Positions 1-64,000 of a DNA stretch of 64,000 nt are shown here, one piece after another; positions within the stretch are counted from its first letter, which is position 1, and every line of letters starts with the position of its first letter. The notes under the pieces are model-generated. The model was not told the DNA's origin and did not search any database. It saw only the letters and a list, made by a program, of their open reading frames with translations. Source of the stretch: Elusimicrobiota bacterium (GTDB lineage Bacteria > Elusimicrobiota > Elusimicrobia > UBA1565 > UBA9628); assembly GCA_036676805.1 (NCBI GenBank), contig JAKFCD010000074.1, positions 40,072-104,071 on the forward strand, read 5' to 3'. Both the position numbers and the translations under genes were made by a program.

Positions 1-1160
1 TTCGTCTTGAAGAACTTCTCGAACTTCTGGTTGGAGCGCGCCGTCGCGATGGTCGAGTTGACCAGCAGCTTGAAGCCGCGGCCGACAGGCACGGCGAGGT
101 CGAAGAGGAAGTTGTCCTGTTCGAGGACCATCGCCTCGCCGAGATGGGTCCCCGCCGCATCCTGCGCGCGCCGCGAAAGATATTCGCGGCGGGTGTTGAG
201 GTAGGCGATCGCGAGCTCGACCTTGCGGCGGCCGAGCGTGAAGGCCGCGCGCGGCTGGAGGGAGCGCTCCTCGTAAGAGTAGTAATCGCTCGTGTAGCGC
301 ATCGTCTGGGCGTCGAAGTGGTTCTGATTGCTGTCGAGGCGCGTCCAGGAGCCGTTCAGATCGACGTATACGCCGCTCTCGGCGCCGAGGCGCCAGCCCC
401 GGCCGAGCGAGACGGCCGCGGATATAAGCCGGTCGGAGCGTCGCCGCGCCGTCAGGGAGCCCGACTCCTGGACGATGTTCTGCTCGGGATAGCCGCGGTC
501 GGTCAGGTTGACGACCAGGCGAGTCTTGACCCCCGGGATCGCGAACGGGAAGGCGGCGATGCCGGTCCAGGACAGGTTATTGGTGTCGAGCGTGCGTCCC
601 GAGGCCTGCTCGCGGCCGAGCCCCTGGCCCTTGACGCTGGACTCCAGCGAGCGGAAGTTCGGGAACTCGATGCGATACCAGTCCAGCGAGAAGCCGGCCG
701 TGACCGCCTCCGCGACGGCGTACTCCGCCTCGAGGCCGAGGGAAGGCTTGCGGAAGTCGAAGAGCCCCTTGCCCCATTTCTCGTCGTTGGTCTCGCGCAG
801 GAACTCCCACCGGTAGCCCGCCAGGGGCTTGAGCTTGAGCTTTCCGCGCCGCCAGACGCTCTTGAGGCGCAGGGAATGGCTCATCGAATCCTGGAACAGC
901 TGCCCGCCGCTGCCGAGGTCGGCGATGGACTGCGTGCCCTGGTAGGCGAAGGCGTAGGTCGGGATCAGGCCCCAGGTCTCGGAGAATTTCACGGCGGGCG
1001 TGAACTGCAGGCTCGCGTTGCCGTTCCAGGAGGTGGACTTGCCGTCCTGCAGGACTTGCCCGAGCAAAGCGGTGCCGCCGAAGACGGGGACGAACTCGGC
1101 GGCGCGCGCCGGTCCCGCCGCGGCGAGCGCGGCCGCCAATAGAAGAAGGGGGCGATTCAT
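1..1160 (-). CDS. outer-membrane beta-barrel protein, N-terminal part (the gene runs off the left edge of the window)
   Basis: ATG at 1160..1158 overlaps the TGA of the upstream gene (ATGA). Translation starts MNRPLLLLAAALAAAGPARAAEFVPVF, a signal peptide. Hand translation of 540-600 in the same frame gives GRTLDTNNLSWTGIAAFPFA with strong GC3 bias. The + ORF 144..1142 is its codon-aligned antisense shadow. It is absent from the ORF table because there is no stop inside the window. Confidence 0.6.
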   Translation of the reverse strand, partial: MNRPLLLLAAALAAAGPARAAEFVPVFGGTALLGQVLQDGKSTSWNGNASLQFTPAVKFSETWGLIPTYAFAYQGTQSIADLGSGGQLFQDSMSHSLRLKSVWRRGKLKLKPLAGYRWEFLRETNDEKWGKGLFDFRKPSLGLEAEYAVAEAVTAGFSLDWYRIEFPNFRSLESSVKGQGLGREQASGRTLDTNNLSWTGIAAFPFAIPGVKTRLVVNLTDRGYPEQNIVQESGSLTARRRSDRLISAAVSLGRGWRLGAESGVYVDLNGSWTRLDSNQNHFDAQTMRYTSDYYSYEERSLQPRAAFTLGRRKVELAIAYLNTRREYLSRRAQDAAGTHLGEAMVLEQDNFLFDLAVPVGRGFKLLVNSTIATARSNQKFEKFFKT

Positions 1161-2092
1161 CGCTCGCGGGGTCCTTTTGCGCCGCTCGGCGTGCCGAAGC
1201 GGTAGGTGATCGCGAAGAGATGCGAGCCCGCGATATCGCCGCCGGGGCCGAAGGCGTAATCGGCCTCGACGGGCCCGAAGCGGCCGCCCACGCCGACCTT
1301 GAGGCCGGAGAAGCGTCCCGCGTCGGGAGTCTTGGTGTTGAGGCCGGCGCGAAAGGCGACGGAATTGTCATCCCCGGAGAGGCGCGCCCGGTATTCTCCG
1401 CCGAGGGCCACGTGGAACGGGGCATAGGCGGGGGCGACGAGGTCGGCGACGACGCTCCAGCCCGGGCTCGGCCGCCAGGCGCCGCCGAAGGCCGCGCGCG
1501 CGGGCAGGGGGTTGGACTCCGACTCGAACTTGAGGCCGCCGCCGAGGTTGTGCCCCGAGGCGCCGACGGCCCAGTCGTCGCCGAGGTCGTATTGCGCGCC
1601 GAGGTCGAAGGCGGTCGCGCGCGCGGCGTCCACGATCTTGGACTCGACGCGCTTGATCGTCGCGGCCAGCCGCAGCTTCTCGCCGGCCGTCGTGCCGTAG
1701 CTCAAGGCGTAGACGGTGTCGCTGGGGCTGAAGCCGCCGGTGAGCGCGCCGCCGTCGTCGCGGCCCTCGAGGGTGCCGTAGCCGATGTGCCGGTAGGCCA
1801 GGCCGAAGCGGTGGACCCCGAACGCCCCGCCGTAGGCCAGGTGGTCGGCGCCGATGCCGTCGCCCAGGATCGAGTGGGTGAAGTACGCCTCATGCGCCGC
1901 GACGCCGTTGAGCGCGGCCGGATTGGTCGTCAAGGCTCCGGCTCCGGAGGCGCCGGCCTGGCCCGCGTCGCCCATGCCGGCGGCGCGGGCGTCGGGCTGG
2001 GTGTTGAGGAATTCGGCGGTCGCCAAGCGTCCCGCCGCCCGGGCCGAGAGGGCCGGGACGAAGAGCAGAACGGCAAAAAGATATTTCCTCAT
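1157..2092 (-). CDS. PorV/PorQ-like (UPF0164/FadL-superfamily-like) outer-membrane beta-barrel protein
   Basis: 311 aa with a signal peptide (MRKYLFAVLLFVPALSARA). The N-terminal motif ARAAGMGDAGQAGASGAGALTTNPAAL resembles the conserved PorV/PorQ-family motif and is shared with the 43845..45224 paralog. The sequence is Gly/aromatic-rich and beta-strand-like. The start overlaps the upstream stop and the stop overlaps the downstream start, both as ATGA. Confidence 0.6.
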   Translation of the reverse strand: MRKYLFAVLLFVPALSARAAGRLATAEFLNTQPDARAAGMGDAGQAGASGAGALTTNPAALNGVAAHEAYFTHSILGDGIGADHLAYGGAFGVHRFGLAYRHIGYGTLEGRDDGGALTGGFSPSDTVYALSYGTTAGEKLRLAATIKRVESKIVDAARATAFDLGAQYDLGDDWAVGASGHNLGGGLKFESESNPLPARAAFGGAWRPSPGWSVVADLVAPAYAPFHVALGGEYRARLSGDDNSVAFRAGLNTKTPDAGRFSGLKVGVGGRFGPVEADYAFGPGGDIAGSHLFAITYRFGTPSGAKGPRER

Positions 2093-5000
2093 CTTTGCAC
2101 CGCGAACTTGATCGTGCGCCGCCCGCCGGCCCCTTCGACGACGGCGAGATAGACGCCGCTGGCCAGCGCGCGCCCGTCCCGGTCGGTGCCGTTCCAGTTC
2201 AGGACCTGGCCCGCGGCGTCGGCGTCGAGCTCCTTGAGCAGGCGCCCCGTCGCGGTGAAGATCTTGATCTTCGCCCCCGCGGGCAGGCTCGAGAGCTTGA
2301 TGTTCACGTGCCCGCGGCTCGGCCGGAACGGGTTGGGGAAGACGAAGCCCTCCGCGACCGAGGCTCCGGGGGTCTGCGCGACGATCTGAAACAGCGAGAA
2401 ATGGTCCGTCGTGCCGACGACCTGGCGCGTCGCCGTGTCGGCCGCGCTGTCGAGCACGACCCAGCCGGTGGCCGCGTCGTAGCGGGCCAGGCGCAGGTGA
2501 TCGGGGTTGACGCCCGCCACGGCGGCGGGGGTGTAGCCGATCTTGATCGTCACCGGGCTCGCGGGCTGAAGGCCGCCGGCGGTGACCGAGATCGTCACGC
2601 CGAGGGCGCTCAGGCCGGGCCGCGCCGGCAGCGCCGGGACGGCCGAGGCGCCGGGCACGGTCACCGAGATCGTCGCGGGCGAGGCGAAGCCTCCCTGGGG
2701 CACGATGACCTCCGCGGAGGTGCCGCCCGCGAGCGCGGTCGTGATGGTGGCCGTGGCGCCCGCCGTCAGGCTGACGAACGCCGGCGCGCCGAGGGCGTAG
2801 ATGCCGTCGGGGTCGGAGACCTCGGCGGTGACCACGCCGGTGACGGAGTCGATCGCGGTCACGCCGTCGATCACCTGCTCGAAGACGCTCGATGCCTGGT
2901 TGAGCTTGAAGATGCGCATGACCGACAGCGGAACCAGGATCGACTGAGCCCCGTAGGCGCCGACGCTGATGCTTCCCGAGGTGACCACATAGGGCATGCT
3001 GACCGTGACGAGCCTGCTGCCCGCGCCGGCGGCCGTGGTCGGGCTCGAGTCGCGCACGGCCGAGAGCTTGAGCACCGTGGTCGAGACGAAGGTGTTGGCC
3101 GTCGCCGCGAACGCGGCGGTCGTGAGCGCGAGGTCGGCGGCCGGCAGCTCGTCGCGGCCCTGGATGCCCAGGCGGACGGCGAAGCCGTAGGTGTTGGCCG
3201 GAATGTCCGCGCGCAGTAGGGGATTGGCGAAGTTCACGACCGCTCCGCCCGCCGAGGTGACGAGCACGGTGGAATAGACCGTCGTGTCCCGCGCCAGGCT
3301 GCCGAGCGAGGCGCGCAGGAGGTTGGCCTGGGCGCTGAGGCTGTTCGTCGAGGAGAAGAAGGCCGTGGTCTGGCCGAAGGCGTCGGTGACCGCCTGGGTC
3401 GACGTCACGGCGGAGACGACCGAGCCGTTGACCAAGGACAGCGAGACGACGCCCGAGCCGGTCGCCACGGAGAAGGTCGCCGTCGAGTTGGAGACGGGGT
3501 TCGAGAAGCCGTCGAAGATCGTCGCGGTCAGCACGCTCGGCACGCCGGCGATGCTGGACTGGGGGTTGGCGAGCAGGGTGATCGAGGCGGGAGTCCCCGC
3601 GCCGACGACGGCGCTGTAGGTGGAGCGCCCGACGACGGACGCGCCGGTGTCCGAGGCGTTGATCAGGATGGCCTCGGCTTTCGTGTAGGTCTGGTTGGCG
3701 ATCGTGACGACGCCGTTGGCCGGCATGTTGACGTTCGTGACGCCGAGCACGCCCGCGCCAGCGAGGAGCGGGTTGCCCGCGTTGAGCGCCGAGAGCGATA
3801 TCGTCGCGGCGTAGCCGACGACCTGGACGCTCGACGCATCGACGGCGCGCACCGTCATCGAGAACGGGACTCCGGCCTGCGCTCCCGTGGGGACCGTGAC
3901 GATGAAGTGGTCGGGGCCCTGGATCGTCAGCGGGATCGAGCGGCCGTTTTTGCCGTCGGATGAGCGGCTGGCCTTGATGTCGATGTCCTCGACCTTGTTA
4001 TAGGTCTGAGCGGAAATCTGGAAACGGCCCGCGGTGAAGGCTCCCGTGACGTTGGTTCCAAGCGAGCCCGTGCCCTGGACGTTCGTGCCGGCGAACAGGG
4101 CGACGAGGTTCACGCCGCTCTCGGTATAAGAGGACAAGCGGTGGTTATAGGAGTTCATGGCCGTGATCGTGCTGACGAAGGCCACGCCGACCGACACGGG
4201 CACCGTCGGGACCGAGACCTCGTAATGGTCGACGCGGTTGCTCTCGATCAGGAAGAAGCTCGTCGCGGCGGGCACGCTCAGCGGCACGAAGGTGACCTGA
4301 CCCGTGAAGTCGTCGAACGTGTCGTAGGCGGTCATTATCGATCCCAGCCGCAGGGTGAAGCTCGCCCGGCCGGAGGCGTCCGTCACCGCTCCCGCGAAAT
4401 CACCGGTGCCTCCGATCGCCGGATCCATCGCCAGCTTCTCGAACGCCGCGCCGCCCGCGCGCGTGAAGCTCGAGACCGCGACGGGCACGTTCGGGACGGG
4501 GTTGCTGAAGGCGTCGAGCACGGTGACCGTCATCGTGGCGTAGCGCAGTTCCGAGTCGACCGACGACGAGGACCTGTCGACGGTGAAGCTCGCGGCGCGG
4601 ATCTCCCGCGTGCCCGCGGTCTGGTCGGGTCGCTGGGGAACGCTGACGGTGTGCGACGAGCTGAAGTTGCCGTAGGCGGCGAAGGTGTGAGCCGCGCTGA
4701 AAGCGCTGCTCAGGATGTCTTGACGGATCGTGAAGACGGCTATTCCAAGCGAGCTCGTGGGCGCGCGGCCGATCGAGGCGAAGGCGCCGTCCCACCGTGA
4801 ATAGGTCGTGATCGCGCCGAAGTTCTGCGAGTTCAGGCCGACGGGGATCTGCGGCAGCAGGGCCCCGGCCGCGTCGCGGACCGTGACCGTGGCGGTGATC
4901 ACGCGCATCGAGCCCTGCATCACGGGCGGGCCCGTGGCGACGGTCACCGTGGCGACGCGTTCCTCCCGCAGCACGATGGTCTGGTCGGGGAAGCTCAGCA

Positions 5001-7332
5001 CGCGCAAGGTCAGCGTTGAGGCCATGGCCGCATAGGCGGTCGGATCGACGCCCTGCAGGAATTCCTGGACGAAGAAGCTGGCCTGGCCCGAGGCGTTGGT
5101 CGCCGTGGTAAAGCCGACGGCGGTGGGCGTGATGGTGATGGGCGCCGGAGAGGCGGAGAAGTCGAGGGCGACCGGCACGTCGGGAACGACGGCGCCCAAG
5201 GAATCGCGAAGAGTGATCGTCACCGTCGAGATCCGGGCATAGTTGGAGCCGCTGATCTCGATGCCGGCCTGACCCGTCGAGAACTCGACGGTGGCGACGC
5301 GGTTCTCCCTCATCACGACCTGCTGCGGCGCCGAGCCGAGGCAAGCGACCGTGTGCGTCACGGCGTAGACCGCGTAGTTGTCGTTGTTGAGGCCCGCGAT
5401 GTCGTCGCCGAAGACGATCGCGGCCTGCCCCGAGCCGTTCGTCGTCCAGAAGACCTGGCTCGGCGACGCCGTCATGCTCGTCGAGCCGGGATACGGCGTG
5501 CCGGGCGCGCGCGAAATGCAGGGAATGTTGGACAGCGGCGCCGAGAGCGAATCCCGGACCGTGAAGGTCATCGTGGAGAAACGCACTTTTCCCGCCGCGC
5601 CCGCCAACGCGGACGGCGTCGTGGAGACGGAGACGGATGCGACGCGCGATTCCCTCAGATATAGGGCCTGAGAGGCGACGCCTGGGGTCGTGAAAACGAC
5701 CGTCGACACGACTCCATCGAGTTTGTCGGCCGTATAGCCGGCGGCGAACTCATGCTTGACGATGAAATCCGCCTGGCCGGCCGTATCGGTCAACAGGAAG
5801 CCGGTCGCGGAGGGGGAGATGGTCGGATTTGAAACGGTGCCGGGCGTGGTCGCGAAGTGATTGAGCTCGACGATGACCCCCGAGGATACCGCCGCTCCGC
5901 CGGCCTTCGTCACCGAAACGGTCGCGGTCGAGTACCAGAAGCCCGTCGCGCCGGAGATGGTCGCCGAGGCCGCGGCGGTGGATACGGCCAGGGCGGCGGC
6001 CTCGCTGTTCTCGAAGGCGAGTATCTGGCTCCCGTTGTGAAGGAAAACCCGGTTTCCCGGGGCGGGCACGGGCTGGCCGCTGAAGCAGGCGCTCGTGGAG
6101 ACCAGCACGTCCCATTGAAGGCTGCCGTTGGAAGCGTCGAGCGCGGCCATGCGGGTGCAGGTCCCCGCGCCGCTGCAGGCCGGCGTGGTTCCCGCGCAAT
6201 AAGTGAAATAGACGGATGTCCCGGCGGCCAAGGTGGGGGGGCCGATCGTGTTGACGGCGGCGGGCGCGCCGCCGGAGCCGGCGTCGTGCGTCCAGAGGGT
6301 GGCTCCCGTGTTGTCTATCTTGTAAATGCGCCCGTTGATGCCGGCGTTGCTCACAGCCGCGTAGGTGTTGAGCGCGGTGTCGGAGAGAAGAGACTGCGTA
6401 AATAACACGCTGCCGGAGCCTAGATCGAGGTCGCACTTGCGCCAGACCAGCGCGCCGCCCTGCGTGAAAGCGGCGAAGTGCTTGTTGCCCGTGGCATGCG
6501 CCGGGCATTCCGAGCTGAAATTAGCCTCGATGACGCTGAAGCTGTTGTCGCCGCGGAAGGAATAACCGAGCGACTTCGGCCCCACGATGGCCTGTGCCAC
6601 GGAAATGTCGGAAGCCGCGCCGGTCGCGGGGTTGTGGCATTCAAGGGAAAATACGCCGTTGCCCGACGAATTGCATATTCGGGAGAAAGTCGTGTCGAAG
6701 AAAATGGAGCCCCGTCCCAGACCGGAGATATGGCCGTCCGTATAGGACATCAGCGGCGTCAGATTCGGCGTGTATGCATACCCGTTGAACTGGGACGCGC
6801 CGAGGCTTGGGATGAGGGTCTCATCGCCGTGTGAGACGTGAATATTCCCATCGTTGGAGATCTTGACGGCCCCGCCTCCCCCGGGATTGGTGCCCGTGGT
6901 CCCCGCCGTGGCGGAGGAGACGAAGGTCACGGCGCCCGATCCGGCGGTGTTGTAGGCATACACGGCCGTCGGGCTGCTGACATAAACGCGCGAGTTGTCT
7001 CCTACCGCCGGGGAGCCCCAAGAGTCGCTGCCGCCGACGACTTCGTTGGCGGTCCATTTGACCGAGCCGTCGGGATTGAGCGCGAAGAACGCGGCGCGGC
7101 CTCCGATGTAGAGCGTCCCGTCGGAGCCGAGCACCACGCCCATCTTGGAGCGCGGATTCACGGCCGCGCCCGCGTATACCCAGCTGACCTTCGGATAGAC
7201 CACTCCGGAGAGCGTGGTGGTGCTGTTGTTCTGCGGATTTTGGCGCGTCATGGGCCACGCCGAATTATCCGGCCCGGCCGCAAACGCGGCGCCCGGGGCG
7301 AACAGGGCCAGCGCGAGGAGGAGCTTCCTCAC
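2089..7332 (-). CDS. giant secreted surface protein: N-terminal PQQ/BamB-like beta-propeller, more than 8 Ig-like (Big/invasin-type) repeats, and a T9SS-type (Por_Secre_tail/FlgD-Ig-like) C-terminal domain
   Basis: 1747 aa with a signal peptide (MRKLLLALALFAPGAAFAAG). The N-terminus carries repeated YIGG...LNPDGSVKW and VYVSS...YAYN propeller-like motifs. The middle carries repeated ~100-aa units with RVATV.V and RD..G..LP.VPV patterns. The C-terminus FVFPNPFRPSRGHVNIKLSSLPAGAKIKIFTATGRLLKELDADAAGQVLNWNGTDRDGRALASGVYLAVVEGAGGRRTIKFAVQR matches the type A T9SS CTD consensus. Confidence 0.8.
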   Translation of the reverse strand: MRKLLLALALFAPGAAFAAGPDNSAWPMTRQNPQNNSTTTLSGVVYPKVSWVYAGAAVNPRSKMGVVLGSDGTLYIGGRAAFFALNPDGSVKWTANEVVGGSDSWGSPAVGDNSRVYVSSPTAVYAYNTAGSGAVTFVSSATAGTTGTNPGGGGAVKISNDGNIHVSHGDETLIPSLGASQFNGYAYTPNLTPLMSYTDGHISGLGRGSIFFDTTFSRICNSSGNGVFSLECHNPATGAASDISVAQAIVGPKSLGYSFRGDNSFSVIEANFSSECPAHATGNKHFAAFTQGGALVWRKCDLDLGSGSVLFTQSLLSDTALNTYAAVSNAGINGRIYKIDNTGATLWTHDAGSGGAPAAVNTIGPPTLAAGTSVYFTYCAGTTPACSGAGTCTRMAALDASNGSLQWDVLVSTSACFSGQPVPAPGNRVFLHNGSQILAFENSEAAALAVSTAAASATISGATGFWYSTATVSVTKAGGAAVSSGVIVELNHFATTPGTVSNPTISPSATGFLLTDTAGQADFIVKHEFAAGYTADKLDGVVSTVVFTTPGVASQALYLRESRVASVSVSTTPSALAGAAGKVRFSTMTFTVRDSLSAPLSNIPCISRAPGTPYPGSTSMTASPSQVFWTTNGSGQAAIVFGDDIAGLNNDNYAVYAVTHTVACLGSAPQQVVMRENRVATVEFSTGQAGIEISGSNYARISTVTITLRDSLGAVVPDVPVALDFSASPAPITITPTAVGFTTATNASGQASFFVQEFLQGVDPTAYAAMASTLTLRVLSFPDQTIVLREERVATVTVATGPPVMQGSMRVITATVTVRDAAGALLPQIPVGLNSQNFGAITTYSRWDGAFASIGRAPTSSLGIAVFTIRQDILSSAFSAAHTFAAYGNFSSSHTVSVPQRPDQTAGTREIRAASFTVDRSSSSVDSELRYATMTVTVLDAFSNPVPNVPVAVSSFTRAGGAAFEKLAMDPAIGGTGDFAGAVTDASGRASFTLRLGSIMTAYDTFDDFTGQVTFVPLSVPAATSFFLIESNRVDHYEVSVPTVPVSVGVAFVSTITAMNSYNHRLSSYTESGVNLVALFAGTNVQGTGSLGTNVTGAFTAGRFQISAQTYNKVEDIDIKASRSSDGKNGRSIPLTIQGPDHFIVTVPTGAQAGVPFSMTVRAVDASSVQVVGYAATISLSALNAGNPLLAGAGVLGVTNVNMPANGVVTIANQTYTKAEAILINASDTGASVVGRSTYSAVVGAGTPASITLLANPQSSIAGVPSVLTATIFDGFSNPVSNSTATFSVATGSGVVSLSLVNGSVVSAVTSTQAVTDAFGQTTAFFSSTNSLSAQANLLRASLGSLARDTTVYSTVLVTSAGGAVVNFANPLLRADIPANTYGFAVRLGIQGRDELPAADLALTTAAFAATANTFVSTTVLKLSAVRDSSPTTAAGAGSRLVTVSMPYVVTSGSISVGAYGAQSILVPLSVMRIFKLNQASSVFEQVIDGVTAIDSVTGVVTAEVSDPDGIYALGAPAFVSLTAGATATITTALAGGTSAEVIVPQGGFASPATISVTVPGASAVPALPARPGLSALGVTISVTAGGLQPASPVTIKIGYTPAAVAGVNPDHLRLARYDAATGWVVLDSAADTATRQVVGTTDHFSLFQIVAQTPGASVAEGFVFPNPFRPSRGHVNIKLSSLPAGAKIKIFTATGRLLKELDADAAGQVLNWNGTDRDGRALASGVYLAVVEGAGGRRTIKFAVQR

Positions 7333-8972
7333 TGGAGGACCCCGGCCTTGATCAGAATCTTGGGCTCGACGACGAAGTCGATGCTGCGCCCGCCGAACTC
7401 GGAGGCGGTGATCTTCTGCTGGAAATTGTGCTCGATGAGCTTCTCTTTATACGTCGCCCCGCTCGTCACCCCGCTGAAGTCCGCCTTCGTGGCCACCCGC
7501 CCCTCGTCGGAGACGACGAAGAAGTCGTAGGTCTCGAAGGAGTTGTCCGCCGTGTACGTGATCGTGACGCGGTCGTGGAAGGTGCCGGCGCCCGACGGCT
7601 TGCTGATGACGCTGGTCCGCAGCGCGTCCTCGCACGCCTGCCCCGCGCAGACGTTGGTCCCGGCGCCGTTCCAGACGCGGGTGTTGATCCCGCCGACGGC
7701 GTAGTCATAGGAGGTGATGTTCGCCCCGGCCGCCGGCTGCCAGCCGAACTTCTCGGTCCCGTTGATCTTGTAGGAGTAATTGTCGAATAAGGTGGTCCAG
7801 AAGGCGGTCCCGGCCGTCTCCGTGGTGAAGGTGTTGGTCTGCCCGTCATAGGCGACCCGGTCGGCCGCGAGCGGCGCGTTGACGAGGTGCCCGCCGATGC
7901 CGGTCTCGATGACGGTGTCCCGGGTGTTGGAGCGGCCGGTCTCGAACTCGGTGACGAAGTACTCGGGAGCGGCGCCGGACTTGCCCGTCAGGTGGCGCGT
8001 CGCCGCCGTCAGGTCGGCCGGCAGGTCCTGGTTGAAGCGGGCCTGGTAGTAGAAGTAGTCGAAGCGATCGGCGCGCTCGGAGAGCGCTACGAGCTTGAAT
8101 TGGTCGGCGGCGGGGCGCACGACGTACTCCTCGAGGCGCACGCGCACGCCGAAGGCGTCGATGAGGGTCTTGCCCTCCTGGTATTCGGCCCGGCGGGCCT
8201 CGACGGCGGCGGCGGCCTGGACGGCCTCCTTGGACTGCCCCAGAGCGACTTCCCGCTCGACCTCCTTGCGGAACTCGTCGTCGACCGAGAGGGGGGCGCT
8301 CGTTTCCTTCTGTTCCTTCGGTTTGCGGACGGCGGCGATGATCTTGGGCGCCGGAGCGGCTTTCGGGGCGGGAGCCTTGGCGGGTGGGGCGGCGGCGGCG
8401 CGCTCGGCCGCGCGCTCGAGGGGCTGGTCGGGCAGGACCCGGATCGAGCGCATCGTGCGCCCGTCGCCGAGCTCGATCTCCTCGCCGAGCAGGGTCTTGA
8501 CCCCGACGACGCCCTCGCTGACGTCGATCAAGGTCGCGCGCGAGGCCGCGACGTCCACCGAGAACTGCGTGCCCCGCACCGCGCACACCGCGGTCGGGGT
8601 GCGGACCTGGAAGCGGCGGTTCAGGGACTTGGTGACCCAGGCCTTGAGCGTGCCCAGAGCGAGCTTGAAATGGGCCGGGCCGCCGGCCTCGGCCGAGGAC
8701 TCCGCCTCGAATTCCGAGGACGCCCCCAAGAGAATCTTCGAGCCGTCCCGGGTCTCCAGGGCGGCCGTCGACCCGCCTCCCGTGCGCACCTTGTCGCCTT
8801 TCTGCACGCGCCAGGGAACTTCGTTGACCCGGCTCCAGGACTGGGTGCGCGGCAGGAAGACCTCGACGTTGCCCTGCCGGGCGACGATGTCGACCTGGGC
8901 CCGGGAGGCCGTCGCGATGATAAGAGCGGCGATCGCGGGGAGGAGGACCCGCAATCTGAGGGGCGAATTCAC
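7329..8972 (-). CDS. FecR-domain secreted protein (N-terminal FecR fold, Ala/Pro/Lys-rich linker, C-terminal domain of unknown function)
   Basis: 547 aa with a signal peptide (MNSPLRLRVLLPAIAALIIATASRAQV). The FecR-like block reads WRVQKGDKVRTGGGSTAALETRDGSKILLGASSEF...AVRGTQFSVDV. Its stop overlaps the start of the giant protein (ATGA). Confidence 0.65.
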   Translation of the reverse strand: MNSPLRLRVLLPAIAALIIATASRAQVDIVARQGNVEVFLPRTQSWSRVNEVPWRVQKGDKVRTGGGSTAALETRDGSKILLGASSEFEAESSAEAGGPAHFKLALGTLKAWVTKSLNRRFQVRTPTAVCAVRGTQFSVDVAASRATLIDVSEGVVGVKTLLGEEIELGDGRTMRSIRVLPDQPLERAAERAAAAPPAKAPAPKAAPAPKIIAAVRKPKEQKETSAPLSVDDEFRKEVEREVALGQSKEAVQAAAAVEARRAEYQEGKTLIDAFGVRVRLEEYVVRPAADQFKLVALSERADRFDYFYYQARFNQDLPADLTAATRHLTGKSGAAPEYFVTEFETGRSNTRDTVIETGIGGHLVNAPLAADRVAYDGQTNTFTTETAGTAFWTTLFDNYSYKINGTEKFGWQPAAGANITSYDYAVGGINTRVWNGAGTNVCAGQACEDALRTSVISKPSGAGTFHDRVTITYTADNSFETYDFFVVSDEGRVATKADFSGVTSGATYKEKLIEHNFQQKITASEFGGRSIDFVVEPKILIKAGVLQ

Positions 8973-9028
8973 CCGTGAAGTATAAGGGGGGCTTCCGGGG
9001 GTGTCAATGTCGTAAAAGTTACGAGAAG

Positions 9029-9055
9029 CCCCCCGGCCGCTTAGCGGCCGGGGGG
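9029..9055. terminator. GC-rich hairpin terminator downstream of cspA
   Basis: Perfect 12-bp stem CCCCCCGGCCGC / GCGGCCGGGGGG with a 3-nt loop, 20 nt after the cspA stop. On the cspA (minus) strand it is followed by a moderately T-rich tract. Confidence 0.55.
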
Positions 9056-9075
9056 CTGTTCTACCGGGCTCCGAG

Positions 9076-9276
9076 TTAGAGCTTGACGACGCCGGCGGCC
9101 TTCGGGCCCTTGTCGGTCTGAAGGAGATCGTACTGGACGGCCTGGTTCTCGCTCAAGGAGCGGAATCCGTCGGACTGGATCGCGCTGTGATGCACGAACA
9201 CGTCCGCGCTGCCGTCATCGGGGGTGATGAACCCGAAGCCCTTCTGGTCATTGAACCACTTCACTTTGCCTTGCAT
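9076..9276 (-). CDS. cspA: cold-shock protein, CspA family
   Basis: [66 protein letters not shown] is 66 aa with the RNP1/RNP2 motifs. The true start is the internal Met of the 104-aa table ORF. Confidence 0.95.
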
Positions 9277-9354
9277 GCTTGTACACCTCGTATTGCGACG
9301 TGTGCGGGCCCCTCGGCGAGGCCTTCTCGACGACGAATCGGCGAGAACCGACAA

Positions 9355-9383
9355 AATTATACCACGAGGCCTTAGTCCGTCAA
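9355..9383 (-). promoter_or_regulatory. sigma70-type promoter for cspA (-35 TTGACG, 16-nt spacer, -10 TATAAT) followed by a ~70-nt 5' UTR
   Basis: The minus strand reads cTTGACGgactaaggcctcgtggTATAATtttgtcgg. The -10 maps to 9355-9360 and the -35 to 9378-9383 on the + strand (reverse complement). An AT-rich upstream region (9390-9518) follows, as expected for a csp leader and promoter. Confidence 0.55.
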
Positions 9384-9518
9384 GTACCATTTGTTACTGA
9401 TAGGGGCATTTATTTTGGCACCCTTCGGAGGTCCTAGAAAAGACCTATAAGCGGGATCATAATAGGCCTCATCAACGCTTAATGGACGCGAAAGGAGTGA
9501 AATACGCCGAAAAGGCTC

Positions 9519-9980
9519 TTATTTCGCGGTTTGGCGGGCTTTGCGGCGGGCTTCGGCGGCCGCCCAACGCTTCTTCTCGTCCGGCGTTTCCACGAGAAGA
9601 GGCGGGATGGGGGCGGGGCGGCCGTGCTCGTCCACGGCGACCATGGTGACGAGGCAGGTGTTGGTGTGGACCCGGCTGCCGCCGGGCATGTCCTCGGCGT
9701 AGACCTCGACGCCGATCTCCATCGAACTGCGGCCGGTGTGGTTGACCTGGGCCTTGGCGATCAGGAAGGTGCCCACGTGGATGGGGACCAGGAACTCGAC
9801 GCGCTCCATGGCCACGGTCACGCAGGGTTTGCCCGAGTGGCGCATGGCGCACACCGAGGCGGCCTTGTCCACCATCTGCAGGACCTTGCCGCCGAAGACG
9901 GTGCCGTGCATGTTGGCGTCCGGGGGGAACATCAGGTCGGCGACGTCGGAGACGGAGTCGCGTGAGGGCTTAGCGGTCAT
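9519..9980 (-). CDS. acyl-CoA thioesterase (hotdog fold, YciA-like)
   Basis: 153 aa. HGTVFGGKVLQMVDKAASVCAMRHSG...VTVAMERVEFLVPIHVGTFL is typical of YciA-type thioesterases. Confidence 0.8.
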   Translation of the reverse strand: MTAKPSRDSVSDVADLMFPPDANMHGTVFGGKVLQMVDKAASVCAMRHSGKPCVTVAMERVEFLVPIHVGTFLIAKAQVNHTGRSSMEIGVEVYAEDMPGGSRVHTNTCLVTMVAVDEHGRPAPIPPLLVETPDEKKRWAAAEARRKARQTAK

Positions 9981-10754
9981 AGAGTCTCGGCCGGCGGTCC
10001 TCGAAGAGGTCGCAGGCGGGATGGACCTTCTTGTTCTTGGCCGTCCAGGCGTCGATCGTGACGACCGCCGCGGCCGGCTGCTCGGGACCGAGGCGGACGA
10101 GCAGGGTGCCGTTGGGGGAGACCATCTGGGACTGGCCGATGTAGCGCAGGCCGCGCTCGACTCCGACCCGGTTGGCCGTCGCGGAGAAGACCCGGTTCTC
10201 CAGCGAGCGGATCTTCATCCCCTCGGGCGCCCACGGGAGGACCAGGTTCGAGGGGTGGGCGATGATCTCGGCCCCCTTGAGGGCCAGGGTCCGGGCGGCC
10301 TCGGGGAAGAACCAGTCGAAGCAGACCATCACGCCGACCGACACGCCCTTGACCTTCTCGGTCCAGAAGCCCGTGTCGCCGGGCGCGAAGAACTTCTTCT
10401 CGCCGCCGAACAGGTGGGTCTTGCGGTAGACCCGGCTCTTGCCGCCCTGCGCCAGGACCGCCGAGTTGTACAGCTTCGAGCCCGCTTTCTCGGGGAAGCC
10501 CGCGACGATGGCGCAATCGCGGCTCGCGGCGTAGGCGCGCAGCAAGCCGACCAGCGGGCCGCTCGCCGTCTCGGCGCACTTCGCCGCTTCCTTCTTGTTC
10601 TTGAAGTTGTACCCGGAGGCGAAAAACTCGGGAAGCACCCAAAGGTCGGCCTCCTGCCTGTCCATCAGCTCGAAGCACGCCTTGAGGTTCTGCGGCGCCT
10701 TGAGGAACTTCGGCGAATTTTGCACGACCCCGAGTCGAAATTCCATGGCGGCCA
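9970..10754 (-). CDS. carbon-nitrogen hydrolase family protein (nitrilase superfamily)
   Basis: MEFRLGVVQNSPKF...VLPEFFASGYNF...RKTHLFGGEKKFFAPGD...VGVMVCFDWFFPE carries the Glu, Lys and Cys catalytic-triad context. The table ORF starts at a TTG inside the palindromic element, so I prefer the MAAMEF Met near 10754 (within about 3 nt). Confidence 0.75.
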
Positions 10755-10767
10755 TCGTATCAAAAAT

Positions 10768-10839
10768 AGGGGTCAGACCTCCCGTTGTTGCAATGCCGGG
10801 GTCTGACCCCAACAACGCAACAACGGGAGGTCTGACCCC
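10768..10839. promoter_or_regulatory. array of three 13-bp palindromes GGGGTC(A/T)GACC(C/T)C at about 30-bp spacing, with flanking inverted repeats, in a divergent promoter region
   Basis: Copy 1 ggggtcagacctc (10768-10780), copy 2 ggggtctgacccc (about 10798-10810) and copy 3 gaggtctgacccc (10827-10839). Copy 3 is the exact reverse complement of copy 1. tcccgttgttgc and gcaacaacggga form a further inverted pair. The array lies between the divergent nitrilase-family and methyltransferase genes. Confidence 0.5.
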
Positions 10840-10860
10840 TTAAATTTATAGAATCCGCGG

Positions 10861-11682
10861 GTGAGCAAGAAAGAGGCGCTGTCCTGGTGGCGGATGCACC
10901 TCGAGGACGACCCTCGGCGGCCCCACTCCCAGGTCAAGACGCAGATCGACGGCGTGGAGCGCTTCATGCGCCTGGAGCCGCGCTCGCGCGTGCTCGACCT
11001 CGGCTGCGGCTCGGGGCGGCGCACCATCGAGCTCGCCCGGCGGGGCCACCGGGTCCTCGGCGTGGACCCCGACGAGCGCGCCCTCGCCGTCGCGCGGGCC
11101 TCGGCCAAGGGCGAGAAGCTCAACGTCCACTTCATGAAGGCCGACACGCGCGCGATCCCTTACCGCGGCGAGATCGACGCCGTGGTGAGCCTCGACGGCG
11201 CCTTCGGCCAGCTGGCCAACGACCGCGACGACCTGCGCTGCCTCGAGGCCGCGCGCAAGGCGCTGAAGCCCTCCGGGCTTCTCCTGCTCGATACGCTTAA
11301 TAAGGAATGGCTCATGCGCCACTTCGAGCCTAACTACTGGGAGCAGGGCGAGGAGCGCAAGAGCTCGGTCGTGCTCGACCGGATCGGCTTCGACTTCGAG
11401 CGCGGGCGCCTGGACAACCGCCGCGTCATCGTCGACGCCGACGGCACGCGCACCCCTTCGTTCATCAGCGTGCGGGTCTACGCGCTGACCGAGCTCAAGG
11501 CCCAGCTCGAGCGCGCGGGCCTGAAGTATCTCCAGAGCTGGGGCGCCTTCGACGGCTCGGCCTACGGCATGGACAGCGCCCGGACGATCGTGCTGGCCGA
11601 GCGTCCCCCGGAGCGCTCGACGAAGCCCGCCGACCCCGACGAGCCGCCGACCGCGATCCGCATCAAGGGGCGCAAGAGGTGA
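10861..11682 (+). CDS. class I SAM-dependent methyltransferase
   Basis: 273 aa with a GTG start. It carries the VLDLGCGSGRRTIELARRGHRVLGVDPDERAL motif I. Its stop overlaps the next gene (GTGA). Confidence 0.85.
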   Translation: MSKKEALSWWRMHLEDDPRRPHSQVKTQIDGVERFMRLEPRSRVLDLGCGSGRRTIELARRGHRVLGVDPDERALAVARASAKGEKLNVHFMKADTRAIPYRGEIDAVVSLDGAFGQLANDRDDLRCLEAARKALKPSGLLLLDTLNKEWLMRHFEPNYWEQGEERKSSVVLDRIGFDFERGRLDNRRVIVDADGTRTPSFISVRVYALTELKAQLERAGLKYLQSWGAFDGSAYGMDSARTIVLAERPPERSTKPADPDEPPTAIRIKGRKR

Positions 11683-13001
11683 GGCGCCGCGCCGCCCCCG
11701 CGCTCGGCGCCGGGGCGGCGCTGGCGGCCATGCTCTTCGCCTCGCGCCTGCCCGTCACGCTCGACTTCATCCTCCCGCGCCGCGCCGGCTGGCCTTTGTT
11801 CCAGGCCGCGCACGAGGCGCTTTCGCGCCCCGGCCCGCGCGCGGCCTTCACCGTTGCGGTTTCCCTCCTCATGCTCGCCTCTCTGGCGCGGTTTTTATGG
11901 CTGCTTGGCGCCGCGGTCCGCGGACGGACCTGGTCTGGGAAGGAATTCCTCGCGCGGGGACTGCTCGTCGCGCTCGTCCTGCTCTTGACGCGCTGGTCCT
12001 TCGCGATCTGGTTCGAGGTGTCCCAAAAAGTCTGGTTCCCATTCGGCTCGCTGAACGTCCTGGAGCCGCTCGCGAACCTTCTCGTCTGCGCCGCGATCGT
12101 GTTTTGCGCCATGAGCGCCGCGCTCGCGAGCCTCTCGCCCCGGCCGGCGCCGCTTCGGGGGCTGGCGGCGTGGACGGCGGCCAACGCCCTGGCCGCCCTC
12201 GCGGCGTTCTCCTTGTACGGGGCCTGGTCGATCGAGGCGGCGCCCGCGGAAAGCCGCCGTCTGTTCGTAGTCCTGACCGAGGAGGAAGGGCGGCCCGGCC
12301 AGGCCGCCTACGACCTGCCGGTGGCGGCCGAACCGGACGTCGCGAAGGCCGGGGTCCATCGGCTCGGGTCGCTGCGCGCGCTCTACGAGCGGCGGGCCAA
12401 GCTCATGGATCCCGCAGGCCTGAGGAGCGCGCTGATGCTCGGCGTGAAGCATCACGACGAACTCGCGCGCTCGCTCCTGCTCGAACATCTCTCCGTCGCT
12501 CCGCCCTCACAGGGCGCGCTCGGGGCCCTGGGAGCGCTCGCCGACGAGACCGCGCACCGCATCGGGCCGATGGGGGCCTCGCGCATCGCCTTGGCCTACG
12601 CCCGCCTCGGCGACGCGGCCCAGGCCGCGGTGTGGGCGCGGCGCGCGGCCGAGGGGCCGCGGGGCATACCGGCCGGCCTGCTCGACCTGACGGGCGGCGG
12701 GGCGCTGGCGCGCGGGCGCGTCTCCGGGAAAATCGAGGGCCTCAAGCCCTTGAGTATCGGGCTGTACCGGAAAGCCGATCCCGCCGCGCCCTACCTCCTC
12801 GACGCCGCCGCCCTCGTCGCGTCCACGGAGCCCGACGCCCGGGGGCGCTTCTCGTTCACCGGGCTTCAGGCGGGCCGCTACTACCTCGCCTTCGCCTTCG
12901 AGGTCCCGGGCCGGGAGCTCCGCGTGCGCGGCCATCGCGGGGACCTGACGCTCGACGCGCGAAAGCCCGCCCTCGAGCTTGCCCCGTTGTCCGTCAAGTA
13001 G
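11679..13001 (+). CDS. polytopic membrane protein with a C-terminal carboxypeptidase-regulatory-like beta-sandwich domain
   Basis: 440 aa with several hydrophobic helices in the first 200 aa. The C-terminus reads ARGRFSFTGLQAGRYYLAFAFEVPG, CarboxypepD_reg-like. It is translationally coupled to the methyltransferase. Confidence 0.65.
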   Translation: MRRRAAPALGAGAALAAMLFASRLPVTLDFILPRRAGWPLFQAAHEALSRPGPRAAFTVAVSLLMLASLARFLWLLGAAVRGRTWSGKEFLARGLLVALVLLLTRWSFAIWFEVSQKVWFPFGSLNVLEPLANLLVCAAIVFCAMSAALASLSPRPAPLRGLAAWTAANALAALAAFSLYGAWSIEAAPAESRRLFVVLTEEEGRPGQAAYDLPVAAEPDVAKAGVHRLGSLRALYERRAKLMDPAGLRSALMLGVKHHDELARSLLLEHLSVAPPSQGALGALGALADETAHRIGPMGASRIALAYARLGDAAQAAVWARRAAEGPRGIPAGLLDLTGGGALARGRVSGKIEGLKPLSIGLYRKADPAAPYLLDAAALVASTEPDARGRFSFTGLQAGRYYLAFAFEVPGRELRVRGHRGDLTLDARKPALELAPLSVK

Positions 13002-13053
13002 GGGGCCGAAGTGCCCATGGCGGATCGGGCGTCCTTGCCTTATAATGGTGCCC

Positions 13054-14721
13054 ATGGCGACCCCTCTCGCTCGTACCCTCGCGCTGGCCGTCCTGCTCGC
13101 CCTCCCGTCCTCCGCGGCCGTCGTGGGCCGCGCTCCGTTGTCCTCCGCGCTCGGCATGGCCCAGGCCGCGCCCGCCTTCCAGGCCTCCGTTCTCGCTCAG
13201 GTCCAGCAGGTCGCCTCCCTGAGCGGCCAGCCCGCCGCGACCATCTCCCTCTCTGCGCTCACCGCCGCGATCGCCGCTCCCGCTCCCGCCTCCGACCCGT
13301 GGCGCCCGGAGGCCGCGCGTCTGGTGACCGCCCTCATCGCCCAGCCTCAGGCCCTCTCCCGGCATAAGGAGGAGATCCGCGCCGCGCTCGGCGAGCGGAA
13401 CTACGAGCGCTTGGCGAGGTCCGCCAGCCGCTTCGCCTCGAAAGCCGCGGCGAGCCCCGCGCTTCAGGAGCAGCTGGCCGGCGTCCGCCGGGATCTCGAC
13501 CTCGAAGACCCCGCGTCCGTCGAAGGGCTCTCCTCCCGGCTCAATGCCCTCTTTGAGAACTCCCGCGCTCAGCCCGGGTCCCCCGAGGCCGTCGCCGCCG
13601 GGGAGGGCGGGACGCGCAAGCCGCTCGTCTCGTTGGTCCGCCCCGGGGAGACGCCGATCATGTCTCCGGAGGAGCTCGAGGCGTACGTCGCCGCGCGTTC
13701 GGTGACCACCCCTCGCGGCATGAGGCGCGTGAACTTCGCCTCGGGCGACTACAAGCCCGCCTACGACGCCGCCCTCCGGCGCCTGGGGATCGACGTCGTC
13801 GTCATCAAGGCCCCCTCCCGCGCCGAGCTGGCCGCCCTCAAGGAGGAGGACGGCTACCACTTCAAATCCGAGTACCAGCGCTGGGTCATGACCACGCGCA
13901 CCCTCGAGGAGCACAAGGCCGCTTTGGGCAAGGCCCAGCGCGTGCGCCAGTTCGAGAACCAGCTCGCCGCCAGCGGGAAGATCCGCACCGAGATCGTCCC
14001 GCTGACCGTCGAGGATTTCGAGCGCTGGCATCCAATCTACGAGGACGAGGTCGTCGGCAAGCCCGGCGGCAAGCGCAACGTCGCGCTCGACTTCGCGCGC
14101 AAGCAGGCCGAGAAAGGCGCGCTCGAGGGCTGGTACGGGCTGTTCTATTACGACTCCGTCGACAAGACGAAGATCATCGGAGGGGTGATCATGAAGGCCT
14201 GGCCGGAGCGCGGCATGTTCGTGCTCGGCTACGCGGCGTACCGCCCCGAGCTCAAGGACGTCAATCCCTCCGTGCGCACCTTCGCGGAGTCGATGGGGCT
14301 GGCCCGGAGCCTTGGCTACCCGGTCCTCAGCTTCGGCCAGGACACCAACTTCTTCGGCTACGACTACAGCCTCGGCCTGATGTCGAACAAGGCCGGCTTC
14401 CTGCTCACGCCGTATCCCGAGGACGAGCTCGTCCTGATGAAGGTGCTCGACGCGTCCAAGCCGGCCTCGGTCAAGAACGGGCAAGGCAAGACCGGCGGCT
14501 ACTTCTTCTTCGGCGTCAAGCGGGACAGCCCGGTCGTCGAGCGCTACCTTCAGTCGAAGGAGGCGGGAGCGCCCAAGGAAGCCCAGGACCTGCTCGGCTC
14601 GCAGCGCTACTTCGACGGCGCGGTCGTGCCCGCGGGCGAGACGGTCGTCGGCTGGCACTACAAGGGCGACGACCCGAACCCCCTGCGCGTGCCCGTCGGC
14701 ATCGACGTCAACGAGCGCTGA
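13054..14721 (+). CDS. secreted protein with a C-terminal FemAB/GNAT-fold acyltransferase-like domain (tentative)
   Basis: Signal peptide MATPLARTLALAVLLALPSSAAVVGRA. The C-terminal region GMFVLGYAAYRPELKD...YPVLSFGQDTNFFGYDYSLGLMSNKAGFLLTPYPEDE resembles Acetyltransf_6/FemAB-like folds. A TATAAT sits 8 nt upstream. The alternative start 12979 or 13045 is possible. Confidence 0.55.
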   Translation: MATPLARTLALAVLLALPSSAAVVGRAPLSSALGMAQAAPAFQASVLAQVQQVASLSGQPAATISLSALTAAIAAPAPASDPWRPEAARLVTALIAQPQALSRHKEEIRAALGERNYERLARSASRFASKAAASPALQEQLAGVRRDLDLEDPASVEGLSSRLNALFENSRAQPGSPEAVAAGEGGTRKPLVSLVRPGETPIMSPEELEAYVAARSVTTPRGMRRVNFASGDYKPAYDAALRRLGIDVVVIKAPSRAELAALKEEDGYHFKSEYQRWVMTTRTLEEHKAALGKAQRVRQFENQLAASGKIRTEIVPLTVEDFERWHPIYEDEVVGKPGGKRNVALDFARKQAEKGALEGWYGLFYYDSVDKTKIIGGVIMKAWPERGMFVLGYAAYRPELKDVNPSVRTFAESMGLARSLGYPVLSFGQDTNFFGYDYSLGLMSNKAGFLLTPYPEDELVLMKVLDASKPASVKNGQGKTGGYFFFGVKRDSPVVERYLQSKEAGAPKEAQDLLGSQRYFDGAVVPAGETVVGWHYKGDDPNPLRVPVGIDVNER

Positions 14722-14724
14722 GCG

Positions 14725-16626
14725 TCAGTACAGCGCCGTGTAGGAGTAGCTTTCCTTAGGGTACTTTCGCAGGCGAGCCTGCACCGCGTCCAGGCGCGTC
14801 AGCGGCGCGTCGGGACCGTCGACGAACCCGCCGACCAGGGCCTTGGCGCCCGCGACGTCCCCGGTCGCCTTGACGCGGACGATCTTCTTCATCAGGGCCT
14901 CCACCGCCGCGGGCAGCTTCGCGTAATCGACGGCGAAGCGCTCGACCCCGTCGAGCCCCGCCTTCCACTCGAGCGCGCCGGCCTTGACGAAGGTTCCGAT
15001 CTGCACGGCGGCGAGCTGGCTGTAGGGCTTGGGCGCGCCGCCCTCGGTGGTCATGCCGTTGGAGATGTGGCCGAAGCACCACGCGAGCTCGTGGGCGTAG
15101 ATCTCGCGCGCGAGGCGGTCGGAGACGACCCCCTTGCGCCGGAGCAGCTCGACGTACCACAGCGCCCCGGTCTGGGCCTTGAGCTCCTCGAGCACGCCCT
15201 CAAGGCGCCCGCCGAAGATCTCGGCGGCGGTCCGCCCCTTGACCTTGGAGTCGCTGTGCGGCCCGAGGTTGTGGGTCGCCTCGTGCAGGATGGTCCCGAT
15301 CAGGCCGGCGTCCTTGGCGGAGGAGTAGCTCTCCATGGCCCGCGCGTCGAGCATCTCGCCCGCCTTCAGCCGCGCCGTCTTCCTGGAGTCGGCGTCCTCG
15401 AACAAGTTGGTCATGACCACGGTGCGCCGGCGGTTTTCCTCGGCGACCTTCCCCCAGTTGGGCAGGGACTGTCCGACGGTCGCGCCCAGCGGAGGCTTGG
15501 AATCGCCGCTGTTGAGCACGATCTCGATGAAATCGGGCAGGGCGAAGGCGACCGGCCGGGCCTCATAGGCGCCGCCGGAGAGCTTGGCCAAGGCGTCCTC
15601 CATCTCCTGGCGCAGGGGCGTGAGCTTGTCCTGCCAGGCCAGCGACGCGGCGTCGATGCGCGCGAAGGAGACGTGAAAGCCCGCCTTCTCCTGGCACGGG
15701 TCGAACTCGACCTCGTCGGGAGCGACGCGCAGGTACCACTTGCTGTTGCGGGCGTTCATGCGCGACCAGGCCTCGTCGGCCTCCTCCCAGTCACCGGTCT
15801 CGAAGCCGGCGGCGGCCGCGAGGAGGTAGGATCTGAGAGCGGCCTCGCCGCTTCCCTGCGAGTCGGCCGCGGCGCGCAGCTCGTCGGCGACTAGCGCCAT
15901 CCGCGGGCCGTACGCCTCGACTAAGGACACGGCGGCGAGCTTCCCGTTTTTCTCGCGCACGACCGTGAACGGATCCAGAAGGGCCTTGCCGTCGGGACGG
16001 GCCCTGAGCGCGTCGCACATGGCGCCGTCCTGCGCCAGCGTCTCGGGATAGGCGTCGGACTTGCGGGCCGGAAAGGAAGGCACGGCGCTGCAGAAGGGAT
16101 CGCCCTGCGTCGCGGGAGCCTCGCACCAGGGCCCGTGGTTGCGCTCGTACAGGGCCAGCGAGGCCGCGTCCTCGGGAACCAAGGACGCGAGCCAGCGCCG
16201 ACCGCCCTTTTGCACGGCGTACAGTTCATCGATGATCCGGCCGGCCGCGACGATCCGGCGCACGAGCTCGCGCTCGGACTCGGGCGCCGAGCGGAAGTCG
16301 CTGAGAATGAGGTTGGGGCGCCCCTGATCGAGCTCCTTGCGCACGGCCTCGCGCCGGCGCTCCTCCACCAGGAACTTATAGGCGTGCTCGAACTCGGCGG
16401 TGAACTTCCCCTCCGCGACGAAGCGGGAGAGCGCCTCGTCGTCGCCGACCCCGGCCAGGTCGCCCGGGCGCAAGGTCGCCGTGTCGTGCTCCACCGGCAG
16501 CCAGAACAGCGGCAAGCCCGTCTGCGCGGCCAGGCGGTTGAAGTCCGAGCGGGGAAGGGCGGGCGCTGCGAGCGCGGCGGCGGGAAACGCGGCGGCCAGG
16601 AGAAGGAGCGAGAGGGGCTTGATCAT
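14725..16626 (-). CDS. secreted HExxH zinc metallopeptidase, possibly DPP III (M49)-like
   Basis: 633 aa with a signal peptide (MIKPLSLLLLAAAFPAAALAAPA). It has the HEATH (HExxH) motif followed about 30 aa later by EELKAQ, which resembles the bacterial DPP III second motif EExRAE. Confidence 0.6.
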   Translation of the reverse strand: MIKPLSLLLLAAAFPAAALAAPALPRSDFNRLAAQTGLPLFWLPVEHDTATLRPGDLAGVGDDEALSRFVAEGKFTAEFEHAYKFLVEERRREAVRKELDQGRPNLILSDFRSAPESERELVRRIVAAGRIIDELYAVQKGGRRWLASLVPEDAASLALYERNHGPWCEAPATQGDPFCSAVPSFPARKSDAYPETLAQDGAMCDALRARPDGKALLDPFTVVREKNGKLAAVSLVEAYGPRMALVADELRAAADSQGSGEAALRSYLLAAAAGFETGDWEEADEAWSRMNARNSKWYLRVAPDEVEFDPCQEKAGFHVSFARIDAASLAWQDKLTPLRQEMEDALAKLSGGAYEARPVAFALPDFIEIVLNSGDSKPPLGATVGQSLPNWGKVAEENRRRTVVMTNLFEDADSRKTARLKAGEMLDARAMESYSSAKDAGLIGTILHEATHNLGPHSDSKVKGRTAAEIFGGRLEGVLEELKAQTGALWYVELLRRKGVVSDRLAREIYAHELAWCFGHISNGMTTEGGAPKPYSQLAAVQIGTFVKAGALEWKAGLDGVERFAVDYAKLPAAVEALMKKIVRVKATGDVAGAKALVGGFVDGPDAPLTRLDAVQARLRKYPKESYSYTALY

Positions 16627-16677
16627 GACCGAAGGTTAGCACTGTTGGGCGGAATCCGGCAAAGAAAATCCGCCCCG

Positions 16678-16710
16678 GCCGGCGCCGGAGGACCGTCCTC
16701 CGGCGCCGGC
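16678..16710. terminator. perfect 15-bp-stem GC hairpin (terminator of the 16735..17424 gene)
   Basis: gccggcgccggagga-ccg-tcctccggcgccggc is a perfect palindrome. It lies between the stop of the 229-aa gene and the start of the peptidase gene. Confidence 0.5.
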
Positions 16711-16734
16711 GGGACTCAAGTATTATCGCACCGG

Positions 16735-17424
16735 TTAGGGCGCGGTCTCCTCGGTGCTCTCCTGCTCCATATCCTGACGGGTCTCCGGGGTCATCTCGGA
16801 CCCTTCCGGGGCGCCGCCCTGCTGGGTGAAGATCAGGCCGTCGAGATAAGGCGAGGACTTTCCGGCCTTCTCGAGCGACTGCACCTGCTTGGCGAAGGAG
16901 CGGGCGTCCGAGACGGTCCGCTGGCCCTTGATGATGTCGTCGGCCAGGTTCAAGGTCAGGAAATTCATGCGCTCGCTGTCGGATCGGGAGGACAGCTCGC
17001 CCGCGGCCCGGTCGACCTTGAGTCGCTTGTCGAATTTCTCGAGATCCGCGACCTTTTCCTCGGGGACTTCCCGGTTGATGACCTGCTCCAGATGATCCCG
17101 GCTTTTCCCGATCATCGGGCGCGTGAGTCCCTCCTTGTGCATGACGGTCCTCTTCCAGGGGCCGTTATCCGTCCAGACCAGCTGATTGTCCTCGACCGTG
17201 CTCGGCTCCCCGTAGCGGTCGATCAGCATCCTCGCGTCGGCCTGGACCTTCTTCGGCCAATTCTGAATCACCGATTCCGCCGACCGGCTCTCGCCGGACA
17301 TCTCGGTCTCGGGCATGGTCCCGGCTTCGGTCTGCGCGTGAACGATTCCGGCCGCGGACGCCAGGACCGCGGCCAAGCCCAGGCCCGCGATACGGCGCCG
17401 GCTCAAGCTCTTGAATTTGATCAT
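16735..17424 (-). CDS. secreted hypothetical protein
   Basis: 229 aa with a signal peptide (MIKFKSLSRRRIAGLGLAAVLASAAGIVHA). GC is lower (about 62%) but GC3 is coding-like. I recognise no family. Confidence 0.6.
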   Translation of the reverse strand: MIKFKSLSRRRIAGLGLAAVLASAAGIVHAQTEAGTMPETEMSGESRSAESVIQNWPKKVQADARMLIDRYGEPSTVEDNQLVWTDNGPWKRTVMHKEGLTRPMIGKSRDHLEQVINREVPEEKVADLEKFDKRLKVDRAAGELSSRSDSERMNFLTLNLADDIIKGQRTVSDARSFAKQVQSLEKAGKSSPYLDGLIFTQQGGAPEGSEMTPETRQDMEQESTEETAP

Positions 17425-17528
17425 CGTGTTACCTCCTCAGGAAATTATCAGCCGAGGCGCATTATATCCAGGGGCCGCGACGCCGGCCATGGAGGCCGGG
17501 CAACCGTTTGATGCCGGAGGTGTGGCGG

Positions 17529-19307
17529 CTAAGCGGGGTACTGGGCCATGACGGCTTCCGCGGCCCGGCGCGTCAGGGCGTGATAGGTCGGCGCGGCCTC
17601 GGCGAAGACCTTCCTCGCCAAGGCGCGTCCCGCGGGGGTCTTGCCCAGCGCCTGGTAGAGAGGGCGCACGTACTTCATGCGCCCGACGCGCCGCAGGAGC
17701 AGCCCGGCGCGGTCGAAGGCGGGCTCGTAGCCGTTGGCGGCGGCCAGGCAAAGCCACGCGCTGATGATCTCATGGTTGCCCCGGCCGGTCAGGCTCAGGG
17801 CGGAGTCGAGCCGGGCGCAGCCCTCGCGGCCGAGGTCCCGCGGCAGCTTCTGCAGGAAAACCAAGGTCTCATCGGGGCGCCACCCCGTCATCGCGGCGTC
17901 GCCGGCCGCCGGCGCCGTCTTCCACACTCGCGCCAGCGCGCTCAGCTCCTCGAGGCGGGCGGAGACGAAGCGCGGGGCGCCGTCGGGCAGCCCGGGACGG
18001 TCGAGCCAGGCGGGGGCGTCGACCCGGGCCAGCAGGCCGGGAAATACGGACTCGACGAAGGCGCAGAACTGCTCGGTGGTCACGCTCTGGAAGCGGAAGC
18101 GCTTCATGTAGGCCTTCACGAAGCGGTCGAACTCCTCCTCGCCGGCGGCCCGCTCCAGGGCGACGACGAAGCGCGCTCCCTTCTCGTAAGGCACGACGCT
18201 GAAGGCGTCGTCGGGGTCGATCCCGTCCAGATTCGTGCGCAGGCGGGTCAGCTCCGGCTTGCCGCGGAAGCGCTCGAGAGCCTCCTCGAGCTCCCGCTGA
18301 CCGATGCCCCAGGCCAGCGCGGCCGCCTCCTCGCCGTGCAGCGCCTTCAGTATCCGGCGTTCGGCCCAGACCGTGAAGCCCTCGTTGAGCCAGAAGTGCT
18401 CGGCCGTCGCGTTGGAGACCAGGTTGCCGGTCCAGCTGTGGGCCAGCTCGTGGGCCACGACGTCGACGAGGCTGCGGTCGCCGGCGAGCAAGGTGGGCGT
18501 GAGGAAGGTCATGCGCGGATTCTCCATTCCTCCATAAGGGAAGGACGGGGGGAGGACGAGCATGTCGTAGCGGTCCCAGTCGTAGGGCCCGAACAGCGCC
18601 TCGGCGCGCGCGATCATCGCCTCGGTGCCGGCGAACTCCCAGGCGGCGGCGGCGATGGTCGCGGGCTCGGCCCAGACCCGGCAGCGGGGGGAGAGATCTC
18701 GCCCCTCGAGCTCGCCGACGGCGAGCGCGAACAGGTAGCTCGGGATCGGCTGGGGCATGGCGAACTTGAAGGCATGCCCGCCGTCCTCGGCGGGGGCGTC
18801 GCCCGCGGGCCCGGCTCCCATCACGGCGGTCAGTCCCCGCGGCACCGTCACCTCCGCCTCATAGGTGACGCGCGCGACGGCGCTGTCCTGGCAGGGCAGC
18901 ACGCTTCGCGCGTGGATGGCCTGGCACTGGCTGAAAAGAAAGGGGCTGCGCTTGCCCTCGGTCTGCTCAGGCGATAGCCACTGCAGGCCGGCGGCCGCGG
19001 GGCTCGTTTCGTAGGTCAAGGTCACCGACTTGGTGTTCGCGGGAAGCTCGAGGCGTAGGCGGCGGCCGAGTATGGGCTCCTCGGGTCCGAGCTCGAGGGG
19101 GACCGGCGCGCCCGCGTCCGTGACGGCGCGCGCGACGCTCAGGCCTTTGGTGTCGAGATCGAGCGGCCCCTCGGCGGGCGCGTCGAAGACCACAGTCGCC
19201 TCGCCGCCGAGGACCTTCCGGTCGAAGTCCGCCCGCAGGCGCAGGCGCCAGCTCCGGGTGCGGGGCTGGGCGTCGTCGAAATAGGAGTGGGGGTCGATCC
19301 GGGCCAT
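17529..19307 (-). CDS. M1-family aminopeptidase (leukotriene A4 hydrolase/cold-active aminopeptidase-like)
   Basis: 592 aa. It has GGMENPRMTF, VVAHELAHSWTGNLV (HExxH) and WLNEGFTVW (the distal Glu), the hallmark M1 motifs. Confidence 0.9.
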   Translation of the reverse strand: MARIDPHSYFDDAQPRTRSWRLRLRADFDRKVLGGEATVVFDAPAEGPLDLDTKGLSVARAVTDAGAPVPLELGPEEPILGRRLRLELPANTKSVTLTYETSPAAAGLQWLSPEQTEGKRSPFLFSQCQAIHARSVLPCQDSAVARVTYEAEVTVPRGLTAVMGAGPAGDAPAEDGGHAFKFAMPQPIPSYLFALAVGELEGRDLSPRCRVWAEPATIAAAAWEFAGTEAMIARAEALFGPYDWDRYDMLVLPPSFPYGGMENPRMTFLTPTLLAGDRSLVDVVAHELAHSWTGNLVSNATAEHFWLNEGFTVWAERRILKALHGEEAAALAWGIGQRELEEALERFRGKPELTRLRTNLDGIDPDDAFSVVPYEKGARFVVALERAAGEEEFDRFVKAYMKRFRFQSVTTEQFCAFVESVFPGLLARVDAPAWLDRPGLPDGAPRFVSARLEELSALARVWKTAPAAGDAAMTGWRPDETLVFLQKLPRDLGREGCARLDSALSLTGRGNHEIISAWLCLAAANGYEPAFDRAGLLLRRVGRMKYVRPLYQALGKTPAGRALARKVFAEAAPTYHALTRRAAEAVMAQYPA

Positions 19308-19313
19308 GTCGGC

Positions 19314-19544
19314 TCAGGACGGGCAGCCGCCGCCGCCGCAAGGGCCGCGGCGTCCGCAGGGAGGGCTCGAGGGGGCGCTTTTTCCTTTAGAGGACACCTT
19401 GGGCACGCGGTCGCTGACGCGGACGATCTCGCCGCTCTGTTTATCGTAGCGGTAGGTGCCGGTCGCGGCTTCGTCGGCCGGGGCTTTGCGGGAACGCTTC
19501 GCGGGCTTGGTCGGCATGTTTTTGATTATACCTCGTATTCTCAT
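19314..19544 (-). CDS. small basic protein with a Cys/Gly-rich tail (hypothetical)
   Basis: 76 aa: MRIRGIIKNMPTKPAKRSRK...CGRRGPCGGGGCPS. GC3 is high. Its ATG overlaps the TGA of the GT39 gene (ATGA) and its stop is 6 nt before the aminopeptidase start. Confidence 0.4.
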   Translation of the reverse strand: MRIRGIIKNMPTKPAKRSRKAPADEAATGTYRYDKQSGEIVRVSDRVPKVSSKGKSAPSSPPCGRRGPCGGGGCPS

Positions 19545-21052
19545 CTTCGTTTCGCCCCTTCGGTTGGGCTCTTCGCGCCCAATGAGGTCCCGGCGAGCAG
19601 CGCGGCGACCTGCTCCCCCGTAGCGATCGACACCGCCGGGCCGCCGAGCCAGCGCTTTTCATCGAGCACGACGCAGGGGCCCAGCCGCCGCAGGCGAGCG
19701 CGCTCCAGCACCCCGTTATAGAGGGGCAGGCCGGGATAGTCGACGCCTTCGGCCGCCTCCGCGACGAGAAAGTGCGGGCGCTCGGGCAGATAGTAGCCCC
19801 GCATCGGCAGGTAGTAATAGGTGTCGAGATAGACGAGGGGAAGGCGCCGGTCGGTGCGGCGGATCGAATCGGCCAGGCCGCCCAGCCGGGGATCGACGAC
19901 GAGCCCCGAGATGAAATAGCCGACGGCTCCGGCAAGAACGAGCGCCCCGAGCGTCCGGCGCGCGGCCGAAGCGGCCCGGCCGCGCCGCGAGATCTCGAGC
20001 GCCGCGAGCAGGTAGAGGATCGGGGCGATCGGCGCGAAGTAGCGGGCCTGCGTCACGGGGCGCCCTAAGAAGAGCTCCGCCGCGGCGGTCAGGGCGACGA
20101 AGACGGCCGCGTGCCAGAGCAGAAAGTCGAGCGCGCGAAGCTCCGGCTCGTCGTCCTCGCGCCGGACGAGGCGAGCCGCGGCCAGGGCGGCCAGGGCCAA
20201 AACGAACGCTCCGATCGCGGGCACGAGCCAGGAGGGCAGGAGCAGGCCGAGGTAGGTGACGTCGAAGAACAGGGTTCCCAGCAAGCCGCATAAATGGCGA
20301 AAGGTGAGCGGGTCGCCGACGGCCAGGTCGCCTCGGTGCATGCCGAACTGCGCCATGAAGGATCCGAGCCAGGGCAGGAAGGCCGCCGCGACGCAGGCGT
20401 GCGCCGCGAGCCAGGCGCCCAGCTCCGGCGGCGAGCGCCGCCAGCGGCGCAGCAGCCAGGCCGCGTGGGCGGCGAGGATCAGCGCGAAATAATAATGAGC
20501 GTAGAGCCCGAGGACGGCGAGCGCGGCGTACCCCGCCCACAGCCGTCCCGTCGGGCGCCGCGCGAGCTCCCACGTCAGGAGCGCCTCGCACACGACGATC
20601 AGCGAGAGCAGGGCGTAGACGCGTCCGTCCTGCGAGAAGTGCAGCCAGTAGGACGACGCGGCCGCGAGGGCCAGGGCGATAAGGCGCGCGCGCTCGGGCA
20701 GCAGGCGCCCGGCCAGGCTCCAGAACGCGGCGAGAGCCCCGATCCCGCAGGCCGCGGAGAAGACGCGCAGGCCGATGCGCGGATCGGCGAAGAACGGAAG
20801 CCAGGCGTGCATCAGGAGGGAATACAGGGGCGGGCTGACCTCGAAGCGCAGGAGAAACGAGTGCAGGAGCGGCAGCGGCCGGCTCGCGACGAGCAGGCTG
20901 AGGGCCTCGTCGAACCACAAGGACCGGCTTCCGAGGAACGAGAGGCGCAGGGCGGCGCCGATGACGAGCGCGGCCATCGCCGGGGTGGCGCGAACGCGAA
21001 GGGCGCGGTCGAGGAGGGAGGGGGCGCCGGCGTTCGGCGGGACAGAACTCAC
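19541..21052 (-). CDS. glycosyltransferase family 39 (PMT/ArnT-like, GT-C fold) membrane protein
   Basis: 503 aa with a GTG start and about 11 TM helices. SLWFDEALSLLVA...YSLLMHAW is the typical GT39/ArnT N-terminal loop, including the DE motif. Confidence 0.8.
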   Translation of the reverse strand: MSSVPPNAGAPSLLDRALRVRATPAMAALVIGAALRLSFLGSRSLWFDEALSLLVASRPLPLLHSFLLRFEVSPPLYSLLMHAWLPFFADPRIGLRVFSAACGIGALAAFWSLAGRLLPERARLIALALAAASSYWLHFSQDGRVYALLSLIVVCEALLTWELARRPTGRLWAGYAALAVLGLYAHYYFALILAAHAAWLLRRWRRSPPELGAWLAAHACVAAAFLPWLGSFMAQFGMHRGDLAVGDPLTFRHLCGLLGTLFFDVTYLGLLLPSWLVPAIGAFVLALAALAAARLVRREDDEPELRALDFLLWHAAVFVALTAAAELFLGRPVTQARYFAPIAPILYLLAALEISRRGRAASAARRTLGALVLAGAVGYFISGLVVDPRLGGLADSIRRTDRRLPLVYLDTYYYLPMRGYYLPERPHFLVAEAAEGVDYPGLPLYNGVLERARLRRLGPCVVLDEKRWLGGPAVSIATGEQVAALLAGTSLGAKSPTEGAKRR

Positions 21053-21053
21053 G

Positions 21054-22421
21054 GTGGGATTATGTCAAAATACCGTCGTGAGGCTCTCCGTCGTCATTCC
21101 CGCCTATAACGAGGAGGACCGCCTCCCCGCGACCTTGGAGAGGGTTCGGCGCCGCGTCGGCGCCTCGGGCTGCGAGATCATCGTCGTCGACGACGGCAGC
21201 CTCGACCGGACCGCCGCCGTGGCCGAGAGCATGGGCGCTTCGGTGCTGCGGCTTGGGAAGAACGGCGGACGCGGCGCGGCCGTCCGGGCGGGGGTCGGGG
21301 CCGCGCGCGGCGAGCTCGTCCTGGAGATGGACGCCGACGGCAGCGTGGACGCGGAAGCCATCACCCGCTTCGCCGAGTATTTCGAGCGGCATCCGGGCGT
21401 GGACGTGCTCATCGGCAGCCGCAACGCCCGCGGCTCCGTCGTCGTCGTGCCGCAGCCTTTTTTGCGCGTTTTCCTGGGCGGCTGCTTCCTTCTCGCCGCC
21501 AAGGCACTCTTCGGCTGGGACGTCACGGACTACACGCTCGGCTTCAAGATGTTCCGCAAGGAGGCGGCCGGCGACGTCATGCGCCATCAGTTCGACGCGG
21601 GATTCCTCGCCGAGGCCGAGCTCGTGGTGGCGGCTCGGGGCCGCGGGTGGCGCACCCAGGAGCTGCCCGTGCGCTGGGCCGAGCACGGCAACTCGAAGGT
21701 CCGGCCTTGGCGGGAGTCGTGGCGCTCGCTGCGGGGCCTGGCCGCCCTCGTCGCCCGCTCGCTGCGCGGCGCCTACGATCCGGACCCGGGCGGGCAGTCC
21801 TTCTCGGCCGCCAAGCGGCGGACGACGGGGCTATATCGCGGCCTCGGGTGGCCGTCGCTGTTCGCCCGGATCCGCTTCTTCACGGCGCCGTACGGCGGGC
21901 TCGAGCCGCACGTGCCGCGCGAGGGCCTCATCGTCGATCTCGGCTGCGGGTATGGGACGTTCTCGAATCTATTGGGGCTCATGGGGCCGGGCCGGCGCGT
22001 CGTGGGCCTCGACCTCGACGAGGCGAAGCTCAGGCACGCGCCGCGCGGCCTCGGCAACGTGACCTTCCTCGGCGGCGACATCCGGACGGCCGTGACCGAG
22101 CCGGCCGACGCCATTCTGCTGATCCACGTGCTCCATCACCTGGGCTCCTACGAGGAGCAGGAGCCGCTCCTCGCCTCCTGCCGTCAAAAGCTGAAGCCGG
22201 GAGGGCGCCTCGTCGTCTGCGAGGTCGACCGGCGGCCCTACGCCAAGTACCTGCTCGGCCTGCTCGCCGACACCTTGCTCTATCCCGGCGACGACATCTT
22301 CTACCGCTTCCCCGGCGAGCTCGCGCCGATCATCGAGAGCTGCGGCTTCCGGGTCGACACGATGCGCAGCGACGCGGGAACGCCTTTCGCCCACGTCACC
22401 TACGTCGCCGTCAAGCGCTAG
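21054..22421 (+). CDS. fusion protein: GT2 polyprenol-phosphate glycosyltransferase (Ppm1/DPM1-like) domain plus C-terminal class I SAM methyltransferase domain
   Basis: LSVVIPAYNEEDRLPATL...VVDDGSLDRT...EMDADGS is GT2. IVDLGCGYGTFS...LKPGGRLVV is the MT domain. The start is GTG 21054 (or GTG 21078), 1 bp from the divergent GT39 start. The table ORF start 20775 is rejected because it overlaps the GT39 gene. Confidence 0.75.
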   Translation: MGLCQNTVVRLSVVIPAYNEEDRLPATLERVRRRVGASGCEIIVVDDGSLDRTAAVAESMGASVLRLGKNGGRGAAVRAGVGAARGELVLEMDADGSVDAEAITRFAEYFERHPGVDVLIGSRNARGSVVVVPQPFLRVFLGGCFLLAAKALFGWDVTDYTLGFKMFRKEAAGDVMRHQFDAGFLAEAELVVAARGRGWRTQELPVRWAEHGNSKVRPWRESWRSLRGLAALVARSLRGAYDPDPGGQSFSAAKRRTTGLYRGLGWPSLFARIRFFTAPYGGLEPHVPREGLIVDLGCGYGTFSNLLGLMGPGRRVVGLDLDEAKLRHAPRGLGNVTFLGGDIRTAVTEPADAILLIHVLHHLGSYEEQEPLLASCRQKLKPGGRLVVCEVDRRPYAKYLLGLLADTLLYPGDDIFYRFPGELAPIIESCGFRVDTMRSDAGTPFAHVTYVAVKR

Positions 22422-22425
22422 CTTC

Positions 22426-24780
22426 CTACTGCGCGCTGACCTTGTAGACGATCCCGCGGCGCAGGACCGTCACCTCGGAGCCGAGCGCGAAGTAGCGCGC
22501 GAGTCCGGGGTCCTTGGACAGCAGGTCGAAATACGCGGCGCCGCTCGCCGCCACCGCGACCGTGCGCCGCGACGAGGCCTCCGGGGCCTCGGCGTCCGCG
22601 TCCACCCAGGTTTCGCCGCGCTTGTAGAAGGTCTTGCCCCCGACCGTGCGGGTCTCCACCGAGGAAAACCCCTTGCTCCTGTTCTCGTCGCGGGCCTTCT
22701 TTTCGAGCTTGGCCAGCATGATCCCCGGGGCCGCCGGGGCGGCCCCGCGCAGGGCGGCGACCGAGGAGGGGGCGCCTTTCATCGCGCCGAAGGCCATCGA
22801 GTCGGACTGGGCCTCGGCCGCCGCGCCGGAGCCGCCGAAGAAGCCGCTTCGCGCCGCGTTGGACGACAGCATGTCGAACCGGCGCCGGCCCTCCCGCTCG
22901 GCCAAGCGCATGTCCGTGCCTTCCTCGGTGACGAGAAACGAAGTGTAGGGCGTCACGATCCCGTGCTTCTTGGCCAGGCGCACGATGGAGGAGACGACCT
23001 CCGGGTCGGCCGGGCGCCCGGAGAGGCGGATCATGTCGAGCTCGTGGCCGATCTTCTGCGAGGCCCACAGACGGGGCAGGAAGGCGTGGCGCGAGGCCTC
23101 GGCGGGCAGCTCCACCGGGAACTCGAAGCGCATGGGCTTGCCGTTGGCCTTGCCCGTCACCGCGACGGTCCCTTTGCCGCCGGCGCGGAAGCGCCCGTAC
23201 AGCGCCAGCTCGCCGCCGTGGAACAGGTCGGGCACGGGCTTGGGGAAGACCTGGTCGACCTCGACGCCGTTCCACGCGACCTTCACGTCGGTCAGCGCCG
23301 GGCGGGAGACCTTCTGATAGAGGGAGGAGACCTTGGCCTCGATGTCCTCGTTGGGCGCCACGTAGTCGCGGGCCCCGCGGCCGGCCTCGGCCAGTTTGTC
23401 GAGGAGCAAGGTGTTCACGTCCGAGCCCACGCCGAAGGAGAAGACGCGGGCGCGCAGGGAGGCGTTGTCCGCGGCGGCCTTGCGCAGGATCGCGCCGGGG
23501 TCGGTCTGGCCGATCGTGGGGACGCCGTCGGTCAGGAAGAACAGCATCGGCGCGGCTCCGCCCGCCGTGTTGAGGAGCTTGAGTCCCCGGTCGAGGCCGG
23601 CCTCGATGTTGGTGCCGCCCGCGGCCTCGATGCGCTCGATGTAGCGCCTGGCCCGGGCCTTGTTCTCGGGCGTCGCGACGAGCAGGGCGCCTTCCTCGAG
23701 CGCGTTCCAGTCGGTCGCGAAGTCCACCACGCCGAAGCGGTCCTGCGGATTTAGGCGGTCGACGCACCACGCCAGCGCCTTCTTGGCCTGGTCCATCTTG
23801 CCGCCCTCGGTCATCGAGCCGGAGCGGTCCACGACGAACACGACGGCCTTCGGCGCGGCCTTGGCCTCGGCCTCGATCTTGGGCGACAGGGTCAGCAGGA
23901 AGGTGCCGTCCTCGCCGCTCTCGCGGTAGGCGAGCACGCCGGCCGCGAGCGGGTCCTCGCGCATCGAGAAGGTCAGCGCCAGGTCCTGGGGACCCGAGGA
24001 CCCCTCCTCGAAGGAGACCGACGCCTTGCGTTCGCCCTCCCGGACGATCCTTGTTTCGGCGTTTGATGAAATTATCGTGCGAAGGGGGCGCGTCGTGTTC
24101 AGCACGATGCGCGCCGAGGCCTTGCCGCCCTCGCCCTGGGTGAAGCGCGCCGAACGCATCGGCACGGACAGGGAGACGAGCCCGCCGTTCTTGGCCAAGG
24201 TCTGCGTCATCTTGAGCGTCGCGACGATCTCGCCGCGAGGCTCGATGGGGAACACCTTCGCGCGGAACATGCGCTCGCCGATGAGCTCGAGCAGCCCGGG
24301 GTCGATGGCGCGGCTGACGATGCTCTGGTAGATGGAGGCCGCCTGCGCCGCCTCGAGCAGCTCGCCCTTGGTCTCCTTGCCGCCGATCACCATCGAGAAC
24401 CCCGAGAGCGAGGCGTCGGCGGGCAGCGGCACCATCAGCACGCCCTCGAGGCGGCGGTCGGTGGGGTTGCGGAAGACGATGCGGTAGGACAGCTCGGCCA
24501 CCTGGTCCGTGATCGTGCCCTCGACATGATAGGCGGCCATCGTGACCGGCGAGGCCTCGGGGGGGAGCACCGGCGAGGGGCGCGGCCCGGGGATGGGCAG
24601 CGGCCGCGGAAGCGGATGGGGACGGGGCCCCGGCAAGAGCGGATGGGGCATGGGCATTCCGGGCAGGAAGGAGCGCAGGGCGGAGCTTGCGGCGCCGATG
24701 GGCCAGGCGAGCAGCTGCTGCGACGAGGCGGGCGCGGCGAGGCCGAGAACGAGCAGGACGGACAGGGCGTGGCGTTTCAT
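22426..24780 (-). CDS. secreted VIT (vault protein inter-alpha-trypsin) plus von Willebrand factor A domain protein
   Basis: The start is at MKRHALSVLLVLGLAAPASSQQ, a signal peptide. It carries a proline-rich linker and a VIT region. The VWA MIDAS motif reads VVFVVDRSGSMTEGGKMDQAKKAL. The 56-aa upstream extension in the table is rejected. Confidence 0.8.
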   Translation of the reverse strand: MKRHALSVLLVLGLAAPASSQQLLAWPIGAASSALRSFLPGMPMPHPLLPGPRPHPLPRPLPIPGPRPSPVLPPEASPVTMAAYHVEGTITDQVAELSYRIVFRNPTDRRLEGVLMVPLPADASLSGFSMVIGGKETKGELLEAAQAASIYQSIVSRAIDPGLLELIGERMFRAKVFPIEPRGEIVATLKMTQTLAKNGGLVSLSVPMRSARFTQGEGGKASARIVLNTTRPLRTIISSNAETRIVREGERKASVSFEEGSSGPQDLALTFSMREDPLAAGVLAYRESGEDGTFLLTLSPKIEAEAKAAPKAVVFVVDRSGSMTEGGKMDQAKKALAWCVDRLNPQDRFGVVDFATDWNALEEGALLVATPENKARARRYIERIEAAGGTNIEAGLDRGLKLLNTAGGAAPMLFFLTDGVPTIGQTDPGAILRKAAADNASLRARVFSFGVGSDVNTLLLDKLAEAGRGARDYVAPNEDIEAKVSSLYQKVSRPALTDVKVAWNGVEVDQVFPKPVPDLFHGGELALYGRFRAGGKGTVAVTGKANGKPMRFEFPVELPAEASRHAFLPRLWASQKIGHELDMIRLSGRPADPEVVSSIVRLAKKHGIVTPYTSFLVTEEGTDMRLAEREGRRRFDMLSSNAARSGFFGGSGAAAEAQSDSMAFGAMKGAPSSVAALRGAAPAAPGIMLAKLEKKARDENRSKGFSSVETRTVGGKTFYKRGETWVDADAEAPEASSRRTVAVAASGAAYFDLLSKDPGLARYFALGSEVTVLRRGIVYKVSAQ

Positions 24781-24831
24781 GTGAGCTCCTCCGTAACGAG
24801 GAGTACGACACGCCCGGCGGGATAAGGTTCC

Positions 24832-24850
24832 AACTGTTTCCAGAAACAGT
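24832..24850. promoter_or_regulatory. palindromic motif aaCTGTttccagaaACAGt (CTGT-N8-ACAG), copy 1
   Basis: It is located 52 nt upstream of the VIT-VWA start and 27 nt after the anti-sigma stop. It is identical over 18 bp to the reverse complement of 61332..61350. Confidence 0.5.
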
Positions 24851-24877
24851 CGGCGCCGTCCCCGACTCGGAAGGGCG

Positions 24878-26011
24878 TTATTCGGCGAGCTTGACGACGA
24901 CCGGCTTGGAGGAAAGCGCCGCGGGGCGCACGCGGGCGGAGGGATCATCGAAGCCTGAGGCCTTATAAAGGACCACCAGGAGCTTCTTTCGGTTCTGGAT
25001 GCCCGTGATGCCGCAGCCCTCGGGTCCGGCGAGGAAGACCGCCATCTGCTCGGGGAATTTCACCGCCGGCGGCTCGCCCGGCAGCCCGGCGGCGGCCCAG
25101 GCGGCCGCGAGCGCTTCGGCGCTCTTGAGCGTGAGGGCCTTCACGGCCGGAGCCCCGGCCTTGGACCGGGCGGCGCCCCTCACGGCGGCGATGGAGGGGC
25201 GGCCCTCGACGCGGGCCGCCTCGGGGGAGGCTTGCAGCGCCATGAACTCGCGCCCGCCGGAGGGCAGCCTGTCCGAGCCCTCGTCGCGGTCCATGATCTT
25301 GGCGATGCCCATGCGCTTCTTCTCCTCCTCGAAGCCCTTGTAGAGCCGCTCGTTGATGGCGGAGCGCTCCTCCTCGCTGCGGGCGAGCAGGGCGCCTCCG
25401 CCCGCGCCGGGCGCGGGAGCCGCGGCTTCGTCGATCTCGAGCGGCTTGCCCGGAGCGCTGAGGTTCTTGCCGACGGTCGAAGGCGCCGCGGGCTTGTCGT
25501 CGGCCGCGTCCTCCTTCTTCGCCTGGAGCTCTTGGGGCTCCGCCGCGCTTTCGGGGACGCCCTTGCCGCCGGCGCCCATGGCCGACAGCGCGCCGCTGAC
25601 GTCGATCGAGGGGGGCGCGTCCGCGGCGCTCTTGACCGAGACGACCTCGCTGTCCCAGCCCGCGCGCGGCTCCAGGACGTCGGGCTTGCTTAAAGTCCGG
25701 TCCCAGACGACGAGTGCCACCACCGCGGTCGACAGCGCGAAGGCGAGGGGGCGGTAGGAGGGCGGCAGGATGAAGTATTCTCGTTCGGGGGCGACGTCGC
25801 GGGCGCGGCGGGCGTCCAGGCGCGCGGCGAAGCCGGCGGGCAGCGGCTCCTTGGGCAGCCCCTTGACCGCCGAGGAGACGGCGCGCAGGCCCTCGAGCTC
25901 GAGGCGCAGCTCCTCCGAGCGCGAGATCTCCACCTCGACGGCCCGGCGCTCGGCGTCGGGAAGCGCGCCGTCGAGATAGGCGGACAGCTTTTCGCGGATG
26001 TCGTCGTTCAT
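24878..26011 (-). CDS. anti-sigma factor (zf-HC2/RskA-like N-domain, one TM helix, periplasmic C-domain)
   Basis: The start MNDDIREKLSAYLDGALPDAERRAVE overlaps the sigma-gene stop (ATGA). The TM helix is LAFALSTAVVALVVW. Total length is 377 aa. Confidence 0.8.
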   Translation of the reverse strand: MNDDIREKLSAYLDGALPDAERRAVEVEISRSEELRLELEGLRAVSSAVKGLPKEPLPAGFAARLDARRARDVAPEREYFILPPSYRPLAFALSTAVVALVVWDRTLSKPDVLEPRAGWDSEVVSVKSAADAPPSIDVSGALSAMGAGGKGVPESAAEPQELQAKKEDAADDKPAAPSTVGKNLSAPGKPLEIDEAAAPAPGAGGGALLARSEEERSAINERLYKGFEEEKKRMGIAKIMDRDEGSDRLPSGGREFMALQASPEAARVEGRPSIAAVRGAARSKAGAPAVKALTLKSAEALAAAWAAAGLPGEPPAVKFPEQMAVFLAGPEGCGITGIQNRKKLLVVLYKASGFDDPSARVRPAALSSKPVVVKLAE

Positions 26012-26538
26012 GCGGATACCTTGTCGAGCAGGACCTTGAGCTTGGCGCGGGCGCGGAACAGGCGCGACTTGACGGTGCCCTCGGCGAGGCCTAAAACCTC
26101 GCCGATCTCGGCGTAGGAGCGTTCCTCGAGCTCGCGCAGGACGACGATGGCCCGGTCGTCCTGATCGAGCTGAAGCAAGGCTTTCTGCACCACGGCGTTC
26201 GTTCCCTCCTTTTCGAGCTCCGTATCGAGCGGGGCGTCGTTTCCTTTCGGCTCGTACACCGGCTCGTCGTCTTCCTCGTTCCCGAACGCCCCGAACGAGA
26301 TCGTCTTCCAGAATCCCCGGCTCTTCTCGGCCCGCACCCGGTTCTTCCAGGTGTTGACCGTGATGGTGTACACCCACGTCGAAAGCTTGCTGTCGCCCCG
26401 GAACTTGGGCAGGGCGCGCAGGGCCCGGATCAGGGCGTCCTGCGCCAGGTCCTCGGCGTCGGAGCGGTTCCCCGTGAGCCGCAGCGCCACGTTGAACACG
26501 AGCTGACTATGTTCCTCGAGGAACTGAGACTCCGGCAT
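26008..26538 (-). CDS. RNA polymerase ECF-type sigma-70 family sigma factor
   Basis: 176 aa. Region 2 reads LVFNVALRLTGNRSDAEDLAQDALIRA. Region 4 reads LRELEERSYAEIGEVLGLAEGTVKSRLFRARAKL. Confidence 0.9.
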   Translation of the reverse strand: MPESQFLEEHSQLVFNVALRLTGNRSDAEDLAQDALIRALRALPKFRGDSKLSTWVYTITVNTWKNRVRAEKSRGFWKTISFGAFGNEEDDEPVYEPKGNDAPLDTELEKEGTNAVVQKALLQLDQDDRAIVVLRELEERSYAEIGEVLGLAEGTVKSRLFRARAKLKVLLDKVSA

Positions 26539-26545
26539 CGGCTGA

Positions 26546-26573
26546 TAGGACCCGGGAGCGGTCAGAATGTTCC
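26546..26573 (-). promoter_or_regulatory. tentative ECF-type autoregulatory promoter (GGAACA, 16-nt spacer, GTCcta) just upstream of the sigma gene
   Basis: The minus strand reads aaaGGAACAttctgaccgctcccggGTCCTAtcagccgATG. It would give a nearly leaderless transcript. Confidence 0.25.
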
Positions 26574-26574
26574 T

Positions 26575-27240
26575 TTAGAGGGCGTAGGTTTTGACGTCGG
26601 CCGCGACCGTGAACGGCGCTCCCGTCAGGGCCTTCACCGCGTCGACGGTCGTGTCGGGGGAAATCGCGGTCAGGACCAGGCCGCTCTTCGAGAGGTCGAA
26701 CGTCGCCAGCTCGGTCACGATCGTGTTGACCACGGCCTTGCCGGTCAGGGGCAAGGTGCATTTGGGCAGGATTTTCGGCTTGCCGTCCTTCGTCGCGTGC
26801 TCCATCGCGACGATGACGCGCTTGGCTCCCGCGACCATGTCCATGGCCCCGCCCATGCCCTTGACCTTCTTTCCCGGGATCATCCAGTTGGCGAGGTCTC
26901 CCTCGGCGGAGACCTCCATGGCGCCCAGCACGGTCGCGTCGAGATGTCCGCCGCGGACCATCGCGAAGGAGTCGTGCGAGCCGAAGTAGGAGCAGCCGGG
27001 CAGCTCGGTGACGGTCTCCTTGCCGGCGTTGATCAGGTCGGGGTCCTGCTCGCCCTCGTGCGGGTAGGGGCCGTAGCCGAGCATGCCGTTCTCGGTGTGC
27101 AAAGTGACCTCCACTCCGGGCTTGAGGAAGCCGGGGATGAGCGTGGGAATCCCGATTCCCAGGTTGACGTAGGAGCCGTCCTCGAGCAAAGAGGCGGCCT
27201 GGCGGGCGATGACGACGCGGGAGTCCTTGGGCTCAGACAT
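26575..27240 (-). CDS. scoB: 3-oxoacid CoA-transferase subunit B
   Basis: 221 aa. GIGIPTL...ENGMLG...[19 protein letters not shown] is the conserved ScoB/AtoA signature. Confidence 0.9.
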
Positions 27241-27940
27241 GGGCGGCGGCCTTCCTTACGGTGAGTTTCTCGATCGGCTTCTTGTACGCCGGGCCCCGGA
27301 GAACCGCGTCGACGTAGATGCCCGGGGTGTGAATGTGCTCGGGGTGAAGGCCGCCGACGTCGGTGAGGTGCTCGACCTCGGCGACGACGTAGTCCGCGGC
27401 GGTGGCCATGACCTGGTTGAAGTTGCGCGCGGTCTTGCGGTACTCGAGGTTGCCCAGAACGTCGCCCTTGTAGGCCTTGATGAAGGCGAAATCGCCCTTG
27501 AGCGGCTTCTCGAAGACCATCCAGCGCCCGCCGATCTCGCGGGTCTCCTTGCCCTCGGCGACGGGCGTGCCGTAGCCGGTCGGCGTGAAGAAGCCGCCGA
27601 TGCCGGCGCCGCCGGCGCGCAGGCGCTCGGCCAAGGTCCCCTGGGGGTTCCACTCGACCTCGATCTGCTTGGTGAGCGTCATCTCCTCGAAGGCCTTGCA
27701 CTCGCCGCCATAGGACATGATCATCTTGCGCACGCGCCCGGCGCGCAGCAAGGTCCCGATGCCGAAATCGTCGAGGCCGGCGTTGTTGGAGACGAGCGTC
27801 AGGTTCTTGGCGCCGCCGTCGAGCAAGGCGGGGATCAGGTTCTCCGGGAGGCCGCAGACGCCGAAGCCTCCGAGCAGGATCGTCGCGCCGTCCTTGACGC
27901 GCGAAACCGCCTCAGCGGCGGCGGCGATGGTCTTGTTCAT
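27233..27940 (-). CDS. scoA: 3-oxoacid CoA-transferase subunit A
   Basis: 235 aa. [16 protein letters not shown]...SNNAG...MSYGGE is the conserved ScoA/AtoD signature. Confidence 0.9.
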
Positions 27941-28199
27941 CGGAAGGTCCTCCGTGAAGGCGGATGTCGTAGACGGAAAAAAGCCGGCGGCAGGCCTCGT
28001 AGCCGGAGTATACCAAGATGGCGAAGGTGAGGTAGGGCATGGCGTCGACGCCGTAGGAGGCGGGCATGCCCAGCCAGTGCAGCGCCCCGAGGACGAGCCC
28101 GAGCGCGATCGTCGCGAGAACCATCACCGCCGCCTGGCGCCAGGTGAAAGACCACCAGAGGCGCCAGGCGGACGGCCGGGCGAGCGGCGTGCCGCTCAC
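27912..28199 (-). CDS. small two-TM membrane protein (hypothetical)
   Basis: 95 aa with strong GC3 bias and two hydrophobic segments. It fills the otherwise empty metK-scoA gap. Its 3' end overlaps the scoA start by 29 nt in a different frame. Confidence 0.4.
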   Translation of the reverse strand: MSGTPLARPSAWRLWWSFTWRQAAVMVLATIALGLVLGALHWLGMPASYGVDAMPYLTFAILVYSGYEACRRLFSVYDIRLHGGPSDEQDHRRRR

Positions 28200-28208
28200 G
28201 AATGATCC

Positions 28209-29420
<1,212 letters not shown>

Positions 29421-29505
29421 AAGCTTCGAGCCTCCGGGCCGTGCTTTGGGCGGCTTCGCCGCCGACGGCCGTCCCGCGGATTATACAAATTTTACGACGA
29501 GAGAA

Positions 29506-30573
29506 TCAGCGCGCCTCGTCGATGGCGGCGCCGGCGGCGGTCAGCGCTTCGCGGGTCGGGGCGATCGCCCAGACGGCGGGCTTGTCCCGGTCGGTGACGG
29601 CGAACAGCAGGCGTCCGTTCGCGGGGTCCTCTCCGAGAAGCTTCCCTTCGTGGGACGTCCAAGGGGCGCTCCAGCGCCGCCCCCCTTTCTCCAGGACGAG
29701 CAAAACCCGCGGGGCGAGGAAGTCCTTGCCGGTGTCGTTGCGCCGGGAGGGGTCCTTGGCTACGGCGTAGAGGCTGCGGCTCGTCTCGACGGCGGTCTCG
29801 ATCTCGCCGTCGGCCTCGAGCAAGGGGACGCGGCGTCCGATCTGGGGATCCCCCGCCTCGAGGACGAAGGTCCCGGTCTCCGACATCCAGCGCGCCGACA
29901 GCGCGGTCCCGTCCGGGCGAAGCGCCAGCGGCGCGCCGGTCAGCGCCACGCGCCACTCGGCGGTCCGGCGGCCGTCGCGCAGGTCGTAGACCGCCATGCG
30001 CGGCCGCTCGGTCTGCTTCTCCGCGACGAGGAGATAGGGCTCCTCGAGCAGAAGCCCCCGCCACGCCGCCGGACCGTCGAGCAGGCCGCCGGCGCCGGTC
30101 CTCCCGAAGGCCTTCCAGAGGAGGCCCTTTTCGCCGTTCCAGACGGCGATCGGGTCGGGCGACCAGGCGGGGTGCCCGAGCGTCACGACGCCGCGGACCG
30201 GATGCTCCGACAGGATTTTTCCGGCGTCCGCGTCCACGACGAGGAGGACGCGTTCCGAGGGCTCGCTGCGAGAGGCGGCGCCGACCTTGCCCGCCTCGAG
30301 CAGGACGCGCCGGCCGTCGCGCGACAGGGCGAGATGCTCCCCGAGGACGAAGCCTTTGAGGCGCCTGCGCAGCCGCGCGCCCGAGGCGAGGCCGGAGACG
30401 ACGAGGTAGGTCCGGTCGGGAAAGCGCCCGTCGACGAAGGCCAGGCGCCGCGACGAGGGGCTCCAGGAGAACCCCTGCGCGCCGGTGGCGCTCTCGAGCC
30501 GCTCGACGCCGGGCGGCAGGCCGTCCGAGCAGGCGGCCAAGGCCAGCAGCGCGAGCAAAGTCGCGCGCCTCAT
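29506..30573 (-). CDS. lipoprotein with a predicted beta-propeller (TolB/WD40-like) fold
   Basis: 355 aa. It has a lipobox LLALAAC and repeated blade-like segments. I recognise no catalytic motif. Confidence 0.6.
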   Translation of the reverse strand: MRRATLLALLALAACSDGLPPGVERLESATGAQGFSWSPSSRRLAFVDGRFPDRTYLVVSGLASGARLRRRLKGFVLGEHLALSRDGRRVLLEAGKVGAASRSEPSERVLLVVDADAGKILSEHPVRGVVTLGHPAWSPDPIAVWNGEKGLLWKAFGRTGAGGLLDGPAAWRGLLLEEPYLLVAEKQTERPRMAVYDLRDGRRTAEWRVALTGAPLALRPDGTALSARWMSETGTFVLEAGDPQIGRRVPLLEADGEIETAVETSRSLYAVAKDPSRRNDTGKDFLAPRVLLVLEKGGRRWSAPWTSHEGKLLGEDPANGRLLFAVTDRDKPAVWAIAPTREALTAAGAAIDEAR

Positions 30574-30577
30574 GGTT

Positions 30578-31621
30578 CTAGGACCGGATATTGAGGACTG
30601 CCGCCTCGAAGACGGAGATGTTCTCCCGGACGTGGCCGTCGGGGCCGATGATGCAGTTGGTCAGGCGCACGCCCTCTCCGACGGTGACGTTCTCGAAGAG
30701 GATGCATTTTTCCAGGCGCGCGTCCTTGCCGATCCGCGCGCGGTCGCCGATGACGGTATGGGGGCCGACCACGGCGCCCGCGGCCACGCGCGAGCCCTTG
30801 CCGATGAGCACGGGCGCCTCGAGCCGGGCCTTGGGGTCGATCATCGCGCCGGCCTCCACCCAGACGCCCTTGCGGATCTCGGCGCCGGGAATGTTGATCT
30901 GGGACTTGCGGTCGAGGCAGTCGATCTGCGCGCGGCGGTACTCGGCGAGGTTGCCGACGTCGCACCAGTAGGCGTCGGTCTCGTAGGCGTAGATCGGCTT
31001 CTTCAGCTTGAGCAGCTTGGGCCAAAGCTCGTGGCCGAAATCGTAGGGCTTGCCCTTGGGCAGCAACTTGAGAATCTCGGGCTCGAAGAGATAGATGCCG
31101 GTGTTGACCTTGTTGGAGAATACGTCGCCCCAGGAGGGCTTCTCGAGGAAGCCCTTGATCTTCTGGCCGCCGTCGGTCAAGGTGACGCCGTACTCGAAGC
31201 GGCCGTCGACGCGCTTGGTCGCCATCGTCGCGACCGAGCCGCGCTTGCGGTGGAACTGCCACATCGCGGTGAGGTCGATGTCGGAGAGCCCGTCGCCCGA
31301 CATGACGAAGAACGGGCCGTCCTTGAAGAAGCTCTCGACCTTCTTGATCGAGCCCGCCGTGCCCATCAGCTTGGGCTCATGCGAGTAATGGATCTTCAGG
31401 CTCCAGCGCGAGCCGTCGCCGCAGTAGCCGCGCACCTGCTCGGGATGCATGTGCAGGTTGACCATGACCTCCTCGACGCCGTGCTTGAGCAGGTTGTCGA
31501 GGACGTGATGGATCACGGGCCGGTTGACGACGGGCACCATGGGCTTGGGCGTCTCGTAGGTCAGGGGGCGCAGGCGCGTTCCCGCGCCGGCCGCCAACAG
31601 CATCGCTTTTTTCGGGAACAT
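30578..31621 (-). CDS. NDP-sugar pyrophosphorylase (mannose-1-phosphate guanylyltransferase-like) with a C-terminal left-handed beta-helix
   Basis: 347 aa. MLLAAGAGTRLRPLTYETPKPMVPV is the nucleotidyltransferase G-loop. C-terminal hexapeptide repeats follow. Confidence 0.85.
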   Translation of the reverse strand: MFPKKAMLLAAGAGTRLRPLTYETPKPMVPVVNRPVIHHVLDNLLKHGVEEVMVNLHMHPEQVRGYCGDGSRWSLKIHYSHEPKLMGTAGSIKKVESFFKDGPFFVMSGDGLSDIDLTAMWQFHRKRGSVATMATKRVDGRFEYGVTLTDGGQKIKGFLEKPSWGDVFSNKVNTGIYLFEPEILKLLPKGKPYDFGHELWPKLLKLKKPIYAYETDAYWCDVGNLAEYRRAQIDCLDRKSQINIPGAEIRKGVWVEAGAMIDPKARLEAPVLIGKGSRVAAGAVVGPHTVIGDRARIGKDARLEKCILFENVTVGEGVRLTNCIIGPDGHVRENISVFEAAVLNIRS

Positions 31622-31631
31622 GATTCGACCT

Positions 31632-33053
31632 CTAGGCGTTCAGGTTGGGCGCGACCCACTTCTTGGCCATGTCGAGCAGGCCCTGGGTCCTCTCGGCCTT
31701 GTCGCTCTCGGCGTAGACGCGCATGAGGGGCTCGGTGCCCGAGGGGCGCATCAGCAGCCAATGCCCGTCCTCGAGGACGATCTTGAGGCCGTCGATGGAG
31801 ATGAGCTCCTTGATCGCGGTGCCGAGCAGCTTCTTGGGCAGTTTTTTTATCAACTTCTGCGTCCACAGCGCCTTGTCCGCGACGGCCTTGTGGATGCGGT
31901 AGTCGATGCGCTTGTAGTGGCTCGCGCCGAAGCGGGTCTCGACCTCCTTCCAGAGCTGAGAAGGCGTCTTGCCGGTGACGGCCATCATCTCGAGCATCAG
32001 CAGCGCGGTGAGCATGCCGTCGCGCTCGGCGATGCCGCCCTTGGTCGCCCAGGCGTAGCCGCCGGACTCCTCGCCGGCGATGTCGGCCTCCCCCGTGGCG
32101 ATGCGCTCGGCGACGTGCTTGAACCCGACGGGAAGCTGCTCGAAGGGGATGTTTTTCTCCTTCGCGATGCGCTCGGCGAGATAGCCGAGCGAAACGGACT
32201 GCACGATCTTCTTGGCGTACTTCTTCTTCTCGACGAGATAGAGGACGATCATCGGAAAGACCTGGCAGGGCGTCAGGTATCTGCCGTTCTCGTCGATGAG
32301 GCCGAACCGGTCGGCGTCCCCGTCGAGCGCCAGGCCCACGGCCGCCTTGTTCTTCTTCACCGCGTCCGTCAGGGCCGCGAGGTACTGCTCGATGGGCTCC
32401 GGGTGGACGCCGCCGAAGAGAGGGTCATGCTTGCCGCGGATCTCGACGAGGTTCTTGACGCCGAGGACGTCGGCCATGAGGCCGGAGCCGGCGCCGTGCA
32501 TGTAGTCGATGACGAGCGGCTTCTTGAGCTTCGCCTTGATCTTGGGAAGGTCGGCGCGCGACTTGAGATATTGAAGATAGACGTCGCGGAAGGACTTCGT
32601 CTTGATCTCGGCGGCGCGCGTCGGCGCGGTGCGGTCCACCCAGGCTTCGACGCCCTTCGTGACGGGATCGAGCGCGGCGCGGCCGTCGATCTTGATCTTG
32701 ACGCCGTTGTATGAAGGAGGATTATGGCTGGCCGTTACCATGACGCCGACCCCGCCGAGCTTCTTCGTCATGTAGCTCACGGCGGGGGTCGGCAGGGCCT
32801 CGGCCATGAGGACCGGGTGCATCTGATTGGCCTCGAGCACCTTGGCGATCTCGCGCGCGAAAGCGTCGGACTGGAAGCGCTTGTCGTAGCCGATCACCAT
32901 CGGGCCGGAGAGGGGGCCCTTCTTGTCCTTGATCTGCTCCTCCTTGACGTAGTCGGCGATCGCCTGGGCGACCCGCCGGCAGTTCTGGAAGGTGAAGTCC
33001 CTGGCGATCACGCCGCGCCAGCCGTCGGTGCCGAACTTTATGGGATCCGCCAT
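31632..33053 (-). CDS. phosphomannomutase/phosphoglucomutase
   Basis: 473 aa. It has GTDGWRG and the active-site TASHNPPSYNGVKI, plus the GDADR metal-binding loop. Confidence 0.9.
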   Translation of the reverse strand: MADPIKFGTDGWRGVIARDFTFQNCRRVAQAIADYVKEEQIKDKKGPLSGPMVIGYDKRFQSDAFAREIAKVLEANQMHPVLMAEALPTPAVSYMTKKLGGVGVMVTASHNPPSYNGVKIKIDGRAALDPVTKGVEAWVDRTAPTRAAEIKTKSFRDVYLQYLKSRADLPKIKAKLKKPLVIDYMHGAGSGLMADVLGVKNLVEIRGKHDPLFGGVHPEPIEQYLAALTDAVKKNKAAVGLALDGDADRFGLIDENGRYLTPCQVFPMIVLYLVEKKKYAKKIVQSVSLGYLAERIAKEKNIPFEQLPVGFKHVAERIATGEADIAGEESGGYAWATKGGIAERDGMLTALLMLEMMAVTGKTPSQLWKEVETRFGASHYKRIDYRIHKAVADKALWTQKLIKKLPKKLLGTAIKELISIDGLKIVLEDGHWLLMRPSGTEPLMRVYAESDKAERTQGLLDMAKKWVAPNLNA

Positions 33054-33054
33054 G

Positions 33055-33405
33055 TTATTTTCCTCTCCGTCCGTAATCGTCCTGCAGGCGCACGACGTCC
33101 GACAGTTCCGGCGTGGACACCTCGATGAGGGTCACGCGCCCTCGCGTCGCTTCAAAGCGGTGGATCGTCCTGGGCGGAACCTCGAAGGCGGTTCCGGGGC
33201 CGACGGTCCTGGTCTTTTTCCCGAGCGTGAGCTTCAGGCGGCCGCGCTGCACCAACAGGGTCTCGTGCTTGCGGCGGTGCAGCTGGAGGCTCAGGCGGTG
33301 GCCTTTCTCGATGACGAGGATCTTCCCCACGTATTTCCGGGTGCGGGCGAAGATCATCTCGTGGCCCCAGGGCTTGTGCACGCGCTCGATGAGCCCCAGT
33401 CTCAT
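33055..33405 (-). CDS. cupin domain protein (mannose-6-phosphate isomerase type II C-terminal-domain-like)
   Basis: The start MRLGLIERVHKPWGHEMIFART overlaps the upstream stop (ATGA). Cupin motifs SLQLHRRKHETLLV and GPGTAFEVPPRTIHRF are present. The 50-aa Arg-rich extension in the table is rejected. Confidence 0.75.
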   Translation of the reverse strand: MRLGLIERVHKPWGHEMIFARTRKYVGKILVIEKGHRLSLQLHRRKHETLLVQRGRLKLTLGKKTRTVGPGTAFEVPPRTIHRFEATRGRVTLIEVSTPELSDVVRLQDDYGRRGK

Positions 33406-34422
33406 AGCTGGCTGTAGTCCCCGACCGAGGAGCCGCCGGCGAGCGCGGCGCCGGGGCCGAGCACCGCGTGGGTGCCCACGCGCGCCTTCGGCCCGATGAC
33501 GCAGCGCTCGAGGCGCGCGCCGTCTCCGATCACGGCTCCGTCGAGGACGACGCAATCCGTGAGCTGGGCGCCCCGGCCGATGACGACCTTCGAGCCGAGG
33601 CTCACCGAGCCGGCGAAGCGCGCGAAGGGGGCTATCTTCGTTCCGGCTCCGGCGGTCACGCGCGCGCCGTCGGCGCTCTTAATAGCCCGCGCGCGGGGCC
33701 CGGACTTAAACGGAGTCCGGCCCTGCAGCAGGTCCAGGTGCACCTGCAGGTACGCCTTGACCGAGCCGATGTCGATCCAGTAGCCGGGCGCCACGTAGCC
33801 GGCGATGCGCGCTCCGGCCGCCAGGCGTTCGGGGAAAAGGCCGCGCTCGAGGGAATAAGGCTTGCCCTGCGGGAGGTGCTCGAGCACGGACGGCTCGAAA
33901 AGATAGGCGCCGGCGTTCACCGAATTGGTCACGACCTCGTCCCAGGAGGGCTTCTCGAGGAAGCGCCGGACCATCCCCTTATCGTCGGTGAGCACGAGGC
34001 CGTACCGCGTCGGATCCTTCACCCGGGTGAGCGCGATCGAGATCTCCGCGCGCCGGGCGCGGTGGAAGCGAAGGAACGCCCCCAGGTCGAAGGCGTTGAG
34101 CACGTCGCCGTTGAGAACCAAGGTCGTTCCTTTGAGCAGGGGCTCCGCGTTCTTGATCGCGCCGCCCGTGCCGAGAGGGAGGCGCTCGCGCACGTAGGAG
34201 ATCTTGAGGCCCAGGCGCCGTCCGTCGCCGAAGGCCCGGCGGAAGGTCTCGGCGCGGTAGGAGGTGCAGAGCACCACCTCCCGGACCCCGTGGCGGCTCA
34301 GGATCTGGAACTGGTATTCAAGGAAGGGGCGATTCATGACGGGCAGCAGCGGCTTGGGCGTCTCCAAAGTGAAGGGACGCAGCCGGGTGCCCATGCCTCC
34401 GATGAGGATGACCGCTATCACG
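33402..34422 (-). CDS. second NDP-sugar pyrophosphorylase (nucleotidyltransferase plus LbH domains)
   Basis: The GTG start gives MIAVILIGGMGTRLRPFTLETPKPLLPV. It has a C-terminal hexapeptide-repeat domain. The 904-aa table ORF (33402..36116) is an artifact that extends into the antisense of the 34542..36692 gene. Confidence 0.8.
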
Positions 34423-34541
34423 CTCCGCTTCGCTTCGCGTGATATTCTTTCATAGATTCTTTCATAAGGCGGGATTCTACAAAAATAGATCAACCCGGTG
34501 TCAGGCTTACGCAAAATTGCGTATGATGACCACGCTCTCAT

Positions 34542-36692
34542 ATGGCTTCGAACCTCTACATCCCGCCGTCTCAGACGGCCAACCGCAAGATTCTCGTTTT
34601 CAGCGTCCTGGGCCTGGTTTTCTTCCTGGCGGCCGAAGCGCTTCTCCTGCGGTCCTTCATCCGCGCCGACACCCGCCCCCCGGCCTGGGACCAGGCGATC
34701 CACCTGGAGATCGCCCTCGATTACCGCGAGGCCCTCAAGGAAGGGCGTCTCGCCGACGCCTGGTTCCTGGCGCCGAAGCCGGGGATGCCGCCCTTTCCGC
34801 CCGCCTACCATCTTCTCCTCATGCGCGCCTACGACTCGGCGAACCCGGCCAACGCCGCCCTCTGGGTCAACTGGTTCTACCTGGCGCTGCTTTCGGTTTC
34901 GATTTTCGGGATCGCCTGGCGCTTCCGCCCGGACGAGACCGCGCTGGCCGCCGTCGTCCTCTTCGTCGCTTCGCCCGCGATCCAGGACCTGCTGACGACC
35001 CAGCTCGTGGACCTGCCGATGGTGGCGCTGGCCGCCGCCGCCTATTGGGCCCTGCTCGCCTCGGACGAATTCACGCGCTGGATCCCGGCCCTGCTCTTCG
35101 GCGTCCTGCACGCCGCGGGCATGCTCCACAAGTGGTCGTTCTTCAGCTACATGCTCCCCGCCTATTTCATCGCGCTGCGGTCCCTGCGCGACAGGCGCAC
35201 CGCGCTCGTCATGCTCTCGGCCGCCGCGCTGTCGGCGGCCCTCATCGTGCCGTGGTATTCCGCCCATCTGGCACTTCTGCCGTCCCGCCTCGTGCAGGCC
35301 TCCGCCGACTTCGCGGTCCCGGTGTGGACCCCGGGCGCCTGGCTCGTCTACGCGAGCCAGGCTTCGAATCAGATCGGGCCGCTCGTCTGGCTGCTCGGCA
35401 CGATCGGCCTGCTCGCCCCGCAGTACCGCCGCAGCCGCGAGCAAGGCTGGATCCTGCTCGCCTGGTTCGCGGCCAGCTACGTCTTCTGGACGATCGTGCC
35501 CAACCGCCAGCTGCGCTTCCTCCTGCCCGGCCTCGTTCCCATCGGCATCGCCTTCTGCGCGACCTGGCCCAAGGCGGTGACGTGGGGCGCGGTGGCCCTG
35601 CAGCTGTTCGGGCTGTTCAACTTCTACGGCGGCTGGATCGGACCGGTCAGGCTGAGCCTGCCCTTTTATAACCCCGAATTTTTCGCCAACCGGCCGGCGG
35701 CGAGGGAGGACTGGAAGACCGAGGAGATCCTCCGCCGGATCGACGCCGAGCGCGATCCGTCCTTGCCCATCAGCAACGTGACCCTCGTCGCCAACGACGC
35801 CCATTTCAACGCGCCGACCTTCCACTGGATGCAGCGCCGCCTGGGCCTCGAGCGGGTGCGCATGCGCGGCGTCAACCGGCGGCTGTCCGAGCTCTCCGAG
35901 TTCGTGCTCCTCAAGGATCCGAAGGTCGGGCCCGCGGGAGTGATCTCCGGCCTGCCGGAGGCGTCGGCGGAGATCCGGGACCCGAGGACCTGGTTCGGCA
36001 AGGCCTACGAGGAGATCGCGCGCTGGCCGCTGCCCGACTCGAACAACGCGATCCTCTACCGCCAGCGCCGCGCTCCGAAGAAGCCCTACGAAGGGAAGTT
36101 CCTCGTCTATCAGCACTACACCGCGGGCAAGGTCGTGATCAACGACCTCAAGGCGGTCTTCGGCCCCTGGGACGACGGGAAGTCGGTGTACAAGACCATG
36201 AGCCTCACCGTCGGCCGGCTCAACGTCCGCGGGCTGATCCTCGACGGAACGGACATCGATCTGGTCAACGTCCGGTTCATCCCGATCATGAAGAAGGATC
36301 GCGAGGACGACTGGGTGGACATCCGGCTCCTGCGCCTGGAGCGCCTGCGGGTCAAATCGCTCGACGTGGGCGCCGACGAGCTTAAGGCGTTCCTTTCCGA
36401 GCGCGTGAAGGGCCTCAAGGTCGACGAGCTGACGCTCGACAAGACCGTCCGGATCGCCGGTTCCTTCAACGGGAAGCCGGTCTCGGCCGAGGCCGGCCTG
36501 CGCCTTCTCGACGCCCCGCGCCGGCTGAAGATCGACATCATGTCCGTGCGCCTCGCGGGCATCAACGTGCCGCTCTCGGTGTTCCGGGAGATCAAGGAGC
36601 TCACCATCCCGCTCTACCCGAATCCCGAGACGCCCTTCGCCATCGAGCTGCCCGGCCTCACGATCGCCGGCGGCCGCCTGACGATCCCTTAG
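34542..36692 (+). CDS. GT39/ArnT-like (GT-C fold) integral membrane glycosyltransferase with a large C-terminal extracytoplasmic domain
   Basis: 716 aa with about 11 TM helices in the first 360 aa. The first periplasmic loop reads PPAWDQAIHLEIAL. An AT-rich upstream intergenic region separates it from the divergent pyrophosphorylase gene. Confidence 0.75.
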   Translation: MASNLYIPPSQTANRKILVFSVLGLVFFLAAEALLLRSFIRADTRPPAWDQAIHLEIALDYREALKEGRLADAWFLAPKPGMPPFPPAYHLLLMRAYDSANPANAALWVNWFYLALLSVSIFGIAWRFRPDETALAAVVLFVASPAIQDLLTTQLVDLPMVALAAAAYWALLASDEFTRWIPALLFGVLHAAGMLHKWSFFSYMLPAYFIALRSLRDRRTALVMLSAAALSAALIVPWYSAHLALLPSRLVQASADFAVPVWTPGAWLVYASQASNQIGPLVWLLGTIGLLAPQYRRSREQGWILLAWFAASYVFWTIVPNRQLRFLLPGLVPIGIAFCATWPKAVTWGAVALQLFGLFNFYGGWIGPVRLSLPFYNPEFFANRPAAREDWKTEEILRRIDAERDPSLPISNVTLVANDAHFNAPTFHWMQRRLGLERVRMRGVNRRLSELSEFVLLKDPKVGPAGVISGLPEASAEIRDPRTWFGKAYEEIARWPLPDSNNAILYRQRRAPKKPYEGKFLVYQHYTAGKVVINDLKAVFGPWDDGKSVYKTMSLTVGRLNVRGLILDGTDIDLVNVRFIPIMKKDREDDWVDIRLLRLERLRVKSLDVGADELKAFLSERVKGLKVDELTLDKTVRIAGSFNGKPVSAEAGLRLLDAPRRLKIDIMSVRLAGINVPLSVFREIKELTIPLYPNPETPFAIELPGLTIAGGRLTIP

Positions 36693-36696
36693 CGCG

Positions 36697-38166
36697 TCAG
36701 CGGCCGAGCGGGAAGATCACGAGCTTGCCGTCGTCCCAGACCGGGGCGCCTTGGGCGCGAAGCCGCTTCCACATCTTGCCGTCGGGCTCGGCGAACATCC
36801 CGCGCTTCTCCGAGGCGATGAAGCGCGCGCCCTTGGCGGCATGCTCGTCAAGGAAATCCTGGACGGCGCCCACCGGCTGCGGGTCGAGCTCGCCCGACCA
36901 GCCGCGCCGGCCGAGATAGTACAGCAGGACCGACGGGGCGGGGCAGTTGGTCAGGAACAGGTCGCCCGGGGCGCTGACCGCCGCGGCGGCCCTGCCGGCG
37001 CCCTCGACGTAATCGTAGCCTTGACGGTACCAATGGCTGATGCGCAGGGCCGAGTGGGCGGGAACCGCGACGATCAGCAAGGCCAGGCCCGCGAACGCGA
37101 GGGCGCGGTATTTTTGAGGGGCGGCGGCTGCCTTCTCGCGCAGGGCCGCGACGCCGACGCCGATCAGGCCCGCCGCGACGGGCGCCAGCGGAAGCGCCGT
37201 GTACTCATGGGAGTGGGAATAGCCCGCCATCGCGAAAAGATGCGCGATCACGCCGAAGAACCAGGAAAGCCAGAACGCGTCTCGCTTATCCCATAAGACT
37301 CGGCGCGCCCCTACGGCCAGGAACGCGAGGCCCGCATAGGTCAGGACGACCTCGGGTATGCGGCTGAAGAGCTGGAACTGGATGAAGTACGGAAGGCGGG
37401 CATAGTCGAGCAGCGAGGAGTATTCCCCGGCGCGCGTCGGCACGACGTAGACGCCTTGGCGGGCGTGAAGGTACCAGGCGATGACGCCGCCCATCGCCGC
37501 GAGGCCGGCGGCGTGCATGCGCCAGTCCATCAGGGCCCCGCGTCCGAGCTTGCGCCAGGTCAAGCCCGCCAGCGGGATGAGGAGGTGGGCGTAGGGAAGC
37601 TTGAGCCCGACCGCGATGAACGCGCAGAACGCCGCGCCCGCCCACGCGCTCCAGGGGCGATCCGGCTCGAGGTGCCGGCTCCAGAAGCCGAGAGAGGCGA
37701 CCAGCGCGAGGAGCGCGGTCGCCTCGGGCTGAACGGTGCGGCCGAAGTAGACCTCGACGGGAAGGAGCGAGAAGATCGAGGCGCCCCAAAGCGCGGCCTC
37801 GCGCCCGAATTCCCTCTCGAAGAGGCCGAAGAGGAGCAGCGCCGTGAGCAAGGAGGCGGCCACGGAGAGCAGGCGCCCCCATTTCTCGCCGAGCCCCGCA
37901 AGGGGCCACAGCTTTCCGTACAGCCACATGTAGACCGGCAGTTCCGTCGCGGCGAGCCGGTCGGAGGGTCCGTCCCAGTCGATGCGGGGCTGATGGATCG
38001 GGCGGCCCCCTTGGTGATAGCCGCGCGCGATCGAGGCGGTGTTGACCTGGCGGTGGAAGTGGTAGTCGAGCAGCGGCGCGGTGAGGCCTTTCGCGTGGAC
38101 GAGGAGGGAGAAGAAGGCGACGACGGCCAGGCATAGGCCGCGGCGCTCGAGGACCGGTCCGATCAT
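36697..38166 (-). CDS. GT39/GT83 ArnT-like (GT-C) membrane glycosyltransferase
   Basis: The start MIGPVLERRGLCLAVVAFFSLLVHA overlaps the upstream stop (ATGA). ARGYHQGGRPIHQPRIDWDGP...ELPVYMW and multiple TM helices are present. The 858-aa table ORF is rejected as an alternate-frame extension over the methyltransferase gene. Confidence 0.75.
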   Translation of the reverse strand: MIGPVLERRGLCLAVVAFFSLLVHAKGLTAPLLDYHFHRQVNTASIARGYHQGGRPIHQPRIDWDGPSDRLAATELPVYMWLYGKLWPLAGLGEKWGRLLSVAASLLTALLLFGLFEREFGREAALWGASIFSLLPVEVYFGRTVQPEATALLALVASLGFWSRHLEPDRPWSAWAGAAFCAFIAVGLKLPYAHLLIPLAGLTWRKLGRGALMDWRMHAAGLAAMGGVIAWYLHARQGVYVVPTRAGEYSSLLDYARLPYFIQFQLFSRIPEVVLTYAGLAFLAVGARRVLWDKRDAFWLSWFFGVIAHLFAMAGYSHSHEYTALPLAPVAAGLIGVGVAALREKAAAAPQKYRALAFAGLALLIVAVPAHSALRISHWYRQGYDYVEGAGRAAAAVSAPGDLFLTNCPAPSVLLYYLGRRGWSGELDPQPVGAVQDFLDEHAAKGARFIASEKRGMFAEPDGKMWKRLRAQGAPVWDDGKLVIFPLGR

Positions 38167-39158
38167 TCCTTGAACGCGTACATCTCGAAAGTCCCGCCCG
38201 ACCGCAAAAGGGTCTCGAGAGCGGTCGCGACGACGACGAAGGGAACGAGGACGGGAAGCAGCAGGACGTGGGCCGCGGTCTGGAAAGGGTAGCGAAGGGC
38301 CGTGTCGGTGCGCGCCGTCGAGTTCTTGAGCAGGGAGTAGAGAAGGTTGAAGCGGAAGCCGGCGGCGTTGAAGAGGGACTGGAGCAGGCCGTAGGGGTTC
38401 TGCTCGAAGCTGAAATGGTCGAGCTGGACGACGCGGAAGCGGTGGCGCTGAAGGATCGCGTCGAGGGATTTGACGGTGAAGTGAAAATAGTGGCGGGGGG
38501 CGTCCACGTGGAACCAGCTGCCGCCGAACACGCGGGCCTGCCAGCTCCCGTAGTTCGGGACCGCGATGAAGAGGACGCCGCCGGGCTTGAGGAGCTCGTG
38601 GGCGCGCGCGACCGCGGCGACGGGATTGGCGAAGTGCTCGAGCGTGTGGCAGAAGATCACGGCGTTGTAGCGGTTCTTCTCGTGGGGGGAGGTGAGGAAA
38701 TCCCCGGTGGCCACCTCGAGCTTGAGGACGCGGCGGGCATGGTGGGCCGCGGTCTCGCTGAGCTCGAGGCCGTGGGCCTCGTAGCCGAGGTCGCGCATGT
38801 AGGAGAGCATCATGCCGCGGCCGCAGCCGACGTCGAGGACGGGCCCGCGGGGGACCCGGTTGAAGAGCACGGCGGCGCGCCGCTTTCGGAACCAGCGCAC
38901 CATGGCCTCGAAGAGCGGATTGAAGCGGACGTTTTCCTTCCCGTAGTATTGCTCGGGATACCACTTCCCGATCTCGTCGCCCGGAACCGGGGGCCAGGTT
39001 CGCCCGAAGCCGCAATCCGGGCAGGCGAGAAGCTCGAATCCCTCCTCGTTCGAAGGGGAGGCCGTCTCGGGGCCGTCGAACCCGCAGGCCGGGCAGCGCG
39101 CGGGGCGCCGGTCCTGGGAGGCGAGCTCGGGCTGAAAGCGGCTGGAGGAGGTCGTCAC
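38163..39158 (-). CDS. class I SAM-dependent methyltransferase with an N-terminal CxxC...CxxC zinc ribbon
   Basis: 331 aa with a GTG start. It has CPACGF...CPDCGF and VLDVGCGRGMM (motif I), then LKPGGVLFIAVPN. Confidence 0.85.
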   Translation of the reverse strand: MTTSSSRFQPELASQDRRPARCPACGFDGPETASPSNEEGFELLACPDCGFGRTWPPVPGDEIGKWYPEQYYGKENVRFNPLFEAMVRWFRKRRAAVLFNRVPRGPVLDVGCGRGMMLSYMRDLGYEAHGLELSETAAHHARRVLKLEVATGDFLTSPHEKNRYNAVIFCHTLEHFANPVAAVARAHELLKPGGVLFIAVPNYGSWQARVFGGSWFHVDAPRHYFHFTVKSLDAILQRHRFRVVQLDHFSFEQNPYGLLQSLFNAAGFRFNLLYSLLKNSTARTDTALRYPFQTAAHVLLLPVLVPFVVVATALETLLRSGGTFEMYAFKE

Positions 39159-39184
39159 GAGCGAAAATTATATAAAATTCGGCC

Positions 39185-40216
39185 ATGCAGAGACTCCTGG
39201 CCGTGGTCCTCGCGCTGTCCGCCGGCTCGATGACCGCCCACGGCCTTTTGCCCGACGAAGAGAACACGATCAAGGTGTTTAAATCCGCTTCGTCCTCGGT
39301 CGTCTACGTAACCAACGTCGCTATCACCCATAACCTCAACATGGACGAGCATGCCATCCCCCAGGGGACCGGCTCGGGCTATGTTTGGGACCGCCAGGGC
39401 CACATCGTCACCAATTTTCACGTCGTGCAGGGCGGCCACGCGTTTCTCGTGACGCTCGGCGATCAGACCCAGCTCGAGGCGCGGCTGATCGGCTCCGACC
39501 CGACGAAGGACATCGCCGTGCTCAAGGTCGAGAAAAGCCACGAGAAGCTCGTCCCCGTGCGCATGGCCAAGTTCGAGACCCTGCAGGTCGGCCAGAAGAC
39601 GATCGCGATCGGCAATCCGTTCGGCCTGGACCATACCCTGACGACGGGCGTGATCTCCGCGCTCGGCCGCGAGGTCCAGGGCGTCAGCGGCATCACGATC
39701 CGCGACATGATCCAGACCGACGCGGCGATCAACCCGGGGAACTCCGGCGGCCCCCTGCTCGATTCGGACGGGAACCTCATCGGGATGAACACGATGATCT
39801 TCAGCCGCTCGGGCGGCAGCTCGGGCATCGGCTTCGCCGTGCCGGTGTCGTTCATCGCCCGCATCGTCCCCGAGCTGATCAAGTTCGGCAAGGTCGTGCG
39901 GCCGGGGATGGGCATCACCATCCTGAGCACGGGGCAGAAGTACTACCTCATCGGCGACCGGCCCGGCGTCGTCGTCAACGAGGTCGCTCCCGGCGGGCCC
40001 GCCGCGAAGGCCGGGCTGCGCGGGCTGCGGCGCTTCCGGGGCGGGCGCGTGGCGCCCGGCGACATCATCGTCGGCGTCGAGTCCTTCGTCGTGCGCGACT
40101 TCGACGACCTCTACAACGCCCTCGACCGCTTCAAGCCGGGCGACACGGTGACCGTGAAGATCGAGCGGAGCGGCAAGCCGATGTCCTTGTCCGTGAAGCT
40201 CGTCAACATCCACTAG
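39185..40216 (+). CDS. HtrA/DegP-family serine protease (trypsin-like S1C plus PDZ domain)
   Basis: 343 aa with a signal peptide. The catalytic triad context is HIVTNFHVV, DIAVLKV and GNSGGPLL. A C-terminal PDZ domain is present. Confidence 0.9.
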   Translation: MQRLLAVVLALSAGSMTAHGLLPDEENTIKVFKSASSSVVYVTNVAITHNLNMDEHAIPQGTGSGYVWDRQGHIVTNFHVVQGGHAFLVTLGDQTQLEARLIGSDPTKDIAVLKVEKSHEKLVPVRMAKFETLQVGQKTIAIGNPFGLDHTLTTGVISALGREVQGVSGITIRDMIQTDAAINPGNSGGPLLDSDGNLIGMNTMIFSRSGGSSGIGFAVPVSFIARIVPELIKFGKVVRPGMGITILSTGQKYYLIGDRPGVVVNEVAPGGPAAKAGLRGLRRFRGGRVAPGDIIVGVESFVVRDFDDLYNALDRFKPGDTVTVKIERSGKPMSLSVKLVNIH

Positions 40217-40228
40217 CCGCGGGCGCGG

Positions 40229-41638
40229 CTACTTGACGGAAGGCAGGGCCGCGATCTCCGCGTACAGGTGCACGGCCGAGGCGATGGCCTTCTGGAACAT
40301 GCCCAGGTGCAGGCTTTCGTTCTCGGAGTGCGGGTTGGAGAGCGGGTCCTCGACGCCTATCAGCAGCGCGGGGGCTCCTTGCAGGGCTTTGGCGAAGGGT
40401 CCCACGAACGGGATCGAGCCGCCGCAGCCCATATCCACGGCCGCCCGGCCGTAGCCCTTTTTGAGCGCCGCGCGCGCGGCGGTGAAGGCGGGCGCGTCGG
40501 TGTCCGTCGTCCAGGACGGGCTCGCCGTCTCGCCGGAGAACTCCACCTTGACGCCCCAGGGGGCGTGCTTGAGCAGGTGCTTCTTGAGGTCGGCGAGGGT
40601 CTTCTTGGGGTTCATGCCGGGGACCACGCGGATGCCCATGTGCGCCCAGACGGAGTCGTTGATGATGTTCGCGCAGTCCTTCTTCGAGGAGGCCTGGATC
40701 GCGTTGACCGAGAAGGAGGGCAGGTACCAGTTGGAGCGCAGGATGTCCTTCGGCTTCACCATCAATTTCGTGCTCTTGAACAGGCCGCTCTGCTCGCGGA
40801 AGGTCTTCTCGGTGAGCTTGAGCGCCTTGAGGCTGGCCTCGGAGGCTTTCGCGGGCTTGGCGACGTCCTTATAGATGCCGGGGATCGTCATGCGCCCCTG
40901 GGCGTCGACGACGGAGGCGATCATCTTCGACAGCGCCAGGACGGGGTCGGCGACGGGGCCGCCCCACATGCCGGAGTGGAGCGGATGGTCCATCGAGCGC
41001 ACGGTCACGTCGAGGGCGACGATGCCGCGCAGGGCGACGGTGATCGACGGGGTCTCGTGGTCGAAGTTGCCGGTGTCGGTGAGCACGATCACGTCGGCCA
41101 TGACCTTCTCCGCGTACTTCTGAAGGAAGGGCTCCAGGTTGTCCGAGCCGCACTCCTCCTCGCCCTCGATGATCAATTTAACGTTGACCGGCAATGAGCC
41201 GTGAGTCTTGAGCCAGGAGGCGATCGCGCTCGTGTGGGCGACGGCGCCGGCCTTGTCGTCGGCGCAGCCGCGGCCGAACAGGCGTCCGTCGCGCTCGGTG
41301 GGCTCGAAGGGCGGAGACTTCCACAGCTCCTCGCGTCCCGCGGGCTGGACGTCGTGGTGCGCGTAAAGCAGAAGGGTGGGCTTGCCCGGGGCGTGCAGCC
41401 AGTCCGCGTACACGTAGGGGTGCGCGCCGGGCAAGGTCAGAATCTCGACGTTCTCGAGCCCGCGCGCCTTGCACAGGGCTGCGACGGCCTCGGCGGAACG
41501 GACGACCTCCTTCGGGTCGAACCCGGGGAACGAGACGCTCGGTATGCGGGCCAGCGCCTTCAAGTCCTCGAGGAACTCGGAGTTGTGGTCGTCGGCGTAC
41601 AGCGCGGCAACGGCGGATTGGGAGGAAAGATCGCTCAT
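40229..41638 (-). CDS. M20-family dipeptidase/peptidase (PepV/ArgE/DapE-like)
   Basis: It has HHDVQP, GRGCADDKAG and IIEGEEECGS, the M20 metal-binding motifs. The start is probably MSDLSS (41638). The table start is 41674. Confidence 0.85.
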   Translation of the reverse strand: MSDLSSQSAVAALYADDHNSEFLEDLKALARIPSVSFPGFDPKEVVRSAEAVAALCKARGLENVEILTLPGAHPYVYADWLHAPGKPTLLLYAHHDVQPAGREELWKSPPFEPTERDGRLFGRGCADDKAGAVAHTSAIASWLKTHGSLPVNVKLIIEGEEECGSDNLEPFLQKYAEKVMADVIVLTDTGNFDHETPSITVALRGIVALDVTVRSMDHPLHSGMWGGPVADPVLALSKMIASVVDAQGRMTIPGIYKDVAKPAKASEASLKALKLTEKTFREQSGLFKSTKLMVKPKDILRSNWYLPSFSVNAIQASSKKDCANIINDSVWAHMGIRVVPGMNPKKTLADLKKHLLKHAPWGVKVEFSGETASPSWTTDTDAPAFTAARAALKKGYGRAAVDMGCGGSIPFVGPFAKALQGAPALLIGVEDPLSNPHSENESLHLGMFQKAIASAVHLYAEIAALPSVK

Positions 41639-41693
41639 GAATCCGATCATACAAATACGGAGGCGTCGGGCCAAAGTTGATAGAATCGGCTGA

Positions 41694-42773
41694 ATGCCGA
41701 TCCTGCCGCGCTACGTCCTGCGCCAGTTCCTGCCGGTTTTCGCGGCCAGCCTCGCCCTGTTCCTGGGCGTGCTGCTGATGAACCAGTTCCTGCGGCTGTT
41801 CTCGCTGGCGATGATGAAGGGCATCCCGGTCTGGTGGATCCTCAGCTGCTTCGCCCGGCTGCTCCCCTCGCTGGCCGCCCTGGCCGTGCCGATGTCCTTC
41901 CTCGTGGCGGCGATGATCGTCCTGGGTCAGCTCGCCGACAGCGGCGAGGTGATGGCCCTGCGCGCCAGCGGCTTCTCGTATCGCGAGATCACCCGGCCCC
42001 TGCTCTGGGCGGCCATCGTCCTGTCGGCGTCCCTGCTCGTCATCAATCACAAGCTGGGGCCCGAGGGGTTCCATTCCTTCAAGAAACGCACGAGCGAGGC
42101 GGCGCAGAAGGTGGCGCGCGTGGATCTGCGTTCCCGCTCCTTCACCACGCTCGGGCCGTGGCGCCTCTACGCGCGCGGCGCGGACGCCAAGACGGGCGCG
42201 CTCGAGGGGGTCTACCTCGTCAAGCCGGGCCAGTCGTCCGGCATGCGCATCAACGCCGAGAAGGGACGGCTCTCCTCGGACCCCGGCAAGGGCATCATGC
42301 TCGAGCTGCTCGACGGCCAGCTCCAGCTGCCGAGCCGCCAGCCGGAGCGGTTCACCTCCGGCCGCTTCGAGCGCTACAGCGTGTTCGTGCCGCTGACCGC
42401 CGCCGCGGAGCCGCGCGAGCTCACCATGCAGGAGATGAACACCTCTCTTCTGCGCGCGAAGGCCGCCGACCCGGCGACGCCGGCCGACCGGCGCCTGGAG
42501 TACCGCGTCGAGGCGGCCGTGCGGACGGTCGGCGCGCTTTCGCCGTTCGTCTTCTTCTGGGTCGGCGTCCCGCTCGGCATGGCCAAGCGCCGCACGCGCG
42601 GCGCGGACCTCGCCGCCAGCCTCGGCGTCATGTTCGTCTTCTACGGCCTGCTCGTCGTGGGGATCAGCCTGGGCCGCCGCCACGAGGCTCTGGCCTCGTT
42701 CGCCCCGTGGCTGTGCAACGCCGCGGGCCTGCTCGCCGGCGCCGTCCTGACCCGCAGGGCGGCGGCCCAGTGA
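41694..42773 (+). CDS. lptF: LPS export ABC transporter permease LptF (YjgP/YjgQ family)
   Basis: 359 aa. PILPRYVLRQFLPVFAASLALFLGVLLMNQ is followed by 6 TM helices and a periplasmic beta-jellyroll insert. Confidence 0.85.
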   Translation: MPILPRYVLRQFLPVFAASLALFLGVLLMNQFLRLFSLAMMKGIPVWWILSCFARLLPSLAALAVPMSFLVAAMIVLGQLADSGEVMALRASGFSYREITRPLLWAAIVLSASLLVINHKLGPEGFHSFKKRTSEAAQKVARVDLRSRSFTTLGPWRLYARGADAKTGALEGVYLVKPGQSSGMRINAEKGRLSSDPGKGIMLELLDGQLQLPSRQPERFTSGRFERYSVFVPLTAAAEPRELTMQEMNTSLLRAKAADPATPADRRLEYRVEAAVRTVGALSPFVFFWVGVPLGMAKRRTRGADLAASLGVMFVFYGLLVVGISLGRRHEALASFAPWLCNAAGLLAGAVLTRRAAAQ

Positions 42774-43843
42774 CGATTTACACGCGCTACATGGTCGGCC
42801 GCTTCGTGAGGCCCTTCGCCTTCGGCCTAGGCCTGTTCGCCGTGCTCATATTCCTCGGCGACACCTTCGACAAGATGAACCCGATCATGCGCTCCCGCGC
42901 CCCGCTGCTGACCATACTCGAGTGCCTTTGGCTCGAGGTCCCCTACTGGGCCGGGCGCGTGATCCCGATGGCGACCTTGCTCGCGACGCTCGTGGCGATC
43001 GGCGGCTTCGTGCAGAGCGGCGAGTGGCTCGCGTCCCAGTCCTGCGGCATCGAGACGAAGCGCTTCTGGCTGCCGGTGCTGGGCTGCGCCCTGGGCGTGT
43101 CGGTGCTGGCCTTCGTCGCGCAGGAGACCGTCATGCCGGCGGCCTGGGCCCGCTCCCGGCGGCTGTGGCGCGAGAAGGTGCACCCCGAATGGGAGTGGAC
43201 CAAGTACCAGAACGTCGCTTTGCTCGGCGGCGAGGACCAGTTCGTGCAGGCCTGGCTGTTCCTGCCCAAGGAGGGCAAGCTAGAGCGGCCGATCCTCGAG
43301 ACGATGGGCGCCCGCGGCGTGACGCGCCAGCTGGACGCGAGAAACGCGTTCTGGGACCCGGCCCGTTCCCGCTGGGTCTTTCACGACGGCGTCGAGCGCG
43401 TGTTCGGCGAGAAAGGCGTCGTGGAGAAGCCCTTCGAGAGCAAGGTGTCGGACCTGGACGCCCCGCCGTTGAGCCTCGTGCCGCGCGCGATGAGCCCCGA
43501 CGAGATGACGATCCGCGAGGCGCTCGTCTACGCCCGGCGCGTCGGCCGCTTCGGCGGCTCCCCGCGCGAGTACGAGGTCGCGGCGATGGCGAAGATCGCC
43601 TACCCGTTCACGAACCTGATCATCTGCGCGCTAGGCATCCCGATCGCGCTGCGCCTGCGAAAGTTTTCCCGCGTCCTGAGCTTTTGCGCGGCGCTGGGGC
43701 TTTCCTTCATCTTCCTCTGGATGATGGAGATCGGGCGCACCCTCGGCGTGAGCGGCGTGCTGCCGCCGTTCGCCTCGGCGTGGATGGCCAACGCCCTCTT
43801 CGGCTCGCTCGCCCTGTTCCTGATCCGGCGCTGGGATCTTTAA
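42770..43843 (+). CDS. lptG: LPS export ABC transporter permease LptG (YjgP/YjgQ family)
   Basis: The GTG start overlaps the lptF stop (GTGA). It begins TIYTRYMVGRFVRPFAFGLGLFAVLIFLGD. The ATG at 42788 is an alternative start. Confidence 0.8.
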   Translation: MTIYTRYMVGRFVRPFAFGLGLFAVLIFLGDTFDKMNPIMRSRAPLLTILECLWLEVPYWAGRVIPMATLLATLVAIGGFVQSGEWLASQSCGIETKRFWLPVLGCALGVSVLAFVAQETVMPAAWARSRRLWREKVHPEWEWTKYQNVALLGGEDQFVQAWLFLPKEGKLERPILETMGARGVTRQLDARNAFWDPARSRWVFHDGVERVFGEKGVVEKPFESKVSDLDAPPLSLVPRAMSPDEMTIREALVYARRVGRFGGSPREYEVAAMAKIAYPFTNLIICALGIPIALRLRKFSRVLSFCAALGLSFIFLWMMEIGRTLGVSGVLPPFASAWMANALFGSLALFLIRRWDL

Positions 43844-43844
43844 A

Positions 43845-45224
43845 TCACGGCTTCGCGGCGGGCGTCCGCTGGAGCTCCTCGACCTTGAGGTCCTCCTGGG
43901 CCTTGTCGGCCGCCTTGCGGATCGTCTCCGTGGAGGCGGGCTGATCGTCCGCCGGAGGGGCGGCTTTCCATTCGCGCTTGGGCGCCGCGGGCTCCTCGTC
44001 GGCGCCGCCGAAGAGAAAGCTCAACTGGAAGCCCAGGGCCAGCTCGCGGGGCATCTTCTTCTGCTCGCCCTGGCTCTCGGTGGTCACCCGCTTGCCGCTG
44101 ACCGCGGCCGAGGCCTCGAGGGTCACGTGCAGGAAGTTTAGGCCGGCGCCGAGCGTGAGCACGTTGCCGGCCGAGGGCTCCGCGGTGTTGCGCATCAGCC
44201 CGACGCGCAGGGGGATGTTGAGCCAGGAGCGGTTGAACACGTTGAACTCGCTGCCCACGCCGAACTGGCGGCTGGCGGCGTTGTCGACGGGCGTGAGGTT
44301 GCGCGTCAGGTCGAGGTCCGCGGCGAGGTTCCACCAGCTGAGGGGAGTGATCGACGCGCCCAGGCGCACCTGCGGGTTCACGGCGAAGCGGCCGGGCAGG
44401 CCCGCCGCGGCGGCCGCCGCGGGCCGATTGAACTTGGGGTTGTTGAGGTTGCGGCCGACCACGCCGACGCGGGGCTTGAGCGCCATGCCGCCGAAGCTGC
44501 GGTCGAGGTCCCAAAGCGCGCCGGCGTCCACGCCGAAGCTCGAGCTCCTGGCCGCGCCGTCCTTGAGCTTGTCGATGATGTCGTCCTGGCTGTTGTCGTT
44601 GCGCAGGACGAAGTAGTCGGCGTGGCCGACCTGGGCGTTCATGAGCTTCAGGGCCCCCCCGAGGTACAGCCCGGGCGCGAAGGGCAGCTCGCGGCCGTAC
44701 GCGGCGCCGAGCTCGGCGATGTTGGCGCCTTTGACGATGAGCTTGGAATTGTTGGTGCCGTTCTGTATCTCGGGCGCGGTCGCGTTGTTGCGGTCCACCT
44801 GCGGCACCGCGCCGATATGGCTGAAGCCGTTGAGGAAGGCGGCGAATCGGCCCATCTTCAAGTCGGCCCCGAAGCCGCCGTCCACGCGCAGGCCGCTGCC
44901 GGGCTGGTCGAATTTATTGAGGGCGTCGTTGATCTCGCCGTCGGTCGGGGCCGTGCCGCGGTCCCTGAGATTCTCGAGGTTATTGGCGCCCTCGATCACC
45001 GAGCCGGTCACCGCGGCGTGCACGCCGAGAGGGATGGCCAGGCCGTTCTGGGACGGCCGCCCGAGCGCGCCCGGGTTCCAATACGCGGCCAGCGGCCCCT
45101 TCGTCGAGGCGACGCCGGCGCCTCCCATTCCGACGGAGCGCGCGCCCAGGGCGTGCCATTCGAGGGCGGAGGCGGGCGCGGCGGCCAGCAGCAGGGCGGC
45201 GAGGGGGAAAAGGGATGCTTTCAT
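43845..45224 (-). CDS. PorV/PorQ-like (UPF0164/FadL-superfamily-like) outer-membrane beta-barrel protein, paralog of 1157..2092
   Basis: 459 aa with a signal peptide. The N-terminal motif GARSVGMGGAGVASTKGPLAAYWNPGAL is shared with the 1157..2092 protein. It has beta-barrel character and a C-terminal Glu/Lys-rich tail. Confidence 0.6.
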   Translation of the reverse strand: MKASLFPLAALLLAAAPASALEWHALGARSVGMGGAGVASTKGPLAAYWNPGALGRPSQNGLAIPLGVHAAVTGSVIEGANNLENLRDRGTAPTDGEINDALNKFDQPGSGLRVDGGFGADLKMGRFAAFLNGFSHIGAVPQVDRNNATAPEIQNGTNNSKLIVKGANIAELGAAYGRELPFAPGLYLGGALKLMNAQVGHADYFVLRNDNSQDDIIDKLKDGAARSSSFGVDAGALWDLDRSFGGMALKPRVGVVGRNLNNPKFNRPAAAAAAGLPGRFAVNPQVRLGASITPLSWWNLAADLDLTRNLTPVDNAASRQFGVGSEFNVFNRSWLNIPLRVGLMRNTAEPSAGNVLTLGAGLNFLHVTLEASAAVSGKRVTTESQGEQKKMPRELALGFQLSFLFGGADEEPAAPKREWKAAPPADDQPASTETIRKAADKAQEDLKVEELQRTPAAKP

Positions 45225-45268
45225 GCCGGAAGTATGGCAAATCCACGACGACGGGGATATACTTCGGC

Positions 45269-46159
45269 GTGGTCATCTCCCGGGGTCTTGTCGCCTTGGC
45301 CATCCTCCTTTGCTCCGCCTCGTCCGGCCGGGCTGCCGCCGCTTTCGGCGACGGCGTCAACCTTCAGCCGTCGTACTACGCCGACGGCCGCCCCGACTTC
45401 GGCTGGGAGCTGATGAAGCGCTATAAGAAGATCAAGACCGTCCGCATCGAGATCGAGCCCGACAAGGCGGTCCAGGCCAAGGAGTGGATCGCCCAGGCCC
45501 ACGCCCACGGCTACGCGGTGATCGCGACCTATCACAAGGTCTCGGCCCTGGGTTCCGACGAGGCCGCGGAGCTGCTCGCCGCGGCGGAGTGGTGGCGCCG
45601 GCATTACGCCGGCCTCTCGGCCTCCGGGCCCGTCACCGTCAACCTGATGAACGAATGGGGCAGCCACGCGCTTTCGCCCGCGGCCTACGCGAACGCGTAC
45701 AACGACGCGATCAGCGTCGTGCGCAAGGTCTACTCCGGTCCGATCATCATCGACGTGCCGGGCTGGGGCCAGGAGACGGCCGTCGCCGCCGACGCGGTCA
45801 AGGGCCGCAAGGGCGCGGCCATCGCGGACCCCGGCGTCATCCTCTCGGTGCACGTCTATCCGGCGGGCTGGAACCAGGCGCTGAGGCACCCGCTGCGCGC
45901 GTCGGACCTAGACGACCTCGAAAGCGCGGGGCGGCCCTGCATCATCGGCGAGTTCGGAAGCGGCGGGACCGGCAAGGCCGACTGGGCCGGGCTCGTCGCG
46001 CACGCCAAGAAAAAGGGCTGGCCCGTCCTCGGCTGGGCGTGGAACGGCGACGGCGGCGGCATGAACATGGCCGCTCCGTCATGGTCGAGCGAACCCCATG
46101 CGGCCTCGTTTACGCCCTCTTCCTACTTCGATTCGATCTACTCCCGCCTGGGCCCTTAA
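45269..46159 (+). CDS. glycoside hydrolase, clan GH-A (GH5-like)
   Basis: The GTG start gives the signal peptide VVISRGLVALAILLCSASSGRAAAAF. VNLMNEWG supplies the acid/base Glu and IIGEFG the nucleophile Glu. The table start 45215 would overlap the divergent gene. Confidence 0.75.
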   Translation: MVISRGLVALAILLCSASSGRAAAAFGDGVNLQPSYYADGRPDFGWELMKRYKKIKTVRIEIEPDKAVQAKEWIAQAHAHGYAVIATYHKVSALGSDEAAELLAAAEWWRRHYAGLSASGPVTVNLMNEWGSHALSPAAYANAYNDAISVVRKVYSGPIIIDVPGWGQETAVAADAVKGRKGAAIADPGVILSVHVYPAGWNQALRHPLRASDLDDLESAGRPCIIGEFGSGGTGKADWAGLVAHAKKKGWPVLGWAWNGDGGGMNMAAPSWSSEPHAASFTPSSYFDSIYSRLGP

Positions 46160-46165
46160 AAAAGG

Positions 46166-46193
46166 GACCGGCGGCCCCGAGGGGCCGCCGGTC
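46166..46193. terminator. bidirectional rho-independent terminator between the convergent GH5 and metalloprotease genes
   Basis: The 13-bp stem is GACCGGCGGCCCC / GGGGCCGCCGGTC. It is flanked by an A7 run on the + strand, which is a T7 run for the minus-strand transcript. Confidence 0.6.
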
Positions 46194-46217
46194 GGTTTCT
46201 CCTGGTGAGGAGAGCGT

Positions 46218-48827
46218 TCAGCGCGACTCGAGGCTGCGGAACCAGCTCTGGATCGCGTCCGCGTGCCGGCGCACCTCGTCCTGCGGGCCTTCGATGATCA
46301 GCAGGTAGTCGGTGCTGAGCCAGCCGCCGTAGGACTTGAGCTCGTACTTGACGCCGGCCTCGTCGAGGTAGCGGCGCAGCTGGTTGACGACCCGGCCCCG
46401 GTACAGCGCTCCGACCGAGAACGTGATCTTCGCCTTCACCGCCGGCGAGCCGTCCGCCGCGGCGAGCAGCCCCGTGTTCATCGAGCCCTCGCCGAGGCTC
46501 TCGACGCCCGTCAGGCTCACCGCGGACAGCGGTCCCGCCAGGCGCGACAGGAGGCTCGCGACGCCGCCGGAGCGGCTCTGCGGAAGGTCGATGCCGTGGG
46601 CCTTCGCCGCCGCGCGGATCTCCGCCTCATGCAGGATCGTGCCGTCCTTGGCGGTCGCGTTGACGAGCACCTGCGCCATCGCGTCCGGGATGCGCGAGGT
46701 CTTGGCGAACATCGTCGGCAGGACCAGCGACTCGGCCACGGCCGCGCCCTCGGCGTCGCCGAGCTTGGCCATCAGCGCCTTGCGCAGCTTCCACGCGAAG
46801 CCGCCCCACGCCTGGCCCTGGTCGTGGACCTCGTCGTACTCGTTGTACTGATACTTGTTCTCGCCGTGGCGGATGTAGTCCACGCCGCCGCGGGGCTGCT
46901 TGAGGAAGCCCTCGCCGATGATCGGGTTGTTCAGGCGGAACATCGAGAGGATGTCGCCCCAGCCCTCGGACATGCCGCCGTTGACGATGCCGCCGGTGAA
47001 GTCGTCCCAGTAGTGGCCGTTCTCGTGCTCGGCGACGGTGTCGTAGGCGGAGTTGACGCAGTTCTTGCTCGACCGGAAGAAGTTGAGGGTCGGGCGGCCC
47101 GGCGTGTAGTAGGCGTTGCACTCGTCGTTGATGTTCGTGCGGACCGGGAGCTGCATCTTGTCCATGCGCTCGTTGCTGAGGCCGCGCTCGCGCAGGAAGT
47201 TGAGGGACAGGTTGACCTTGTGGAAGGCGTTGACCTGCGCCAGGGTGTTCTCGTCGGCGATGCCGGCGTTGGGGTTGAACACGACCTTGTTCTCGCCGGC
47301 CGTGACGGTCACCTTGATCGAGAGCGTCTTGCCCTGCTGGTTCTCGACGCGGACGTAGGGGCCGGCGAGGGTGGCGGTGAGCTCGAGCCCATCGGGCCCG
47401 ACCTCGAGGCCGAGGTCCTTGGGCAGGTCGCCGTTCTTGTCGGTGACGTAGGTCTTCCCGCCGATCTTCACTTCCATGAAGGGCATCGCGACCTCGCTGA
47501 CGACGGCGCCCTCGCGGATCGGGCCGCGGTCGACGACGTGGCCGCTGACCTTGCCGTTCACGCCGCGCGCGGCCGGCGCCGCGGGCGCCTGGAAGTTCTC
47601 GAGGCCGGCGCGGTTGTCCCACGCGAACACCAGGCCGCTGACGACGTCCACGGCCACCATGACCGGCAGGCCCTCCGCGACGTAGAGCTTCACGTTGCGC
47701 CACGCGCCGCGGGAGTAGACGATCTTCTGCTCGTAGAACTCGAAGGAGGAGGCGACGTCGGAGGTCGGGACGCCGGTGCGCTCGGCGATCTTCTCCATGA
47801 TCTGGTCGTCGGTCAGGACGGTCTCGGTGTTGACGTCGAGCTGCGGGAAGATCTGGCCGGTCTGCGCGACGATCGTCGGCCGGCCGTCCAGGGTCTTGAT
47901 CGTGAAGGAGAGCGCCGAGCCGTTGACGACGAGGCCGCTCTTGGTCTGGCGGAAGTACACGAAGAGCGTGTCGGCCTGCTCGCCCTTGCCGGTGAATTTC
48001 TGCGCGTGGATAAGACGCAGGTCGGCGCTCGACACGCCGTAGCGCGCCGGATCGGCGTCGATCATCGCCTTGACGGCGTTCACGACGGCCGTGCCGTCGT
48101 TCGGGTCGGCCGCGAGCGCCTTGCGGCTCGTCTCGAAGATGCCGCCGACGTCGCGGGCGCCCGGGAGGCCGTACGCCTCGACGCGCGTGGTCGGCTCGCG
48201 GTCGGGGGAGGGGATGGTCGGCTGCTCGTCGGTCGCGGTGCCGTTGGGTAGCGACAGGGGCTTCTGCTCCTGGAGGCCCATGCGCGAGAAGACCGGCGCG
48301 GGGCGCTCGGAGGCGCCGTCGAAGGAGACGGAGGCGGCGGGACGGCGCAGCAGGGTATCGAGGATGCGGCTGCCCAGGCTCTTCGTCGCGGCGGCGGCCT
48401 TGGCGGCGGGCGCCTGCGCCGCGGGGACCGCGGCGTATTCGGCGGCCTCGGCGGCGAGGCTCGTCGCGGCGGCGCCGGGGGTGGGGATCGTGATCGACTT
48501 CGCGCCGTCGGGCGCCGCGGCGGCCGGGATGACGACGGTCAGGGCCGAAGGCGCCTGGAGGGCGGCGGACGGGATCGCGGACGCCAGCGGAGAGGGGGTC
48601 ATGGCGGGCGCGGAGAGGGAGCCGTTGAGGCCGAGGGCCGCGGGGGAGTTCGAAAGGGAGCCTGCGCCCGAGCGGATGCCGCCGCCCAGCGCGGGCACGA
48701 CGGGGACTCCGGCGCTCGAGCCGGCGCCCACCTGCACGCGCATTTGCGCGGCGGCGGGAAGCGGGCCGGAGGCGAGGAAAAGGGAGAGTGCGAGGAACAC
48801 GGGAGACAGGCGGGTTTCTTTCTTCAT
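46218..48827 (-). CDS. secreted HExxH zinc metalloprotease with FTP and PepSY-type propeptide region (M4/M36-like)
   Basis: 869 aa with a signal peptide. The propeptide-like region reads FTGKGEQADTLFVYFRQTKSGLVVNGSALSFTI. The active-site motif is VAEHENGHYWDDFTGG. Confidence 0.7.
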   Translation of the reverse strand: MKKETRLSPVFLALSLFLASGPLPAAAQMRVQVGAGSSAGVPVVPALGGGIRSGAGSLSNSPAALGLNGSLSAPAMTPSPLASAIPSAALQAPSALTVVIPAAAAPDGAKSITIPTPGAAATSLAAEAAEYAAVPAAQAPAAKAAAATKSLGSRILDTLLRRPAASVSFDGASERPAPVFSRMGLQEQKPLSLPNGTATDEQPTIPSPDREPTTRVEAYGLPGARDVGGIFETSRKALAADPNDGTAVVNAVKAMIDADPARYGVSSADLRLIHAQKFTGKGEQADTLFVYFRQTKSGLVVNGSALSFTIKTLDGRPTIVAQTGQIFPQLDVNTETVLTDDQIMEKIAERTGVPTSDVASSFEFYEQKIVYSRGAWRNVKLYVAEGLPVMVAVDVVSGLVFAWDNRAGLENFQAPAAPAARGVNGKVSGHVVDRGPIREGAVVSEVAMPFMEVKIGGKTYVTDKNGDLPKDLGLEVGPDGLELTATLAGPYVRVENQQGKTLSIKVTVTAGENKVVFNPNAGIADENTLAQVNAFHKVNLSLNFLRERGLSNERMDKMQLPVRTNINDECNAYYTPGRPTLNFFRSSKNCVNSAYDTVAEHENGHYWDDFTGGIVNGGMSEGWGDILSMFRLNNPIIGEGFLKQPRGGVDYIRHGENKYQYNEYDEVHDQGQAWGGFAWKLRKALMAKLGDAEGAAVAESLVLPTMFAKTSRIPDAMAQVLVNATAKDGTILHEAEIRAAAKAHGIDLPQSRSGGVASLLSRLAGPLSAVSLTGVESLGEGSMNTGLLAAADGSPAVKAKITFSVGALYRGRVVNQLRRYLDEAGVKYELKSYGGWLSTDYLLIIEGPQDEVRRHADAIQSWFRSLESR

Positions 48828-48964
48828 GGGCGCATCCTATCAACTCCCGCGATTCGGGCATGAGGGCCGATGGTCCTTGGGCCTCTGGGGGATAGGGCCC
48901 AGAAGATTCCGGGACCTTCGGCCCGCCGACCCGCCCTCGCGCGATTTGATATCATGGGGTCCCC

Positions 48965-50035
48965 ATGGAAATCGGCATCGTCGGTCTGCCCAACGTCGGA
49001 AAGTCCACCATCTTCAACGCATTGACCTCCGGTAATGCGGCGGCTTCCAATTACCCGTTCACGACCATCGAGCCGAACGTGGGCGTCGTCGGCGTTCCCG
49101 ATCCGAGGCTGCAGCGCCTGACCGAACTGGCCAAGCCCAAAAAAACGATCCCCGCCTCCTGCCGTTTCGTCGATATCGCCGGTTTGGTGAAAGGCGCCGC
49201 CTCCGGCGAAGGTCTCGGCAACAAATTCCTGGCCAACATCCGCGAAGTCGACGCCATTCTCCATATGGTCCGCCTGTTCCAGGACCCGGACGTCATTCAT
49301 ACCATGGGCGGCGTGGACTTCAAGCGGGATATAGACGTCATCGAGACCGAGCTGATGCTCGCCGATCTCGAGAGCATCTCCAAGCAGTACGACAAGGTCT
49401 CCGGCAAGGCCAAGTCGGGCGACAAGGCCGCCAAGGAGGCGATGGTCGTGCTCGACGCCCTCAAGGGCGGCCTCGAGGCGGGCAAGCCCGCTCGCGCCCT
49501 CGGCCTCGACGCGAAGTCGCTTGGCGACTTCGCCCTCTTGACCGCCAAGCCCGTCCTCTACGTCGGCAACACCGACGAGAATCCCGATCCCGCGACGCTC
49601 GCGGAGTTCAAGTCCTTCACCGCGGCCCGCGGCTCCGAGTCCGTCGTGATCTGCGGCAAGCTCGAGAGCGAGATCGCCCAGCTCTCCGGCGAGGACCGCG
49701 AGATGTTCATGAGGGAGCTCGGCATGAAGCAGAGCGGCCTCGAGACCGTCATCGTCGGCGCCTACAAGACCCTCGGCCTCTGCTCCTACTTCACCGTCGG
49801 CGTCGAGGAGGTCCGCGCCTGGACCATCCGCGTCGGAGACAAGGCCCCGCGCGCCGCGGGCGTCATCCACACCGACTTCGAGAAAGGCTTCATCAAGGCC
49901 GACATTTACGGCTACTCCGACATCGACAAGCTCGGCTCCGAGGCCGCGCTGCGCGAGAAGGGCCTCATCCGTTCCGAAGGCAAGGAGTACACGGTCAAAG
50001 ATGGCGACATCTGCCACTTCAAGTTCGCCAACTGA
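48965..50035 (+). CDS. ychF: ribosome-binding ATPase YchF
   Basis: 356 aa. It has [18 protein letters not shown] (G1), the NxxE motif and the C-terminal TGS domain. Confidence 0.95.
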
Positions 50036-51203
50036 AGCCTCGTTGCTTTGCCGGCATTTCGGCACGTGTGGCGGCTGCTCCCTCCAAGACAAGCCTTACG
50101 ACGTTCAGCTCGTCCTGAAGAAAGAAAAAGTCCTCGCAGCCTTGGCGGGCTTCGAGGGCCTTCCCGCTCCATCCCTCATCGGCGCCCCCGACATCTGGAA
50201 CTACCGCAACAAGATGGAGTTCAGCTTCGGCGACGTATACCCTCCCGTTGAGGGCAAATGGCTCAAGCTGGGCATGAAGCCCAAGGGCCGCTGGTACGAG
50301 ATCCTCGACCTCCAGGAATGCCGCCTCCCCAGCCCCGAGGCGGCCAAGCTCCTCGCCTCCGTGCGCGCCTGGGCCGAACGCGAGAAGGTCCCTCCGTACA
50401 ACTCCCATAAGAAGGTGGGCGTGCTGCGCCATCTGGTCATCCGCGAGGCCAAGAACCGCCCCGAGCGGATGGTCCTGCTGGTCACGACGGACGGGAATAT
50501 CCCCAAGGCTTCCTTTATAGAAGCCGTGCAGGCGGTCTATCCCGCGACGACCGTCCTCCTCGGCTCCAACGCCAAGGAGTCCGACACCGCGATCTCGGAC
50601 TCGATGGAAACCTTGATGGGGCAGGGCTTCATCACGGAAACGCTGTACTTCCCCGACGGCGCCGTCGACTACCGCATCTCTCCGCACTCCTTCTTCCAGA
50701 CCAACACCAAGGGCACCGAGGCGCTGTACGGCCTGCTGCGTTCCTGGACGCGCGAGCTTGCGGACACGAGCGCGGTTCTCGACCTGTACTGCGGCGGCGG
50801 CGGCATCGCGCTGTCGCTGGCGGGGGCGGCGCGCAAGGTCGTCGGCGTCGAGCTCAACGCCTCGGCCGTGGCCGACGCGAAGGCCAACGCCGAGCGCAAC
50901 GGATTCAAGAACTGCGAGTTCTACTGCGCCCCCGTCGAACTGCTCCTGCCGTCCTTGCTCGACATGCGGCCGCAGGCCGTCATCGTCGACCCGCCCCGCG
51001 CGGGCCTGCACGCGAAGGCCTCCGCGACCTTGCTTGAGATGGCGCCGCCGCTGATCTTCTACGTCTCCTGCAATCCCGAGTCGCTGGCCCGCGACCTCAA
51101 AGTCCTCGAGCCGAAGTACGCCGTCGACCGCCTCGTCGTGGTCGACCTCTTCCCCCACACGGACCACGTCGAGACCGTCGTCCGCCTCGTGCCCCGCGGG
51201 TAA
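50001..51203 (+). CDS. RumA/RlmD-family 23S rRNA (uracil-C5)-methyltransferase with an N-terminal 4Fe-4S cluster
   Basis: It has CRHFGTCGGC (Cys cluster), FFQTN, LDLYCGGGGIAL (motif I) and DPPRAG. ATG 50001 overlaps ychF by 35 nt. TTG at 50043 is an alternative start. Confidence 0.85.
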   Translation: MATSATSSSPTEASLLCRHFGTCGGCSLQDKPYDVQLVLKKEKVLAALAGFEGLPAPSLIGAPDIWNYRNKMEFSFGDVYPPVEGKWLKLGMKPKGRWYEILDLQECRLPSPEAAKLLASVRAWAEREKVPPYNSHKKVGVLRHLVIREAKNRPERMVLLVTTDGNIPKASFIEAVQAVYPATTVLLGSNAKESDTAISDSMETLMGQGFITETLYFPDGAVDYRISPHSFFQTNTKGTEALYGLLRSWTRELADTSAVLDLYCGGGGIALSLAGAARKVVGVELNASAVADAKANAERNGFKNCEFYCAPVELLLPSLLDMRPQAVIVDPPRAGLHAKASATLLEMAPPLIFYVSCNPESLARDLKVLEPKYAVDRLVVVDLFPHTDHVETVVRLVPRG

Positions 51204-51252
51204 TCTTTCTTATCCCCTTGCCGACGGCGCCCGTTCCCGCTATCCTTGGGCC

Positions 51253-51846
51253 ATGCCTCTTCGATTTATTCTCGGCTTTCTGCTCAGCGCCTTTCTCGCC
51301 AACGCGGCTCCTGCCAAAGAATCCGCGAACGATAAATCTGCGACATCGAAATCGACGGTGAAGAGCAAGGAAAAAAACAAACCTGCCAAACAAAAGGTTT
51401 CTCGGACCTGGATGACGGTCGTCGATTACGTTCTTGCCAATGGGATGGGAAGAACTCTGAAGGCACCCCTCACCAAAAATCTGAAATTCGAATCAGATGC
51501 GGTTAGCACAAAGGCGCTTCGCTACAAGCTCGGCGATTCGCCTGACAAGAAGAACCATGCGTTCTATGTGGTCTTCACGGGAAATGAGGATGGAAAACTT
51601 GTTCCCAAAGAATTTGTTGTTGGCAGCGCCTTCGTCGTCAAAAATGACGATGCCAAGTCGGTTGAAGATTTTTTCCTGCGTGTCGATTTGAATGGAAACA
51701 TTGTTGCAGCGGTCAGCAGCAAAGGCCCGTCGGGGAAAGTGATCGAGACCATTCATCCGCCGGATTCGCAAGAAGCCCTCACGGCTCTTAAAGCCGAGAA
51801 ACTGCTACATCTGAAAACCATGGATCTCGAGAAGCTGAGCAAATGA
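51253..51846 (+). CDS. Lys-rich secreted protein encoded in a low-GC island (hypothetical)
   Basis: 197 aa with a signal peptide (MPLRFILGFLLSAFLANAAPA). The gene is about 48% GC against a ~70% background. The codon pattern is still coding-like. Its stop overlaps the next start (ATGA). Confidence 0.6.
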   Translation: MPLRFILGFLLSAFLANAAPAKESANDKSATSKSTVKSKEKNKPAKQKVSRTWMTVVDYVLANGMGRTLKAPLTKNLKFESDAVSTKALRYKLGDSPDKKNHAFYVVFTGNEDGKLVPKEFVVGSAFVVKNDDAKSVEDFFLRVDLNGNIVAAVSSKGPSGKVIETIHPPDSQEALTALKAEKLLHLKTMDLEKLSK

Positions 51847-53033
51847 AACCGCTCATTATTGCCGCGCTTTTATTCGTGAGTGCAGGTCGCGCGCAGGATG
51901 ACGGATGGGCCGAGGATTTGCGGAATGATCAGCAAGAAGTCGAACAGCTTGCCCGTGACGCAAAGGTCCCCGGCATCACTCCCGAAACCGCGTCGGAGCT
52001 CGAGCGACAGCGGTTGGAATCTGTAAAGAGAATCGAAACGATCGCCGATAATCGCCCCGACAATCCCGCCGCCCAGCTCGCCGTCGGCAAAAGCCTCGCC
52101 TCCGTCGAGGAAGCCCCGCGCGCCATCCCCTACGCCGAGCGCGGCCTGGCGCTCGCGGAGAGCTCCGGCGATCCGAAGCTGGTCCGGGAGGCCTTGCTGA
52201 CCGGCTCCGAGGTCTACGCCAAAGCGGGGCGCTACGATCTGGCGCGCGAGCGGGCGGAGCGCGTGCTGAAGACGAACCCTCGCGACAAGGACGCGCTCGC
52301 TCTGTACATGCAGGTCAAAGGCCGTGGGGCTGCCTCGGCGGCTTCGCCTACCGGCGGCAAGACGGCAGGCGCTTACGGTGCGGCCGGCTCGGCCTCTGCC
52401 GGCGCCCCCGCGGCGGCCGCCCCCGGCGCGGCGATGACGAGCCCCGCCTCGCTCGAGGCGCGCAAGCAGATCGCGCTCGGCTGGAGCCGCATCAAGCTCG
52501 ACCCGGCGGCGGCGCTCAAGAGCTTCGAGGCCGCGATCACCGCGGATCCGATGAACGCCGCGGTGCGCGTGCAGCGCTCGAAGGCGCGCCTGGCGGCGGG
52601 CGATTTCCCCGGGGCGCTCGGAGACTCCGACGACGCGATCAGGATGGACCCGAGGCTAGGCGAGGCCTACGCCGCCCGCGCCGAGGCCAAGCGCGCCCTG
52701 GGCCGCGCGGAGGCCGAGCTCGTCACCGACTACGAGGCGGCGGCGAACCTGGACGGACGCTTCGCCGAGGCGTACAAGGCGGTCGTGACGCGTCTTTCGG
52801 CTTCAGCCGAAGGGGGCGCTAGCGCAAGCGGCCCCGGCGACGGCTCGACGGCGGCCGGGCTGCCCCCGCCCGGCGGGCCGCTCGGGCTCTTGGCGCGGTC
52901 GCCCAAGAAGTGGGGCCTGATCGCCCTGTTGTGCGTGCTCGCCGCGCTCGCGGGCGGCCTGTTCGCCCCGCTTCTGCTCAAGAGGCGGCGCTCCCCGGAC
53001 GCGGGCGCCCCTACGCCGACGCCGCGACCCTAG
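51843..53033 (+). CDS. TPR-repeat protein with a signal peptide and a C-terminal membrane anchor
   Basis: 396 aa. TPR-like helices include AYAARAEAKRALGRAEAEL. The C-terminus reads WGLIALLCVLAALAGGLFAPLLL. The first ~230 nt are low GC; the rest is ~75% GC. Confidence 0.7.
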   Translation: MKPLIIAALLFVSAGRAQDDGWAEDLRNDQQEVEQLARDAKVPGITPETASELERQRLESVKRIETIADNRPDNPAAQLAVGKSLASVEEAPRAIPYAERGLALAESSGDPKLVREALLTGSEVYAKAGRYDLARERAERVLKTNPRDKDALALYMQVKGRGAASAASPTGGKTAGAYGAAGSASAGAPAAAAPGAAMTSPASLEARKQIALGWSRIKLDPAAALKSFEAAITADPMNAAVRVQRSKARLAAGDFPGALGDSDDAIRMDPRLGEAYAARAEAKRALGRAEAELVTDYEAAANLDGRFAEAYKAVVTRLSASAEGGASASGPGDGSTAAGLPPPGGPLGLLARSPKKWGLIALLCVLAALAGGLFAPLLLKRRRSPDAGAPTPTPRP

Positions 53034-53071
53034 GGTTATCTCCGACCTAGCTACCGCCCCCGGCGATACGG

Positions 53072-53077
53072 TATAAT
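53072..53077 (+). promoter_or_regulatory. -10 box TATAAT upstream of tRNA-Arg
   Basis: ggTATAATcc lies 20 nt upstream of the mature tRNA 5' end. The -35 is weak. Confidence 0.4.
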
Positions 53078-53097
53078 CCCGCGTCGGGCCGTCGATT

Positions 53098-53170
53098 GCG
53101 CTCGTAACACAAAGGATAGTGTCCCGCCCTGCGAAGGCGGGTATCCAGGTTCGATTCCTGGCGAGCGCAA
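53098..53170 (+). tRNA. tRNA-Arg, anticodon read as GCG (CCA not encoded)
   Basis: Hand-folded cloverleaf. Acceptor GCGCTCG/CGAGCGC, 7 of 7 pairs. D-stem ACAC/GTGT with G18G19 and A20. Anticodon stem CCGCC/GGCGG with loop CTGCGAA (U33, GCG, A37). T-arm CCAGG-TTCGATT-CCTGG. Discriminator A73. Confidence 0.85.
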
Positions 53171-53191
53171 TGGACGGCCCGCCTTTTTTTA
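53160..53191 (+). terminator. rho-independent terminator after the tRNA (hairpin plus T7 run)
   Basis: ggcgagc-gcaatggacg-gcccgcc is followed by ttttttt. It uses part of the acceptor 3' strand. A second hairpin cgcgag...ctcgcg follows at 53194-53218 for the convergent minus-strand gene. Confidence 0.5.
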
Positions 53192-55218
53192 AAGCGCGAG
53201 GGCGGGCAGAAGGCTCGCGTGCTGGTCGGTCCAGGCCGCCGCGCGAGAGGGTCCCACGCCCAGGGCGCGCCACCCCCGCTTCTCGACGAGCGTATCGATC
53301 GCCGCCGCGTCGCGGCTGACGGCCACCCACACCGACGGCACGCTGCCTCCGCCGGGAACGCCCGCGGACAGCTGGCGCTTGGCGGCGGCGGAGAGGCCGA
53401 GGTCGCGCGCCGCCGCGCCGAGCACCGGGCGCAGGTCGAGGTAGCGGTTGGAGACGTGCACGAGGATCACGCCGTCCGGCTTGAGGCGGCCGAGGTAGGA
53501 GGCGAAGGCTTCCTTGGTGAGCAGGTGAATGGGGATGGAGCCGCTGCTGAAGGCGTCGAGTATGAGGCCGTCGTAGGAGGCGCCCTCGGCGCGCTCGAGG
53601 GAGAGCCGGCCGTCGCCGGTCACGACGCGGACCGTGGACGCGCTGCGGCTCAGGTAGGTGAAGGAGCGCTCGGCGATGACGGCCACGTCGGGGTCGAGCT
53701 CGTAGAAGTCCATCGCCATGCCGGGGCGGCCGTAGGCGGCGAGGCTGCCCGCGCCGAGGCCGACGACGCTGACGGTGGTCCACCGGGCGCCGAGCGCCTG
53801 CCACGCCTCCCCGAGGGGGGAGTCGTAGCCGTAATAGGACAGCGGCTCGTCCTGCCGGGCGGGGTCGAGAAATTGCATGCCGTGCTCGGTGTTCCCGTGG
53901 AACATGCTGCGTACGCCCTCCTCGTCGCGGACCGAGTAGACGCCGTAGAAATTGCGCAGGCTGTAGACGGCGCCGGAGCGGGTGCCCGCCGCGCCGATCG
54001 CGCCGGCGACGGTCAGCGCCAGGACGCCCAGCGCCGCCGTCGCCTTGCGGTTCGCGACGACCTGCTCCCAGTCCCGCGCGAGGATCGCGGCGACGGCCGC
54101 GGCCGCGACGGCCGCCCAGTCCAGGGCCACCGCGCCGACGCCGCGGCCCAGAAACGGCACCGCGAGCGCGATGAGCACGCTGCCGAACAGGCCGCCCGCG
54201 GCGATCCAGCTGTAGTACTCGGCCATCGCACGCTCCGACGAGGGACGCGCGACGGCGAGCGAGCGGTGGAAGATCATGCAAAGCGCGAAGAGAGCGAAGA
54301 GCATGTAGCCGAACTTGCCGACGTCGAGCGCGCGGCTCAGGATCTGGGCCGGGGTCGCATCCTGGGCGAACCAGAAGGCGAGGCCGAAAGGGACCAGGCA
54401 CAGCGCGAGCCAGAAGGCGAAGGCCGGGAGCATCGCCCGGTTCAGGCGCTCGGGATACCAGGGCTCGCGCTTGAAGTTGAGGACGAAGGTGAGCAGATAG
54501 GTCGCGAGCGGGGCCGTCCAGAGCAGGGGCACGGCGGCGAAATCCAGGCTAAGGAGATTCGTCGCGGCGAGCAGCGCCGCGCAGGGCGCGGCGCTGAGCA
54601 GCAGCCACAGCGCGCGCTGCCGCGGCGACGGGGCGGGACCCGAGGAGGACGGGGCGGGCGCGGGACCTCGGGGGGCGCAGAAGAAGCACAGCGCCGCGTA
54701 CGCGGCGTAAAGGCCGCGCCAAAGCCAGCCTTGGGCGCTCAGGGCGAGCAGAGGCTCGATGGCGAGCGGATAGGCGACCAGCGCGCAGGCCGCGCCCGCG
54801 TTGGAGGCGGCGAACAGGAAGTAGCCGTCGGCGCGCTCCGCGCACGATGTCCTCATAAGCCAGCTCTGGGCGACCACGACCGTCGTCGAGAGGACGAAGA
54901 ACGGCGGGCCGACCGAGAGGAGCAGAGCCAGGAAAAGCTCGGCGAAAGGAGCCGAGGCCGCGGGCGCGGCCGGCAGAGCCAGGGGGAGGAAGAAGAATGG
55001 AATGGCGAGCGCGACGGCGTGCGCGCGCGGGTGAAGGCGCGCCCGGCGGCCGTAGAGGTAGGCCGCGAGCAGCAGGGCTTGAAAAAACATCATCGCGCCG
55101 GTCCATACGTAGGCGCTGCCGCCGAAGCGGGGCAGGAGCAGCTTGGCGGCGGCCAGCTCCAGGCAGAAGGCGAGGAAGGAGCCGAGGAACGCGAGGGCCT
55201 GGAAACGCAGTCTCTGGG
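53189..55218 (-). CDS. fused polytopic membrane domain plus C-terminal spermidine-synthase-like (PABS fold) protein
   Basis: About 10 TM helices, then VVGLGAGSLAAYGRPGMAMDFYELDPDVAVIAERSF...RVVTGDGR...YDGLILDAFSSGSIPIHLLTKEAF. The start is uncertain: TTG near 55218, or a downstream ATG (MMFFQ) at about 55059. The table start 55387 runs into the AT-rich promoter region and the divergent gene. Confidence 0.7.
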
Positions 55219-55358
55219 GCAACCCGGACAGTGTATATATTTCTAAAACTTGCCCGGACGGGCGCTCTTGCGCTCGCGGCGCAACGGGGCTACAGTCTGC
55301 AGGGAACTTAGCGGCCGCGACGTTGTCCAAATCGCATCCTATGCCCGGTGAGAGCGCC

Positions 55359-58300
55359 ATGAAACGATTACTGCTCGTTCTGTCCATTCTCGCGGCCGCG
55401 GCGCCGCCCGCGCGCGCCGACCTCTCGAAGGCGGACGCCCTCTTCGAGAAGCGCCTCTACCAGGAGGCCCTCAAGGAGTACGAGGCGGCTCTCGGGTCCG
55501 CGTCGGGCGAGGAGCGCCTCAAGGCCTTGTACCGGGCGGCCGAATCGGAAGCCCTGTTGTTCCGCTACGCGGAGGCCGCCCGTCGGGTGTTCCCGGAGAA
55601 GCTGCCGCGCGATCCGGCCTGGCGGGGCCGTTTCTTGATCCTGCGCACCGAGCTCGCCCGCGAGTTCCTGAAGCAGTACGGCCGGGCCGCGCCCCAAGAC
55701 TCCGAGGAAGGCGCCGAGGACCTCACGAAGCGCACGCGCCCGGAATGGGAAGCCGATTTGCGGGACGACTATCAGAAGCTGTGGGCCGTGCGCCGGGACC
55801 TCGCCGGTCTTCCGATCGCCGGGGAAAGCTATTTCGTGGACTTGAAGGACGCCGACGCGTCGCTCACGCCGACGCTCTGGGACCTGGCGGTCCTGCGCTG
55901 GACCGGCTATCTTCTCGGCGAGGCCACGTCGGAGCCGGGGAAGAACCCGCCCGGGCTCTCTTTTCTCGTCGAGAGCTACGCGGGGCGCTACGCCCCGGAC
56001 GCGCCGCTCGCCGTCCAGGCCGGGGCCGTTCTCGAGGAGGCCGCCGGCATGGGCGGCGATGGACGCGAAGCGGTCCGCGAGAGCTGGCGGCTCCAGCGCC
56101 TGCTGATCCCGTTCCGCCATTCGGACAACGTCGCCGGCTTCCCGGATCACCCGGCCGCGCGCAAGGCGGCCGTCGCCCTGCTGCGCGGCTGGATGGGCTC
56201 CCTTCGGACCCCCGACGCGAAGGCCGAGGCCGGCCACGAGGCGGCCCTGCTGCTCCACGCCGGCGGCAGCCCCTCCGAGGCCGTCGCTCTTTGCAAGACC
56301 GTGGAGGGAAGCTGGCCCCAGACCCGCTCGGCCAAGGCCGCCGCGAAATTGCGCGCCCAGATCGAGCTGCCGATGCTGTCGGTCACGGGGCGCTTCTCGC
56401 CGCCTCCCGGCAAGGATATCCTGCGCCTGTCCACGCGCAACCTCGAGCGCGTTCACGTCTTCCTGCACCTCGTCGAGCCCGAGGAGCTCGCCGAGCTCTC
56501 CCGCCGCCGCGGCGACGATTGGTCGGCCCTGCGCAACCCCGATAACGAGCTGGTCAAATCCTTCCTCGCGGAGCGCTCTCCCGTCGCGCGCTTCTCCGTC
56601 GACACCAAGGCGCCGTCCCCTCATCAGCAGGTCGAGACGCCGGCGGTCCCGCCGGCGCTGACGGCCGGCATCTATCTCGCGATCGCGAGCAACGACGTCC
56701 GGCCCAAGCCCGGCTCGTCCTTGATCTCCGCGGTGTTCGTCAACGTGACCGAGCTGTTCCTGCTCGGCTCGGCCGGGCCCAAGGGTCCCGAGCGCGATTT
56801 CATCTTCGACCCCGCCGGGCCCCGGGAGCGAACCGTCGCCGGCTTCCATCTGTACGCGCTCGACGCCCGCACCGGCGCCCCCGCGCGCGGCGCCCGCATC
56901 GACGCGTTCAAGCGCACGAACTGGGGGCAGATCGAGCGGCACTCGCTGACGACCGACGACGCCGGCGTCGCCGAGGTCCCCGCGACCGTGAGCCTGATCT
57001 ACGGCGACAGCCGGAGCTTCTCGCTCGACCCGCTCGCCCGCTCGGGCGCCAGCCGCGCGTACTGGCAGAATCCGTCCCATTTCAACGCCGGCGTCCCGGC
57101 CCCCGTCGAGCTGCACCTGGAGACCGACCGCCCCATCTACCGCCCCGGCCAGACCGTGCGGGTCAAGACCACGGTCCTGCGACGCCTGCCGCGCGGCTAT
57201 AAGGTCTACGACGGGACCTCCAAGCTGACGGTGCGGCTCAACGACGCCAACGGCCAGGAGCTGTGCAAGGCCGAGCCGAAGCTCAACGCCATGGGCTCCG
57301 CCTCGGTCTCGTGCTCGATACCGACCGGGCGTCTTCTCGGCCGGTACTCGGCGCAGGCGACGCTCGGCGACTTCGAGCGGAACTTCTCCGGCCGCCTGGC
57401 CTTCGCCGTCGAGGAGTACAAGCGTCCCGAGTTCGAGGTGAAGGTCGACGAGAGCACCGGCATCTGGCGCTACGGCCGGGCGGTGTCGGTGGGGGGCGAG
57501 GCGAAGTACTATTTCGGCGGGGTCGTCCCGGACGCGCCGGTGACCTACAAAGTGACGCGCTCCGTGCACATCCCGTGGTTCTGCTGGTGGTGGCGGTGGC
57601 AGTGGGGAAATCGGGGCGCCTCCGAGGTCGCCTCGGGCCGGGTCAAGACGGGGGACGACGGCAAGTTCTCCTTCCCGTTCACGCCTCAGCCGTATGACCC
57701 CTCCGCGAAGAACGCCCCGCCCTCGCGCTTCACCGTCTCGGTCGAATCGCGCGACCCTGGGGGCAGGACCATCACGGCCGAGCGCTCCTTCACCGCCGGG
57801 GACAAGTCCGTCCTCCTCGCCATCGAGCCGCCGGCCGGGTTCGCCCGCGCCGGCAAGCCTCACGCGGTGGCGCTCAAGCTCTTGAACCTCAACGAGAAGA
57901 CGCGGGACGGAACCGGCTCCTACACGCTGTACCGCCTGACCCAGGACCCTCCCATGGACGGCGGCGAGGCGCAGTGGGGAGGCCGCTTCGCGGAGAACAC
58001 GCCGCTCGAGCAGCTCTACAAGGATGTGCCCAACGGCCCCGAGGCCGCCGCGGGCAAGCTGCGCTTCTCCAAGGACAGGCCGGTCTTCGCGGGGCTGCCG
58101 GGCCTCGCCGAGGGCGCCTACCGCCTCGTCGTGCGCGCCGACGACCCCGCCGGCGGGACCGTCGAGCAGTCGGTGATCGTGCTGTCGGCGGGGAACGGGA
58201 AGTCCCTGCGCCTGCCCGCGGTCTCGCTCGCCGAGCAGGGGACCGCGCTGCGCGGCGAGACGGCGCGCCTGCTCCTGGGCTCCGCCGGGCTCTCGAAGCA

Positions 58301-61300
58301 GATGATCGTCGAGATCTGGGGCGGTTCGTCCATGCTCGAGCGCCGCGTGCTCGGCGGCGGCGGCGTGCGGGTCCTCGAGGTCCCGGTGACCGACGACCAC
58401 AAGGGCGGCTTCACCGTACGCTGGTTCGGCGCCCGGGACTTCAAGATTCGTTCAGGTCAGGCCCGCGTGGAGGTGCCGTGGAAGGACCGCGAGCTGTTCG
58501 TGAAGCTGCGCCACGACGCGGTGATGAAGCCGGGCCAGAACGTGCGCTGGTCGCTGTCCGTGTCCGACCGCGACGGCAAGCCCGCGTCGGGCGAGGCGGC
58601 GGTGCGGGTGTATGACCGCTCGCTCGAGTACTACGCCGGCGCCGCCGGGGCTTGGACCGCGGGCCTCTACCCCGCGCGTCGGAACTATTCGCCCGCGCAG
58701 GGCTCCTTGTTCATCCCCTACGGCCGGCAGCTCCCCGTCGACGAGGGCTGGGTCAGGAGGATGATGGACCTGTATCATCAGGCGATCCGCGAGCCCGTGG
58801 CGCCGGGCCTCAGAATCAACCGCAGCCGCGTCTACGGCGGGCGGTTCTCCGGCATGAAGATGTACGCCCCCGGCTCCGTCGCCGCCGTCAGGGGCGCGAT
58901 GTCGGAAGAATCCTACGATATGGCCGGCGGCGGTCTGGCGGCGGCCTCTCCCGCGGCCGAGGCTTCTATGATGCGGGGGAAGAGCAGTCGCAATGAGATG
59001 GAGCAGGATAAGAAGGAGTCCGCCCCGAAGCCGTCGGAGCCGCCCGTCGCGGCGCGCAAGGACTTCTCCGAGACGGCCTACTTCGAGCCGCACCTGAGCG
59101 TGAAGAACGGCAAGGCCTTCTTCGCCTTCAAGGCGCCGGAGCGCCTGACGAGCTGGAAGACGAGCGCCGTCGTGCTCACGCGCGACGTCAAGCGCGGCGG
59201 CGTCTCGGCCGAATCGGTGACGCGCAAGGACCTGATGGTGCGCGTCGAGATGCCCCGCTTCTACCGCGAGGGCGACGAGGGCCTGCTGCAGGCCGTCGTG
59301 CACAACGAGACGGGCGCGCCCATGACGGGCGAAGTGACCTTGCTCGTCACCGAGGACGGCAAGGACGCGGCGTCCAAGCTCGGTCTCTCGGGGACCGTCG
59401 TCGGGTTCACGGCGAAGCCTCACGGCATCGCGCCGCTGTCGTGGACCGTGAAGGCCCCGCGCGGCATGACCACGTTCTCGGTCCGCGCCGTGGCCCGCGC
59501 CGGGGCGTTGGCCGACGCCGAGGAGCGCGAGCTCCCGATTCTTCCTTCACGCGAGAGGCTCATCGAGACGGCCTTCGCCGTGCTCGACGGCGAGACGCGC
59601 AAGGTCCTGGCCCTGCCGGCCTGGACCGAGCCCGATTCCACGCGCGAGCACGAGTCGGTCCACGTGCAGGTGGATCCTCAGCTGGCTTTGATCGTCCTAA
59701 ACAGCCTGCCGTCGCTGGTCCATTATCCCTACGAGTGCACCGAGCAGCTGCTCAACCGCTACGTCCCGCTCGCCATCGTCAACGCCTTCTACCGGAAGTA
59801 TCCGGCGCTGGCCGCGGCGGCCAAGAAGATCCCCAAGCGCAGGACGGTCACGCCCGCCTGGGACCGCTCCGATCCGCGGCGCCTGACGCGGCTGATGGAG
59901 TCGCCGTGGGAGGAAAAGTCGAAGGGCCGGGCCGCCCATTGGCCGATCATCGACATGTTCGACCCCAGGACGGTGCAGGCCGAGCTCGCCGACTCGCTGG
60001 GCAAGCTCAAGAGCTATCAGCTCGGCGACGGGAGCTTCCCCTGGTTCCCCGGCGGACGCCCGAGTCCGTACATGACCTTGCTCGTCCTCGCGGGCTTCGC
60101 CGAGGCCCAACGCTACGGCGTGACGCCTCCGGCGGAGGTGGTCTCGAAGGCGCTGGCTTACACGAACAACGAGATTCCCCGGCACCTCAAGCCCGAGGAA
60201 GGCGAGCTCGCGCTGATCCTGTACGCGGCCTACACCGTCACCTCGTTCCCTCGGACGATGCCCGGCGCCGAGCAGGGCTGGCGCTTCGCCAAGGTCTGGG
60301 CGGACTACGCCGACAAGCACACCGACGCGCTGACGCCCTTCGGCCGCGGCTACGCGGCCTACGTGTACTGGCGCTTGGGCGAGAAGGCGAAGGCGGACCT
60401 TTACCTCGCGCGCGCCCTGGACGGCATACGCACCGATCCGATCGCCGGCACCTACTGGGCGCCGGAGAAGATCTCCTGGCTGTGGTACAACGACACGGTC
60501 GAGAAGCACGCCTTCTTCCTGCGTACCTTGCTGACGCTCAGGCCCAAGGATCCGCGCATCCCCGGGATGGTGCAGTGGCTGCTCTTCAACCGCAAGGGCA
60601 ACGAGTGGAAGTCCACCAAGGCCTCGGCCGCGGCGATCTACTCCTTGCTCGACGTGCTCAAGTCGCGCGGCGCGCTCGACAAGGGCGACGGCTACAAGAT
60701 CAAGTGGGGCGGCGAGACCGAAACCGCCCAGGTCGAGCCGCTCGACTGGCTCTCACAGCCCCTGCGCTGGAGCCGCTCGGGGGCCGAGGTCAAGGAGACC
60801 CACGGCAAGGCAGTCATCGACAAGACCGGGCCCGGCTTCGGCTTCGCCTCCCTGACCTGGATCTACAGCACCGACAAGCCGCCCAAGGCCTCGGGGCCGG
60901 GGATGATGGAGTTGGAGCGGACCTACTTCCGCCGCGACAAGGCGGGCGACGGTTATAAGCTCTTTCCGCTGAAGTCCGGAGACGCCGTCGCCGTCGGCGA
61001 CCAGATCGAGGTGCGCCTGACGGTCAAGACGCGCTCGCAGTTCGAGTACGTGCACTTGAAGGACCCGCGCGGCGCCGGGTTCGAGGGCGAGGAGCTGCGC
61101 TCGGGCTGGAAGTGGGACCGGCTCTCGCGCTACGAGGAGCCGCGCGACTCTCTGACGAACTTCTTCATGGACTGGACGCCCCACGGGGAGTACAAGCTCT
61201 CCTACCGCGTCCGCCCCACGACGCCGGGGACCTACCGCATCGGCGCGGCCGTGCTCCAGTCTATGTACGCGCCGGAGATGACGGCGCACTCGGACGGCAT

Positions 61301-61322
61301 GATCCTGAAGGTCCGCCCTTAG
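55359..61322 (+). CDS. alpha-2-macroglobulin family protein with an intact thioester motif
   Basis: The start MKRLLLVLSILAAAAPPARADLSK is a signal peptide. The protein is 1987 aa, with multiple MG-like domains and the thioester HYPYECTEQLLNRY. The 72-aa upstream extension in the table is rejected. Confidence 0.9.
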   Translation: MKRLLLVLSILAAAAPPARADLSKADALFEKRLYQEALKEYEAALGSASGEERLKALYRAAESEALLFRYAEAARRVFPEKLPRDPAWRGRFLILRTELAREFLKQYGRAAPQDSEEGAEDLTKRTRPEWEADLRDDYQKLWAVRRDLAGLPIAGESYFVDLKDADASLTPTLWDLAVLRWTGYLLGEATSEPGKNPPGLSFLVESYAGRYAPDAPLAVQAGAVLEEAAGMGGDGREAVRESWRLQRLLIPFRHSDNVAGFPDHPAARKAAVALLRGWMGSLRTPDAKAEAGHEAALLLHAGGSPSEAVALCKTVEGSWPQTRSAKAAAKLRAQIELPMLSVTGRFSPPPGKDILRLSTRNLERVHVFLHLVEPEELAELSRRRGDDWSALRNPDNELVKSFLAERSPVARFSVDTKAPSPHQQVETPAVPPALTAGIYLAIASNDVRPKPGSSLISAVFVNVTELFLLGSAGPKGPERDFIFDPAGPRERTVAGFHLYALDARTGAPARGARIDAFKRTNWGQIERHSLTTDDAGVAEVPATVSLIYGDSRSFSLDPLARSGASRAYWQNPSHFNAGVPAPVELHLETDRPIYRPGQTVRVKTTVLRRLPRGYKVYDGTSKLTVRLNDANGQELCKAEPKLNAMGSASVSCSIPTGRLLGRYSAQATLGDFERNFSGRLAFAVEEYKRPEFEVKVDESTGIWRYGRAVSVGGEAKYYFGGVVPDAPVTYKVTRSVHIPWFCWWWRWQWGNRGASEVASGRVKTGDDGKFSFPFTPQPYDPSAKNAPPSRFTVSVESRDPGGRTITAERSFTAGDKSVLLAIEPPAGFARAGKPHAVALKLLNLNEKTRDGTGSYTLYRLTQDPPMDGGEAQWGGRFAENTPLEQLYKDVPNGPEAAAGKLRFSKDRPVFAGLPGLAEGAYRLVVRADDPAGGTVEQSVIVLSAGNGKSLRLPAVSLAEQGTALRGETARLLLGSAGLSKQMIVEIWGGSSMLERRVLGGGGVRVLEVPVTDDHKGGFTVRWFGARDFKIRSGQARVEVPWKDRELFVKLRHDAVMKPGQNVRWSLSVSDRDGKPASGEAAVRVYDRSLEYYAGAAGAWTAGLYPARRNYSPAQGSLFIPYGRQLPVDEGWVRRMMDLYHQAIREPVAPGLRINRSRVYGGRFSGMKMYAPGSVAAVRGAMSEESYDMAGGGLAAASPAAEASMMRGKSSRNEMEQDKKESAPKPSEPPVAARKDFSETAYFEPHLSVKNGKAFFAFKAPERLTSWKTSAVVLTRDVKRGGVSAESVTRKDLMVRVEMPRFYREGDEGLLQAVVHNETGAPMTGEVTLLVTEDGKDAASKLGLSGTVVGFTAKPHGIAPLSWTVKAPRGMTTFSVRAVARAGALADAEERELPILPSRERLIETAFAVLDGETRKVLALPAWTEPDSTREHESVHVQVDPQLALIVLNSLPSLVHYPYECTEQLLNRYVPLAIVNAFYRKYPALAAAAKKIPKRRTVTPAWDRSDPRRLTRLMESPWEEKSKGRAAHWPIIDMFDPRTVQAELADSLGKLKSYQLGDGSFPWFPGGRPSPYMTLLVLAGFAEAQRYGVTPPAEVVSKALAYTNNEIPRHLKPEEGELALILYAAYTVTSFPRTMPGAEQGWRFAKVWADYADKHTDALTPFGRGYAAYVYWRLGEKAKADLYLARALDGIRTDPIAGTYWAPEKISWLWYNDTVEKHAFFLRTLLTLRPKDPRIPGMVQWLLFNRKGNEWKSTKASAAAIYSLLDVLKSRGALDKGDGYKIKWGGETETAQVEPLDWLSQPLRWSRSGAEVKETHGKAVIDKTGPGFGFASLTWIYSTDKPPKASGPGMMELERTYFRRDKAGDGYKLFPLKSGDAVAVGDQIEVRLTVKTRSQFEYVHLKDPRGAGFEGEELRSGWKWDRLSRYEEPRDSLTNFFMDWTPHGEYKLSYRVRPTTPGTYRIGAAVLQSMYAPEMTAHSDGMILKVRP

Positions 61323-61331
61323 ACCCAGACG

Positions 61332-61350
61332 GCTGTTTCTGGAAACAGTT
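61332..61350. promoter_or_regulatory. palindromic motif gCTGTttctggaaACAGtt (CTGT-N8-ACAG), copy 2
   Basis: It starts 10 nt after the A2M stop. It is the reverse complement of copy 1 over 18 bp (AACTGTTTCCAGAAACAG). Confidence 0.5.
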
Positions 61351-61352
61351 CA

Positions 61353-61382
61353 GGACGGACTCGCGCCGGTGCGAGTTCGTCC
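61353..61382. terminator. GC-rich hairpin between the convergent A2M and MFS genes
   Basis: GGACGGACTCGC-gccggt-GCGAGTTCGTCC has a 12-bp stem with one G.T pair. The last stem base is the first base of the MFS stop codon. Confidence 0.5.
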
Positions 61383-62569
61383 TAGACCTTCAGATGCTCT
61401 TCCTCGACCGAGGAGGCCCAGGCGCAGGCGAGGATGGCCGCGCCGAGGGCGGCGAAGGTCCAGCCGAGCGAGAGCTTGGTGAGCAGGCCCACCGTGGGCA
61501 GGAGGACGACCCCGATCAGCTGGCGGCCCATGCTCACGGCGGACAGCACCGTGGCGCGCCGCGGGCTGTCGACGTGCTTGTTCAAGTAGTTGGCGATGAG
61601 CACCGCGCGCGAAAGCCCGAAGGCCGGGATCGCGACGAACAGCGCGACCGCGGCCCACGGGTTCGTCGCGAACGGAAGGGCCAGGAACGCCAGGCCCGGG
61701 ATCACCGCGCTCCAGAGCAGGTAGCGGCGCGTTCCGCCGAAGAAGCGCTCGACCCGCTCGATGCCGCCCATGATCGCGATCTGCGCCAAGGTCATCGCCG
61801 CGGTGACGAAGCCGTACGCGCCGATGCCGACCCCGAGCTCCTTGAGGCGCGGCTGGAACAGCCAGATCGCCATGAAGGACAGCATCCAGATCGTGACCGA
61901 GTCGAAGGCCAGCGCGCGCAGGGGCTTGTGCGAGGCGAAGTAGCGCACGCCGCGCGTCAGTACCTCGCGGTAGCCGGGCCGGGCGTTTTCCTCGCCCGTC
62001 GGAGGCTCGGTCATGGTCAGGCTCAGCGCCAGGCCGAGGCAAAAAGGGACCAGCATCGCGATCAGCGGGGCGTTGAGGCCCCAGCGCGCGGCCAGCAGGC
62101 TGCCCATCGGGGCGGCGAACGCGATCGCGCCGATCTCGAAGGAGGACAGGCGCGAGAGCGTCCTTTGGGAGAGGTGCTCGTCGCCCGAGGCCTTGAGGCT
62201 GTCGTAGGCGAGGGCCTCGGAGGCGCCGGAGGAGAACGCGGCCGCGGCCGCCCAGATGAACTCCGCCATAAGGTAGCGCGGCATCCCTTTTCCGGAGGCG
62301 TACAGCGCGGTCGCCGTGATGAGGCAGACGCTCGCCGCGACGACCGAGGCCTTTCGTCCGTACCTGTCGGCCACGGCCCCGGTCGGCACCTCGAGCAGGA
62401 ATATCCAGAGGAAGAACCAGGCTTGGAGCAGGAACATCTGGTTCAAGCTCAGCCCGCCCCAGTCGGTGAAGTAGGGGACGAGCACGCCCGCGAAGAAGTG
62501 CATATGCATCAGCGCGCGCCAAAGATACATGCGTCGCACGTTTTGGCGCCAGGCTTCTTTTAAGGTCAA
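61382..62569 (-). CDS. MFS transporter
   Basis: 395 aa with 12 predicted TM helices. The MFS loop motif reads GAVADRYGRK. Confidence 0.85.
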   Translation of the reverse strand: MTLKEAWRQNVRRMYLWRALMHMHFFAGVLVPYFTDWGGLSLNQMFLLQAWFFLWIFLLEVPTGAVADRYGRKASVVAASVCLITATALYASGKGMPRYLMAEFIWAAAAAFSSGASEALAYDSLKASGDEHLSQRTLSRLSSFEIGAIAFAAPMGSLLAARWGLNAPLIAMLVPFCLGLALSLTMTEPPTGEENARPGYREVLTRGVRYFASHKPLRALAFDSVTIWMLSFMAIWLFQPRLKELGVGIGAYGFVTAAMTLAQIAIMGGIERVERFFGGTRRYLLWSAVIPGLAFLALPFATNPWAAVALFVAIPAFGLSRAVLIANYLNKHVDSPRRATVLSAVSMGRQLIGVVLLPTVGLLTKLSLGWTFAALGAAILACAWASSVEEEHLKV

Positions 62570-63321
62570 GCCAGCTTGACCTTGAAAGGCGAAACACGCC
62601 GTTCTTTTTTATGCATGACCGTGCCGGTCAAAAGCCGCACCACCGTGGCCGTTCCGTGCCGTACCGCGAAGCGGCATTCGAAGTCGTAAAGAAAAAACCC
62701 AAGCTCCAAGCCCTCCTTATTCTGAGCTTTGTCTCGAGGGTTTCTCAAATCTTGGCCGAGAATGTCCGTCATAAGGCCGCTCAATCCGTTGACGTTCAAT
62801 CTTTTCTCGGCCCGCTCGATGTCCCGAGCCGCCGAAGGCGAAATGTCGACGTTTAATGAGGGAAAAGGGGCGTCATTCACCCACCCCGCGCTCGCGCCCT
62901 GCGCGACGTCCCACTCCGGAATGTACGGCTTGACGTCGAGAATCGGCGTCCCGTCCACGAGATCGATCCCCGCGAGCTGCACCGTCGCGCCCTCGACCGC
63001 CACGAGCCGCGCCAGCGACAGCCCTATCGGGCTCGGCCGGTGCGGCGACCTCGACGCGAAGAGCCCCACGCTCTCTCCCTTGAGCCGCGGCGGATGGATC
63101 TTGGGCCTTATCGTCTTGTTCGTGTTGAGATGAAAGTAGGAGATCAGCCACACGTGGGTGAAGCGCGCGAGGCCCGCGAGGGAGTGCTCCGGCAGGAACT
63201 CGCGCGCGATCGTCAGGGTCGCGGTCGCCCCCGGCGCGAGCTGCGGCTGGCGCGGCGTGCCGAACTTCTCGCGGAAGCAGGAGCGCAGCTTGCCGATGAC
63301 GCGCAGAGGCTGGGAGGCCAA
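62566..63321 (-). CDS. trmO: tRNA (adenine37-N6)-methyltransferase TrmO (TsaA/YaeB family)
   Basis: 251 aa. It has LRVIGKLRSCFREKFGTPRQP, GLFASRSPHRPSPIGLS and GTPILDVKPYIP. Its stop overlaps the MFS start (ATGA). Confidence 0.85.
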   Translation of the reverse strand: MASQPLRVIGKLRSCFREKFGTPRQPQLAPGATATLTIAREFLPEHSLAGLARFTHVWLISYFHLNTNKTIRPKIHPPRLKGESVGLFASRSPHRPSPIGLSLARLVAVEGATVQLAGIDLVDGTPILDVKPYIPEWDVAQGASAGWVNDAPFPSLNVDISPSAARDIERAEKRLNVNGLSGLMTDILGQDLRNPRDKAQNKEGLELGFFLYDFECRFAVRHGTATVVRLLTGTVMHKKERRVSPFKVKLA

Positions 63322-63322
63322 C

Positions 63323-63646
63323 TTACGAATCGACCTGCTCGAGGAGTTCGGCCTTGTCGTTGAAGACGAGGAAGGACGCCTTCTCCCCGGCGGCGACGGC
63401 GGCCTCCTTGCCGGCGTAGGCGGCCTCCACCGCCTCCGGCTGCTTCTCGAAGTCGCCGAGCCAGCGCAGCAGGCCCCCCCGGTCGCGCCGGGCGGCGCGG
63501 AACCATTTCGGCTCGATCGGGCGCTCGGCGAAGAGGGCCGCGGCCTCCGGCGCGGGGACGTGGGGGCTGCTCTTCTTCAGCCACAGCACGACGAGCCAGG
63601 CGAAGAACAAGGGCAGGACGATCCAATAGATCAGAGGGAAAAACAT
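63323..63646 (-). CDS. small N-terminally membrane-anchored protein (hypothetical)
   Basis: 107 aa. The N-terminus MFFPLIYWIVLPLFFAWLVVLWL is hydrophobic. GC3 is strongly coding-like. Confidence 0.5.
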   Translation of the reverse strand: MFFPLIYWIVLPLFFAWLVVLWLKKSSPHVPAPEAAALFAERPIEPKWFRAARRDRGGLLRWLGDFEKQPEAVEAAYAGKEAAVAAGEKASFLVFNDKAELLEQVDS

Positions 63647-63659
63647 GGCGGTTCCTGGA

Positions 63660-63986
63660 TCAGCGAGAGGCGGCGAGCGGGGCGGGCGCTTGCAAGCCCG
63701 CTTCCTCGGCCGCGGCCTTCGCCTTGTCCATGAACATTTTAGCCGATGCGGGGGTGCTCGCGCGAGCGGCGAGCACGCGGTAGGCGTGGACGCGGAAGGC
63801 GGGCCAGCGCTCGCGCTGCTCGGCGAGGAAGGCCTTGAAGTAGGGATCGCCCACGATCGCGTTTTTCTCGTACATGCCGGCGACGGATTCGAGGAAGCCG
63901 TCGAGGTCGGCGGCCGCGTCGGTGATCATCCACCGGCCGTGGTCGCCGCGAGGCTCGCCCGTCTCGAGCTCCGCGATGAGGAACAA
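63660..63986 (-). CDS. hypothetical protein (possibly 5'-truncated; the ORF may extend beyond the first Met toward the window edge)
   Basis: Coding-like GC3. The sequence runs MFLIAELETGEPRGDHGRWM...KAKAAAEEAG. I recognise no family. Confidence 0.4.
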   Translation of the reverse strand: MFLIAELETGEPRGDHGRWMITDAAADLDGFLESVAGMYEKNAIVGDPYFKAFLAEQRERWPAFRVHAYRVLAARASTPASAKMFMDKAKAAAEEAGLQAPAPLAASR

Positions 63987-64000
63987 AGTCTGGCGGAGAA

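What the first reader, a model, noticed from the sequence alone, without database searches (positions are those of the whole stretch)
1..8972. Four-gene ATGA-coupled operon: FecR-domain protein, giant CTD-bearing adhesin, PorV/PorQ-like barrel, second OM barrel
All three junctions (7329-7332, 2089-2092, 1157-1160) are ATGA stop/start overlaps, which implies strict translational coupling of the four genes. One of them is a 1747-aa cargo with a T9SS-type C-terminal domain. It sits next to a PorV/PorQ-like barrel (the family that shuttles CTD cargo in T9SS), a second unrelated barrel, and a secreted FecR-fold protein with no sigma factor. This may be a self-contained surface-display or anchoring module: cargo, its dedicated OM shuttle or anchor, and a periplasmic FecR-like partner. 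I have not seen this arrangement described. It would be notable if the host lacks a canonical T9SS.
Basis: partly seen in the sequence, partly recalled or inferred. Interest (0 to 1): 0.65.

Follow-up and report, generated by a model that had tools for sequence, protein, structure and literature searches.

The report
Four-gene giant surface-protein module, Elusimicrobiota
This is a real four-gene operon, conserved and often multi-copy across the phylum Elusimicrobiota, that pairs a giant surface protein carrying a type-IX-secretion-like tail with its own PorQ-like outer-membrane dock, plus an undescribed barrel and its FecR-like periplasmic partner; this may be a cargo-specific way to mount proteins on the cell surface outside the Bacteroidota.

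Summary
The four minus-strand genes are real. Two junctions are ATGA; the third (7329-7332) is GTGA. The host is an Elusimicrobiota bacterium.

- g3 passes the PorV/PorQ family cut-off (121 vs 90 bits), with PorQ as the best specific model.
- The g2 tail passes TIGR04183 (31.7 vs 23 bits) and matches the PorZ C-terminal domain (5M11) at E 5e-11.
- g1 has a FecR fold but no anti-sigma domain, no membrane anchor and no sigma factor in the operon.
- g4 is a 16-strand barrel (AF2 pLDDT 89.5) with no family assignment.

New findings:
- The four genes travel together in at least 27 complete modules, in five gene orders, often with several modules per genome.
- They resolve into two pairs that co-vary: g1 with g4 (r 0.81) and the g2 tail with g3 (r 0.77).
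- One MAG encodes a natural g1-g4 fusion.
- Among giants from different modules, only the last ~170 residues are conserved.

Best reading: the cargo is held by its tail on a dedicated PorQ-like dock, and the g1/g4 pair exports or assembles it. That second step is inferred.

I could not test whether these genomes lack a canonical T9SS, and I found no description of the module in the searchable literature.

The parts
7329..8972 (-). g1: secreted FecR-fold protein, 547 aa
   Evidence: PF04773 61.2 bits against a cut-off of 24. More than 271 homologues, all Elusimicrobiota where a name is given. AF2 pLDDT 81.7.
8433..8894 (-). g1 FecR-fold domain (aa 27-180). It follows a cleavable-looking signal peptide (aa 1-25, 8898-8972).
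8238..8420 (-). g1 Pro/Ala/Lys-rich linker (aa 185-245), predicted disordered
   Evidence: pLDDT below 50 over aa 200-245. The alignment of homologues is 716 columns for a 547-aa query; I infer that much of the excess lies in this linker.
7332..8237 (-). g1 C-terminal beta-rich domain (aa 246-547), with no match in Pfam or the PDB
2089..7332 (-). g2: giant cargo protein, 1747 aa, GTG start, signal peptide aa 1-18
   Evidence: Translation. GC3 0.90.
5923..7278 (-). g2 N-terminal head (aa 19-470), lineage-specific
   Evidence: The fragmented orthologue in L002 hits PQQ_2 and beta-propeller families. The head is found in only 4 loci by jackhmmer. Other modules carry a beta-helix, NHL or CarboxypepD_reg head instead.
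2611..5922 (-). g2 stalk of Ig-like domains (aa 471-1574)
   Evidence: Big_1 46.9 bits against a cut-off of 34.9, in 3 stretches, plus weak MG4 and BIg21 hits.
2092..2610 (-). g2 conserved C-terminal region (aa 1575-1747). The T9SS type-A-like / FlgD-Ig tail proper is aa 1660-1747 (2092-2355).
   Evidence: TIGR04183 31.7 bits (cut-off 23) and a 44.7-bit match to the C-terminus of the PorZ model. FlgD_ig 33.1 bits (cut-off 27). PDB 5M11 PorZ residues 649-756 at E 5e-11. It is the only part conserved among giants of 25 modules.
1157..2092 (-). g3: PorV/PorQ-family outer-membrane barrel, 311 aa
   Evidence: NF033709 121.2 bits (cut-off 90); PorQ 79.1 bits and PorV 37.6 bits, both below their equivalog cut-offs. 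PDB PorV 6h3i at E 8e-4, aligned from the N-terminal motif to the last strand.
1..1160 (-). g4: 16-strand outer-membrane barrel of an undescribed family (401 aa; the last 15 codons lie beyond the window start)
8979..9007 (-). Promoter-like site upstream of g1
   Evidence: TTGACA-17-TATACT, 11 of 12 matches. This is a consensus match only.

Best explanation
This is one copy of a four-gene module, found so far only in Elusimicrobiota, that builds and mounts a giant cell-surface protein.

The proposed steps are:
1. All four products are exported by Sec.
2. g3 (PorV/PorQ family) and g4 (a new 16-strand family) insert into the outer membrane.
3. The giant g2 has a lineage-specific head and an Ig-like stalk. 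It ends in a conserved ~170-residue region whose last ~90 residues are a T9SS type-A-like domain. That domain most resembles the C-terminal domains of PorZ and PorU, which are retained rather than cleaved.
4. This tail docks non-covalently on the cognate g3 barrel, as PorZ docks on PorQ. The cargo is therefore held at the surface by a dedicated anchor rather than by a shared shuttle.
5. g1 is a periplasmic protein: a FecR fold, a flexible Pro/Ala-rich linker and a new beta-rich domain. It binds the periplasmic face of g4, forming a two-piece unit with the overall layout of an Omp85/TpsB transporter (periplasmic module plus 16-strand barrel).
6. That unit helps the cargo cross the outer membrane or be assembled in it.

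Shown here: the genes, domains, overlaps, conservation, gene-order permutations, co-variation and the fusion. Inferred: the two physical pairings and the localisation. Speculative: that g1/g4 is the conduit.
For: Domain calls.

Host and family range:
- g4 has 48 word-indexed hits and 511 profile hits, and g1 has more than 271 hits. All are Elusimicrobiota where a name is given.
- 130 loci were found in GTDB species genomes, and nearly all of the 80 fetched are labelled Elusimicrobiota (a few carry generic or other labels).

Synteny:
- 27 complete modules occur in five gene orders (g1-g2-g3-g4, g1-g4-g2-g3, g2-g3-g1-g4, g2-g1-g4-g3, g2-g3-g4-g1).
- In 46 of 57 testable cases g1 is directly next to g4; in five more (L002, L006, L009, L010, L074) it lies or is expected elsewhere in the module.
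- 42 of 49 g4 genes in long loci have an ORF of at least 1000 aa on the same strand within 9 kb. Loci that seemed to hold only g1-g4 have an ORF of more than 3300 aa running off the locus end.
- Several modules occur per genome, sometimes in tandem.

Pairing:
- Distance-matrix correlations are g4-g1C 0.81 and g3-tail 0.77, against 0.31-0.56 for cross pairs.
- A natural g1-g4 fusion with no internal signal peptide exists (MBD3272334.1, contig seen in 2 samples).

Recognition by the tail: only the last ~170 residues are shared among giants.

Family-level property: five distant g3 proteins all pass NF033709 (148-189 bits) with PorQ as the best specific model. Their cognate tails hit the PorZ and PorU C-termini best.

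Precedent: PorQ:PorZ and PorV:PorU are 1:1 anchoring sub-complexes (PMC5562754). PorP, PorE and a type-B cargo form a complex of barrel, periplasmic protein and cargo (PMC9143113).
Against: - No interaction was tested. Co-variation is inflated by shared phylogeny, and some tandem loci share one g2/g3 partner in the analysis.
- The g4 fold matches ordinary porins as well as it matches TpsB barrels, so it does not point to a translocator. g4 has no POTRA domain and no Omp85 or ShlB Pfam hit.
- The fusion is a single case on a 2.5-kb contig.
- A 16-strand barrel could pass only unfolded chains, and no energy source is evident.
- The tail passes TIGR04183 in only 2 of 6 giants tested, and never passes Pfam PF18962.
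- Five g4 homologues have no g1 nearby. Three of them (L028, L030, L039) sit between unrelated housekeeping genes.
- A canonical T9SS elsewhere in these genomes was not excluded.
Confidence: 0.5

Rival explanations
1. This is ordinary T9SS biology. These bacteria have a full T9SS elsewhere in the genome. g2 is a normal type-A cargo and g3 is a PorV/PorQ paralogue. g1 and g4 are accessory or unrelated neighbours.
For: TIGR04183 and NF033709 are both above cut-off. PGAP would name these proteins as T9SS-related. I could not scan whole genomes.
Against: - The literature I could search states that the T9SS is confined to Bacteroidota (abstracts of PMC11611037, PMC8564354 and PMC10994853). None of it links the T9SS to Elusimicrobiota.
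- In every module complete enough to judge, each cargo has its own g3, g1 and g4, with several modules per genome. A shared secretion machine would not need that.
- g3 never reaches the PorQ or PorV equivalog cut-offs.
- No T9SS family was hit among the ~30 window proteins scanned.
Confidence: 0.15
2. g1 and g4 do not translocate anything. They form a second anchor, plug or envelope tether that stabilises the giant protein or its dock. Export uses BAM or some other general route.
Against: This leaves unexplained how a 1700-3300 aa folded protein crosses the outer membrane. The structural resemblances are weak and cover only part of the FecR domain.
Confidence: 0.2
3. g1 and g4 are a FecR/FecA-like cell-surface signalling or uptake pair that merely shares an operon with an adhesin and its anchor.
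For: The FecR domain is genuine. In L002 an ECF sigma / anti-sigma pair lies about 1 kb upstream.
Against: - g1 has no cytoplasmic anti-sigma domain or membrane anchor.
- g4 has no TonB-dependent receptor, plug or STN hits.
- The sigma pair in L002 is divergent and is absent from the window and from other loci.
- The link to a giant protein and g3 holds across five gene orders.
Confidence: 0.07

Closest known systems
PorQ-PorZ (and PorV-PorU) sub-complexes of the T9SS attachment complex of Porphyromonas gingivalis
   Same: A surface protein is held by its C-terminal domain on a PorV/PorQ-family barrel in a 1:1 complex (PMC5562754). Here g3 scores best against PorQ among the specific models, and the cargo tails score best against the PorZ and PorU C-termini.
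   Different: - In Bacteroidota there is one PorQ and one PorV per cell, the genes are not adjacent to cargo genes, and export needs SprA/Sov and PorKLMN.
- Here each cargo gene has its own barrel gene next to it, and the host phylum has no described T9SS.
- g3 is below the PorQ and PorV equivalog cut-offs.
Type-B CTD cargo with cognate PorP/SprF-like barrel and periplasmic PorE (for example SprB-SprF, PG1035-PorP-PorE)
   Same: A cargo-specific outer-membrane barrel anchors a very large adhesin, as in the PorP-PorE-PG1035 complex of barrel, periplasmic protein and cargo (PMC9143113). That such barrels are usually encoded next to their cargo is from my own knowledge.
   Different: The tail here is type-A-like, not type B (CHU_C 12.9 bits). 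g4 gives no PorP/SprF hit. g1 is a FecR-fold protein, which does not match PorE as I recall it (not compared here).
Two-partner secretion (TpsB/TpsA, for example FhaC/FHA, CdiB/CdiA)
   Different: - There are no POTRA domains, no ShlB or Bac_surface_Ag hit, and no N-terminal TPS domain in the cargo.
- The conserved recognition region is C-terminal.
- Porins match the g4 fold equally well.
FecR/PupR-type anti-sigma regulators of cell-surface signalling
   Different: g1 has no anti-sigma domain or membrane anchor, and the operon has no sigma factor or TonB-dependent transducer. The FecR fold is followed by a new 300-residue domain.

Membership tests
T9SS type-A CTD cargo (TIGR04183 / PF18962) | C-terminal domain scores above the curated cut-off | tested here: inconclusive
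   TIGR04183 scores 31.7 bits against a cut-off of 23, which passes. Pfam PF18962 scores 17.1 bits against 27, which fails. Of five other module cargos, one passes TIGR04183, one scores 22.8 bits and three give no hit. All hit the PorZ and PorU C-termini.
T9SS type-A CTD cargo (TIGR04183 / PF18962) | Host encodes the T9SS translocon and motor (SprA/Sov, PorK/L/M/N) | not testable with these tools
   Whole genomes could not be scanned. None was seen among the ~30 window proteins scanned. The literature places the T9SS only in Bacteroidota.
T9SS type-A CTD cargo (TIGR04183 / PF18962) | CTD is removed by the PorU sortase and the protein is linked to anionic LPS | not testable with these tools
   This needs proteomics. 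No PorU homologue was looked for genome-wide.
PorV/PorQ family (NF033709) | Full-length match above the family cut-off | tested here: met
   121.2 bits against a cut-off of 90, covering profile positions 3-326 of 326. Five distant module homologues score 148-189 bits.
PorV/PorQ family (NF033709) | Orthology to PorQ (NF033711) or PorV (NF033710) | tested here: not met
   PorQ 79.1 bits against 220; PorV 37.6 bits against 250; Pfam PorV 13.3 bits against 27.
FecR-type anti-sigma factor | FecR periplasmic domain | tested here: met
FecR-type anti-sigma factor | N-terminal cytoplasmic anti-sigma domain and transmembrane helix | tested here: not met
   The FecR fold starts at aa 27, directly after a signal peptide.
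FecR-type anti-sigma factor | Adjacent ECF sigma factor and TonB-dependent transducer | tested here: not met
   The upstream neighbours are a csp gene, a thioesterase and a CN hydrolase; RmuC lies downstream. The nearest ECF sigma factor is 17 kb away.
Omp85 / TpsB transporters | 16-strand barrel | tested here: inconclusive
Omp85 / TpsB transporters | POTRA domain(s) and a Bac_surface_Ag or ShlB profile match | tested here: not met
   No such Pfam or NCBIfam hit at E <= 0.1. The barrel starts right after the signal peptide.
PorP/SprF family (PF11751 / TIGR03519) | Profile match for g4 | tested here: not met
   No hit at E <= 0.1 in Pfam or NCBIfam.
Inverse autotransporters (intimin/invasin) | Big_1 Ig-like array attached to an N-terminal barrel in the same polypeptide | tested here: not met
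   The Big_1 array is present (46.9 bits). However, g2 has an N-terminal soluble head, no barrel, and a C-terminal sorting-type domain.

The most novel reading that the evidence does not exclude
Elusimicrobiota use a previously undescribed, self-contained outer-membrane pathway. Each giant surface protein brings its own two-piece translocator (the FecR-like g1 plus the 16-strand g4, laid out like a split Omp85) and its own PorQ-like dock for a retained T9SS-like tail. The pathway would work without SprA or PorKLMN. If so, the CTD-PorV/PorQ docking pair is older and more widespread than the T9SS itself, and this module may resemble the ancestral state from which the T9SS attachment complex was recruited.
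Probability: 0.3. Interest if true: 0.85.

Novelty: new variant of a known kind. Interest (0 to 1): 0.65.

Why it matters
The T9SS and its CTD/PorV/PorQ recognition are treated as a Bacteroidota speciality. Here the docking pair appears in a deep-branching phylum, in several copies per genome, and in each complete module it is tied to two protein families that have no annotation.

If the module works on its own, three things follow:
- It adds a new way of putting very large proteins on a diderm surface.
- It gives a minimal four-protein system in which CTD-barrel recognition can be dissected.
- It bears on how the T9SS attachment complex arose.

It would also give a function to hundreds of 'FecR family' and hypothetical outer-membrane proteins in Elusimicrobiota genomes. 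These proteins probably shape how these largely uncultured, often host-associated or ultra-small bacteria contact their surroundings.

Tried and rejected
- Literature: five full-text searches combining Elusimicrobia/Elusimicrobiota or Elusimicrobium minutum with type IX secretion, T9SS, PorV, PorQ, FecR, FlgD or sorting domain found nothing on this module.
- The afdb50 library was not available.
- A search from the most distant barrel (P0048) to reach other phyla gave only 3 proteins. Their loci still show a FecR-like protein, a barrel and giant protein(s).
- I looked for a fifth conserved gene. The recurring upstream pair of ~580-aa ORFs is dnaG-rpoD, which is clade synteny and not part of the module.
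- I looked for a second module or another CTD protein in the window and found none. There is only a distant TraF_2-type relative of g3 at 43845-45224.
- I rejected cell-surface signalling, because there is no anti-sigma domain, no sigma factor and no TonB-dependent transducer. I rejected PorP/SprF identity for g4.
- A whole-genome check for T9SS core genes could not be done with the tools and caps available.


Full report
**Observation**

The region 1-8972 carries four consecutive minus-strand ORFs:
- g1: 7329-8972, 547 aa.
- g2: 2089-7332, 1747 aa.
- g3: 1157-2092, 311 aa.
- g4: starts at 1160 and runs off the window.

An identical 7.4-kb Logan contig shows that g4 is 401 aa and is followed by a convergent RmuC gene, so the operon ends there. 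Third-position GC is 0.90-0.94 in all four frames. Each product begins with a Sec-type signal peptide, which can be read directly from the translations.

The junctions at 2089-2092 and 1157-1160 are ATGA. The junction at 7329-7332 is GTGA, because g2 starts with GTG exactly where its signal peptide begins. Four-base overlaps also occur elsewhere in the window (11679-11682 and 62566-62569). They are therefore the normal mark of a tight operon, not an anomaly.

A cspA-like gene lies upstream at 9076-9276. A promoter-like site (11 of 12 matches) sits at 9007-8979, directly before g1. The other upstream neighbours are a thioesterase and a CN hydrolase.

**What the four proteins are**

g1:
- It has a genuine FecR domain (PF04773, 61 bits).
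- The AF2 model has pLDDT 81.7. It shows a signal peptide, a FecR fold at aa 27-180, a disordered Pro/Ala/Lys-rich linker at about aa 185-245, and a confident beta-rich C-domain at aa 246-547.
- There is no anti-sigma domain and no membrane anchor.

g2:
- It has a lineage-specific head, a stalk with Big_1 Ig-like domains (46.9 bits against a cut-off of 34.9), and a C-terminal domain.
- The C-terminal domain passes FlgD_ig (33.1 vs 27 bits) and TIGR04183 (31.7 vs 23 bits). It does not pass Pfam Por_Secre_tail (17.1 vs 27 bits).
- Its best NCBIfam match is the C-terminus of PorZ (44.7 bits). Against the PDB it aligns with PorZ 5M11 residues 649-756 at E 5e-11.

g3:
- It passes the PorV/PorQ family model (NF033709, 121 vs 90 bits, full length).
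- PorQ is the best specific model (79 bits) and PorV scores 38 bits. Both are below their equivalog cut-offs.
- It aligns with PorV 6h3i from the N-terminal motif to the last strand.

g4:
- Its only family hit is a weak OMP_b-brl match.
- The AF2 model (pLDDT 89.5) is a 16-strand barrel.

**Host and distribution**

g4 homologues (48 by word-indexed search) and g1 homologues (more than 271) are all labelled Elusimicrobia or Elusimicrobiota wherever a name exists. A full HMMER profile search of 1.84 billion cluster representatives finds only 511 g4 relatives. A scan of one genome per GTDB species finds 130 loci. Nearly all of the 80 fetched are Elusimicrobiota MAGs from several classes, and several come from the same genome or even the same contig.

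**Synteny**

I used iterated HMMs for the g1 N- and C-domains, the g2 tail, g3 and g4 on all ORFs of the fetched loci.
- 27 complete modules appear in five gene orders: g1-g2-g3-g4 (this window and its clade), g1-g4-g2-g3, g2-g3-g1-g4, g2-g1-g4-g3 and g2-g3-g4-g1.
- g1 is directly adjacent to g4 in 46 of 57 cases with enough flanking sequence. In five of the remaining eleven (L002, L006, L009, L010, L074) g1 lies or is expected elsewhere in the module, and L003 is cut by a contig end.
- The g2 tail and g3 are always adjacent.
- Loci that seemed to contain only g1-g4 have an ORF of more than 3300 aa immediately downstream that runs off the fetched 10-kb flank.
- 42 of 49 g4 genes in long loci have an ORF of at least 1000 aa on the same strand within 9 kb.
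- The recurrent upstream pair of ~580-aa ORFs is dnaG-rpoD, which is clade synteny only.
- The most distant barrels known (25% identity) still sit between a FecR-like protein of 800-870 aa and giant proteins.

**Two pairs within the four**

- Across the 27 complete modules, pairwise distance matrices correlate at r 0.81 for g4 with the g1 C-domain and 0.77 for g3 with the g2 tail. Cross pairs give only 0.31-0.56. No permutation out of 500 reached any observed value. Shared phylogeny inflates all of these values; it is the contrast between pairs that is informative.
- One Elusimicrobia MAG protein (MBD3272334.1, P0319, L089; the contig was seen in two samples) is a continuous g1-g4 fusion. The signal peptide of g4 is replaced by a ~70-residue linker. 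This places g1 at the periplasmic N-terminus of the barrel. It is a single example.
- Other g4 homologues carry unrelated N-terminal extensions of 140-550 residues.
- Among giants of 25 modules, only the last ~170 residues are conserved. The heads differ: a propeller here, and beta-helix, NHL or CarboxypepD_reg elsewhere. Whatever recognises the cargo must therefore read its C-terminus.
- Five distant g3 proteins all pass NF033709 (148-189 bits) with PorQ as the best specific model (102-111 bits). Their cognate tails score best against the C-termini of PorZ and PorU.

**Interpretation**

In Porphyromonas gingivalis, PorZ and PorU are held on the surface by 1:1 complexes with the barrels PorQ and PorV. 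Truncating the PorZ CTD abolishes its surface presentation (PMC5562754; PMC8545088). That these two CTDs are retained rather than cleaved is established knowledge that I did not re-read here.

Type-B cargos bind cognate PorP-like barrels, which in turn bind the periplasmic PorE (PMC9143113).

The Elusimicrobiota module looks like a cargo-dedicated version of that logic. The tail of g2 docks on its own PorQ-like g3, and g1 with g4 forms a second, co-evolving unit of a periplasmic protein and a barrel. My best guess is that the g1/g4 unit serves export or assembly of the cargo across the outer membrane, with a layout that recalls a split Omp85/TpsB transporter.

The status of each part of this model:
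- Shown: the genes, the domain assignments, the conservation, the gene-order permutations, the co-variation and the fusion.
- Inferred: the two physical pairings and the localisation.
- Speculative: the translocator role.

**Rivals**

1. A canonical T9SS exists elsewhere in these genomes and the module is an accessory. I could not scan whole genomes. However, the searchable literature confines the T9SS to Bacteroidota and says nothing about Elusimicrobiota. A shared machine would also not need a private g1/g3/g4 set for each cargo.
2. g1/g4 is a second anchor or envelope tether rather than a conduit. The porin-like fold fits this, as does a weak resemblance of the FecR fold to the RTX-adhesin anchoring domain 5ix9.
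3. g1/g4 is a FecR/FecA-like signalling pair. This is contradicted by the lack of an anti-sigma domain, a sigma factor and a TonB-dependent receptor.

**Comparison and novelty**

- g3 is a member of the PorV/PorQ family, but it is not an orthologue of PorQ or PorV.
- The g2 tail belongs to the T9SS type-A / FlgD-Ig CTD superfamily, with borderline scores.
- g1 shares only the FecR fold with anti-sigma regulators.
- g4 and the g1 C-domain belong to no described family.

I found no description of the four-gene module. I rate it a new variant of a known kind (CTD docking on a PorV/PorQ barrel) with two new components. There is roughly a 30% chance that it is a self-contained, previously unrecognised surface-display pathway.

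**Limits**

There was no whole-genome T9SS check, no complex prediction and no expression or localisation data. Five g4 homologues have no g1 nearby, and three of them (L028, L030, L039) sit between housekeeping genes. The barrel can therefore exist outside the module.

Noticed in passing
window 43845-45224 (-) and 46218-48827 (-): A second, distant PorV-like barrel of 459 aa (TraF_2 PF13729 73 bits; PorV_fam 43 bits, below cut-off; my g3 HMM gives E 1e-17). It lies two genes from (a GH5-like gene intervenes) an 869-aa secreted protein that has an HExxH motif and no Pfam or NCBIfam hit.
   Followed up: partly
window 55143-61322 (+): A 2059-aa bacterial alpha-2-macroglobulin (bMG10, A2M, MG2 and bait-region domains).
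   Followed up: partly
window 22426-26574 (-): An ECF sigma factor (26008-26574), an anti-sigma protein (24878-26377) and an 840-aa VIT+VWA protein (22426-24948) lie in a row. This looks like an envelope-stress or surface module of its own.
   Followed up: partly
window 19541-21052 (-), 34542-36692 (+), 36697-38100 (-), 41694-42773 (+): Three ArnT-like PMT_2 glycosyltransferases and an LptF/LptG permease. They indicate an LPS-containing outer membrane with lipid or glycan modification.
   Followed up: no
window 9076-9276 (-): A cspA-like cold-shock gene with an 11-of-12 promoter match at 9383-9356, immediately upstream of the operon. The same csp-then-module arrangement occurs in L002.
   Followed up: partly
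L089 141-2520: A natural in-frame fusion of the FecR-like g1 to the g4 barrel, without an internal signal peptide (MBD3272334.1, Elusimicrobia MAG GCA_014728305.1). It is truncated by the contig end.
   Followed up: yes
L090 3570-6410 (P0193); also P0191, P0197, P0177, P0184: g4-family barrels with N-terminal extensions of 140-550 residues. The extensions are one or two copies of an unannotated repeat, or an fn3 domain. In L090 a separate FecR-like gene still precedes the barrel.
   Followed up: partly
L028, L030, L039 (about 9920-11200 in each): Low-GC Elusimicrobia carry a solitary g4 homologue between leuA and a GAF histidine kinase, with no g1, giant or g3 nearby.
   Followed up: partly
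L079, L084, L085: Tandem double modules with mirrored order (g2-g3-g4-g1 followed by g1-g4 and, in L084, a 3076-aa giant and another g3). These point to local duplication of whole modules.
   Followed up: no
g4 aa 126-135, 277-284, 376-382 (window about 756-785, 309-332, 15-35): The most conserved g4 motifs (DExWGKGLFD, SNQNHYDA, SNxxYEK) fall in loops that the AF2 topology places on the extracellular side (L3, L6, L8). That is unusual unless the loops fold into the lumen or contact a conserved partner.
   Followed up: no

Follow-up and report, generated by a model that had tools for sequence, protein, structure and literature searches.

A 1747-aa protein encoded in a 64-kb window of Elusimicrobiota DNA (the whole stretch analysed) is probably a cell-surface adhesin, composed of a propeller head and an Ig-like stalk, followed by a domain that probably cleaves itself and by a tail for docking. 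The reading favored here, with a rough probability of 0.55, is that this giant protein is a large surface adhesin displayed by a self-contained four-gene cassette, docked in a barrel of its own, and possibly self-cleaved and shed. Its domain order runs from a signal peptide through a propeller, an eight-unit stalk, a conserved base and an H-F-S domain to a T9SS type A-like C-terminal domain (CTD) (Table 1).

The open reading frame is real and lies on the minus strand, with a GC3 of 0.90. It had been described as the largest in the window, but the alpha-2-macroglobulin ORF (up to 2059 aa; 55143..61322, plus strand) is longer. The three-part architecture of the original prediction (propeller, Ig-like repeats, type A CTD) proved essentially right, except that about 300 aa, residues 1359-1660, had been counted as repeats and are not. 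Signal peptide cleavage was read by eye between MRKLLLALALFAPGAAFA and AG, and the peptide is also kept in the L001 and L087 relatives. The family is rare: a search of 5.8 billion protein clusters returned four full-length relatives at 72-100% identity, which, besides the giant protein itself, comprise three at 72-87%. Identity between relatives climbs from head to tail, from 40-55% in the propeller to 72-92% in the CTD (57-87% for the barrel gene product), as would be expected if the head is exposed and the base docked.

Table 1. Features of the giant gene and its cassette (window coordinates; residues of the giant protein)
Feature	Residues	Position	Strand	Remarks
Fourth cassette gene, barrel-like, signal peptide		1..1160	-	Cut by window edge after 386 aa; relatives have 401 aa
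PorV/PorQ-family outer-membrane barrel gene, 311 aa, signal peptide		1157..2092	-	NF033709; start overlaps giant's stop by 4 bp
Giant gene	1-1747	2089..7332	-	GTG start at 7332; TGA stop at 2089-2091
CTD (FlgD Ig-like/T9SS type A-like)	1661-1747	2092..2352	-	TIGR04183, FlgD_ig; ends KFAVQR
Pre-CTD (H-F-S) domain, probably MAIN (microbial GAIN)-type	~1515-1660	2353..2790	-	Sequence profile, motif
Conserved region without family assignment	1359-1514	2791..3258	-	82-93% identity between close relatives
Eighth unit	1246-1358	3259..3597	-	Weakly Big_1-like, E 0.0012
Two type-B repeats, ~108 aa	1032-1245	3598..4239	-	Units 1032-1140, 1138-1245
Five type-A Ig-like repeats (probable Big_1/invasin type)	442-1028	4249..6009	-	HMM, self-comparison
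BamB/PQQ-like beta-propeller head	~20-441	6010..7275	-	AF2 model and Foldseek against PDB
Signal peptide	1-19	7276..7332	-	Read by eye; no lipobox cysteine
FecR-domain protein, 547 aa, signal peptide		7329..8972	-	PF04773, E 1.3e-16; stop overlaps giant's start by 4 bp
Candidate promoter TTGACA-17-TATACT		8979..9007	-	11/12 consensus positions; ends 6 nt before FecR GTG

The CTD passes the T9SS type A sorting domain model (TIGR04183, 31.7 bits against a cutoff of 23, residues 1664-1746) and Pfam FlgD_ig (33.1 against 27). It falls below the cutoff of Por_Secre_tail (PF18962, 17.1 against 27), so that the sorting CTD announced earlier stands while the word "textbook" was too strong for it. Its top NCBIfam tail match is the tail of PorZ, and tails of T9SS components are its best NCBIfam matches; the PorZ tail itself stays uncleaved and bound to PorQ (PMC10202324). 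The cassette consists, in order, of the genes for a FecR-domain protein, the giant protein, a PorV/PorQ-family barrel and a 401-aa barrel-like protein, joined by 4-bp overlaps, and it is kept in loci L001, L002, L086 and L087. The 311-aa barrel scores 121.2 bits against a cutoff of 90 with NF033709, carries the N-terminal ARAAGMG...NPA motif and has F. johnsoniae PorV as its sole PDB match (6h3i_F, E 8e-4). Identification as PorQ proper (NF033711, 79.1 against an equivalog cutoff of 220) or PorV proper (NF033710, 37.6 against 250) was rejected. In the 547-aa protein, whose gene is kept in L001, L087 and L089, the FecR domain (61 bits, Pfam) occupies residues 60-156 behind a cleavable-looking signal peptide, and the best NCBIfam matches are the Leptospira LipL45/Lsa lipoproteins. 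A FecR anti-sigma regulator was considered and rejected: such a regulator has a cytoplasmic anti-sigma domain and one TM helix ahead of a periplasmic FecR domain, an order that the protein does not show, and the FecR equivalog model gives 14.9 against a cutoff of 385. The fourth product, which ends in ...GFAYNY in relatives, gives a weak match to OMP_b-brl; searches of NCBIfam and the PDB returned no relative, and it falls in no known family. The cold-shock gene upstream has a terminator-like hairpin at 9022-9035.

Large proteins with such a tail are paired with a PorV-like barrel in unrelated cargoes too. Seven cargo families were examined (the window group, L087/88, L089, L083-85, L090, L091 and L092); in each, a PorV-like gene lies directly downstream of a tail-bearing protein, with a 4-bp overlap of the two genes in 9 of 10 loci. 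The paired cargo proteins have a signal peptide, span 1086-2152 aa and each match the CTD model, with E-values between 1e-14 and 1e-49; the passenger domains vary, including a PQQ propeller with Big_1, CarboxypepD_reg/PEGA, fn3, Laminin_G_3 and PepSY/FTP. On the basis of gene adjacency and analogy only, the adjacent PorV/PorQ-family barrel probably holds the tail of the giant protein. An ordinary T9SS cargo, which would pass through the SprA/Sov translocon, be carried by a general PorV shuttle, be cleaved by the PorU sortase and become covalently attached to anionic LPS, would likewise account for a CTD above the TIGR04183 cutoff, for the T9SS component tails among the top matches and for an adjoining gene of the PorV/PorQ family. 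However, no SprA, PorK/L/M/N, PorU or PorP Pfam family was found in the window or in the Elusimicrobiota-type loci examined (~20 kb), a systematic survey confined T9SS to Bacteroidetes (PMC4793230), and a literature search yielded no link between Elusimicrobia and T9SS, a system not described in this phylum. Moreover, one general shuttle needs no barrel per cargo, and the pairing in all seven families counts against this explanation, which is considered unlikely.

The same pairing bears on a further alternative, in which the giant protein is periplasmic, the barrel has no part in anchoring and acts as a transporter of FadL/UPF0164 type, and the role of the FlgD Ig-like CTD is purely structural. 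PorV-family proteins do fall in the FadL/Toluene_X and UPF0164 families by Pfam matches, and BamB, the structural relative of the head, is itself periplasmic. Nevertheless, adjacency persists in seven of seven families, mostly with 4-bp overlaps, despite unrelated passenger domains, and the tail passes a T9SS sorting-domain model, which makes a periplasmic location quite improbable.

The domain preceding the tail, through which the giant protein may be shed, contains H1644-F1645-S1646 (coded at 2395-2403). This domain is the sole part shared by about 100 diverse proteins, and in about 90% of 106 copies its end lies 82-96 aa from the C-terminus, typically about 84, the CTD coming next. Across 93 copies, H is conserved in 88, F or L in all and W in 92; the S of the motif is kept in 90 and replaced by T in 2, and F follows the motif directly in 88. 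H-F-S is present in five of the seven cargo families, and L087/88 has S-F-S. MAIN domains, which are located between ectodomain and anchor, are cut between the F and S of HFS, and MAIN proteins frequently bear enzyme domains (bioRxiv 10.64898/2026.05.12.724683). The giant protein has the conserved HX(S/T) motif that MAIN domains carry in their last beta-turn, and its parts follow one another as in MAIN proteins, from signal peptide through adhesion or enzyme domains to MAIN and a surface anchor. Profile searches of the PDB returned eukaryotic GAIN at E 0.39 with one profile, a match that was gone with a better profile, and a motif-only alignment to ADGRL3 scored 3.2 bits, a value reached by 10 of 2000 shuffles. 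Judged by motif and position, residues ~1515-1660 are probably a MAIN-type autoproteolytic domain.

The propeller originally predicted in the first ~450 aa is borne out by a structure model, the Pfam scan being silent. For residues 1-460 the AF2 model (pLDDT 66, pTM 0.69) has 28 strands, and Foldseek matches it to designed propellers, BamB (TM 0.70-0.74 on the target, E ~1e-13, PDB), tetrathionate hydrolase, and PQQ methanol and alcohol dehydrogenases. As modelled, the head fits a PQQ/BamB-like beta-propeller, all-beta with repeated blades, seven or eight in number. Pfam and NCBIfam scans of the giant protein gave no propeller match; Pfam PQQ_2 matches its relatives, though not the protein itself, whose residues 26-200 align with PQQ_2 proteins, and a relative at 39% identity is annotated as a PQQ-binding-like beta-propeller repeat protein. 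It is hardly likely that the head is an enzyme (a PQQ-dependent dehydrogenase or tetrathionate-hydrolase-like) and the giant protein a tethered or secreted exoenzyme instead of an adhesin. Such a reading could draw on the hydrolase and dehydrogenase matches and on the enzyme domains often borne by MAIN proteins; however, the best structural matches are the non-catalytic BamB and designed propellers, with the enzymes at 10-15% identity, no catalytic family exceeds threshold in Pfam or NCBIfam, and the propeller is the least conserved and fastest-evolving part of the protein. The earlier suggestion of a probable adhesin is still the best functional guess.

The stalk comprises eight tandem units, as originally predicted, over 917 aa (residues 442-1358), not ~1100. 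Five are of type A, with bounds of 442-560, 561-675, 676-789, 790-909 and 910-1028 (115-120 aa each; HMM E 1e-31 to 1e-40). Of 16 type-A copies taken from three relatives, 11 match Pfam Big_1 (best 4e-6), and BIg21, Invasin_D3 and MG4 are also matched by type-A copies, all repeat matches lying below Pfam gathering cutoffs (for the whole protein, Big_1, PF02369, scores 18.9 against 34.9). The two type-B units match no Pfam family, Big_1 included, and no PDB entry; one marginal PDB match of their profile is to an S-layer protein (E 0.22). They show no detectable kinship to type A (hhalign probability 1.7%). The Ig-like nature ascribed to the units probably holds for the five Big_1-type units and more weakly for the eighth; the type-B pair is without family match. 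Other giant proteins carry as many as 17 copies of type-B relatives. The repeats are diverged, as had been claimed, with 23-38% identity between units (self-comparison; alignment to the first copy) and no nucleotide tandem repeat in the gene. For the type-B repeats, the conserved region below the stalk and the H-F-S domain alike, the AF2 model of residues 1031-1747 is unusable (pLDDT 36). The S-layer-like character also proposed, that is, a lattice-forming S-layer or sheath protein, would suit a large, beta-rich, repeat-rich protein and the marginal type-B match, but it is very improbable given the lack of SLH or other S-layer family matches (Pfam, NCBIfam), the rarity of the family, a repeat number that varies among relatives (5+2 vs 6+4, type A + type B) and is better suited to a stalk, and a tail that points to one-to-one docking of single molecules.

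According to the cassette model, the giant protein would be exported by Sec and subsequently arrive at the cell surface, where its CTD would dock without a covalent bond in the barrel dedicated to it, in the manner of the Bacteroidota pairs PorZ-PorQ and SprB-SprF. The stalk would hold the propeller outward for ligand binding, and the products of the other two cassette genes, one with a FecR domain and one of 401 aa and barrel-like, may serve as accessory envelope partners. The H-F-S domain, as a putative MAIN-type autoproteolytic module, would be cut between F1645 and S1646, leaving a 1626-residue ectodomain kept by a single beta-strand on a 102-residue stub, from which force could free it.

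Several known systems share parts of this arrangement. The PorZ-PorQ and cargo-PorV complexes of the Bacteroidota T9SS have in common with the cassette a type A-like Ig-like CTD and a PorV/PorQ-family 14-strand-type barrel, but here the host belongs to Elusimicrobiota, no T9SS core accompanies the loci examined, the barrel is below the PorQ and PorV equivalog cutoffs, and its gene lies right behind the cargo, one per cargo. In type B CTD systems (SprB-SprF, PG1035-PorP-PorE), the cargo is genetically linked to its own shuttle or anchor barrel, and anchoring is non-covalent and PorU-independent, with a periplasmic partner (PMC9143113, PMC12618676). The linkage of cargo and barrel genes and the proposed non-covalent anchoring are similar in the giant protein, whereas its tail is type A/FlgD_ig-like, its barrel is of the PorV/PorQ and not the PorP/SprF kind, and its partner has a FecR domain and is not PorE. 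The type-A repeats match Big_1, Invasin_D3 and BIg21, as in invasin/intimin-type Big_1 arrays, but these matches are below the gathering cutoffs and the giant protein has neither LysM nor a beta-barrel of its own; likewise, its head superposes on BamB but, unlike BamB, is fused to a stalk. MAIN proteins such as B. subtilis YfkN (Brogan and Rudner, bioRxiv 2026) are also very large and share a signal peptide, a large adhesion ectodomain, H-F-S followed by a hydrophobic strand, and a surface anchor; Ig-like and PQQ_2 partner domains are on the preprint's list. For YfkN, self-cleavage was examined by expression and Edman or mass analysis; for the giant protein it is predicted. Described MAIN anchors, mostly from Bacillota, are sortase signals, cell-wall-binding and SLH domains, in contrast to the T9SS-like tail and barrel of this diderm; FlgD_ig accompanies MAIN in only 6 of the preprint's 15,000 proteins, and neither T9SS nor PorV is mentioned there. 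Adhesion GPCRs (GAIN domain, GPS motif HL/T) combine adhesion domains, an autoproteolytic motif, one retained beta-strand and a membrane anchor, the scheme also proposed for the giant protein, and its HFS is in register with the HLT of ADGRL3. It differs from them in having no canonical cysteines, no significant sequence similarity, and a presumed outer-membrane barrel partner instead of a 7TM domain as anchor.

More tentatively, Elusimicrobiota and probably other diderm phyla may possess a T9SS-independent display-and-release module, consisting of a MAIN-type self-cleaving domain joined to a T9SS-like CTD, with the CTD inserted into a PorV/PorQ-family barrel encoded behind the cargo. If true, this module would correspond, at the outer membrane, to adhesion GPCRs and to MAIN proteins anchored by sortase or SLH domains, and it could represent an ancestral cargo-barrel unit from which the PorV, PorQ and PorP/SprF shuttle and attachment proteins of T9SS arose.

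The giant, a 1747-aa surface protein, closes with a C-terminal domain (CTD, or tail; residues 1661-1747) that was originally predicted to be a type A sorting CTD. Residues 1664-1746 pass TIGR04183 (31.7 vs a cutoff of 23) and FlgD_ig (33.1 vs 27), in agreement with that assignment, although they fall below the cutoff of Pfam Por_Secre_tail (17.1 vs 27). The best NCBIfam match of the tail is the C-terminus of PorZ (44.7 bits), and a tail HMM run across the window proteins found no second protein with such a tail. T9SS-type sorting tails have been annotated by the thousands outside Bacteroidota, without known machinery to read them. The gene directly downstream of the giant encodes a PorV-like outer-membrane barrel of the PorV/PorQ family (NF033709), and gene neighbourhoods were compared for PorV-like proteins of decreasing similarity, to 30% identity, and for P0005, a 1582-aa relative whose similarity to the giant is limited to the giant's last 207 aa (exact-sequence look-ups: P0005, P0018, P0021, P0023, P0025, P0030, P0031). 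In all seven cargo families (the window group and those of the fetched loci L087/88, L089, L083-85, L090, L091 and L092), a PorV-like gene directly follows the gene for a protein of 1086-2152 aa. The cargo and PorV-like genes overlap by 4 bp in nine of ten loci, every cargo ends in the giant's tail type (CTD HMM E 1e-14 to 1e-49), and the passenger domains are unrelated among the seven families. In L089, a FecR-domain protein still lies beside the pair, while the cargo resembles the giant in the tail only (31.5% full-length identity). In L083, the gene upstream of P0005 (positions 1-678) ends in the same tail type (E 2e-19), so both neighbouring cargos may share a single PorV-like barrel there.

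No T9SS core family was seen in the window or the fetched loci. The T9SS was restricted to Bacteroidetes in a systematic survey (PMC4793230), and none of the papers searched connects Elusimicrobia with a T9SS. The closest precedents for the pairing are PorZ-PorQ in the Bacteroidota T9SS, where the PorZ tail is uncleaved and bound by PorQ (PMC10202324), and type B CTD cargos with cognate PorP/SprF barrels (PMC9143113, PMC12618676). The window also contains a second, distant PorV/PorQ-like gene, whose product carries the motif GARSVGMGGA...YWNPGAL; no tail-bearing protein directly adjoins it upstream. Among ORFs of its strand, the nearest one (46218..48827, 869 aa) encodes an HExxH motif (AEHENGHYW) and matches no family.

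The giant and its barrel belong to a cassette of four signal-peptide genes chained by 4-bp overlaps, the order of which is kept in L001, L002, L086 and L087. An identity as PorQ or PorV proper is unsupported for the 311-aa barrel protein, which failed both equivalog cutoffs; its only PDB relative is PorV from F. johnsoniae. For the 401-aa protein of the cassette, neither NCBIfam nor the PDB gave a relative. A role as canonical FecR anti-sigma factor was considered for the FecR-domain protein and is unsupported. Only 6 nt separate the end of the promoter-like site from the GTG of this gene, which suggests that the transcript is leaderless or has a very short leader, or that the start codon lies further downstream. 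A cold-shock gene likewise precedes the cassette in L001 and L086. In addition, two relatives encode a VIT + VWA protein close to the cassette; in L002 (8371-10704, 777 aa) its gene immediately follows that of the 401-aa protein, and the window encodes one of 840 aa (22426..24948, -).

Positions of the cassette, the parts of the giant and other features discussed (window coordinates unless residues are given)
Feature	Position	Strand	Details
Barrel-like protein gene	1..1160	-	fourth cassette gene; 401 aa in relatives
PorV-like gene	1157..2092	-	311 aa; PorV/PorQ family model 121 bits vs cutoff 90
Giant ORF	2089..7332	-	GTG start at 7332, stop 2089-2091; 1747 aa
Five type A units	residues 442-1028		115-120 aa each; Big_1 matches in 11/16 copies, best 4e-6
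Two type B units	residues 1032-1245		~108 aa; no Pfam or PDB match
One further unit	residues 1246-1358		113 aa; weakly Big_1-like, E 0.0012
H1644-F1645-S1646 motif of the giant	2395-2403	-	in the H-F-S domain
FecR-domain protein gene	7329..8972	-	PF04773 E 1e-16; GTG start at 8972
Promoter-like site	8979..9007	-	TTGACA-17-TATACT, near-consensus
Cold-shock protein gene	9076..9276	-	directly upstream of cassette; own strong promoter-like site TTGACG-16-TATAAT with TG, and terminator-like hairpin
Second PorV/PorQ-like gene	43845..45224	-	459 aa; NF033709 43 bits, below cutoff 90
Alpha-2-macroglobulin ORF	55143..61322	+	MG2, A2M_BRD, A2M, bMG10; up to 2059 aa

The giant begins with a typical signal peptide, and its GC3 (0.90) is like that of other genes in this window of 69% G+C. 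A Pfam and NCBIfam scan of the whole protein recognised the tail only and gave no propeller match. The proposed BamB/PQQ-like propeller nevertheless stands, because three lines of evidence agree: blades of PQQ_2 proteins give repeated alignments to residues 26-200; a protein of 39% identity, spanning 94% of the N-terminal region, bears the annotation PQQ-binding-like beta-propeller repeat protein; and the structure that AF2 predicts for residues 1-460 (pLDDT 66, pTM 0.69, 28 strands) matches BamB (target-normalised TM 0.70-0.74, E ~1e-13), as well as designed propellers, tetrathionate hydrolase and PQQ dehydrogenases. The blade number in this model is compatible with seven or eight.

Self-comparison and iterated HMMs delimited three kinds of repeat unit in the stalk. 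Type A copies also match BIg21, Invasin_D3 and MG4, with every match below the Pfam gathering cutoffs. Profile comparison of type B with type A (hhalign) revealed no relationship (probability 1.7%). Type B relatives occur in up to 17 copies in other giant proteins that have Pfam matches to Filamin, MG4, Big_1 and Invasin_D3, and this association makes an Ig-like fold likely for type B. The prediction of at least eight Ig-like units over ~1100 aa is borne out in number, with eight units in total, but these cover 917 aa only and type B lacks an Ig family match. Copy number varies, as a 2084-aa relative has six type A and four type B units. No nucleotide-level tandem repeat was found in the gene, consistent with the view that the repeats are not nucleotide-identical. 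An AF2 model of residues 1031-1747, built on a five-row alignment, reached a pLDDT of only 36, too low to model type B, residues 1359-1514 or the H-F-S domain.

Among 5.8 billion protein clusters, only four full-length relatives of the giant were found at 72-100% identity; the 2084-aa relative (36-51% identity) was located via its neighbour gene, and scanning species-representative genomes with the giant's alignment returned none. MetK was ambiguous as a taxonomic marker, being 60-68% identical to proteins of Elusimicrobiota, Zixibacteria, Omnitrophota and Acidobacteriota, and the assignment was made from relatives. Relatives of the neighbouring gene carry the source names Elusimicrobia or Elusimicrobiota, and one sits on CP096137.1, a complete 3.8-Mb genome of order UBA1565 with 68.6% G+C. 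In this nanopore-only sequence (L086, 3314205-3335140), the FecR-domain gene and the giant are called as several short genes, the latter in pieces of 564, 97 and 847 aa; the splits most likely reflect homopolymer frameshift errors rather than pseudogenes. The earlier claim that the giant is the window's largest ORF does not hold, since the alpha-2-macroglobulin ORF exceeds it. The 5' end of that ORF overlaps an opposite-strand gene for a 732-aa fused MFS/spermidine-synthase-like protein, so its true start may lie further downstream; started past the overlap, it would still exceed 1970 aa. Taken alone, the giant is an ordinary though rare multidomain surface protein.

An exhaustive profile search with residues 1031-1660 retrieved 428 representative proteins, ~100 of which match only the pre-CTD domain (residues ~1515-1660), here termed the H-F-S domain. 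Its consensus is LVLARYD-x5-WVPL-x-S...V-x-A-x-T-D-H-[F/L]-S-L-F-Q-I-M, with W, H and S conserved in 92, 88 and 90 of 93 copies, respectively. The passengers are diverse (FG-GAP, fn3, NHL, beta-helix, Big_7), the C-terminal tails are FlgD_ig, Por_Secre_tail or CHU_C-like, and the median distance from domain end to C-terminus is 84 aa. The motif is present in five of the seven cargo families; L087/88 has S-F-S and L091 lacks the domain. The S-F-S form, seen as TDSFSLFEIV in the 2084-aa relative (L087:3750-10004, also L088), indicates that the catalytic histidine is not universal in the family; the FIIND of NLRP1/CARD8 has S-F-S at its autoproteolytic site. H-F-S falls in register with the adhesion-GPCR GPS motif, at weak statistical support, and no homology to eukaryotic GAIN or GPS was established: one profile linked the domain to the ADGRB2 GAIN domain at E 0.39, a link lost with a better profile, and the ADGRL3 alignment scored 3.2 bits, matched by 10 of 2000 shuffles.

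A fitting counterpart is the microbial GAIN (MAIN) autoproteolytic domain, which has a conserved HFS (HX(S/T)) motif and is cleaved after its F, before the S, with the fragments remaining associated, and which always links an ectodomain for adhesion or enzyme activity to a surface anchor (Brogan and Rudner, May 2026 preprint, 10.64898/2026.05.12.724683). MAIN domains were recently proposed as the Gram-positive counterpart of autotransporters; the preprint's tables list FlgD_ig co-occurrence in only 6 of 15,000 proteins, and it makes no mention of T9SS, PorV or Elusimicrobia. The anchors that it describes are sortase signals, cell-wall-binding and SLH domains, whereas the giant has a T9SS-like tail with a PorV-like barrel. 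From motif and position, the H-F-S domain of the giant is probably a MAIN domain. The domain is also present in haloarchaea and in one protein from Bacillota (50 bits, STEHFSMFSIL), a distribution in line with the phyletic range of MAIN. The Bacillota copy lies in an unannotated ORF of Acetoanaerobium noterae (L093:4218-6887, NZ_CP154629.1) of inverted order, with an N-terminal anchor (zinc-ribbon and transmembrane helix) followed by the domain and ~580 aa. Copies of the H-[F/L]-S domain that do not adjoin a CTD are found in P0184 (3349 aa), with four internal copies and calcium-binding thrombospondin-type-3-like DxDxDG repeats after each, and in P0069 (469 aa), with three tandem copies ahead of a C-terminal transmembrane helix.

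The giant would be exported by Sec and displayed on the surface, its tail docking non-covalently in its own PorV-like barrel, with the propeller forming the tip and the conserved base and tail lying near the membrane. Among relatives, the propeller is fast-evolving (40-55% identity), while base and tail are 72-93% identical. Self-cleavage at F1645|S1646 is possible, in which case force could release the ectodomain. The adhesin reading is reasonable, and the original prediction was largely right overall; an S-layer protein was considered and is unsupported. Architecture, barrel family, cassette and pairing are direct observations, and the wider context of interest, in which an Elusimicrobiota protein has a T9SS-like tail, a probable MAIN domain and a dedicated PorV-like barrel, draws its support entirely from comparative genomics. 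The strict pairing, in which each tail-bearing cargo has a PorV-like barrel to itself although no T9SS is described in the phylum, offers a concrete, testable answer to how sorting tails work outside Bacteroidota, and bears on the origin of T9SS shuttle proteins. In ~100 diverse proteins, the motif-bearing domain sits immediately ahead of a T9SS-like tail, and this would carry force-dependent shedding of adhesins and enzymes over to outer membranes.

Follow-up and report, generated by a model that had tools for sequence, protein, structure and literature searches.

A divergent gene pair of an uncultured Elusimicrobiota bacterium: a probable module for adding a sugar, possibly methylated, to the cell surface

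What might a bacterium do with a gene that fuses a GT2 glycosyltransferase to a methyltransferase (MT), placed head to head with a gene for a polytopic membrane glycosyltransferase? Such a pair occurs in the window, by which we mean the whole stretch of 64,000 nucleotides of Elusimicrobiota DNA that was analysed. For the minus-strand reading frame (19541-21052, 503 aa), the start that an earlier note on this DNA gave, GTG 21052, is supported, and this codon aligns with an ATG in four relatives (L003, L007, L009 and L010). In the plus orientation, GT2 and MT follow one another in a single unbroken frame that ends at 22421. The earlier note preferred GTG 21054 as the start of this frame, a single base from the minus-strand start, and kept a longer start at 21078 as the alternative. 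The codon at 21054 does exist in frame at that distance, but it is not a real start, as it has no start-codon counterpart in the closest relatives (84-87% identity) when aligned. An alignment of five related loci finds GTG 21078 invariant; an identical public protein (P0001) is called at 447 aa, which corresponds to the 21078 start, and homologues of the fusion are 440-462 aa long. It is thus the longer form that holds. Also rejected was an internal ATG at 20977, chosen for the minus-strand gene by a gene caller on identical contigs, a position occupied by Ala in relatives. With the plus start at 21078 and the minus start at 21052, the two genes are therefore separated by a 25-bp spacer, not by one base. 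The features of the locus are as follows.

19314-19517, minus strand: short ORF of 67 aa, counted from its second Met (conserved in L007 and L009)
19541-21052, minus strand: predicted GT-C-fold polytopic glycosyltransferase, 503 aa (PMT_2 match, AF2 model, aligned start)
21053-21077, no strand: divergent spacer, 25 bp (five-locus alignment and relatives' gene calls)
21059-21067, minus strand: extended -10-like box TGaCATAAT, 6 nt before GTG 21052 (pattern search)
21063-21071, plus strand: extended -10-like box TGtCAAAAT, 6 nt before GTG 21078 (pattern search)
21078-22421, plus strand: GT2-methyltransferase fusion gene, 447 aa, start GTG 21078 (P0001, invariant GTG, AF2)
21078-21779, plus strand: GT2 domain of predicted polyprenyl-phosphate sugar synthase type, residues 1-234 (PDB sequence and fold matches, invariant residues)
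21795-22418, plus strand: class I SAM-dependent methyltransferase domain, residues ~240-447 (Pfam, invariant columns, fold)

The pair is flanked by genes for an M1 peptidase, the 67-aa ORF and a VIT-VWA protein, and no polysaccharide assembly genes were found near it in the window or in close relatives. The 67-aa ORF is basic, carries a C-terminal Cys motif, lies 23 nt past the stop of the polytopic glycosyltransferase gene, and is 75-76% identical and unchanged in position in L007 and L009. It has no Pfam match. It may be co-transcribed with its upstream neighbour, and its membership in any functional module is uncertain.

The 25-bp gap recurs in the gene calls of L007, L008 and L009, and the closest relatives share without change an 18-nt core of the spacer, GGATTATGTCAAAATACC. 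Within the spacer, the two -10-like boxes overlap as mirror images, forming an imperfect palindrome. The pattern TGNNANAATN6RTG has only two matches in 64 kb, both at this locus, versus 0.16 expected. Both boxes begin with C, not T; no two-hexamer sigma-70 site was detected in 20600-21500, and no -35 element was found. A -10-like box 6-7 nt before the start is an enriched geometry at other gene starts window-wide, TANNNT occurring at this distance upstream of 7 of 40 longest-ORF starts versus 0.56% of all start-like triplets (p ~9e-9). In E. coli, GTG works only weakly as a leaderless start, though mycobacteria use it as one. The 65-67% clade has a different spacer sequence, and there the alignment shows no obvious leaderless spacing for the plus gene. 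These patterns suggest a mini-promoter common to both genes that would give divergent leaderless mRNAs, the plus-strand box being the putative promoter of the fusion gene. The earlier note had reasoned that, unless the longer start applies, both promoters must lie inside the partner's coding sequence; since both boxes are in the spacer, they need not lie wholly there, and only upstream promoter elements would overlap it. Taken with the 25-bp spacer, the box enrichment further suggests that this Elusimicrobiota lineage commonly uses leaderless translation. Such translation matters for gene calling, as on the identical contigs where the automated caller misplaced the GT-C start. A second divergent gene pair in the window, at 39158/39185, has a 26-bp AT-rich spacer.

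The GT2 domain (PF00535, E 1.6e-30) was assigned in the earlier note to the DPM1/Ppm1 polyprenol-phosphate type, and comparisons bear this out. A PDB sequence search returns PfDPMS (5mlz) first at 1.4e-15, then ArnC and GtrB, and Foldseek places DPMS, ArnC and GtrB at ranks 1-6 and 9-12, so that the best matches by sequence and fold are all polyprenyl-phosphate glycosyltransferases. The top NCBIfam similarities are to PpgS and dolichyl-phosphate hexose transferase, and all NCBIfam scores of the domain lie far under the equivalog cut-offs. The AF2 model has the Rossmann-like beta/alpha core of a GT-A fold with a DxD site. In an alignment of 19 fusions, the DxD motif D85-A-D87, D39, D43 and the GSR and GFK motifs are invariant. 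A hydrophobic interface helix spans residues ~121-147 (Kyte-Doolittle 1.85; 128-145 in AF2) and a long juxtamembrane helix spans 210-229, both of them candidate membrane-docking helices. By hydropathy, the fusion has no TM helix and no TM segment past residue 147. C-terminal TM helices are present in GtrB, ArnC and PfDPMS and absent in some DPM1/Ppm1 forms; the fusion resembles this TM-less subtype, and its membership among polyprenyl-phosphate GT2 enzymes is still allowed. We therefore predict from sequence and model that the domain would catalyse NDP-sugar + polyprenyl-P -> polyprenyl-P-sugar.

The MT half matches the Pfam class I methyltransferase families PF08241, PF13649, PF08242, PF13847, PF13489, PF00891 and others, all above cut-offs, and annotation of the kind the earlier note proposed thus finds PF00535, PF08241 and PF13649 in one frame. 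The domain opens with a conserved amphipathic helix rich in W, F and R (GWPxLFxRIRFFTAPY). It continues through motif I (DLGxGYG, D287-L-G-x-G-Y-G293), D314, D334, HVLHH (350-354) and LYPG (401-404), which are invariant in the 19 fusions at identities down to 43%. Motif I, the acidic residue that closes beta2 and the strand order in AF2 are those of a class I enzyme, and the claim of a complete, fused methyltransferase domain stands. The PF00891 match (38.8 bits, cut-off 22.3) covers profile positions 65-166 only, and the protein lacks the N-terminal dimerisation/substrate domain of this family. By Foldseek the fold is nearest to small-molecule O-methyltransferases (RdmB/DnrK, RedM, ASMT), and HVLHH stands where the PF00891 catalytic His, a general base after beta4, is expected, a comparison by place only. 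On this modelled similarity and the putative equivalence of HVLHH, the domain is probably an O-methyltransferase. It should lie in the cytoplasm, since the fusion has no TM helix, and SAM is cytoplasmic.

Two explanations would deprive this domain of its role. That a sequencing or assembly frameshift merged two genes is scarcely credible: although GT2 and MT are separate genes in CPR relatives, the identical 447-aa protein occurs in independent assemblies, 19 independent full-length fusions from different samples and phyla are colinear through a conserved linker, and the AF2 model of the two-domain protein reaches pTM 0.88 (pLDDT 88.9). Very improbable, too, is a catalytically dead MT retained as a structural, oligomerisation or membrane-tethering part in place of the C-terminal TM helices of GtrB, ArnC and PfDPMS. 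The lack of TM helices and the amphipathic helix, a possible membrane anchor, would suit it, but the SAM-binding and further motifs stay invariant across the fusions. Stand-alone orthologous MT genes also lie beside TM-less GT2 genes, and most relatives in the GT2 clade manage with neither MT nor TM helix.

The divergent 503-aa protein matches PMT_2 (PF13231; 34.4 bits, cut-off 26.1) and has ~10-11 TM helices and a C-terminal soluble domain of ~110 aa. Its AF2 model (pLDDT 92.3) finds STT3, Pmt4, ArnT (5f15, TM 0.55), ALG9 and AftB as top Foldseek matches. All 29 matches with E <= 0.001 (ranks 1-29) are GT-C enzymes, as are ranks 30-37. W45, D47 and E48 are invariant across 38 homologues in the loop after TM1, which gives this polytopic protein the conserved acidic position that GT-C enzymes have in their first extracytoplasmic loop. 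From the model, this is a GT-C-fold membrane glycosyltransferase, PMT_2/ArnT-like, with predicted use of a lipid-linked donor. The label GT39 given in the earlier note, and by NCBI to homologues ('glycosyltransferase family 39 protein'), is not established; PMT_2 and the DE motif are present, but Pfam gives no match to PF02366 or to the MIR domains of eukaryotic GT39 members, and the fold matches are evenly spread, with similar scores, over OST (STT3), PMT (Pmt4), ArnT and ALG9.

Whether the two genes work together can be judged from relatives. The fusion, described earlier as unusual, is rare but not unseen: a search of other genomes, as had been proposed, finds it in about 28 protein clusters from Elusimicrobiota, Patescibacteria and a Methylomonas MAG, and the name it already bears at NCBI marks it as bifunctional. 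There are also split forms, in which two overlapping or adjacent genes encode GT2 and MT; the GT2 of one of them (L011) aligns with fusion residues 1-234. A GT2+MT+MT architecture exists, and some loci have additional MT genes downstream. At every fusion locus examined, a gene for a polytopic membrane protein adjoins GT2-MT, and among 65 related GT2 loci, 44 have within 1.8 kb an ORF of 350 aa or more that encodes six or more TM segments. In the window clade, the partner of the fusion is of PMT_2 type, and in the 65-67% clade it is of GT87 type; in CPR and Methylomonas it belongs to a ~600-aa family that no Pfam model covers. In two proteins the components are joined: P0133 is a GT2+PMT_2 fusion, and P0121 (locus L019) is a triple fusion of GT2-MT with a polytopic 9-TM domain. 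In Elusimicrobiota and CPR bacteria the system appears modular: there are GT2+MT and GT2+MT+MT forms, and one in which a polytopic domain, possibly a GT-C, is joined to GT2-MT.

On another reading, the GT2 would be an ordinary glycan-building enzyme and the GT-C gene a chance neighbour, the two forming no functional unit. The sub-cut-off NCBIfam scores are in keeping with this, as are the many PMT_2-type GT-C homologues elsewhere in Elusimicrobiota, 50-58% identical, that adjoin no GT2; because of these, the pairing in the window clade could be recent. The change of partner family from clade to clade counts against the main reading given below. We nevertheless judge a chance pairing improbable, given best matches exclusively among polyprenyl-phosphate enzymes, an adjacency that recurs across phyla, the fusion proteins and the conserved head-to-head spacer. 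The linkage of a GT2 synthase gene to a GT-C gene is that of Gtr-like systems, and the coupling to the neighbouring GT-C enzyme envisaged in the earlier note is backed by both adjacency and fusion.

The pair is thus probably a cell-surface decoration kit for a sugar that is possibly methylated. From the observed domains, folds, catalytic motifs, starts, spacer conservation, adjacency and fusions we propose the following steps, in which the identities of sugar, methylation substrate and acceptor are ones that we infer. On the cytoplasmic side of the inner membrane, GT2 would charge polyprenyl (undecaprenyl) phosphate with a hexose-type sugar, which a nucleotide sugar would donate. The fused SAM-dependent MT, tethered at the membrane interface beside this product, would O-methylate the lipid-linked sugar, probably in the cytoplasm before flipping; less probably, it would act on the nucleotide sugar just before transfer. 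A flippase would carry the lipid-linked sugar over the membrane. A tblastn search with GtrA from the Methylomonas locus found no homologue in the window, and the flippase could be encoded outside it. The divergent GT-C enzyme would then pass the sugar to a periplasmic acceptor, which may be LPS, since LptF/G is encoded in the window, or another glycan or a protein. Both genes would be co-regulated through the spacer, where the extended -10 promoters, overlapping as mirror images, would each set off transcription at or beside their own GTG codon and so yield leaderless mRNAs. For this reading as a whole, an extracytoplasmic module of Gtr/Arn/Ppm-PMT type with an O-methylated lipid-linked sugar and leaderless divergent co-expression, we would put the probability slightly above even, at about 0.55. 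The narrower proposal is possible but more doubtful, namely that the MT premethylates a polyprenyl-P monosaccharide for the GT-C, in a system that is modular in Elusimicrobiota and CPR and expressed from a palindromic double -10 as two leaderless GTG mRNAs.

A different cytoplasmic substrate within a Gtr-like module would also accommodate the MT: a nucleotide sugar before transfer, a lipid-linked oligosaccharide whose chain the methyl group would cap and end (WsaE/WbdD-like) or a membrane lipid. In characterised GT/MT fusions such as WsaE, it is the sugar at the end of a growing lipid-linked glycan that is methylated (PMC2943079), the Methylomonas homologue lies in a large GT4-rich polysaccharide cluster with another FkbM/RfbT-like methyltransferase, and our choice of MT substrate is itself presumptive. 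We still think such a substrate unlikely, as the pair stands alone between the M1 peptidase and VIT-VWA genes in the window and close relatives, the MT is fused or adjacent to a monosaccharide-lipid synthase and not to a polymerising GT, and the triple fusion with a polytopic domain exists.

If the MT does act on the lipid-linked sugar, then besides deformylation (Arn) and epimerisation (und-P-Ribf, DPA) there is a third edit made to a donor on its lipid carrier, methylation, and O-methyl sugars on periplasmic acceptors, where SAM is unavailable, would be explained. It would also offer a first functional way into surface glycans in Elusimicrobiota and CPR/Patescibacteria, groups from which we know of no such structures, and a self-contained two-gene cassette might serve glycoengineering. 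The earlier note's methylated polyprenyl-phosphate donor is topologically reasonable. Its writer knew of no such pairing in characterised systems, and we likewise found no characterised precedent for methylation of a lipid-linked sugar donor. To our knowledge, no methylated surface sugar made via a premethylated lipid-linked donor has been characterised.

Several known systems share parts of this design. In mycobacteria and other actinobacteria, Ppm1 combines a TM-less DPM1-like GT2 with a second domain and feeds polyprenyl-P-mannose to a GT-C with a loop-1 DE motif. The pair resembles Ppm1 and PMT (GT39) O-mannosylation in its two-domain GT2 fusion and invariant D47-E48; however, the second domain of Ppm1 is a CN-hydrolase/Lnt-like membrane domain and not a methyltransferase, and the window GT-C lacks the PF02366 match of PMT. 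In the Arn pathway (ArnC/ArnD/ArnE-F/ArnT), a lipid-linked sugar is deformylated by ArnD before ArnT, a PMT_2/GT83-type GT-C, loads it onto lipid A. Here too a GT2-made sugar would be tailored on the lipid before GT-C transfer, the two proteins of the pair have ArnC and ArnT among their best structural matches, and the organism encodes LptF/G. In contrast to Arn, the proposed tailoring is methylation fused to the GT2, no ArnA/B/D/E/F genes are nearby, and identity is only ~22% to ArnC and ~13% to ArnT. In three-component systems, a monosaccharide is put on polyprenyl phosphate by a GT2 in the cytoplasm and passed on outside by a GT-C (PMC11127046). Like GtrA/GtrB/GtrC of Shigella and Salmonella phages and CsbB/GtcA/YfhO-type systems, the pair includes a GT2, here one that matches GtrB structures, and the Methylomonas homologue is accompanied by a GtrA gene; unlike them, the window has no GtrA, the GT2 has no TM helices and a fused MT, and the GT-C is not of GtrC type. 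Donor editing on the lipid has a precedent in und-P-ribofuranose, epimerised before GT-C transfer (PMC11127046), and in the mycobacterial DPR-to-DPA conversion, although there a PRPP-dependent phosphoribosyltransferase charges the lipid and the chemistry is epimerisation. Finally, WsaE of Geobacillus stearothermophilus (MT-GT2-GT2), whose methylated sugar ends on the surface glycan (PMC2943079), and WbdD-type terminators likewise fuse a SAM methyltransferase to glycosyltransferase domains. In WsaE, however, the domain order is reversed and the GT domains are polymer-building rhamnosyltransferases; methylation caps a finished chain that is exported by an ABC transporter with no GT-C step.

The divergent pair at the centre of this analysis consists of the following genes.

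19541-21052, minus strand, glycosyltransferase gene of the GT-C type, 503 aa, GTG start at 21052
21078-22421, plus strand, fusion gene joining a GT2 glycosyltransferase to a methyltransferase (MT)

The domain content that the earlier note had read in the plus-strand gene, GT2 plus a class I methyltransferase, is real. In Pfam, the N-terminal half matches the GT2 model PF00535 (E 1.6e-30), while the C-terminal half matches PF08241, PF13649, PF08242, PF13847, PF13489 and PF00891, each above cut-off. The two domains also occur together in 27 protein clusters besides P0001, the identical public protein. Most are 440-462 aa, with shorter forms of 429 aa (P0012) and 364 aa (P0017). Nineteen full-length fusions, 43-85 % identical, align colinearly. 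Invariant among them are a DxD motif (D85-A-D87), GSR and GFK in the GT2 half, an amphipathic linker helix GWPxLFxRIRFFTAPY, and, in the MT half, motif I DLGxGYG, D314, D334, HVLHH (350-354) and LYPG (401-404). The fusion is rare, recurrent and already auto-annotated as bifunctional. An AlphaFold model of the protein reaches pLDDT 88.9 and pTM 0.88. A single hydrophobic helix, putatively at the membrane interface, spans residues 121-147 of the protein, which lacks TM helices. The closest sequence and fold matches of the GT2 half are PfDPMS (5mlz, E 1.4e-15 by sequence), ArnC and GtrB, which all charge polyprenyl phosphate with a monosaccharide. The folds nearest to the MT half are small-molecule O-methyltransferases, such as RdmB/DnrK, RedM and ASMT.

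The plus-strand open frame extends from 20775 to 22421, with in-frame GTGs at 21054 and 21078. The earlier note placed the two starts 1 bp apart (21052/21054) and offered 21078, as a longer form, only as an alternative. The alternative is the one that holds, as P0001 is 447 aa, corresponding to 21078, and all five loci in a DNA alignment (the window and the related loci L007, L009, L010 and L003) keep the GTG at 21078. GTG 21054 was rejected, since the 84-87 % relatives lack a start codon at that position and the protein is called at 447 aa in public data. For the GT-C gene, the gene caller used on identical Logan contigs picked ATG 20977, giving a 478-aa protein and a 100-bp gap. This start was likewise rejected, as the Met is Ala in the 75-84 % relatives, which have an ATG at the position equivalent to 21052. 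Gene calls there give GT-C proteins of 501 and 505 aa, again with 25 bp between the two genes. The intergenic spacer is therefore a conserved 25 bp (21053-21077), between GTG 21052 on the minus strand and GTG 21078 on the plus strand.

The 18-nt core of this spacer, GGATTATGTCAAAATACC, is identical in L007 and L009 despite diverged flanking coding sequence. The G+C content of the window is ~70 %, and the spacer, an imperfect palindrome, stands out as the one AT-rich stretch of this region. It carries a -10-like box on each strand.

Plus strand of the spacer, TGtCAAAAT, then 6 nt, then GTG 21078
Minus strand of the spacer, TGaCATAAT, then 6 nt, then GTG 21052

The pattern TGNNANAATN6RTG has two matches in 64 kb, both in the spacer, where 0.16 are expected. 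A scan of 20600-21500 found no canonical -35/-10 (two-hexamer sigma-70) promoter. This arrangement is that of an extended -10 promoter with the transcript beginning at the start codon, which would make a leaderless mRNA. The earlier note had reasoned that both promoters must lie inside the partner's coding sequence unless the longer 21078 start applies; this would apply to upstream elements, but not to the -10-like boxes, which are in the spacer. From the sequence pattern, we infer that the puzzle is best resolved by overlapping back-to-back promoters that would give two leaderless mRNAs. Rfam and tRNA scans of the window returned no match in or near the locus; two tRNA-Arg genes lie elsewhere.

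43710-43789, plus strand, tRNA-Arg, anticodon TCG
53097-53170, plus strand, tRNA-Arg, anticodon GCG, the only one of the two to reach the Rfam gathering score

Leaderless mRNAs appear to be common in the source Elusimicrobiota genome, to judge from start regions elsewhere in the window. TANNNT occurs 6-7 nt upstream of 7 of 40 longest-ORF starts, compared with a background of 0.56 % among start-like triplets as a whole (Fisher p ~9e-9). Examples, without a Shine-Dalgarno sequence, are:

8972, minus strand, with a full TTGACA-17-TATACT-6-GTG
10861, plus strand
16626, minus strand
39158, minus strand
39185, plus strand
41694, plus strand
48827, minus strand

Automated gene callers can misplace starts of this type. 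A second tight divergent pair shares the architecture of the GT2-MT/GT-C pair, with a near-palindromic 26-bp spacer (39159-39184), AAAATTATATAAAATT.

38163-39158, minus strand, class I methyltransferase gene
39185-40216, plus strand, trypsin-PDZ (HtrA-like) protease gene

Additionally, a CN-hydrolase gene (9970-10815, minus strand) is divergent from a class I methyltransferase gene (10861-11682, plus strand) with TAGAAT 6 nt before its GTG. This pair (9970-11682) has no evident tie to the glycosylation pair.

The minus-strand protein of the glycosylation pair matches PMT_2 (PF13231) in Pfam, at 34.4 bits versus a cut-off of 26.1. Because its sequence found no match in the PDB at E <= 0.1, it was examined by fold search. 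An AlphaFold model built with 38 homologues as input (pLDDT 92.3) returned 29 fold matches at E <= 0.001, all of them GT-C enzymes (STT3, Pmt4, ArnT with TM 0.55, ALG9, AftB and AglB). W45, D47 and E48 are invariant in the loop after TM1, where enzymes of the GT-C superfamily have their catalytic acidic residues. The name GT39, used in the earlier note, agrees with the NCBI label on homologues, 'glycosyltransferase family 39', but Pfam gives no PF02366 match and PMTs do not stand out among the fold matches. The defensible label is 'GT-C, PMT_2/ArnT-like'. A conserved small basic ORF (19314-19517, minus strand; 67 aa, C-terminal end CGRRGPCGGGGCPS) follows the GT-C gene after 23 nt. It matched no family. 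In L007 and L009, the same position holds a 75-76 % identical counterpart, followed by a further 49-aa Cys-rich ORF.

Related loci speak for a functional pairing of the two genes. Of 65 related GT2 loci drawn from species-representative genomes, 44 have, no more than 1.8 kb away, an ORF of 350 aa or longer that encodes 6 or more TM segments; 6 of the loci carry a fused MT and 3 an adjacent one. In a 65-67 % clade, a GT87-type GT-C gene takes the divergent position at a gap of 23-37 bp, and the fusion gene is followed by a second MT gene. The fusion in a Methylomonas MAG neighbours GtrA, an FkbM-type MT and a 602-aa polytopic protein. CPR (Patescibacteria) genomes encode GT2 and MT in two neighbouring genes, flanked by a second MT and by one or two ~600-aa polytopic proteins without a Pfam model. 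Locus L011 has split GT2 and MT genes whose ends overlap. Against pairing, many 50-58 % homologues of the window's PMT_2-type GT-C stand alone, and there is no GtrA homologue within the window. A search of the window for a second MT, an FkbM-type MT or the ~600-aa family turned up nothing but a generic similarity to class I MTs at 38.4-38.9 kb. Polytopic proteins of ~570-650 aa without a Pfam model occur in locus L033 (3173-8983) and in L022, L030, L044, L020, L004 and L012. They probably represent an undescribed family of GT-C-like proteins and occur beside the GT2 clade in genomes of CPR, Methylomonas and Elusimicrobia UBA9628, often as two copies. No link between the PMT_2, GT87 and ~600-aa partner families emerged from all-vs-all BLAST.

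Further architectures came from a search across 1.84 billion representative proteins: P0121 (1125 aa) is GT2-MT plus a 9-TM domain, the latter without significant BLAST similarity to the window's GT-C, P0133 is GT2+PMT_2, P0129 is GT2+MT+MT, and P0143 (732 aa) is YdjC+GT2+MT, YdjC-like proteins being carbohydrate deacetylases. The GT2 clade also occurs joined to SDR epimerase/dehydratase domains, in P0065, P0073 and P0078 (each about 606 aa). These combinations point to a general tendency to fuse sugar-tailoring enzymes to the lipid-charging GT2.

A Gtr/Arn-like module is the best-supported scheme for the pair. The GT2 domain would make a polyprenyl-P-sugar in the cytoplasm, the GT-C would transfer the sugar in the periplasm, and the simplest candidate for the MT substrate would be the product of the neighbouring GT2 domain. 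As SAM is found in the cytoplasm and the MT shares a polypeptide with a cytoplasmic, probably membrane-docked enzyme, any methyl on the transferred sugar would have to be added before flipping. The earlier note's functional hypothesis, a methylated lipid-linked donor for the GT-C, is reasonable, and comparative genomics strengthens it. The window encodes an LptF/LptG LPS export permease (41694-42773, plus strand) and the organism is therefore a diderm with LPS, a possible acceptor of the sugar.

In the literature, we found no report of methylated lipid-linked monosaccharides or of methylation at that stage, nor of a GT2-MT fusion acting on polyprenyl phosphate sugars. Tailoring on the lipid carrier before GT-C transfer does have precedents. 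ArnD deformylates its sugar at this point. In und-P-ribofuranose systems, the sugar is epimerised there (PMC11127046). WsaE, a characterised GT/MT fusion, works differently, in that it caps a polymer (PMC2943079), whereas the window's fusion is proposed to methylate a lipid-linked sugar.
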